Shown here: positions 1 to 32,435 of the stretch, one piece after another
Position numbering within the stretch: position 1 is the stretch's first letter
Layout of the letters: the number at the start of each line of letters is the position of its first letter
Sequence record: SRR20825006_2868
Reading direction: 5' to 3' (one strand)
Length of the DNA: 32,435 bases
The notes under the pieces: generated by a model
Databases searched by the model: none
What the model was told of the DNA's origin: nothing
What the model saw: only the letters and a program-made list of their open reading frames with translations
Translations under genes and position numbers: made by a program

Positions 1-29
1 GATACTCTATCCAGCTGAGCTACGGGCGC
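1..29 (-). tRNA. tRNA-Arg, 5' portion only (truncated by window edge; probably anticodon ACG)
   Basis: Reverse complement reads GCGCCCGTAGCTCAGCTGGATAGAGTATC, the acceptor-stem 5' strand and D-arm typical of proteobacterial tRNA-Arg. GAGTA after the D-loop favours the ACG isoacceptor. The anticodon lies outside the window. Confidence 0.85.
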
Positions 30-49
30 ATATTGATGAACATCAATCA

Positions 50-64
50 GAGCGGGAGATTATA
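50..64 (-). promoter_or_regulatory. Putative sigma70 -10 element (TATAAT) plus GC-rich discriminator for the tRNA gene
   Basis: Minus strand reads TATAAT (+ strand 59-64) followed by CTCCCGCTC, ~30 nt upstream of the tRNA 5' end. No good -35 at 16-18 bp. Confidence 0.55.
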
Positions 65-101
65 CGTATTTTGACACCGTTCTGCATCAAAAGATGGGCT
101 A

Positions 102-121
102 TGCCGGGGCGACGCCCGGCA
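102..121 (-). terminator. GC-rich hairpin just downstream of glgP, possible terminator
   Basis: TGCCGGG-gcgacg-CCCGGCA, 7 nt after the glgP stop. The U-tract is weak and displaced. Confidence 0.35.
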
Positions 122-128
122 GCTGTTG

Positions 129-2645
129 TTAATACTGGGGATTGATTTTCTCCAGTCGCCAGATCTCGTTGTTGTATTCTTCCATGGTTCTGTCAGTGGA
201 GAATTTACCGCTGTTGGCACTATTGATAATGCTCATTGCCAACCAGCGCTGTTTGTCTTCATAAGCCTCTGATGCCCGTTGTTGTGCGTCCACATAACTG
301 CGGAAGTCAGCCACGGTCATCCACGGATCATGCGGGCTGGTAAAGGCCGAAATGACCTCATCAAAGCCGCCTGGTTCAAACTGGTTGAAGTGACCTGACT
401 CCAGCAAATCCACAACCCGCCGCAAATCGGCATCGTTATCGATAATAAAGCGGGGATTGTAATCATTTCTGGCTTCATCCACCTCAGACTCAGTCAGGCC
501 GAACAGGAAAAAGTTGTCTTCACCCGCTTCATCACGAATTTCAATATTGGCACCATCCAGCGTACCAATCGTGACGGCACCGTTCATCATAAACTTCATA
601 TTGCCAGTACCTGATGCTTCCTTACCGGCAGTGGATATCTGTTCAGATAAATCAGCAGCAGGGCAGATAACTTCCATGGCCGAGACCTGATAATTGGGCA
701 GGAAGACGACTTTCAGCCAGTCACCGACTTCTTCATCGTTGTTGACGATGCTGGCGACATTGTTAATCAGTTTAACGATTTGCTTGGCCATCACATAGCC
801 CGGCGCCGCCTTCCCACCAAACAGCACACAGCGCTTGGTCAGACCTTCGGTATCACCGCGCTTAATACGGTCGTAAAGATGGATCACATGTAGCACATTC
901 AAAAGCTGGCGTTTGTATTCATGAATCCGCTTGACCTGAATATCAAACATCGCATCCGAGTTGAACTCGACGTCGCAACTCTGCTTGACCAGTGCCGCCA
1001 GCCGTTCTTTGTTAGCGCGTTTGGCAGCGTGCCATTTCTGCTGAAATGTGGCGTCATGGGCATAACGCTCCAGTTTTTTGAGCTCGGTCAGTTGGGTGAC
1101 CCATTTATCGCCGATGGTTTCGCTGATGAGCTGATTCAGATCCGGGTTGCACCAGGCCAGCCAGCGGCGTTGGGTTACACCGTTGGTTTTATTGTTGAAT
1201 TTCTGTGGCCACAGTTCATAAAAATCATGGAACAGACCTTTTTTCAGTAATTCCGAGTGCAATGCGGCGACACCATTGATCGAGTAGCTGCCGACAATCG
1301 CCAGATGGGCCATGCGAACTTGTTGCTGCGGTCCTTCTTCTATGATCGACATTCTGGCAAGTCTTGCCTTATCGCCCGGCCAGTGATTGGCGACCTCCCG
1401 CAGGAAGCGGGCATTGATCTCGTAAATGATCTCCAGAATCCGTGGCAACAGACGACCGAACATATTCACTGGCCAGCGTTCCAGGGCCTCCGGCAACAGG
1501 GTGTGGTTGGTGTAGGCCATGGTTTGGGTGGTAATTTCCCACGCGGCGTCCCAGCTCAGCCCGTGTTCATCCATCAGCAGTCGCATCAGTTCTGCTACTG
1601 CCACAGTCGGGTGGGTGTCGTTCAGCTGAAAGCAGTTTTTGTCGGCAAAGTTGTCGAAATTTTCACTGTGCGTGGTCACCCAGTAATCAAGAATATCCTG
1701 CAGGCTGGCGGATGCGAGGAAATACTGCTGGCGCAGACGCAGCTCTTTACCATTTTCACTGGCATCGTTGGGGTAGAGCACCATGCTGATATTTTCCGCT
1801 TCATTCTTGGCGGCAACGGCATCAGTGTAGGAGCCGGCATTGAAGTCTTCCAGATTAAACTCATCGGTGGCGGCCGCTTTCCAGAGGCGCAGCTTATTGA
1901 CGGTACCGTTCTGATAACCCGGCACCGGTAAGTCATAGGGCACGGCCAAAACGTCATTGGTCTCGACCCAGTAGGCACGGAGTTCGCCATCATGGTCACG
2001 ATGAAATTCAGTATGGCCGCCAAATTTGACCCGCTGGGTGAATTCCGGTCGTTCTAGTTCCCACGGGTTACCATCGCGCAGCCAGTGATCGGGTTTTTCC
2101 ACCTGGTAACCATTGACGATTTTCTGCTGGAACATGCCGTACTCGTAGCGCAGCCCATAACCGGTCACCGGCAGCTGCAGCGTTGCGCAACTGTCAATGA
2201 AGCAGGCTGCCAGACGACCCAGGCCGCCGTTACCGAGGCCTGCATCATGCTCCATTTCGATCAGCTCTTCGAAACTCATACCCAGGTCGTTAAGCGCTTT
2301 GGTCGTTTCTTTTTCCAGTCCCAGGTTTAATGCGGCATTACCCATGGCACGGCCCATCAGAAATTCCATAGACAAGTAATAAGCCTGTTTGCACTGTGTT
2401 TCTGCATAGGTGTGCTTAGTGTGTTTCATCCGGTTGAACAGACGATCACGCAGGGTTAACGCCAGTGCTGAGTAGAGATAGTGGCCGGAGGCGCAGCCTT
2501 TATCCTGTGCCAGGTGGGTGCCGTAATAACGTTTGAAATCGTTGACCAGATCAGTGCTGGTCATGCCCAGTTTAGGGGTGTTGTATAGTTCTGGAGCAGG
2601 CGTAGCGGTCAGCGCATAGCGAGGGCTCATAGACAGATCCTTCAT
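129..2645 (-). CDS. glgP: Glycogen/maltodextrin phosphorylase
   Basis: Motifs YLSMEFLMGR, GLGNGGLGRLAACF, QLNDTHP, KRIHEYKRQ and the PLP-lysine signature EASGTGNMKF. The real start may be ATG at 2630, which has an AAGGA SD upstream. Confidence 0.97.
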   Translation of the reverse strand: MKDLSMSPRYALTATPAPELYNTPKLGMTSTDLVNDFKRYYGTHLAQDKGCASGHYLYSALALTLRDRLFNRMKHTKHTYAETQCKQAYYLSMEFLMGRAMGNAALNLGLEKETTKALNDLGMSFEELIEMEHDAGLGNGGLGRLAACFIDSCATLQLPVTGYGLRYEYGMFQQKIVNGYQVEKPDHWLRDGNPWELERPEFTQRVKFGGHTEFHRDHDGELRAYWVETNDVLAVPYDLPVPGYQNGTVNKLRLWKAAATDEFNLEDFNAGSYTDAVAAKNEAENISMVLYPNDASENGKELRLRQQYFLASASLQDILDYWVTTHSENFDNFADKNCFQLNDTHPTVAVAELMRLLMDEHGLSWDAAWEITTQTMAYTNHTLLPEALERWPVNMFGRLLPRILEIIYEINARFLREVANHWPGDKARLARMSIIEEGPQQQVRMAHLAIVGSYSINGVAALHSELLKKGLFHDFYELWPQKFNNKTNGVTQRRWLAWCNPDLNQLISETIGDKWVTQLTELKKLERYAHDATFQQKWHAAKRANKERLAALVKQSCDVEFNSDAMFDIQVKRIHEYKRQLLNVLHVIHLYDRIKRGDTEGLTKRCVLFGGKAAPGYVMAKQIVKLINNVASIVNNDEEVGDWLKVVFLPNYQVSAMEVICPAADLSEQISTAGKEASGTGNMKFMMNGAVTIGTLDGANIEIRDEAGEDNFFLFGLTESEVDEARNDYNPRFIIDNDADLRRVVDLLESGHFNQFEPGGFDEVISAFTSPHDPWMTVADFRSYVDAQQRASEAYEDKQRWLAMSIINSANSGKFSTDRTMEEYNNEIWRLEKINPQY

Positions 2646-2653
2646 TTCAAAAT

Positions 2654-3178
2654 TTATTGTGGGTAGGTGGCAGAAAAGCCATTCCGGTTAGGCATCGTTA
2701 CCTGGGGTAATGTGACTGCATTGAGTTCCACATCGGCTTTGATTATACCATCCTGACTCAGAATATAAGCGCAAAGTGCGTAGATTTCATTACTGTTGAG
2801 CGAGTACGGAGTAGAGGGTGGCATTGAGCGCCGGATATAGTCAAACAGAGTGGTGGCGTAAGGCCAGTAGCTGTTCACTGTTTTCTCAGGGTATTCACTG
2901 GTAAGCGAACCGACTTCTCCGACCAGTGGCATGGCACTGCCACCGATGGCGCCGAAACCATGACAGGCGGCACAATGCTGATCGAACAAGGGCTTGCCCT
3001 GCGATGCTGTTCCAGAACCGGCAGGCAGACCTTGACCATCCGGGGAGATGGTCAGGTTCCATTCCGGCCTGTCGCTTAGCTCGGCAGCCGACTGGCCCAG
3101 TGGTTGATACAGCGGCTGGGCTGCCAGCGCCGGCAGCAAACCTAATAAGACCAGGGTCAGACTAATCCGGGTAAACAT
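2654..3178 (-). CDS. soxD: Monoheme c-type cytochrome, SoxD-like subunit
   Basis: Sec signal from ATG 3178 (MFTRISLTLVLLGLLPALAA), ISPDGQGLPAGSGT, a single CAACH and the SoxD-type YWPYATTLFDYIRRSMP. Overlaps the soxC 3' end by 17 bp. Confidence 0.8.
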   Translation of the reverse strand: MFTRISLTLVLLGLLPALAAQPLYQPLGQSAAELSDRPEWNLTISPDGQGLPAGSGTASQGKPLFDQHCAACHGFGAIGGSAMPLVGEVGSLTSEYPEKTVNSYWPYATTLFDYIRRSMPPSTPYSLNSNEIYALCAYILSQDGIIKADVELNAVTLPQVTMPNRNGFSATYPQ

Positions 3179-4421
3179 GGTAAATGAATCCATCCTCGCT
3201 GATTTCCCAACTGATGATGGCGTTAAAATGAAAAAAGCCATGGTGACCACGTTTTGCGAGCAGTTCATCACGGCTGGGTTGCACATAGCCTGTCTCATCG
3301 GTCGCACGACTTTGCAAAACAGCGTATTGCCCCTGCCATTGCCAGGGGAGACTAAAGCGGGTGAAGGCCTTGCTCATAACCGGTTGCTGCAGTTCGGCAT
3401 CGACCCAGCTGTCACCACCGTCAGCTGATACCTCCACCCGGATGATTTTGCCACGGCCGGACCAGGCGAGACCGGTTAACTGATAGATCCCGGGATTGTC
3501 CGGTAATGACATACCATGGGAAGGTGAGGTAATTAACGATTTGGCGGCCATTTCAAAACTGAACTGGCGGGCAGTGCCGTCGGGCAACAGGTCGGTGTAC
3601 TGGGCGGTCTCATCACGTGACATGACAGGCGCTTTCGTGACTCGAAGCTGGCGCAGCCATTTGACGTTAACGATCCCTTCCCAGCCTGGCACAACGAGAC
3701 GCAGGGGATAACCATTCTCCGGACGCAGCCGTTCTCCATTCTGATACAGCGCCAGAATCGCATCATCCAGCAGTTTTTCCAGCGGGATACTGACATTGAG
3801 TGAGGCGCCGTCAGCCGCCTCGGCGATAACCCATTTAGCATTGTTTTTGATGCCGGCTTCATGCAAAAGATATTTAACCGGGACACCGGTCCATTCAGCA
3901 TTGGAAACCAGACCGTGTGTGTAACCCGCTGCCGTTTCGATGGGCCGGCTACGCCAGCTGCTGTTGCTGTTACCACCGCATTCAATAAAACAAATCCGTG
4001 ATTGTTGTGGATAACGTTTGAGGACGTCGATTGTGAAGCTCAGCGGGGTATCAACCAGGCCGTCAATTAAAAGCATATGGGTGGCGGGATCAATATCGGG
4101 AACCCCATTGTGGTGCCGCTCAAAGTGCAGGCCATTAGGGGTAATCGTGCCCTGTAATTCATGCAGCGGCGACCAGGAAACCCCATTGCCGGGAGTGTCA
4201 GGGTTGGCAGAAATCCAGCGAATGATTTTGTTTTCGTATGGGGAGGGTTGACCGTAATTGGAAAAGCCGGCACCGGCTTGGGTCATAGACTCTGGCAAAA
4301 TGTCACGATAGTGGATATCTGGCTGTGCTGAGAGTGCCGGCAGGCTGAAGCCGGCAAACGCACCGCTCAAAGCCGTGTACTGAAGAAACTGTCGACGACT
4401 TTCAAGCGGGACTTTTTTCAT
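3162..4421 (-). CDS. soxC: Periplasmic molybdopterin sulfite-oxidase-family enzyme, SoxC-type sulfite/sulfane dehydrogenase
   Basis: Tat signal SRRQFL, ITPNGLHFERHH, Mo-ligating Cys in FIECGGN, ENGYPLRLVVPGWEG, and C-terminal dimerisation domain GLAWSG...VEVS. Confidence 0.88.
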   Translation of the reverse strand: MKKVPLESRRQFLQYTALSGAFAGFSLPALSAQPDIHYRDILPESMTQAGAGFSNYGQPSPYENKIIRWISANPDTPGNGVSWSPLHELQGTITPNGLHFERHHNGVPDIDPATHMLLIDGLVDTPLSFTIDVLKRYPQQSRICFIECGGNSNSSWRSRPIETAAGYTHGLVSNAEWTGVPVKYLLHEAGIKNNAKWVIAEAADGASLNVSIPLEKLLDDAILALYQNGERLRPENGYPLRLVVPGWEGIVNVKWLRQLRVTKAPVMSRDETAQYTDLLPDGTARQFSFEMAAKSLITSPSHGMSLPDNPGIYQLTGLAWSGRGKIIRVEVSADGGDSWVDAELQQPVMSKAFTRFSLPWQWQGQYAVLQSRATDETGYVQPSRDELLAKRGHHGFFHFNAIISWEISEDGFIYHVYPD

Positions 4422-4427
4422 GGTGTC

Positions 4428-5045
4428 TTACTCGTGGGCAATCACTGTATTGACTTCGAACCATTGATCCAGTTTGCTGACCGCCTCATCACGGCCACTT
4501 TTATTCAGCGATGAGAACAGCTGAAGCGTTGCGGCCAGTTCTGCCTGTTGCAGTTTTTTCTGCACATCCAGCAAAACAGCCCTGGCCGCGCCGTGTTTAA
4601 GCTTGTCAGACTTGGTCAGCAGAATATGCACTGGTAGTGAAGCCTGGTTAGCCCAGGTCAGCATTTGCAGGTCAAATTCTTTCAGCGGATGACGGATATC
4701 CATCATCAGCATCAGGCCACGCAAGGATTGTCGCGTTTCCAGATATTCTGCCAGCGTCGTCTGCCATTTTAGCTTCATCGCTTCAGGGACTTTGGCATAA
4801 CCATAACCGGGAAGATCGACCAACGCCCGCTGATCGTCCAGATGAAAGAAGTTAATCATCTGAGTGCGTCCAGGTGTTTTACTGGTCCGTGCCAGCGCCC
4901 GGATGCCGGTTATTGTATTGATAGCGCTGGATTTGCCGGCATTGGAGCGGCCGGCGAATGCGACTTCAGAACCATCGTCCTCAGGTAACTGGGACAGTTT
5001 GGTGGCACTCCCGCTATAATAGGCATTTCGGTAAAGCTGTGTCAT
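4428..5045 (-). CDS. engB: Ribosome biogenesis GTP-binding protein YihA/YsxC (EngB)
   Basis: G1 [17 protein letters not shown]3 DLPGYGYA, G4 TKSDK. Start taken at ATG 5045 (MTQLYRN). Confidence 0.96.
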
Positions 5046-5133
5046 GGAACCATTCTGGGTGAAAAAAAATCTTAACAAGAGTAGCATACCCAAAGTTTTA
5101 AAGATGCAAGCGCTTAGTTTTCAGGTAGAGAAG

Positions 5134-5745
5134 ATGAAAAGAATGTTGATGGCCGCTGTGCTGGGCATGGCGATGAGTACGACTCCTTTTGTGTGGGCTG
5201 CCGGTAATGTCTCGGCAGGTAAGGAAAAAGCAGCGGTATGTGCCGCCTGTCACAGCACTGATGGCAACAGTCTGTCGGATGCTTTCCCTAAGCTGGCAGG
5301 ACAGCATGAAGGCTATATCATCAAACAGCTGATGGATTATAAAAGCGGTGACCGCCAGAATGCGCTGATGGCACCGATGGCCGCCAATCTTTCAGAGCAG
5401 GATATGGCGGACCTGGCCGCTTATTTCTCCAGCCAGAAAACAGCGCCGGGCGCAGTGTCTGAAGATTTGCTGGCCGCTGGTGAAGCCATTTACCGTGCCG
5501 GTAATAAGGAAACCGGTGTCCCTGCGTGTATGGCCTGTCACGGTCCCAACGGCAGTGGTGTCCCGGCTGCTAACTGGCCGAAACTGGCATCACAGTACAG
5601 TACTTACGTGGAAACTCAGCTGCATGCTTTCGCCAAGGGCGAGCGTGCCAATGATCCTAACGGCATGATGCGTGACATCGCCAGCAAAATGACCGAAGAG
5701 GAAATCAAGGCGGTTTCTGCCTACGTCTTCGGTTTGAAACCCTAA
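5134..5745 (+). CDS. Diheme cytochrome c4 (c553 family)
   Basis: Signal peptide MKRMLMAAV...VWA, two CxxCH motifs (CAACH, CMACH) and PKLAGQ/PKLASQ repeats. Divergent from engB as in many Proteobacteria. Confidence 0.93.
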   Translation: MKRMLMAAVLGMAMSTTPFVWAAGNVSAGKEKAAVCAACHSTDGNSLSDAFPKLAGQHEGYIIKQLMDYKSGDRQNALMAPMAANLSEQDMADLAAYFSSQKTAPGAVSEDLLAAGEAIYRAGNKETGVPACMACHGPNGSGVPAANWPKLASQYSTYVETQLHAFAKGERANDPNGMMRDIASKMTEEEIKAVSAYVFGLKP

Positions 5746-5760
5746 GTAAACAAATTCACT

Positions 5761-5785
5761 GACTGCACGGCTTTTCCGTGCAGTC
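5761..5785 (+). terminator. Perfect 10-bp stem-loop between cytochrome c4 and resB (terminator or RNA stability element)
   Basis: GACTGCACGG-ctttt-CCGTGCAGTC with no downstream U-tract. Confidence 0.5.
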
Positions 5786-5824
5786 GGGCTGAATTCAGGT
5801 CTGACCTGAAACAAGGGCTCCCCC

Positions 5825-7834
5825 ATGTCACAATCACAGGACCCGCAACTGCCGCATCGCTCCTTTGCCTGGCGAGTGTTCCACTTTCTGGGCAGTATGG
5901 AATTTGCTATTACCATGCTGATTACACTGGCGATTGCGTCTGTTATCGGCACCGTGCTGCAGCAAAACCAACCTTATACCGACTATGTTATCAAGTTCGG
6001 CCCTTACTGGTTTGAAGTGTTTGAATCGCTGGGCCTTTATGATGTCTACAGTGCGCTCTGGTTTTTGGCGATTCTGACCCTGCTGGTGATTTCCACCACG
6101 GTGTGCGTGATCCGTCACGGCCCCTCCATGTTCAAGGACATGTTCAATCTGCGCACTCATGTGCAGCATAAATCCCTGCGCAGCATGCATCATCATGCTC
6201 ACTGGCATCAGCCGGGAGAGTTGGATGACAACACCATAGCGATTCGCGACAGGCTTGCATCGCAGGGATTTCGTACCCGAATTACTGAAAAGGGCGAGGA
6301 TCGCCTGGTATCGGGGATGCGCGGTGGCATGAACCGGCTCGGTTATATCCTGACCCACGTGGCCATTATTGTGATTTGTGTCGGTGGTCTGCTGGACAGT
6401 AATCTACCGCTCAAACTGGCGGAATGGCAGGGACGTCTGGAAATCGAGACCCGAAACCTGCCATTGAGCCAGATCCCCAAGGAAAGTCGACTGGCGGTCG
6501 GGCCGCAGGCATTTCGCGGCAGTGTCAGTATCCCGGAAGGCCGTGCAGCCAGTGTGGCTTATCTGCCGATGCGCGATGGCTATCTGGTGCAGAACCTGCC
6601 TTTTACTATTGAGGTCAAGGAATTCCGTATCGAGCATTACCCTACCGGTCAGCCCAAGTCATTTGAATCGGATCTGGTCATTTATGATCCGGATCTTGAG
6701 CAGCCGCTGGAACAGACCATTGCGGTGAACCACCCGCTCATCCACAAAGGCTATGCGATTTATCAGGCGAGTTTCGGTGATGGTGGTTCGGAACTGACGA
6801 TCAATGCCTGGCCGTTGTTTGCCGGGCAGGCCGAACCGACGGAACTTGAAACAAAAGTTTTTGAAACCCGTCAGATGCTCTGGGGTGACAGCGAACTGCA
6901 ACTGGAAGTCACCGGCTTCAGGCCCTTTAATATCAATCCTGACCCGACCGAGGATGACCCCAAAAATGTACGCAACTTCGGTCCCAGTATCCAGTTCAAG
7001 CTGCGCCGAGATACCGGTGAAGCACTGGAGTTTGAAAATTACATGTATCCGGTTGAGCGTGACGGCCGTGACTTTTTCCTGAGCGGGGTGCGTGGCAGTC
7101 CGTCCGAGGAGTTTGCTTACCTCTATCTGCCGGCTGATGAAGACGGCAGTATTGCGGGCTTTATTCATTTCCTGCATGCCCTGCATGACGCTGACAAGGT
7201 GTCAGCAGTGGCAGCGGAAATGAAAGATGAAACACTGGTCAGTCTGCAGAGTCAGGAGGACATCGTGCTCGGAGACAGCCTGCAGCGGACGCTGGAAACC
7301 CTGATGGCGATGTTTGTCCGTGGCGGTTTTGATGAAGTGCGCGATTTTATCGAGCAAAGCCTGCCGGAAGCTGAGCGTGATACGCTGGCACCGGCCTATC
7401 TGGCTATGCTCAGGGAAATGTTGGGACGGATTTATCTGAACTCACTCGATTTGGGACCGGAGGAAACCGTAGCAGAATCGCAGTTGCTGTTTTTACAGGA
7501 TGCGATTGATGCGGTGGGCACTTTGCCGCGTTATGGCTCACCGGTTTACCTGTCCTTGACCGACTATAATCATATTGAATCGACTGGTTTGCAGATTGCC
7601 CGGTCGCCCGGCAAAAATATTGTTTATCTGGGTTGCGCTTTCCTGATAGCTGGCGTATTTCTGCTGTTTTATCTGCCGCAACGCCGCTTCTGGGCCTGGC
7701 TCAGTCGGGATGGCGAGCAGACCCGGATTGATCTGGCCGGCATGACCAATCGCAACCCGCGTGAGTTTGATAGCTATTTCGAACAAATTCACACGCACTT
7801 GCAGTCGACAAAGCGGAACTCTGCTGCCGACTGA
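5825..7834 (+). CDS. resB: Cytochrome c biogenesis protein ResB/CcsB (system II)
   Basis: N-terminal FLGSMEFAITML...ASVIGTVLQQ, LGLYDVYSALWF, GYILTHVAII (conserved His), large periplasmic domain with VNHPL...IYQASF, C-terminal GLQIARSPG followed by a TM helix. Confidence 0.93.
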   Translation: MSQSQDPQLPHRSFAWRVFHFLGSMEFAITMLITLAIASVIGTVLQQNQPYTDYVIKFGPYWFEVFESLGLYDVYSALWFLAILTLLVISTTVCVIRHGPSMFKDMFNLRTHVQHKSLRSMHHHAHWHQPGELDDNTIAIRDRLASQGFRTRITEKGEDRLVSGMRGGMNRLGYILTHVAIIVICVGGLLDSNLPLKLAEWQGRLEIETRNLPLSQIPKESRLAVGPQAFRGSVSIPEGRAASVAYLPMRDGYLVQNLPFTIEVKEFRIEHYPTGQPKSFESDLVIYDPDLEQPLEQTIAVNHPLIHKGYAIYQASFGDGGSELTINAWPLFAGQAEPTELETKVFETRQMLWGDSELQLEVTGFRPFNINPDPTEDDPKNVRNFGPSIQFKLRRDTGEALEFENYMYPVERDGRDFFLSGVRGSPSEEFAYLYLPADEDGSIAGFIHFLHALHDADKVSAVAAEMKDETLVSLQSQEDIVLGDSLQRTLETLMAMFVRGGFDEVRDFIEQSLPEAERDTLAPAYLAMLREMLGRIYLNSLDLGPEETVAESQLLFLQDAIDAVGTLPRYGSPVYLSLTDYNHIESTGLQIARSPGKNIVYLGCAFLIAGVFLLFYLPQRRFWAWLSRDGEQTRIDLAGMTNRNPREFDSYFEQIHTHLQSTKRNSAAD

Positions 7835-7876
7835 TGTTCTTAGATTCTACGTGCGACAGCGCATTATGAGACGGAT

Positions 7877-9031
7877 ATGAGCACACAACTTTCTACCCTT
7901 GATTCAAAAAAAACCAGCCCGGCTGCCTGGGGCTGGCGGCTGTTGATGGCGTTGTCAGCAATCGGTCTGCTGAGCTTTTACAGCGACATTCTTGATGTTT
8001 ACGAAGTCTCAATCATTATTCTTACTGCGGTCGGTATGGCCTGGCTGGGCCAGAACTGGCCCGGCTATCGCTGGCACACCGTGGTCGTGGCCGTATTCAG
8101 TCTGATCGCTGTAACGATATACGGTACTGATCTGGGCCGTGCTGATAGCAGCTTCTGGCTGAATTATCTGCTTGCCAGTCAGTCGGCCTTTATGTGGATG
8201 AGTGCGTTATTCGTGATGGCCACCGTGACCTACTTCGGCGGCCTGGTTTTTCATTCCGAATTTACTGAGAAGGTTGCCAGCTTCCTGACTTGGGCGGCTA
8301 CCACCATGGGCATGATTGGGCTGATGGTGCGTTGGCGCGAGTCCTATCTGTTGGGCGCTGATATCGGTCACATCCCGGTCAGTAATCTTTATGAGGTCTT
8401 TATTTTATTTGCGGTGGTGACGGCTTTGCTTTACCTGTTCTACGAGCGGCGTTACCAGACCCGGAGCCTGGGTGGTTTTGTGCTGCTGGTCATCAGTGCC
8501 GCGGTCGCCTTCCAGCTCTGGTACACCTTTGAACGTCAGGCGCATGAAATTGAACCACTGGTACCGGCGCTGCAAAGCTACTGGATGAAAATCCATGTGC
8601 CGGCCAATTTTATCGGTTATGGCGCTTTTGCGATGGCGGCTATGATTGGCGTGGCTTATTTGTTGGTGGATAGACAGGCCGGTAAAACCGCGGTCAGCCG
8701 CTGGGTCCAGAAAATGCCGTCGCTGGCTTTGATGGATGACCTGATGTACAAAACCATCGCGCTGGGTTTTGCTTTCTTCACGCTGGCCACCATTCTGGGC
8801 GCCCTCTGGGCAGCAGAGGCCTGGGGTGGTTACTGGTCGTGGGACCCGAAAGAAACCTGGGCGCTGATTGTCTGGCTGAATTATGCTGCCTGGCTGCATA
8901 TGCGAATGACCAAGGGCTGGCATGGCGGGCCCATGGCCTGGTGGGCGATTGTGGGTCTGTTTGTGACCCTGTTTGCCTTCCTCGGCGTCAATATGTTTTT
9001 ATCCGGATTGCATTCTTACGGCACGCTTTAA
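7877..9031 (+). CDS. ccsA: Cytochrome c synthase CcsA/ResC (system II, WWD-domain heme-handling protein)
   Basis: HIPVSNLYE, PALQSYWMKIHV, WWD domain WAAEAWGGYWSWDPKETW, C-terminal GLHSYG. Confidence 0.95.
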   Translation: MSTQLSTLDSKKTSPAAWGWRLLMALSAIGLLSFYSDILDVYEVSIIILTAVGMAWLGQNWPGYRWHTVVVAVFSLIAVTIYGTDLGRADSSFWLNYLLASQSAFMWMSALFVMATVTYFGGLVFHSEFTEKVASFLTWAATTMGMIGLMVRWRESYLLGADIGHIPVSNLYEVFILFAVVTALLYLFYERRYQTRSLGGFVLLVISAAVAFQLWYTFERQAHEIEPLVPALQSYWMKIHVPANFIGYGAFAMAAMIGVAYLLVDRQAGKTAVSRWVQKMPSLALMDDLMYKTIALGFAFFTLATILGALWAAEAWGGYWSWDPKETWALIVWLNYAAWLHMRMTKGWHGGPMAWWAIVGLFVTLFAFLGVNMFLSGLHSYGTL

Positions 9032-9046
9032 TAAAAGGATATATCA

Positions 9047-9676
9047 ATGACTAAACTGTTCTCAACTTTGGCTGCAGGTCTGCTGGCTGGCTTTGTTTCC
9101 GCCTCTGCCTGGGCTGTGCCCATGTCCTATGTGGAAGGCACGCACTATTTCCCGACCACAGAAAAAATGGCCACTACCGATGCTGACAAAGTCGTTGTGG
9201 TGGAGATGTTTTCCTATACCTGCCCGCATTGCTTTGCCCTGGAGCCGGAAATTGAAGCGTGGAAGAAAAGCCTTGCTGATGATGTGAAGTTTGTTAAGGT
9301 GCCGGCGATTTTTCGTGACAGCTGGCTGGAACTCGCCCGCGTTTATTATGCGGCCGAAGCGACCGGTGATCTGGAAGCCTTACATCCCAAATTGTTCAAT
9401 GCGATCCACGTTGAAAAGCGTCGTTTGAGCACAGAAGATCAGTTGCTGGATTTTGTCGAAGAGCAAGGCATTGATCGTGAAGCCTTTGCCAAGACCATGA
9501 ATTCTTTCAGTGTCAAAGGCAAGGTCAAAAATGCCCTGATCATGAGCCGTACTTCCGGCATTACCGGTGTGCCTGCTTTTATTGTTGAGGGTAAGTACCG
9601 GACTAACGCCAGCAGCGCTGGTGGCAGCGAGCAATTGTTTGATGTGGTCGATATGCTGATAGAGCAGTCACGTTAA
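9047..9676 (+). CDS. dsbA: Periplasmic thiol:disulfide interchange protein DsbA
   Basis: Signal peptide, EMFSYTCPHC active site, cis-Pro loop GVPAF. SD AAGGA upstream. Confidence 0.93.
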   Translation: MTKLFSTLAAGLLAGFVSASAWAVPMSYVEGTHYFPTTEKMATTDADKVVVVEMFSYTCPHCFALEPEIEAWKKSLADDVKFVKVPAIFRDSWLELARVYYAAEATGDLEALHPKLFNAIHVEKRRLSTEDQLLDFVEEQGIDREAFAKTMNSFSVKGKVKNALIMSRTSGITGVPAFIVEGKYRTNASSAGGSEQLFDVVDMLIEQSR

Positions 9677-9700
9677 TAGTAACCAAGCTTCTAGAAACCC

Positions 9701-9729
9701 AAAAAAGCCCGGTTTAACCGGGCTTTTTT
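9701..9729. terminator. Bidirectional rho-independent terminator between dsbA and mltF
   Basis: AAAAAAGCCCGGtttaaCCGGGCTTTTTT between convergent genes. Confidence 0.9.
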
Positions 9730-11122
9730 ATAGTGCAGCCGGTAAGGGCTCTTCCACCGAAGGCGGAGAGAGAGCCGGTACTGCCGCATCATCATGATGC
9801 AGCAGAATATCCAGATAGCGACGGATATTCTGCACATAGCGAACTGGCTCGCTACCGCGGGCATAACCATATCGGGTCTGGGAGAACCATTTCTGCTTGG
9901 ACAACAGCGGTAAATGTTCGCGAACATCGGTCCACAAATCTGGGTTTTTGCCCTGAACTTCAGTCAATACCCGAGCATCTTCCAGGTGTCCCATGCCGAC
10001 ATTATAGGCAGCCAGGGCAAACCAGATGCGGTCGGGTGGTTGAATGCCGTCAGGCAGTCGTTCGTAGATTGAAGCGAGGTAGCCGGCCCCGGCAAAAATA
10101 CTCTGTTCCGGGTCTTCTCTGTCGGTAACATCCATTTCTTTGGCTGTCGCCCTGGTCAGCATCATCAGACCTTTAACGCCGGTGCTGGAGACCGCTTCGG
10201 GGTTCCAGTGTGATTCCTGATAGGACATCGCAGCCAGCAGATGCCAGTCGAAACCAAACTGTTCGCCGGCCTGCTGAAACATATCTTTATAGCGCGGCAG
10301 GTGTGTCTGAATACGACGGTGAACGGCGCGGGTATCGACATAATCAAAGCGGCGGATATGCCCATAGTATTTCTCAATCAGTTTATCCAGCTCGCCGGAA
10401 GCTTCCATATCATGGAAAAAATCGAGTACCTCCAGATACAGAGTGTCATCTTCAGACAAGGGCATAGCCCAGCCCAGTGGTTGTGGCTCGGAGATATCAA
10501 AGGCGACGCGCAGCTCCGGGAACAGGGTTTGATTGGCCGACATTTCATTGGAATCCACCACGGTATAGTCAATCAGCTCAAGCTGCACCAGTTCCAGCAG
10601 ACCGCTGTTATCCAGCTCCTTGTTTTCCCGCCAGTCCAGCTCCGGAATCTCTTCCTGCAGGGACTGTAACTGCTCGACATGACTGCTGTCGGCAACCACT
10701 TCCAACTGGCCGTCAGTGATATCGGTAATATCTTCGGGCTTACCGGTGCCGTGTTTATAGACCAGTTGCTGAGTGACCTCGTGGTACACCGGGCCGAAGC
10801 GAATATGGTTTTTACGCTGTTCAGTGACGGTAAGCCCGGCAGCGGCAATATCTGCTTTGCCTTCCTCAATCAGTCTGAGTACATTACCCAGATTTTCAGG
10901 CACAATCACTTTCAGTTCGACACCCAGCCGCTGCGCAAAGCGCTGCGCCAGCTCATATTCAAATCCGGCCAGCGTGTCACCTTTGACATAGTAGCTGGTC
11001 AGACTGTATCGGCTCAGAACGCGCAACTCACCACGATCCTGGATTTCCTGAAGATGGGGCTGGGCCTCTTTGCAGGCCGCGGTTAAGCAAACGGCCAGCA
11101 GAAAAATCAGTAGGTGTTTCAA
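9728..11122 (-). CDS. mltF: Membrane-bound lytic murein transglycosylase F
   Basis: N-terminal SBP-like domain (GFEYELA, ADIAAAGLT, FGPVY) plus SLT domain (YQESHWNP, GLMMLT, AYNVG, YGYARGSEP). Start likely TTG 11122 with GAGG SD; the ORF extends to 11149. Confidence 0.93.
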   Translation of the reverse strand: MKHLLIFLLAVCLTAACKEAQPHLQEIQDRGELRVLSRYSLTSYYVKGDTLAGFEYELAQRFAQRLGVELKVIVPENLGNVLRLIEEGKADIAAAGLTVTEQRKNHIRFGPVYHEVTQQLVYKHGTGKPEDITDITDGQLEVVADSSHVEQLQSLQEEIPELDWRENKELDNSGLLELVQLELIDYTVVDSNEMSANQTLFPELRVAFDISEPQPLGWAMPLSEDDTLYLEVLDFFHDMEASGELDKLIEKYYGHIRRFDYVDTRAVHRRIQTHLPRYKDMFQQAGEQFGFDWHLLAAMSYQESHWNPEAVSSTGVKGLMMLTRATAKEMDVTDREDPEQSIFAGAGYLASIYERLPDGIQPPDRIWFALAAYNVGMGHLEDARVLTEVQGKNPDLWTDVREHLPLLSKQKWFSQTRYGYARGSEPVRYVQNIRRYLDILLHHDDAAVPALSPPSVEEPLPAAL

Positions 11123-11219
11123 GAAACATCCTCTTAATACAAACGTCATAATTATCGCTTGTTATCGACTCTATTGCACCTGACATAGTTTTTGCTCAGG
11201 TGAAATATCCCTGTTTTTA

Positions 11220-11247
11220 TTGGCAAAATTGATAAAACCATTATAAT
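11220..11247 (+). promoter_or_regulatory. Putative sigma70 promoter for trhP
   Basis: TTGGCA-16 bp-TATAAT, 30 bp upstream of ATG 11278. Confidence 0.55.
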
Positions 11248-11277
11248 TCACGCTTTTTTTATGTGGATTTATTCCCA

Positions 11278-14328
<3,051 letters not shown>

Positions 14329-14404
14329 TTCAGACTCATTGACTAAGCGGAAATCGAGCAGGAATGATAGCATAGGCGCAACCTTGAGTACTGAACACGC
14401 CCAG

Positions 14405-15319
14405 ATGAAAATTTTCCAGAAACAGTTCCTGCACCCACGCTACTGGTCTAGTTGGCTGGGGCTGACCCTGATGCGACTATCGGTCTATTTACCCGGCAGA
14501 CTGCAAGTTATGATTGGTCTGGGGCTGGGGCTGATGATGCGTCCTTTTATGGGCTCAAGAGCCAAAATTGCCCGCCGCAATATCGAATTAAGCTTCCCTG
14601 AACTCAGCAAAGCGGAACAGGAAAAACTGGTCAAGCGCAGCCTGACCAGCATGGGCATGATGATGATTGAGACTGCGATGAGTTGGTGGGCCAGCGACAA
14701 GCGATTGCTGAATCGGGTCCGTTATCAGGGGTTGGAACATCTGGAGCAGGCCAAAGCGGAAGGCAAGGGCGTGATTCTGCTTACCGGCCATTTCACCAGT
14801 ATGGAGCTGGGCGGCCGTTTGATCATGCTGAAAACACCGGCTTATGTCATGTTCCGCCAGTTAAAAAATCCGCTGTTCAATGCCGTGATGATGCGCTCCC
14901 GGACATTTCACAGTGAAGGCATTGTATTACGTGATGACCCGCGCTCGATGCTGCGCGCTTTAAAGAAAAACAAAGTGGTCTGGTATGCACCGGACCAGGA
15001 TTTTGGCAGACGTACGGCCGTGTTTGCTAGGTTCTTTGGGGTGCAGGCAGCGACGATTGTGGCGACAGCAAGAATGGTCAAGATGACCGGTGCCAGAATT
15101 GTGCCCTTCGTGCCTCGCCGCGAAAAAGACGGCAGCTATACCATCACTATCGGCAAGCCCTGGGAGGATTATCCCACCGGTGATGACCTGGTCGATGCTC
15201 AGCGCATTAATGACTGGCTGGAACAGGAAATACGGCGTTCACCGGAGCAGTATCTGTGGGTTCACCGTCGCTTCAAGACCCAACCTGAAGGCAAAGGCCT
15301 GCTGTACAAAAATTCTTAA
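14405..15319 (+). CDS. lpxL: Lipid A late acyltransferase, LpxL/HtrB family
   Basis: FLHPRYW N-terminus, catalytic HFTSME (HX4D/E), WYAPDQDFG, PEQYLWVHRRFKTQP. Confidence 0.92.
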   Translation: MKIFQKQFLHPRYWSSWLGLTLMRLSVYLPGRLQVMIGLGLGLMMRPFMGSRAKIARRNIELSFPELSKAEQEKLVKRSLTSMGMMMIETAMSWWASDKRLLNRVRYQGLEHLEQAKAEGKGVILLTGHFTSMELGGRLIMLKTPAYVMFRQLKNPLFNAVMMRSRTFHSEGIVLRDDPRSMLRALKKNKVVWYAPDQDFGRRTAVFARFFGVQAATIVATARMVKMTGARIVPFVPRREKDGSYTITIGKPWEDYPTGDDLVDAQRINDWLEQEIRRSPEQYLWVHRRFKTQPEGKGLLYKNS

Positions 15320-15814
15320 TCAGAATCCAGTGCTATAGGTGAGGATTATTGATTCAGAGCCCGGGTTGTGATCACCGATATAGGCATTTGACATATGGTG
15401 AATGCCCAAGGCAAGGCGGCTACGTTCACTTAATTGATAGCCCAGGTCAAGGCCGGTACGAAACTCCATATCATGACCAAGATCGAGACCACCCCCTTCC
15501 TCATAAGCGGCGATAGCCAGATGCGGCGTTAGTGTCCACTTTGGATTCAGTTGCCAGTCATAGCGGACACCCACATAACCCCAGTAGTTGCCGTCTGCGG
15601 TCATCGCCAAGCCGAGAGCAGGAATAAGGTTCAACAGTGAGGGCTGCGCTGCAAAGCGATACTCGATACCGACTTCGGTGGCTCTGTTACCGTTATTCTC
15701 AAAGGCTTCAAAGGCACCGGCATAAACAGCGATGGTGGGTTGCGGGTCCGCCATGCTGAGCTGGGGAAAGAGTGAAGCAGCTAAGAGGGCAGTGAGTAGC
15801 GTTTTTTTCATCAT
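15320..15814 (-). CDS. pagL: PagL-family outer-membrane acyloxyacyl hydrolase (lipid A 3-O-deacylase-like)
   Basis: Signal peptide, small amphipathic beta-barrel pattern, DLG...EFR, catalytic H-x-S-N motif (HMSNA) then NPG, terminal Phe. Confidence 0.72.
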   Translation of the reverse strand: MMKKTLLTALLAASLFPQLSMADPQPTIAVYAGAFEAFENNGNRATEVGIEYRFAAQPSLLNLIPALGLAMTADGNYWGYVGVRYDWQLNPKWTLTPHLAIAAYEEGGGLDLGHDMEFRTGLDLGYQLSERSRLALGIHHMSNAYIGDHNPGSESIILTYSTGF

Positions 15815-15878
15815 GCGCTTCCTTGTAACAATGTTTTAAAAGTTTATAGCATGAGTGAAAAAATACTGACAAGTGACT

Positions 15879-15910
15879 AAAAAAAAGGCCATCCCGCGGG
15901 ATGGCCTTTT
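15879..15910 (-). terminator. Rho-independent terminator of rplM-rpsI
   Basis: AAAAAAAAGGCCATCCCgcGGGATGGCCTTTT, giving a long U-tract on the minus strand. Confidence 0.92.
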
Positions 15911-15936
15911 CTGTCTGTAAAGACGCGTCCGAACAA

Positions 15937-16326
15937 TTAACGTTTGGAGAATTGTGGACGTTTACGAGCTTTATGCAAGCCGATTTTCTTACGTTCAACG
16001 GCACGGGCATCACGGGTGATGTAGCCGGCTTTACGCAGTTCGGTTTTCAATTCGTTGTCGTATTCAACCAGCGCACGGCTGATACCGTGGCGGATGGCAC
16101 CGGCCTGACCGTTGTTACCACCACCGCGAACGGTGATTTTGAGGTCAAACTTGTCGAGCATGTCGACCAGTTCCAGAGGCTGGCGAACGACCATGCGTGA
16201 AGTTTCACGACCGAAGTAGTCTTCCAGTGTGCGAGTGTTGATCGAAATGTTACCGCTGCCTGGTTTCAGGAATACACGAGCGGTAGAACTTTTACGACGA
16301 CCTGTTGCGTAGTGTGAATCTGCCAT
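15937..16326 (-). CDS. rpsI: 30S ribosomal protein S9
   Basis: [44 protein letters not shown]. Confidence 0.99.
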
Positions 16327-16338
16327 GTTGATATCCGT

Positions 16339-16767
16339 TTAGATTTCCAGCGCTTTAGGCTGTTGTGCTGTGTGAGGGTGTTCTGTGCCAGCGTAAACTT
16401 TCAGCTTGCTGAACATGGCCCGACCCAGTGGGTTTTTGGGCAGCATGCCTTTTACAGCAGTCTGGATAACGCGTTCTGGCGCTTTGTCCAGTTGCTTTTC
16501 CAGAGAGATAGATTTGATACCACCGATGTGACCTGTGTGGTGGTGGTAAATCTTATCTTTCATTTTATTACCGGTTACACGAAGTTTCTCGGCATTGATG
16601 ACAACAATGTAATCACCAGTATCAACGTGAGGCGTGTAAATCGCTTTATGTTTACCACGCAGACGACGGGCGATCTCTGTTGCCATACGGCCTAAGGTCT
16701 TGCCGTCAGCATCGATAACGAACCAGTCACGACGAACTTCTGCTGGTTTTGCACTAATGGTTTTCAT
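16339..16767 (-). CDS. rplM: 50S ribosomal protein L13
   Basis: [41 protein letters not shown]. Confidence 0.99.
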
Positions 16768-16817
16768 CCGCGAATTGCTCCTGATAATTACGCAAGCGGT
16801 CCAAATAAAGAGGGAGA

Positions 16818-16846
16818 ATATTACGCATTCATAGTCTGACTGTCAA
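16818..16846 (-). promoter_or_regulatory. Sigma70 promoter of rplM-rpsI
   Basis: Minus strand reads TTGACA-17 bp-TAATAT, ~50 bp upstream of the rplM ATG. Confidence 0.8.
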
Positions 16847-16852
16847 CAGCTT

Positions 16853-17650
16853 TTACAGAAACAGCCAGAGTAAAAAAGCGCCTAGTATCAGGCGGTAAAT
16901 GACGAATGGCCACATGCCGATACGGTCGAGCATTTTCAAAAACAGAAAAATGCAGAGATAAGCGCTGACAGCCGAAAACACAGCACCTGATAACAGTGCT
17001 GTCCAATCGACAGGAAGCGATGATTGTACGAGTTCTGTCACCTCAAGTCCACCGGCCAGAATGATGACCGGGATGGACAACAGAAATGAGAAGCGGGCGG
17101 CCGCCTGGCGGGTCAGTCCCAGCATCAGCCCGGCGGTGATGGTAATACCGGAACGTGATGTGCCGGGAATCAGCGCAACCGCCTGTGCGACACCGATGAA
17201 GAGAATATCTGACCAGTTAAGCTGATGTTCAGTACGGATTCTTTTGCCACGCCAGTCAGCCCAGCCCAGTAACAGGCCGAATACAATCGTTGTCGTGGCA
17301 ATGACCAGCGGACTGCGCAGGCTGTTAGCGATAATGTCGGCAAACAACAGGCCGGCCAGTCCTACCGGCACGGTACCGAAAGCGACCGCCCATGCAAGAC
17401 GACTGTCACCCACGGTTTTTTTCTGTTTCAGTGACGCAATCCAGTCAAGCAGAATTGTCCTGATACTGTGCCGGAAATAAAGCAGTACGGCAGTCAGGGT
17501 GCCTACATGCACGGCGACATCAAAAGCCAGCCCCTGATCCTGCCAGTCCGCAATGATGGGGACGAGAATAAGGTGAGCTGAACTGGAAATGGGCAAAAAT
17601 TCTGTCAGGCCCTGTAACAGGGCGAGTAGGGCAATCTTATAAAAAGCCAT
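16853..17650 (-). CDS. uppP: Undecaprenyl-diphosphate phosphatase (BacA)
   Basis: QGLTEFLPISSSAHL, LIPGTSRSGIT, AARFSFLLSIP; multi-pass membrane protein. Confidence 0.97.
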   Translation of the reverse strand: MAFYKIALLALLQGLTEFLPISSSAHLILVPIIADWQDQGLAFDVAVHVGTLTAVLLYFRHSIRTILLDWIASLKQKKTVGDSRLAWAVAFGTVPVGLAGLLFADIIANSLRSPLVIATTTIVFGLLLGWADWRGKRIRTEHQLNWSDILFIGVAQAVALIPGTSRSGITITAGLMLGLTRQAAARFSFLLSIPVIILAGGLEVTELVQSSLPVDWTALLSGAVFSAVSAYLCIFLFLKMLDRIGMWPFVIYRLILGAFLLWLFL

Positions 17651-17762
17651 TTTGTAATCCCGGCTGGAAATGAGTTCGCTGAGGCTAATAAACCGCTACA
17701 TAGTAACGCATTGCGACGTGATAGAATTGATGAGTTAACAAGAAACGTGACAGAGACCAAAA

Positions 17763-19478
17763 ATGCCTGAGTTAGCAAATCACAGCACCCTTATCGACCA
17801 ATTTAAGAACGTGGTTGGCGCCAGCTACACGCTGACAGACCCGGCCAAAGTGGCACCCTACTGCAAAGGTTTTCGCTTCGGTGAGGGTAAAGCGCTCGCC
17901 GTTGTAAGGCCCGGGACACTGCTACAGGTGTGGCAATTACTTAAAGCCTGTGTGGCTGCAGATGTTGTCGTGATTATGCAGGCCGCCAATACCGGCTTGA
18001 CCGGTGGTTCCACGCCTAACGGTGAGGATTATGATCGTCCGGTAGTCATTATCAATACTATGCGCATCGACGAGATTCAGCTGATCGATAATGCGCGTCA
18101 GATCATCGGTCTGGCAGGCAGTACCCTGTTCGGACTGGAAGAGACACTGGCCCCATACGGCCGTGAGCCGCATTCAGTCATCGGGTCTTCCTGTATAGGC
18201 GCTTCCATTGTCGGTGGTATCTGCAACAACTCAGGCGGGGCACTGGTGCAGCGCGGGCCGGCTTATACCGAACTCTCGTTGTTTGCCCAGATCAATGCGG
18301 ATGGTGAACTGGAACTGGTCAATCATTTGGGAATCGAGCTCGGATCTACACCGGAACAGATTCTGAGCAATCTCGATAAGCAGAATTACAGTGACAAAGA
18401 TATCCAGTTTCCGGATAAACGCGCTTCAGATGATGAGTATCACGAGCGTGTCAGACAGGTAGATGAGGATACACCGGCCCGTTTCAATAATGATGGCCGC
18501 CGATTGCACGAAGCCTCCGGTTGTGCCGGCAAGCTGGCGGTGTTCGCCGTGCGAATGGATACCTATCCGATCGCAAAGAAAGAACAGGTGTTTTATATCG
18601 GCACCAATGACCCCGGCGTGCTGGCAACCATGCGCCGGGATATTCTCTCCGGTTTTAAAAACCTGCCGGTATCGGGCGAATACCTGGGCCGTGATTATTA
18701 CGATGTCTGTAAGAAATATGGCAAGGACACTTTCCTGGTCATCGACAAACTGGGCTCAAAATATATTCCCAAACTGTTTGCGATGAAACGCAGCGTTGAT
18801 CGCATCGCTGCCAGGTTCAATTTCCTGCCGAGCAAGCTGTCGGACATCATGATGCAGTATATGAGCTATCTGTGGCCGAACCATCTGCCTAAACGCATGG
18901 ACGAGTACCGTGATCGCTTTGCCCATCACTGGATTCTGGAAATGAACAATGATGGCGTTGAAGAAGCCCGGGCCTATCTGACCGAGTTCTTTAAAAATAA
19001 CGATGGTGACTTCTTTGAATGCACCAGACGGGAAGGCGAAAAAGCGATTCTGAATCGTTTCGTCGCTGGTGGCGCAGTGGGCCGCTATCACATCATGAAG
19101 CGCAAACAATTCGGGCCGATGATGACTATCGATGTCGCCCTGCGCCGCAATGAAGCGCAATGGCTGGAAGTCCTACCGCCGGAAATCGAGGACAAGATCG
19201 AAGCCAAACTTTATCTGGGTCACTTGTTCTGCCACGTCATGCATCAGAACTACATTCTGAAAAAAGGCGTCGATGCCAAGGCATTGAAACAACAGTTGCT
19301 GGCCTTTTTTGATGCGCGTGGTGCCGAGTATCCGGCTGAGCACAATGTCGGTCAGGAATATTTTGCCAAGGATGCGTTGAAGGGGTTTTACCGGAAGCTG
19401 GACCCGACCAATTCCTTTAACCCGGGCATTGGTAAAACCAGCAAATTGAAATACTGGGGCGAAGCCCACAAGCGCTGA
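17763..19478 (+). CDS. dld: Membrane-associated FAD-dependent D-lactate dehydrogenase (E. coli Dld type)
   Basis: QAANTGLTGGSTP, REPHSVIGSSCIGAS, NNSGG, SGCAGK, GHLFCHVMHQ, GAEYPAEHNVG, DPTNSFNPGIGKTSK. Confidence 0.93.
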   Translation: MPELANHSTLIDQFKNVVGASYTLTDPAKVAPYCKGFRFGEGKALAVVRPGTLLQVWQLLKACVAADVVVIMQAANTGLTGGSTPNGEDYDRPVVIINTMRIDEIQLIDNARQIIGLAGSTLFGLEETLAPYGREPHSVIGSSCIGASIVGGICNNSGGALVQRGPAYTELSLFAQINADGELELVNHLGIELGSTPEQILSNLDKQNYSDKDIQFPDKRASDDEYHERVRQVDEDTPARFNNDGRRLHEASGCAGKLAVFAVRMDTYPIAKKEQVFYIGTNDPGVLATMRRDILSGFKNLPVSGEYLGRDYYDVCKKYGKDTFLVIDKLGSKYIPKLFAMKRSVDRIAARFNFLPSKLSDIMMQYMSYLWPNHLPKRMDEYRDRFAHHWILEMNNDGVEEARAYLTEFFKNNDGDFFECTRREGEKAILNRFVAGGAVGRYHIMKRKQFGPMMTIDVALRRNEAQWLEVLPPEIEDKIEAKLYLGHLFCHVMHQNYILKKGVDAKALKQQLLAFFDARGAEYPAEHNVGQEYFAKDALKGFYRKLDPTNSFNPGIGKTSKLKYWGEAHKR

Positions 19479-19489
19479 AGATCAGGCAT

Positions 19490-19529
19490 AAAAAAAGCCC
19501 GTACCCTTCGCAGGATACGGGCTTTTTTT
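19490..19529. terminator. Bidirectional rho-independent terminator between dld and serA
   Basis: A7-GCCCGTAcCCT-tcgc-AGGaTACGGGC-T7 between convergent genes. Confidence 0.9.
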
Positions 19530-19535
19530 GTTTTT

Positions 19536-20765
19536 TTAGTAAAGCACCCGCAGGCGAATCGTGCCTTCCACACTTTGCAGGTGTTCAAACGCCAGTGTGG
19601 AATCAAACTCCGCGACATCAATCAGCAGGTAACCGATTTCATCCTTGGTGGTCATGCTCTGTGCCAGGATGTTGATATCATGTTCGGCGAACAGTCTGTT
19701 GACGCTGGACAGGACGCCTGGCTGATTGTGGTGAATATGCAGCAGGCGATGGGTATTCGGCCGCGGTGCCAGTGCAATTTCAGGGAAGTTAACCGACGAC
19801 ACGGTGGTACCGTTCTGGGCGAACTGGATAAACTTATCCGCCACCTCCAGACCGATATTGGCCTGTGCTTCCACCGTTGAACCACCGATATGCGGCGTCA
19901 GAATGACGTTGGAGAAACCACGCAGACGCGATTCCAGCGGCTCGTCATTGGATTTAGGTTCGGTCGGGAACACGTCAATGGCCGCACCGGCCAGTCGTTT
20001 TTCTTCCAGTGCCTGCACCATGTCATCAATCACGACACAAGTGCCGCGGGCGGCATTGATGAAGATCGCGCCCGACTTCATTTTGTCGAACTCGGCCTTG
20101 GTCATCATGTTCTTGGTCGATTCCAGTTCGGGGACATGCAGCGTCACGACGTCTGACAGACGCAGCAGTTCATCCATGCTGTCGACCTGTGTCGCATTAC
20201 CCAGCGGCAGTTTGGTGACGACATCATAATAGATGACATTCATACCCAGGCTTTCAGCCAGTACGGATAACTGGGAACCGATACTGCCGTAACCGACAAT
20301 CCCGAGTGTCTTGCCACGGGCTTCATAGGATTTATCAGCAGATTTAGGCCAGGTACCGTTATGCACACTCCAGTTTTTCTCCGGGATGCCACGCAGCAGG
20401 AGAATTAATTGACCGATGACCATTTCCGCGACGGAACGGGTGTTGGAGTAGGGGGCATTGAAGACCGGGATGCCCTTCATCTTCGCGGCTTCCAGATCGA
20501 CCTGGTTAGTACCGATACAGAAGCAACCGATGGCGGTCAGGCGATCCGCGGCGTCCAGCACTTTTTTGGTCAGCTGGGTCCTTGAACGAATGCCGACAAA
20601 GCGCGCCCCTTTGATTTTTTCCATCAGCGAGGCTTCATCGAGGGCATGTGAAACGTATTCGATATTGGTGAAACCCGCTTTTTCTAATGACTCGACGGCA
20701 TTTTTGTGCACGCCTTCCAGCAACAGGAATCGCGTGTCAGCCTTTTTATTTGGTTGTAGTTCCAT
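19536..20765 (-). CDS. serA: D-3-phosphoglycerate dehydrogenase with C-terminal ACT domain (E. coli type)
   Basis: LLLEGVH, GIRSRTQLT, GCFCIGTNQVDL, NAPYSNTRSVAE, GIVGYGSIG, LTPHIGGST, ACT HIHHNQPGVL. Start ATG 20765. Confidence 0.95.
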   Translation of the reverse strand: MELQPNKKADTRFLLLEGVHKNAVESLEKAGFTNIEYVSHALDEASLMEKIKGARFVGIRSRTQLTKKVLDAADRLTAIGCFCIGTNQVDLEAAKMKGIPVFNAPYSNTRSVAEMVIGQLILLLRGIPEKNWSVHNGTWPKSADKSYEARGKTLGIVGYGSIGSQLSVLAESLGMNVIYYDVVTKLPLGNATQVDSMDELLRLSDVVTLHVPELESTKNMMTKAEFDKMKSGAIFINAARGTCVVIDDMVQALEEKRLAGAAIDVFPTEPKSNDEPLESRLRGFSNVILTPHIGGSTVEAQANIGLEVADKFIQFAQNGTTVSSVNFPEIALAPRPNTHRLLHIHHNQPGVLSSVNRLFAEHDINILAQSMTTKDEIGYLLIDVAEFDSTLAFEHLQSVEGTIRLRVLY

Positions 20766-20842
20766 AGCGAAGTGTCTAAGTTCCGATAAATGGGCGAAAT
20801 AACCGCGCAACTCTAACATAATCAAGCAGTTTTAGATACTGC

Positions 20843-20873
20843 AAAATCAGCCTGCTGCAGTTCTCTGCGGCTG
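20843..20873 (-). terminator. Possible terminator after the HopJ-like gene
   Basis: Minus strand reads CAGCC-GCAG-agaa-CTGC-agca-GGCTG-ATTTT: an interrupted stem with a short U-tract. Confidence 0.35.
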
Positions 20874-20906
20874 TCTGGGCCAGTGTTGGCTGTTACAAAA
20901 AAATGA

Positions 20907-21251
20907 TTATTTCGGCATCAGTGCCGTGCCATGGAAAGAGACTTCATCCCAGCCTGTCTGCATGAAATTGCGGATGTTCTGATGCTCATCTCCATTTGGG
21001 TTGCCCAGCACATCCTCACGATAAAATTGACCGAAACAGGCCAGGGTCTGATCAACGCTCAGTCCGTTCAGTTGCCCGAAAGCCAGGATCTTGCAGGAGC
21101 CGTTATTCTGGCCGGCTTCGTTGAGCGTTTCGCCATTTCGAAAAGGGGTCGGGGTGAAGTGATAGTTAGCGTCAATAACCGCCATGCTGTCATCAAACTG
21201 GATAGATTCCGGTTCGTTGTTGAGTCGGTCCAGAAAGGCCTGTAATTGCAT
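20907..21251 (-). CDS. HopJ-family small conserved protein
   Basis: F.D.MAVIDANYHFTPTPF.NG, NEAGQNNGSCKILAF, FGQFYREDVL..P.G..HQNIRNFMQTGW. GGAG SD before ATG 21251. Confidence 0.85.
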   Translation of the reverse strand: MQLQAFLDRLNNEPESIQFDDSMAVIDANYHFTPTPFRNGETLNEAGQNNGSCKILAFGQLNGLSVDQTLACFGQFYREDVLGNPNGDEHQNIRNFMQTGWDEVSFHGTALMPK

Positions 21252-21267
21252 CTTGTCTCCTGCAGAT

Positions 21268-21933
21268 TTAATCGTAAAAACGGGTAAAGGTGTCGTGATA
21301 TTCGCGTGTGGTTCGGTACTGATTAACAGCCGCTGCGCTGTCTTCGTAACCGAGCGCCATGCCACACAAAAGCGTGGCTTCATCAGGGATATCAAGAAAG
21401 GTTTTCACCAGAGGTGAATATTCAGCCAGCGCAGCCTGGGGACAGGTGGCGAGGCCGGCTTCCACAGCGGCTATCATAAAGGACTGCAGGAACATGCCAA
21501 AATCGATGAAAGACCCCGCCTGCATCACATCGTCCATCCAGAACAACAGCATGACCGGCGCATCAAAAGCACGATAGTTGGCTGACCATTGTGCCCTTTG
21601 AGCGGCTTTATCCTTCCTGTCGATACCGAGGCTCTGATAAAGCTGCAGACCGCAGGCGCGACGGCGGCTGAGGTAGGGCTCCCGCCATTCCAGCGGATAG
21701 TATTCATAGTCTGGTGTCGGTTTATTACCGGCCTCAAAAGTCTCACTGATTTGCTGGCATAGCTGTTGTTTACTGTTGCCGGTCAGCACCGCTACTTGCC
21801 ATGGCTGAGTATTGGCGCCGGAGGGGGCGTGGCTGGCAATGTCCAGCAAAAAGCGGATTTGGCTTTTATCCACTGGAACCGGCAGAAAACGGCGCACGGA
21901 ATGGCGCTGTCTGATAGCGTCACTGGCTTTCAT
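21268..21933 (-). CDS. Nitroreductase-family FMN oxidoreductase
   Basis: AIRQRHSVRRF, APSGANTQPW, FDAPV, D.GMFLQSFM.AA...GLATCPQ, GMALGY. Confidence 0.9.
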   Translation of the reverse strand: MKASDAIRQRHSVRRFLPVPVDKSQIRFLLDIASHAPSGANTQPWQVAVLTGNSKQQLCQQISETFEAGNKPTPDYEYYPLEWREPYLSRRRACGLQLYQSLGIDRKDKAAQRAQWSANYRAFDAPVMLLFWMDDVMQAGSFIDFGMFLQSFMIAAVEAGLATCPQAALAEYSPLVKTFLDIPDEATLLCGMALGYEDSAAAVNQYRTTREYHDTFTRFYD

Positions 21934-22316
21934 TTAACGAGACTCTCGGCTTCTTTGATTCTTGAAATAAACCATAACAGTATCAGACAGATAGCAGCCA
22001 GCATTAATTGTAGACCGGTTCGACCCCATAGCACAGCAATGGAAATGCCAAAGGTCACTATAATCAGCAGGTAGACTTTTTTCTTTACGACGCGCCGCAT
22101 GGTATGCGTTTTCTCCCACTGCTGCAGTGGCGGACCGAACCATTTGTGATGGAGCAGCATGCTGTGAAAGCGCGGCGAGTTTTCAGCGAAACAGGCCAGC
22201 GCCAGAATCAGAAACGGTGTAGTGGGCAGCAGCGGCAATACCGCACCGAGAATGCCCAACAGGATAAACACCCAGCCCAGACTGATAAAGAAGTATTGTT
22301 TCAGTTTTTGTCGCAT
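21930..22316 (-). CDS. ybaN: YbaN/DUF454 family inner-membrane protein
   Basis: LGILGAVLPLLPTTPFLILA..CF...SPRFH..L..H.WFGP. ATGA overlap with the nitroreductase start. Confidence 0.88.
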   Translation of the reverse strand: MRQKLKQYFFISLGWVFILLGILGAVLPLLPTTPFLILALACFAENSPRFHSMLLHHKWFGPPLQQWEKTHTMRRVVKKKVYLLIIVTFGISIAVLWGRTGLQLMLAAICLILLWFISRIKEAESLVK

Positions 22317-22420
22317 CGCATTATCGGGGCGGGCTCAGCTCAGAAATCGGATTCTGAAACTATGATAGCGGATTCAGCCTGCCGGGATGAACCGTGTCTC
22401 AGCAGGCAGTAGTATGCGAC

Positions 22421-22987
22421 TCAGGCGCGAGACATGAATTTGCCGCTGTCAGTGTTGACCCGGATCACTTCCCCGTTTTCGATATATTCAGGCACCTGAA
22501 CTTCCAGTCCGGTAGACAGGGTCGCCGGCTTGGTTCTGGCCGCGGCGGTGGCGCCCTTGATGCCTGGGGCGGTGTCGGTAATCTGCAGGTTAACGGCAGC
22601 CGGCAGCTCAATCGCCACCAGTTGACCATCGAGTAGCACTGCCACGATGTTATCGAGGCCGTCACTGATAAAATTTATTTCGTCTTCAATATCTGCAGTA
22701 TCTATCATGAATTGCTCAAAGCTTTCATTATCCATGAACACATAACTGTCAGCGTCCTGATAGGAATACTGAACCAGTCGTCTTTCACAGTCGACGTCTT
22801 TGAGAAAGTCTTCGCCTTTCAGGGATTCATCCCGTTTCTGTCTGGTTTTGAGATGGTTGAAACGGATTTTATATAAAGTTGATGCACCGCGTGATGAGGG
22901 GTTGCGAACTTCGATCTGACTGACCACATAGGGTTCAGCAGCCAGTTCCAACACCATTCCGCGTTTGAGTTCACTGGCCTTGGGCAT
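22421..22987 (-). CDS. efpL: Elongation factor P-like protein EfpL (YeiP)
   Basis: MPKASELKRG start, loop PSSRGAST with Arg at the tip (EfpL-type, not the PGKG of EF-P), KPATLSTGLEVQVPEYI, FMSRA end. Confidence 0.9.
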   Translation of the reverse strand: MPKASELKRGMVLELAAEPYVVSQIEVRNPSSRGASTLYKIRFNHLKTRQKRDESLKGEDFLKDVDCERRLVQYSYQDADSYVFMDNESFEQFMIDTADIEDEINFISDGLDNIVAVLLDGQLVAIELPAAVNLQITDTAPGIKGATAAARTKPATLSTGLEVQVPEYIENGEVIRVNTDSGKFMSRA

Positions 22988-23014
22988 AACAGGTTCCGGA
23001 TAATAAAAAATCGC

Positions 23015-23042
23015 ATTATACCCAAGCAGTCGATAGTGTCAT
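23015..23042 (-). promoter_or_regulatory. Putative sigma70 promoter for efpL
   Basis: Minus strand reads ATGACA-16 bp-TATAAT, 27 bp upstream of the ATG. Confidence 0.55.
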
Positions 23043-23116
23043 TACATCGATGGTGATATAAACTCACAGTAGTTAAAAAATTATAATCAGTTATAACCCA
23101 GCAACGAGGATTACCG

Positions 23117-26100
23117 ATGATTACATGGCCTGGGGGTAAACCCATCCGCATATCTATCAGAGCAACCGTCATTGGTTTTTTCCTGTTCGCCACAGTGATC
23201 ACGGCGTCTGTCGCTATCAGCCTTCAGTATTTTTTCAGCACTGATATGGCTACCGAATCCACTCTCTCGGTTTACCAGAATACGGCTGCCAGTACACGGG
23301 ATTACCTTTCCACTGTGGATAGCCGGGCCGCAGCGGCAACAAGAATTCTGTCCCAGTTCACCCGCTTTGTCGGGGACAGTGGTATTACTGCCGACTCTCG
23401 TCAGTTGTTTGCCGAGGCCATGCATCGCAATCCTTTGTTTTATGCCATTTATATCGGTTTTACCAACGGTGATTTTTATGAGCTGATCAATCTTGAAGCT
23501 GATCCGACTATCCGTAAGCAATTGCGTGCCAAGCCGGAAGACCGTTGGGTCGCTATTCGTGTTGTTGGCGAGGGTGAGCAGCGTCTTCGCCGCTTCAACT
23601 ATCTGGATGCTGACTTCAATATTCGCGTCAGCCGGGAACACAAAACCGATTACGATCCCCGCAAGCGGCCCTGGTTCACTGACGCCAGGCTCGGTGAAGT
23701 CAATAAAACCGATCCCTACCTTTTCCAGCATCTGCAGGCGCCGGGGGAAACCTATTCCACGGTCGTCCCGGATAATCAGGCGGTACTGGCACTGGATATT
23801 ACATTGTCGTCATTGTCCGGATTCCTGAATACACAGGATTTGGGTGAGGACAGTGAGATTTACCTCTATCAGCAAACCGGTGAGCTCATCGCCTCAAATC
23901 AATCTGTCAAAGAAGCCAAGGCTCTGCCGCCGGCGCCCGAGCTTCAGTTATCAGAAGCACAGCAGCGTCTGATTGATTCGATTGACTATCTTACCGTGTC
24001 CAATGAGATCGACTGGCCGCCCATCAACTTTGCTGCTTCGGGCCAGCCTTATGGTTATGCCATTGATGTATTGAAATACATCTCCGAGATGACCGGCATC
24101 CCCATTCGCTATGTTAACGGCCTCAACTGGAATGAAATGGGGCAAATGTTTCTGAGTAATGAGCTGGATGTGTTGCAGCCGGTTTTCTTTGAAGAAAACA
24201 GACAGTTACTGGGCGATCTCAGCGAGCCTTTCCTGCAGGTGCCTTACGGGGTTATCACGGCCCAAGGTAGCGAAGAAATCAAGGAGGTTGAACAGCTATT
24301 CGGGAAGACGGTCGCCATTCCCTCAGGTTGGTCCTTGGCCAATAATCTGGAAGAAAACTTTCCTCAGATAAAGATTGTACGTGTTGACGATGTGCGTGCC
24401 ATGTTCAATGCCGTCCGTGAAGGTAAAGCGGATGCAGCGATAGATACGGCGCCTATTCTGAATTACACCGCAGCACAGTTTTTTATTGAAGATGTGGTTA
24501 TCCATCAACCACTGGATTTCGGTGAAGCCACCATGCCAACCCAGTTGCATTTTATGATCAACAAATCTCAGGCAGGCCTGACTGAGATTTTTAATCAGGC
24601 CATGGCTGCACTGGGGCCTGATCACCTTCAGGCGCTGAAAGATAAATGGCTCGACGGTCGCAGTAGTGTTTCCCGCCAGCTCGGTGCCGTGCCCTATTCA
24701 GAGTTGATGCGGATGGCTCAGCAGAATGTGACGGATGATTTGCAGACAGTGTCACTCAATGGTGAAGAACATTTTGTTTATCTGACCCCCTTCGGAGAGG
24801 CGGAAGGCAAGCAGGATTACTTTGCTATTGCCACGCCGGTCGATACCGTACTGGCCCCGGGGCTGGAGAAAGTCAAAACCTCCATTCTGCTGACGACGCT
24901 GGCCGTTCTGTTGCTGGTGCCGATATCCTGGTTGCTGGCCAGCCCCATCGTAAGACCGGTTCGGCAACTGGCAGATGACAGTGAAAAAATTACGCAGAGA
25001 CGTTATGACGAGGTGCAGGAAGTCTCCAGCAACATCGTTGAGGTCAGTGATCTGGCTGGCTCCATGAGCAATATGTCAGATGCTATTCAGCGCCATGAAA
25101 AAGCGCAGGAAGAGTTGCTGGATGCCTTTATCAAAGTGATCGCACAGGCGATCGATGATAAGTCACCTCATACCGCCGGTCACTGTGAACGGGTGCCGGA
25201 ACTGGCCTTTATGCTGGTGAGGGAAGCGGAGAAATCAGACCAGGGTCCTTTTAAAGACTTTGCTTTCAAAAATGCCGAGGAATGGCGTGAGTTCCAGGTG
25301 GCTGCCTGGCTGCATGACTGCGGCAAGATCACCACGCCTGAACATATCATCGACAAGGGCACCAAGCTGGAAACGATCTATAACCGTATCCATGAAGTCC
25401 GGATGCGATTCGAAGTATTGTGGCGCGATGCTGAAATTGATTACCTGATACAGCTGGCTGAACCCGGGGCCGATAAAGCCGCATTGGAAAAACAGAAGCA
25501 CGATAAACAACAACAGTTACGTGATGATTTTGCCTTTATCGCCAACGCCAATGTCGGCGGCGAGTTCATCAGCGAAGAAGATGTCGCCAAATTGCATGAG
25601 CTGGCAGAAACGACCTGGCTGCGTTATTTCGATGATCAGCTGGGCCTGTCTTCAGGCGAAATATCTCGTTTACAGGAAGCGCCACGTCCGCTGCCGGCCA
25701 CTGAGAAATTGCTGGTGGATCGACCTGAGCACTTGATAGAACGCCAGCACAGCACCGATTTTGATCCGAAGTTCGGTATCAAAATGGAAGTGCCCGAGTA
25801 TCTTTATAATCTGGGCGAGCTGCATAATCTGGCAATATCACGCGGTACGCTGAGCGCTGAAGACCGCTTTAAAATCAATGAACACATCATCAGCACCATC
25901 AAGATGCTGGAGAGCCTGCCGTTCCCAGAAGAGCTCAAGCGGGTACCGCGCTATGCATCCACTCACCATGAGACCATGAAAGGCACCGGTTACCCGCGCA
26001 AACTGACCGGTGATGAGTTATCGATGCCGGAACGCATTATGGTACTCGCTGATATCTACGAAGCACTGACGGCGGCCGACCGGCCCTACAAAAAAGCCAA

Positions 26101-26275
26101 GCCGGTCAGTGCGGCGCTGGATATTCTGCACAAGATGGTTCAAAACGATCATATTGATGTCGAAGTCTTTGAGCTGTTCCTGCGCAGTGGTGTTTATCTC
26201 CAGTATGCTCAGCGTTTCCTGCCGGCCAAACAAATTGATGAGATTGATATCAGCAAGTACTTGCGTGACAACTGA
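23117..26275 (+). CDS. Membrane-bound HD-GYP phosphodiesterase with periplasmic dCache and solute-binding (Venus-flytrap) domains plus HAMP
   Basis: TM1; Cache motif YDPRKRPWF; SBP family-3-like LTVSNEIDWPPINF..GYAIDVL...LKDKWL; TM2; HAMP IVRPVRQLA; DDKSPHTAGHCERV, WLHDCGK, HHETMKGTGYP, ADIYEALTAADRPYK. GAGG SD. Confidence 0.88.
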   Translation: MITWPGGKPIRISIRATVIGFFLFATVITASVAISLQYFFSTDMATESTLSVYQNTAASTRDYLSTVDSRAAAATRILSQFTRFVGDSGITADSRQLFAEAMHRNPLFYAIYIGFTNGDFYELINLEADPTIRKQLRAKPEDRWVAIRVVGEGEQRLRRFNYLDADFNIRVSREHKTDYDPRKRPWFTDARLGEVNKTDPYLFQHLQAPGETYSTVVPDNQAVLALDITLSSLSGFLNTQDLGEDSEIYLYQQTGELIASNQSVKEAKALPPAPELQLSEAQQRLIDSIDYLTVSNEIDWPPINFAASGQPYGYAIDVLKYISEMTGIPIRYVNGLNWNEMGQMFLSNELDVLQPVFFEENRQLLGDLSEPFLQVPYGVITAQGSEEIKEVEQLFGKTVAIPSGWSLANNLEENFPQIKIVRVDDVRAMFNAVREGKADAAIDTAPILNYTAAQFFIEDVVIHQPLDFGEATMPTQLHFMINKSQAGLTEIFNQAMAALGPDHLQALKDKWLDGRSSVSRQLGAVPYSELMRMAQQNVTDDLQTVSLNGEEHFVYLTPFGEAEGKQDYFAIATPVDTVLAPGLEKVKTSILLTTLAVLLLVPISWLLASPIVRPVRQLADDSEKITQRRYDEVQEVSSNIVEVSDLAGSMSNMSDAIQRHEKAQEELLDAFIKVIAQAIDDKSPHTAGHCERVPELAFMLVREAEKSDQGPFKDFAFKNAEEWREFQVAAWLHDCGKITTPEHIIDKGTKLETIYNRIHEVRMRFEVLWRDAEIDYLIQLAEPGADKAALEKQKHDKQQQLRDDFAFIANANVGGEFISEEDVAKLHELAETTWLRYFDDQLGLSSGEISRLQEAPRPLPATEKLLVDRPEHLIERQHSTDFDPKFGIKMEVPEYLYNLGELHNLAISRGTLSAEDRFKINEHIISTIKMLESLPFPEELKRVPRYASTHHETMKGTGYPRKLTGDELSMPERIMVLADIYEALTAADRPYKKAKPVSAALDILHKMVQNDHIDVEVFELFLRSGVYLQYAQRFLPAKQIDEIDISKYLRDN

Positions 26276-26355
26276 TCTCATCATTAGCTTTGGGCTAGAA
26301 TAGCCGCCATGAAACAGCGAACAAATACTCAGCCCCGGCGGCTGCAAGGCGGTTT

Positions 26356-27276
26356 ATGATGGCCATTCAGTGGTATCCCGGCCATATGCATAAGGCCAGC
26401 AAGGAGATGAAGCAGGTCCTGCCGCAGGTCGACCTGATTATTGAAGTGCTGGACGCCCGCATTCCATTCAGTAGTCAGAACCCGATGCTGGCCGAACTGC
26501 GGGGTAACAAACCATGTATCAAAGTGTTGAATAAAATGGATCTGGCCGATCCTGAAGTGACTGAAAGCTGGCAGGATTACCTGGAACAGGAACAGTCGGT
26601 GAAAACACTAACCATGGTCGCGCAGCGCCCGGAGCGGGTGAAAGACTTGCTCAGTCTGTGCCAGAAAATGGTACCGTCGAAAGCCAGCAGCGTTAAACAG
26701 ATCCAGACCATGATTATGGGCATCCCCAATGTCGGCAAGTCAACCCTGATCAATACCCTGGCGGGTCGTCAGATTGCCAAAACCGGCAATGAACCCGCTA
26801 TCACAAAGATGCAGCAGCGTATCAAGCTGGAGCAGGGCATCGTGCTGCATGATACCCCAGGGGTGTTATGGCCTAATCTGGAAAACCCGCATAGCGGTTA
26901 CCGGCTGGCGATTACTGGGGCGATTAAGGAAACCGCCATCGATAACGATGACATCGCGCTCTATGCCATCGAGTACCTGATGGCCTCTTATCCTAAGCAA
27001 CTTAAGCAGCGTTTCGAACTCTCACTGTTACCGGAAAGTGGTCTGGAAGCAATGGAGGCGGTAGGCAACCGTCGCGGTTGTCTGCGTGGTGGTGGCCGGG
27101 TTGACCTGGAACGTGTAGCCAAGATTGTTCTGACAGAAATCCGTGCCGGTCTGCTGGGGCCGATTAGTTGGGAAACCCCGGAGATGACAGAAAAGGAATG
27201 GGCGGAAGTGCTGATCGCGCGGGAACAGAAAGCCGCTAAAAAAGCCGCCCGAAAGCAAAAGAAAAATCGTCGTTAA
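26356..27276 (+). CDS. rbgA: Ribosome biogenesis GTPase RbgA (YlqF)
   Basis: IQWYPGHM, EVLDARIP, NKMDL, GIPNVGKSTLIN, DTPGVLWP (circularly permuted GTPase). Confidence 0.95.
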   Translation: MMAIQWYPGHMHKASKEMKQVLPQVDLIIEVLDARIPFSSQNPMLAELRGNKPCIKVLNKMDLADPEVTESWQDYLEQEQSVKTLTMVAQRPERVKDLLSLCQKMVPSKASSVKQIQTMIMGIPNVGKSTLINTLAGRQIAKTGNEPAITKMQQRIKLEQGIVLHDTPGVLWPNLENPHSGYRLAITGAIKETAIDNDDIALYAIEYLMASYPKQLKQRFELSLLPESGLEAMEAVGNRRGCLRGGGRVDLERVAKIVLTEIRAGLLGPISWETPEMTEKEWAEVLIAREQKAAKKAARKQKKNRR

Positions 27277-27368
27277 GCAACGGTAGTAGCGGAAACTAAT
27301 TGCCTGCGCGCTTGTCGATCTGCATACACAGACAATCACCGGTGTTCAGCCATCGGACGGGAGGAAAC

Positions 27369-27884
27369 GTGAGAGCGCTTATCATTGCCAGCCTGGCCAT
27401 TTTCATTACGGCCTGCAGTTCTGCCCCTGCCACTATTCAGCATGCACCACATGCTGACCTTCAGCTCAAACAAGTTACGCCCAATGTCGATGCTCATATG
27501 GGCGAAGCGGTTCGCTGGGGCGGCAAAGTCATTGAAGTGAAGAACGAACAAAGCTATTCCCAGATCCAACTCGTGCAGTTTCCGCTCAACCGATACGGCC
27601 GACCAGTTGAATCCAATGAAAGCCAGGGCCGTTTTCTGGTACGCAGTAATGAATTTCTCGATCCCGAAATTTTTACCAACGGCAGCATGCTGACCGTCTA
27701 CGGCAAAATTACCGATAAGGCCGACCTCAAAGTGGATCAAAAAACATTGAACTTGCCCGTCGTCAACATCATCGATAGTCAGCGCTGGCCGGTAAACAGT
27801 GCTTCCGGCAGACCTTACAATCCCAAACATGACTGGCCTTTCGTTGGCTTTGGATATTACGCCACAGGCTCCTATTCCCCCTGA
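27369..27884 (+). CDS. slp: Slp-family outer-membrane lipoprotein
   Basis: GTG start after GGAGG, lipobox ITA-C, VRWGGKVI, S.GRFL, FLDP.IF..G..LTVYG. Confidence 0.85.
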   Translation: MRALIIASLAIFITACSSAPATIQHAPHADLQLKQVTPNVDAHMGEAVRWGGKVIEVKNEQSYSQIQLVQFPLNRYGRPVESNESQGRFLVRSNEFLDPEIFTNGSMLTVYGKITDKADLKVDQKTLNLPVVNIIDSQRWPVNSASGRPYNPKHDWPFVGFGYYATGSYSP

Positions 27885-27916
27885 CTCAAGTCCCTCATCG
27901 CAATCGTTTAAATATT

Positions 27917-27959
27917 TAAATGATAATGATTTGCATTTAGATTAAAGCGTGTTTATACT
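27917..27959 (+). promoter_or_regulatory. Fur box overlapping the -35 of a sigma70 promoter
   Basis: TAAATGATAATGATTTGCATTTA; 27922-27940 matches 13/19 of GATAATGATAATCATTATC. Promoter TTGCAT(27931)-17 bp-TATACT(27954). Confidence 0.82.
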
Positions 27960-27990
27960 CACCGTTACTGTTTTTCAGTAGGGGTGAGAT

Positions 27991-28176
27991 ATGAAGACAG
28001 CACAATTTAATCAGCAAAGCAGACATACCATTCATCTCGCTTTCAGCGAGGACCGCCTGCAAACTTTGATTGCCGAAGGCAAATTGCACGCGGCTGATTT
28101 CAACTGCCTGGATAAACCCTCCAAACGTAGCGTCTGGAGCATGTTGCTGGCGACCACAGCAAGGAAGATCTCATGA
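27991..28176 (+). CDS. Small hypothetical protein (61 aa), first gene after Fur box 1
   Basis: AGGGG SD, 31 bp downstream of the -10 box; stop overlaps the next ATG (ATGA). No family recognised. Confidence 0.68.
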   Translation: MKTAQFNQQSRHTIHLAFSEDRLQTLIAEGKLHAADFNCLDKPSKRSVWSMLLATTARKIS

Positions 28177-28442
28177 CGGCCCGTCTGCATCGTCGCCCGG
28201 ATTGGCGCCGTGAATGTCTGATTGCCGCTAACCGTCAACTGGAAAAAAACTACCAGTGCCAGCCAAGCGCTTGTGTGGCATTGCAAATCAGCCGAAATTA
28301 CCGGCTTTTGCTGACCCATTATGATCAGCCTGATATCAAGCTACTCTGGCAGCAATTATCCCAGCGCTGGTGGTCACTCTACTGCCGGCAAAGGCAACTA
28401 CCCGAACACACATTGCGAGACTTTTCAGCAGTGATTAACTAA
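28173..28442 (+). CDS. Small hypothetical protein (89 aa), Cys/Trp-rich, probably helical
   Basis: AGGAAG SD inside the upstream ORF, ATGA coupling; its stop overlaps the SD of the next ORF. Confidence 0.65.
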   Translation: MTARLHRRPDWRRECLIAANRQLEKNYQCQPSACVALQISRNYRLLLTHYDQPDIKLLWQQLSQRWWSLYCRQRQLPEHTLRDFSAVIN

Positions 28443-28451
28443 GGAGAAAAC

Positions 28452-28667
28452 ATGGCAGCAAGTTGCAGACCTCAAACCGTATTTGAATCCTCAACCGTTG
28501 ATATTCAGCACTGCCCTGACTGTCAGATGATCCATCTGACGATGGGCTCCATCACGATGCGTATGAGTGAGCATCATTTCTCTCAGTTCGCCAAAGATAT
28601 CAGCCGCGGTCTGTTTGAATTCAACACCGACAGTGTCAGTCAGCCGGGTCTGCGGGTGATGATGTAG
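28452..28667 (+). CDS. Small hypothetical protein (71 aa) with C-x15-CxxC-x3-H putative metal site
   Basis: Strong AAGGAG SD; sequence MAASC...HCPDCQMIHLTMGSITMRMSEHHF. Confidence 0.75.
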   Translation: MAASCRPQTVFESSTVDIQHCPDCQMIHLTMGSITMRMSEHHFSQFAKDISRGLFEFNTDSVSQPGLRVMM

Positions 28668-28690
28668 CATTTTTGCAACAATAAAAATTA

Positions 28691-28707
28691 ACATTTGTCA
28701 CAAATGT
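28691..28707. promoter_or_regulatory. Perfect 8-1-8 palindrome upstream of the porin promoter (candidate TF operator)
   Basis: ACATTTGT-C-ACAAATGT. Confidence 0.5.
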
Positions 28708-28716
28708 AACGAAAAC

Positions 28717-28747
28717 AAATGATAATGATTCGCACTCTGTGTATAAT
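28717..28747 (+). promoter_or_regulatory. Second Fur box overlapping the -35 of the porin operon promoter
   Basis: AAATGATAATGATTCGCACT, 18/20 identical to box 1. ATGATA(28719)-17 bp-TATAAT(28742). Confidence 0.8.
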
Positions 28748-28789
28748 TCCTCTGGTTTTAATTTTCATTTACAGATAGGAGAAAGCAGA

Positions 28790-30049
28790 GTGAGATTTAA
28801 ACGCACACTTCTGGCTACAACGCTGATGGCAGCAATGTCAGCCACTCAGGCGGCAACGCCAACCAATGAAGAAATCTGGCAACTGCTGCAGGAAATGAAG
28901 CAGGAGTTGAGTTCAGTCAAGCAACAAAACGAAGCACTGAAAGCACAAAATGAAAACCTGAAAGATCAGGTGGAAGCCACTGAAGCCAAAGCTCAGGAAG
29001 CGAGTGATGCAGCAGAGGCTGTCGCTGTAGCAAGTGAAGAGGCTATCAAAACGGCAACTGCTAAAGACGACAAAACCTCAGTGGGGGGCTATGGCGAGCT
29101 GCATTACAATAACCTGGAAAATCAGGGTGCCGGTGAGGATGTGGATGAACTGGACTTCCACCGTTTCGTCCTGTTCTTTAATCATGAGTTCAATGACCGC
29201 TTGCGTCTTTTTACCGAGTTGGAGCTGGAACATTCACTCGCTGGTGAAGGTAAAGAAGGTGAAGTCGAGCTGGAACAGGCTTTTATTCAATATGACCTGA
29301 ATGACAAGCATCGGGTTAATGCAGGTTTGTTCCTGTTACCTGTCGGCTTGTTGAATGAAACTCATGAACCGAATACCTTCTACGGTGTTGAACGTAACAG
29401 TGTGGAAAGTCGCATCATTCCAACAACCTGGTGGGAAGGTGGTCTGATGTTCAGTGGCGAACTGGCCCAAGGCTTTTCTTATGACGTCGCTGCTACCGGT
29501 GGTTTAAAAACCAGTGCCGGTAGTGATTACGCAGTTCGCAGTGGGCGTCAAAAGGTATCTGAAGCGCTGGCAGATGACTTCGCCTATACTGCTCGTTTGA
29601 AATGGACTGGCATCCCGGGCATCGAATTAGCTTCATCAATTCAGTATCAGGAAGACATTACCCAGAGTCTGGACCCGAGTGCCGGCAGTGCATTCCTGTG
29701 GGAAGCACACGCTGCGATTCAGAAAGGTGACTTTGGTCTGCGGGCACTTTATGCCACCTGGGATCTGGATGGTGATGGCCCTGAAGCCGTCGGTGCGGAT
29801 GAACAAACCGGCTGGTACATTGAGCCTTCTTATAAGCTGACTGACAGTGTGGGTATCTTCACCCGCTACAGCATGTGGGATAATCAGGCCGGTAATTCTT
29901 CAGATTCGGAAATCAAACAATGGGATCTGGGTCTGAACTGGTGGTTGGATCCACAGGTAGCGATTAAGTTCGATTACCAGGATCAGGACGCTGAAAACAA
30001 AGATGATGAATTTGATGGCTTCAACGTCGGTGTTGGCTATCAGTTCTAA
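28790..30049 (+). CDS. Outer-membrane porin (OprO/P-superfamily-like barrel) with N-terminal periplasmic coiled coil
   Basis: GTG start after AGGAGA, Sec signal (…ATQA), heptad-rich segment LLQEMKQELSSVKQQNEALKAQNENLKDQV, amphipathic beta strands, BAM signal VGVGYQF. No TonB box or plug domain evident. Confidence 0.85.
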   Translation: MRFKRTLLATTLMAAMSATQAATPTNEEIWQLLQEMKQELSSVKQQNEALKAQNENLKDQVEATEAKAQEASDAAEAVAVASEEAIKTATAKDDKTSVGGYGELHYNNLENQGAGEDVDELDFHRFVLFFNHEFNDRLRLFTELELEHSLAGEGKEGEVELEQAFIQYDLNDKHRVNAGLFLLPVGLLNETHEPNTFYGVERNSVESRIIPTTWWEGGLMFSGELAQGFSYDVAATGGLKTSAGSDYAVRSGRQKVSEALADDFAYTARLKWTGIPGIELASSIQYQEDITQSLDPSAGSAFLWEAHAAIQKGDFGLRALYATWDLDGDGPEAVGADEQTGWYIEPSYKLTDSVGIFTRYSMWDNQAGNSSDSEIKQWDLGLNWWLDPQVAIKFDYQDQDAENKDDEFDGFNVGVGYQF

Positions 30050-30072
30050 TCGAGACTGATGCAGGTGTGGTG

Positions 30073-30612
30073 ATGATGAACAGCATGACAAAACAATCTC
30101 TTTCGACAGCGCTGATTGCCGTTGTGCTGTTTGTCATTACCACTGCTGCCAGTGCCCGGGGTGTTTATCAGACCAATGATGAATTCCTTAATGAAGTTTT
30201 CAGCCAGCAGGTGCCGAAAAGTGATGTGGTCTGGCTAAAAGGTGAAGTGCGGGAGCAGGTCAAGGCGATTATGGGCCACCATTATGCCGGATTGCGGATC
30301 CGTTACTGGATGAAAAATGAACGCAGTGCCTGGATCCTCGAAGAAATCGGTAAGGAAGAACCCATTACCTTTGGCGTCGTCGTCAATGGCGACAAGGTAG
30401 AAAGGGTAAAAGTGCTGGCCTATCGTGAAAGCCGTGGCTGGGAAGTCAAACACCCCGCTTTTACCCAGCAATTTAGCGATGCGAAACTGGAAAACAACGA
30501 ACTGGATCGCAATATTGACGGCATTACCGGTGCAACGCTGTCCGTCAGGGCTATGACTGCGGTAGTGACACTGGCATTATATCTTGATGAGTTTGTCAGC
30601 ACACAGAGTTAA
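30073..30612 (+). CDS. Periplasmic FMN-binding (RnfG/NqrC/NosR-type FMN_bind domain) protein
   Basis: Signal peptide ending ASA, EEIGKEEPIT, YRESRGWEV, F..QF, and flavinylation motif DGITGAT (30517-30537). Start is uncertain among 30067-30085. Confidence 0.85.
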   Translation: MMNSMTKQSLSTALIAVVLFVITTAASARGVYQTNDEFLNEVFSQQVPKSDVVWLKGEVREQVKAIMGHHYAGLRIRYWMKNERSAWILEEIGKEEPITFGVVVNGDKVERVKVLAYRESRGWEVKHPAFTQQFSDAKLENNELDRNIDGITGATLSVRAMTAVVTLALYLDEFVSTQS

Positions 30613-30615
30613 TCT

Positions 30616-31332
30616 ATGAATCGCAGAATGCGAAGCCTGCACCGCAGCATGGGCGTAGCGGTCGCGCTGTTCCTGCTGTTGTTTGCCGCAACAGGGGTCA
30701 TTCTTAACCATTCCGCCCAATTCAAATTGAATCAACGCTACATCAGCTCAGACTGGTTGATGAGCCATTATGGTATCGGTAGTGCAGAGGCCGATATTTC
30801 CTTCCTGGTAGATAATAAAATCATTTCCCAATTCGATACCCAACTGTTTGTCGATGCCGAGCCGATAACGCATTTGGATCGACCACTGGTCGGGGCTATC
30901 ATGCTGGAAGACTTGATTGTACTGGCCACCGACCAGGCGCTGGTACTGCTTACCCATCAAGGGGAGCTTGTTGAAAGAATGGGGGCCGAAGTGGGTGTAC
31001 CGGCACCGATTCAGAACATCGGCACCTATCATGGCGAACCGGTATTACAGGCCCGCAATGGTATGTGGCGCAGCAATTTTATGCTCGATATCTGGGAACC
31101 GATGTCATTACAGGGCGTCTCATGGAGTAGGCCCCATCCCATGCCTGACAGTGTTGCAGAAGAGCTGAAAACCTTCTTTTACGGCAAAGGGGTGACAGTC
31201 GAGCAGTTATTAATCGATATTCACAACGGCCGTATTCTGGGGACGGCGGGTATCTGGTTAATTGATATTCTGGGCATCCTGCTGGTGGTTCTGTCTTTCA
31301 CCGGTCTGTGGATGTGGGGAAGAAGGCTGTAA
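30616..31332 (+). CDS. PepSY-associated TM-helix inner-membrane protein (VciB-like putative heme-b reductase)
   Basis: LHRSMG-TM-TGVILNH at the N-terminus, a periplasmic loop, then DIHNGRILG-TM-TGLWMW at the C-terminus (conserved His next to TM helices). Confidence 0.8.
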   Translation: MNRRMRSLHRSMGVAVALFLLLFAATGVILNHSAQFKLNQRYISSDWLMSHYGIGSAEADISFLVDNKIISQFDTQLFVDAEPITHLDRPLVGAIMLEDLIVLATDQALVLLTHQGELVERMGAEVGVPAPIQNIGTYHGEPVLQARNGMWRSNFMLDIWEPMSLQGVSWSRPHPMPDSVAEELKTFFYGKGVTVEQLLIDIHNGRILGTAGIWLIDILGILLVVLSFTGLWMWGRRL

Positions 31333-31368
31333 TCAGATTACGTTAATTAGAGGAGTAACCTACAGAGA

Positions 31369-32331
31369 ATGAGACAGACAGAGTTCCCTTATTTACCCAA
31401 GGACTTTGTCCAGACTGCTGATGGTCTCATCTTCGCTGTGGTCAGTTACCATCCTCATCAGGGTAAAGTCGGTTGTTTTCTGCGTTATGTCGATAACGGC
31501 GACAGCTGGCAGAAAATTGATACCCTGCATGCCAATCGGCTGCTTTCCCGCCATCATCCGCAATACCTCTATAAATCCAAACAGTTCGATGCTGAATTTC
31601 ATGCTGTAGATGTCGCTGACATTGCCGCTCATCACCGGCCTGAAGTTCGTCTGAAGACGCTTAAAAATCAGCCTGAGCCGACTGATGAAATCGAAGAAAA
31701 GCTATCCCGCCTGCTCACTATTTTGGTGCAGTTTGGTGTGGATTGTGACTTTTTGGGGCTGACCGGATCGATGTTGATTGCTAATCAGAAAGCCGGTTCG
31801 GATATTGATTTGGTGGTTTACGGCCGTGAGGCATTTCATCAAACCCGCCACGCAGTGAGACAGGCCATAGCTTCCGGGCTGCTCGAGGAGCTGGATCTGT
31901 CGCTGATGCGGGACAATTTCCAACGCCGCGGCGGTGAACTGAATTTTGAAGAATTTGCCTGGCATGAATCTCGCAAATTCAATAAAGCAGCAATTGATGG
32001 CACCAAGTTTGATATCGGTATGGTTTCGCTCCCGCAAGAGCTGGAACCCGAGCATCGTCATTACATCAAACAGGGAATCTCAACCGTCAAAGCCACCGTG
32101 ATCGATGATCACCGCGCTTTCGATTTTCCTGCCCATTATCTGATTGATAACGAAATGACGCCCGAAGTGGTGTCATTTACGCATACCTATGTCGGCCAGG
32201 CTCAGGTTGGGGAGACCATTGAGATCACAGGTGCTGTTGAATGTGACTCTGCCTCCGGTCAAAGACGACTGGTGGTGGGATCGACGCGAGAAGCTATTGG
32301 TGAATACATAAAGGTGTGTAGAGAATTATGA
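31369..32331 (+). CDS. Predicted nucleotidyltransferase (pol-beta superfamily), resembling the archaeal COG1665 type
   Basis: GLTGS-x10-DID motif, N-terminal [17 protein letters not shown]-fold-like C-terminus [15 protein letters not shown]...[17 protein letters not shown]. Confidence 0.72.
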
Positions 32332-32435
32332 GTGAAGTAGAAAATCCTGCTAAAGCGGATATCGGGCTGGTTGGTCTGGCTGTGATGGGTCAGAACCTGG
32401 TCCTTAATATGAATGACAAGGGCTTCAGGGTCTCG
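32328..32435 (+). CDS. gnd: 6-phosphogluconate dehydrogenase (decarboxylating), 5' fragment
   Basis: Translates as [36 protein letters not shown], the canonical Gnd Rossmann start. ATGA overlap with the upstream gene; truncated by the window edge. Confidence 0.92.

Follow-up and report, generated by a model that had tools for sequence, protein, structure and literature searches.

Gene organization and predicted Fur-type boxes

The window, that is, the whole 32,435-nucleotide stretch of sequence record SRR20825006_2868, carries three co-oriented genes on the plus strand, encoding an outer-membrane porin of 419 aa (28790..30049), a secreted FMN_bind protein of 179 aa (30073..30612) and a half-size PepSY_TM membrane protein of 238 aa (30616..31332). 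The three open reading frames (ORFs) are separated by gaps of 17 nt and 3 nt. In the HMM searches proposed in the preliminary description, all three products scored above the Pfam cut-offs (Porin_O_P, E 1.3e-12; FMN_bind, E 1.7e-10; PepSY_TM, E 2.6e-17), confirming that the closely spaced trio is real. GTG 28790, which is preceded by AGGAG, was preferred to 28739 as the most likely porin start. As also described before, a Pfam scan of 33 window ORFs revealed neither apbE nor an Fe(II) permease gene; 69 ORFs of at least 90 aa were listed, the remainder being mostly overlapping frames.

Three small ORFs of 61, 89 and 71 aa, taken from the ORF listing, lie upstream on the same strand (27991..28667). 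No terminator-like site was detected between them and the porin, and they are likely co-transcribed with the trio. Homologs were recovered by tblastn in 7, 7 and 5 of the loci compared, solely in Methylophaga-type loci, suggesting that the small ORFs are accessory. ORF A weakly resembles PA4570 (NF050178, E 0.005-0.09, far under the cut-off, in 5/5 ORF A sequences). The nucleotidyltransferase-like gene and gnd downstream were rejected as members of the unit; their proximity to the trio is confined to Methylophaga-type loci, and they persist where the trio has been lost.

A Fur-type box, P2 (AAATGATAATGATTCGCACTC; 28717..28737, plus strand), matches a gammaproteobacterial 19-mer at 15/18 positions, a score reached by 0/300 shuffles of the 265 nt upstream. 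The classic E. coli 19-mer Fur box gave no match at three or fewer mismatches, P2 agreeing with it at 14/19. In line with the earlier placement of a Fur box on the -35, P2 overlaps the ATGATA (4/6 as a -35) of a predicted sigma-70 promoter, ATGATA-17-TATAAT (28719..28747, plus strand; 10/12 matches), in which TATAAT at 28742-28747 is a perfect -10. The promoter scan by itself is at chance level (6 sites vs 5.6 in shuffles), and the claim of a good promoter therefore stands on the -10. A second, stronger Fur-type box, P1 (27918..27938, plus strand; 19/21), is the best Fur match in the window, with its right arm TTGCAT serving as a predicted -35 located 17 nt before TATACT (27954-27959); it precedes the three small ORFs, which are absent from the preliminary description. 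Contigs from two runs start near P1, at 27967 and 27966, a weak hint from one guessed RNA run and one run of unknown kind; the read data of all four runs are contigs, and the sole recorded RNA run covers small pieces only.

The P2-type box is conserved: 42/62 homologous loci score at least 14, compared with 1.7% of shuffles, 1/54 downstream regions and 13/519 other upstream regions, and the mean Fur consensus score upstream of the loci is 14.1 vs 10.7 when shuffled. The same motif type precedes feoA (5/5 scoring at least 15) and bfd (11/13 scoring at least 13). Phosphate or zinc control was considered and rejected, no enrichment being seen with the pho (8.8 vs 8.7 shuffled) or Zur (12.4 vs 12.2) consensus. 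By the Fur consensus, the predicted box over the promoter and its retention in relatives are as expected of a Fur regulon member. Low iron would free both boxes from Fur, and such iron-dependent release is, judging from motif and conservation, highly probable.

The FMN_bind protein and the half-size PepSY_TM protein

The FMN_bind protein, with a signal peptide read by eye, carries the intact DGITGAT motif reported previously, and codon 30535-30537 is ACG, encoding Thr155. G153-A154-T155 are invariant in 80/80 aligned rows, and [ST]GA[ST] is present in 120/120 of the FMN_bind homologs listed. Thr155 of the secreted protein is thus the predicted flavinylation site, the [ST]GA[ST] motif lying in an FMN_bind domain whose export signal was judged by eye, as expected of an ApbE substrate. 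No apbE match was found in 80/80 loci, while apbE is present in 50/50 other carrier genomes; its presence is not specific to the trio, because the five Methylophaga genomes tested carry 3-4 FMN_bind genes each. Thr155 would receive its FMN from an ApbE encoded elsewhere, and attachment in trans is, on the strength of the motif, very probable. The protein was rejected as a stray RnfG, RnfG models scoring 21-27 bits against cut-offs of 102-230, and no rnf or nqr genes occur among the recurrent neighbours of the trio loci. A PDB sequence search with the flavoprotein gave no match at E 0.1 or better, and no FMN-PepSY fusion was found among the best 7999 candidates of 488-2000 aa.

The membrane protein (model pLDDT 92.5) consists of TM1, a predicted three-blade beta-propeller fragment and TM2, with His9, His32 and His203. 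Both the structure model and the alignment-averaged hydropathy indicate just two TM helices, a weak peak at residue 94 corresponding to predicted beta strands. Residues 55-171 match propeller proteins with Z up to 9.6 in a fold search. The earlier reading as a PepSY-TM protein with His residues flanking its TM helices thus holds for the PepSY_TM match and the conserved His, whereas the periplasmic part is a predicted propeller fragment rather than PepSY.

In a profile comparison, the half-size protein matches FoxB (7ABW) in each of its two halves (E 9.8e-8). All three His are present in 69/71 trio locus rows, and the FoxB-aligned H9, R10, R237, H203 and R206 are conserved in 86, 79, 69, 90 and 76 of 93 rows, respectively. 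Each chain supplies one copy of each His with its FoxB-type propionate Arg/Lys equivalents (H9/R10/R237 and H203/R206); with one heme-ligand set per chain, the full set needs a dimer, and the protein is likely a homodimer. Two half-size chains would build a FoxB-like four-helix bundle, with one heme held by His9+His9' on the cytoplasmic side and another by His203+His203' on the periplasmic side, and the two three-blade fragments would possibly close into one propeller. Given the homology, such a FoxB-like di-heme homodimer appears quite probable. Among PepSY copies without an adjacent FMN gene, His9 is lost in 4/4 examined and His203 also in 2, these four copies representing at most three independent events. 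The half unit also occurs naturally as a 499-aa tandem (P0241). FoxB is absent from the matches listed in both fold searches, where the propeller domain fills the lists, which is not evidence against homology.

Porin structure, distribution and alternative functions

The porin is modelled (AlphaFold, pLDDT 83) with a signal peptide, a long N-terminal helix at 26-83 (predicted coiled coil) and a 16-strand barrel without a Plug Pfam match, in agreement with the plug-less outer-membrane barrel first proposed. A TonB-dependent receptor has a 22-strand barrel and an N-terminal plug, in place of which the porin has 16 strands and the helix. Its best fold match is OprP (2o4v; Z 27.2, rmsd 3.8, 309 aligned, 17% identity), and a PDB sequence search gave no match at E 0.1 or better. 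E103, H105, D122, R125, E143, E145, E147, H148, E162, H192 and E193 are invariant, with a Glu/Asp/His cluster conserved on strands 1-4, and the loop 3 region (183-214) is long. The conserved charged set comprises 13 Asp/Glu, 5 His, 7 Arg and 1 Lys, and the barrel contains 57 Asp/Glu vs 21 Lys/Arg; the lumen orientation of residues was inferred from strand alternation. Clustering of the porin family at 50% identity gives 985 clusters (E 1e-30 or better). Such a plug-less porin would admit small inorganic or weakly chelated iron by diffusion without TonB, and, taking the predicted fold and the conserved residues together, iron is on balance the favoured substrate. A different solute, namely copper, zinc or phosphate, is most improbable: CrpH, a PepSY_TM protein, has been linked to copper (PMC13038864), and both the Pfam family and the best fold match of the porin are those of phosphate porins, yet the recurrent neighbours are iron genes and the upstream regions fit the Fur rather than the pho or Zur consensus.

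The three genes co-occur elsewhere, as anticipated, in the order porin-FMN-PepSY in 73/80 related loci. In the genome sample, all three are present in 60/72 genomes having any, with about 3 expected if they were independent, and the porin and FMN genes are together in 64 of the 68 genomes with either. G013 and G017, which are small genomes and possibly incomplete, have the porin and FMN genes and no PepSY match. Carriers, many of them marine, include Methylophaga, Methylophilales, sulfur-oxidiser-type bacteria and many uncultured gammaproteobacteria, and the annotated proteins of Methylophaga thalassica include close homologs; no experiments on any trio member were found in the literature. Genes for bfr/bfd or feo lie within 1.5 kb in 22/80 loci, representing few independent events because they are clustered on the tree, which was built by a quick method. 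FeoB was found in 27/50 carriers, many with fragmented genomes; G001, the closest relative, gave no FeoB match. Among variant loci, L128 has apbE after the FMN gene, L124 has imelysin and DHOR genes between the porin and FMN genes, and L132 and L135 have them beside porin paralogs.

The term TonB-independent, applied to the system at the outset, is supported by the plug-less fold as its sole basis, while TonB receptors are retained in 59/60 trio genomes (median 4), compared with 160/237 others (median 2), and the trio was accordingly rejected as their replacement. Since these receptors are not depleted, the reductase could serve TonB-imported chelates, acting in the periplasm as a general reductase of the Fe(III) chelates delivered by receptors encoded elsewhere, with a co-regulated porin that carries some other solute or serves, through its stalk, as an outer-membrane anchor. 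The PepSY_TM proteins that have been characterised act as siderophore reductases, and L134 has a TonB receptor gene where its relatives have the porin and FMN genes. This explanation is nevertheless unlikely, in view of the association of the porin and FMN genes even when the membrane partner changes, the difference of the periplasmic domain from the PepSY cavity of FoxB, and the lack of a match to one TonB-receptor query in the 80 loci, a search of limited sensitivity.

The flavoprotein might instead carry electrons in the periplasm so as to spare iron, being induced when iron is low and feeding periplasmic redox enzymes, in either direction of flow, rather than itself reducing iron. Méheust et al. 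propose flavinylated carriers as an iron-sparing replacement for cytochromes (PMC8238504), and several variants have, within the unit or next to it, DHOR, a MauG-like di-heme protein or a putative cytochrome lipoprotein of 640 aa. Such enzymes are missing from most loci, and the strict porin link would be left unexplained, making this role rather improbable. Electron export, in which the flavoprotein would dock on the porin stalk and reduce mineral or colloidal iron at the cell surface, would suit a trio that covers all envelope compartments and a modelled periplasmic porin helix of 58 residues. However, the three proteins are free of both CxxCH and Cys, a barrel of 16 strands whose loop 3 region is long seems too narrow for a 150-residue protein, and the MtrB chain 6r2q scores Z 12.0 (rmsd 9.9) vs Z 27.2 for OprP, so that export is very improbable.

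Proposed function and comparison with known systems

We consider Fur-controlled periplasmic Fe(III) reduction and uptake to be the moderately probable function of the trio. Electrons would pass from heme to FMN to Fe(III), a route that appears fairly probable, and Fe(II) would enter by the host's own permease (Feo, FTR1- or ZIP-type). The initial interpretation is partly supported by the co-occurrence of the genes, the conserved predicted Fur-type box, the flavinylation motif, the FoxB-equivalent ligands, the plug-less fold, the iron neighbours and apbE in relatives. Counting against it are the 7 conserved Arg and 1 Lys in the porin and its best fold match being a phosphate porin, as well as FeoB in only 27/50 carriers and the undepleted TonB receptors.

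More tentatively, the trio may represent a widespread siderophore-free iron route in marine and sediment bacteria, in which a dedicated metal-selective OprP-fold porin with an acidic/His ladder would work with a periplasmic ferric reductant bearing covalent flavin. A minimal homodimeric di-heme cytochrome, the single-unit form of tandem FoxB, would recharge this reductant, and the membrane donors of the porin-flavoprotein core would be interchangeable. The outer-membrane passage of unchelated or weakly bound iron in proteobacteria is poorly explained, the precedent for a porin being cyanobacterial. If true, the proposal would provide a three-gene marker for, and a direct way to study by experiment, the reductive uptake of iron without siderophores in the sea, as well as a minimal model of a PepSY_TM reductase, with Methylophaga thalassica as a named species suited to testing.

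Similar flavinylation/PepSY clusters had been noted earlier, and the trio indeed fits the definition of the PepSY-like flavinylated class (Méheust et al. 2021, PMC8238504), in which a gene of PF03929 or PF16357 lies near apbE or a gene for an FMN-binding protein; the two adjacent genes of the trio are 3 nt apart, and both score above the Pfam cut-off. Fur control and iron reduction have been proposed for this class (Méheust et al. 2021, PMC8238504; Huang et al. 2024, PMC11334425). The composition differs: those clusters mostly have DUF2271 (2833/3220), ApbE, DUF4198 and three-TM proteins, whereas the trio has an FMN_bind substrate, no apbE in 80/80 loci, two TMs and a nearly obligatory porin. 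Neither DUF2271 nor DUF4198 was found in the scanned window ORFs or among 37 neighbour clusters scanned. The main text of PMC8238504 does not contain the word 'porin', although its supplementary cluster table may include the trio.

FoxB of Pseudomonas aeruginosa (7ABW) carries two hemes and reduces ferrioxamine; H198 is a heme ligand, and R10, K373 and R342 lie at the propionates (10.1101/2021.01.28.428567). It shares with the half-size protein the His-TM-periplasmic domain-His-TM unit, with heme ligands and propionate contacts kept. FoxB has 382 aa, four TMs and two PepSY domains; it is accompanied by a TonB receptor, and no flavoprotein gene has been described for its operon. The 238-aa protein instead corresponds to one half, with two TMs and a periplasmic part predicted to be all-beta and a propeller fragment; His32 is conserved in addition. 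VciB of Vibrio cholerae, as cited in PMC8238504, is PepSY-like with extracytosolic iron reductase activity and, according to that citation, is not associated with flavinylation components, unlike the trio.

The porin shares the 16-strand Porin_O_P fold of OprP/OprO and resembles DcaP (6eus, Z 24.1), and differs from these in its identity of at most 17%, acidic barrel and Fur-type rather than pho-type upstream site. As regards the arginine ladder and phosphate-starvation control of OprP/OprO, the barrel is net acidic and pho-box enrichment was not seen, yet 7 Arg are conserved. Slr1908 of Synechocystis, a suggested iron-selective porin whose mutant has ~40% less iron, belongs to the SLH/OprB family and has no linked flavoprotein or PepSY_TM gene described, providing a precedent for iron entry via a porin (PMC8707739).

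Conservation of the three-gene unit

The three closely spaced, co-oriented genes of the preliminary description were recovered with Pfam matches over cut-off, all on the plus strand: a porin (28790-30049; Porin_O_P, E = 1.3e-12), a flavoprotein (30073-30612; FMN_bind, E = 1.7e-10) and a half-size membrane protein of 238 aa (30616-31332; PepSY_TM, E = 2.6e-17); the intergenic gaps are 17 nt, counted to 30067 as the earliest start that the FMN gene could use, and 3 nt. An NCBIfam search of the three ORFs yielded no model naming any of them, and RnfG models fell far under cut-off, ruling out an RnfG identity for the FMN_bind protein. The closest named homologs come from Methylophaga. A 320-aa gene (31369-32331) has weak nucleotidyltransferase matches (E = 0.004); in Methylophaga-type loci it is conserved, with the PepSY gene on one side and gnd on the other.

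A flavoprotein scan of species genomes gave at least 600 matched stretches, 584 of them confirmed, and the best 80 were taken as the locus set. The order porin-FMN gene-PepSY gene within 1.5 kb was found in 73 of these best 80 of at least 584, a count that leans high because the search profiles derive from the same loci. The exceptions are contig ends (L025, L031, L048), loci without the PepSY gene (L016, L020), a porin 2 kb away (L044) and a locus with no porin match (L079). In OM43-type genomes, the Fur box, porin and FMN gene are kept (L016, 8670-10459; L020, 2546-4378), and no PepSY match was found genome-wide. Co-occurrence in other genomes, set beforehand as a check, was examined in another sample, comprising 300 scored genomes from the class (thresholds of 1e-3 for the flavoprotein, 1e-20 for the porin and 1e-10 for the PepSY protein). 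The flavoprotein, porin and PepSY protein were present in 65, 67 and 65 genomes, respectively, and all three in 60 of the 72 with any trio gene, against ~3 expected under independence, statistics that are inflated by kinship among genomes. The unpublished genome G087 enters the porin, PepSY and "any" tallies and not the 60, and none of the conclusions depends on it. Dropping five alignment-source genomes left 55/67. Five query genomes are in the sample, so the genomes were not drawn at random and the 20% should not be read as a frequency for the class as a whole.

Proposed Fur-type regulation and the wider window

A Fur-type box on the -35 of the predicted porin promoter was confirmed. Box P2 (28717-28737, plus strand) overlaps the -35 of a predicted promoter, ATGATA-17-TATAAT, and scores 15, which 0 of 300 shuffles reached. 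Scoring was against consensus strings for Fur, pho and Zur sites. The porin frame was uncut in 68 loci, and 62 of these were scored after setting aside one whose porin is broken and five having less than 250 nt upstream; 42 of the 62 reached a Fur-type score of at least 14/18, compared with 1.7% of dinucleotide shuffles, 1/54 downstream regions and 13/519 other upstream regions. No enrichment of the pho and Zur strings was detected in the porin upstream regions. The same Fur-type motif precedes feoA (5/5 at ≥15) and bfd (11/13 at ≥13), some of these boxes lying in an intergenic region shared with the porin.

The 50 boxes scoring at least 13 have a right arm TTGCAT followed 16-17 nt on by an A/T-rich -10-like stretch. 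This geometry is shared by a stronger box, P1 (27918-27938, plus strand), upstream of three small ORFs, whereas P2 has its left arm over the -35. Contigs of two sequencing runs, X5 (guessed to be RNA) and X6 (kind unknown), start at 27967 and 27966, 7-8 nt past the -10 of P1; that of X5 extends through P2 to 28762. Both end near 30161-30174, where a DNA contig carries on. This pattern hints weakly at transcription that begins at P1 and continues across the porin gene, and the adapter-like loose end at 27967 recurs at four further places in X5.

The three small ORFs (27991-28667) are retained in L133 and L134, two loci that have lost the porin and FMN genes; the first has a weak PA4570-like resemblance, and the third matches DUF6686 weakly and contains a CxxC that is conserved. 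A near-perfect inverted repeat, TAACATTTG-3-CAAATGTAA (28689-28709), directly upstream of P2 is possibly a second regulator site. A further Fur-like match (15/19; 11394-11413) lies within the N-terminal part of a peptidase U32 ORF or, should translation begin further on, upstream of the gene. The window also carries a molybdopterin oxidoreductase with cytochrome c (2654-4421), which we take to be SorAB/SoxCD-like, a cluster of cytochrome c, resB, ccsA and dsbA (5044-9676), a small ORF with a Pfam HopJ match adjoining a nitroreductase (20907-21395), likely a housekeeping homolog, and a 1052-aa sensor combining dCache, solute-binding, HAMP and HD domains (23117-26275).

Porin, flavoprotein and putative half-size reductase

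The AlphaFold model of the porin (pLDDT 83) agrees with the proposed plug-less outer-membrane barrel, having a helix at 26-83 and 16 strands from residue 96. Its best fold matches are the 16-strand porins OprP (Z 27.2), PorB (25.1) and DcaP (24.1), compared with Z ≤12.6 for TonB receptors and MtrB; electron export by the unit appears improbable. Charged residues conserved in at least 90% of 68 rows comprise 9 Glu, 4 Asp, 5 His, 7 Arg and 1 Lys, and the barrel has 57 acidic versus 21 basic residues. E103/H105 alternate along strand 1 and E143/E145/E147 along strand 3 of the model, an arrangement suggesting side chains directed into the pore, which makes selectivity for metals plausible. The porin family numbers 985, 2394 and 4138 representatives at E of 1e-30, 1e-10 and 1e-3. 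More distant relatives adjoin imelysin and DHOR genes (L124, L132, L135), and imelysin-like proteins are described as having a likely role in iron uptake (PMC3143127). Imelysin and DHOR genes lie between porin and FMN gene in five-gene forms (L124, 5340-8373, by Pfam; L123, 1696-2907, by resemblance only). In L121 (5428-7356) and L122 (5954-7924), a lipoprotein-like protein of 640-660 aa with little or no Pfam match occupies this place, in an insertion that includes DUF2325 behind a second Fur-type box. DUF6662 replaces the porin before a distant FMN-binding gene in L136 (2948-5638) and L145 (4016-6695), the latter with apbE.

TonB independence, as proposed earlier, is a prediction from the plug-less porin fold; trio genomes keep their TonB receptors. 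Plugs were found in 59/60 trio genomes (median 4) versus 160/237 others (median 2), in a tally excluding four unpublished genomes and with a ceiling of 15 plugs per genome, ruling out the trio as a replacement; among genomes with any TonB receptor, trio and other genomes did not differ (p = 0.59). The unit thus adds to TonB receptors and does not substitute for them. That it is a reductase acting on TonB-imported chelates seems unlikely.

The flavoprotein motif DGITGAT is unbroken, codon 30535-30537 encoding Thr as described, and GAT is invariant in 80/80 rows; ApbE joins FMN to [S/T]GA[S/T] motifs (PMC11334425). No apbE was found inside the 80 loci. Among carrier genomes, which were searched for 50 of the 80 loci, it occurs in 50/50, a presence not specific to the trio because five Methylophaga genomes have 3-4 FMN_bind genes each; in the variant L128, apbE lies immediately 3' of the FMN gene. 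FeoB_C was found in 27/50 carrier genomes, and the five Methylophaga genomes have FTR1 matches in 4 (strong in 3) and ZIP in 5. The unit adjoins bfr/bfd in 13/80 loci and feo genes in 9/80, 22 in total, which group together on a quick tree. In the distant variants examined, the porin and FMN gene are retained in the company of different small membrane proteins, of which one matches cytochrome b561/DUF4405 weakly; thus porin and flavoprotein look like the core, with the PepSY half as one of several electron donors. An iron-sparing electron carrier for periplasmic enzymes is a quite unlikely alternative role for the flavoprotein.

A PDB search with a 93-row profile of the membrane protein matched only FoxB, the Pseudomonas aeruginosa di-heme reductase (7ABW; E = 9.8e-8). 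The N-terminus aligns with FoxB TM1 and TM3 and the C-terminus with TM2 and TM4; taken singly, two of these four alignments are weak. In FoxB, His residues of the four helices coordinate two b hemes, with H198 as cytoplasmic-heme ligand and R10, K373 and R342 at the propionates, and the protein reduces ferrioxamine in nanodiscs (10.1101/2021.01.28.428567). H9, R10, R237, H203 and R206 align to its heme positions and are kept in 86, 79, 69, 90 and 76 of 93 rows, respectively. Each chain has two TM helices, so a full di-heme site would need a dimer; P0241, a 499-aa protein, carries two half-size units in tandem. FoxB has PepSY periplasmic domains, whereas the periplasmic part here is predicted to be all-beta and resembles approximately three blades of a propeller, with Z values reaching 9.6 and many rows tied. 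His32 is kept in 92/93 rows, and His9, His32 and His203 together in 69/71 locus rows, except one N-masked row and one His32Arg. Of four PepSY copies without an FMN gene immediately before them (the second copy of L001, and L130, L133 and L134), all lack His9 and two also His203, which fits a heme chain retained only while serving a flavoprotein partner, in at most three independent events. At the site of relatives' porin and FMN genes, L134 has a TonB receptor and PKHD hydroxylase (834-4789) and L133 a ferritin (3980-5251), each beside the remaining His9-less copy.

Proposed pathway and comparison with known systems

We consider it probable that iron would enter through the porin under Fur control and be reduced in the periplasm by electrons relayed from heme to FMN, with a permease encoded elsewhere acting in trans. 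Handling of a solute other than iron by the unit seems highly improbable. A cyanobacterial precedent exists for the porin role (PMC8707739). A literature search by title and abstract start, which covered few subscription papers and had the Méheust cluster table outside its range, found no description of the trio, in line with the earlier remark that no characterised example was known. In the Méheust survey of flavinylated systems (PMC8238504), iron reduction and Fur control are already proposed for PepSY-like systems, under whose operational definition the locus falls; it differs from the form described there in its flavinylated substrate, TM number, lack of local apbE and presence of a porin. 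The PepSY_TM proteins compared in PMC13038864 are stated there to all have at least 4 TMs, versus 2 here. The trio is a real, conserved and uncharacterised unit that belongs to a known bioinformatic class but differs from its described form.
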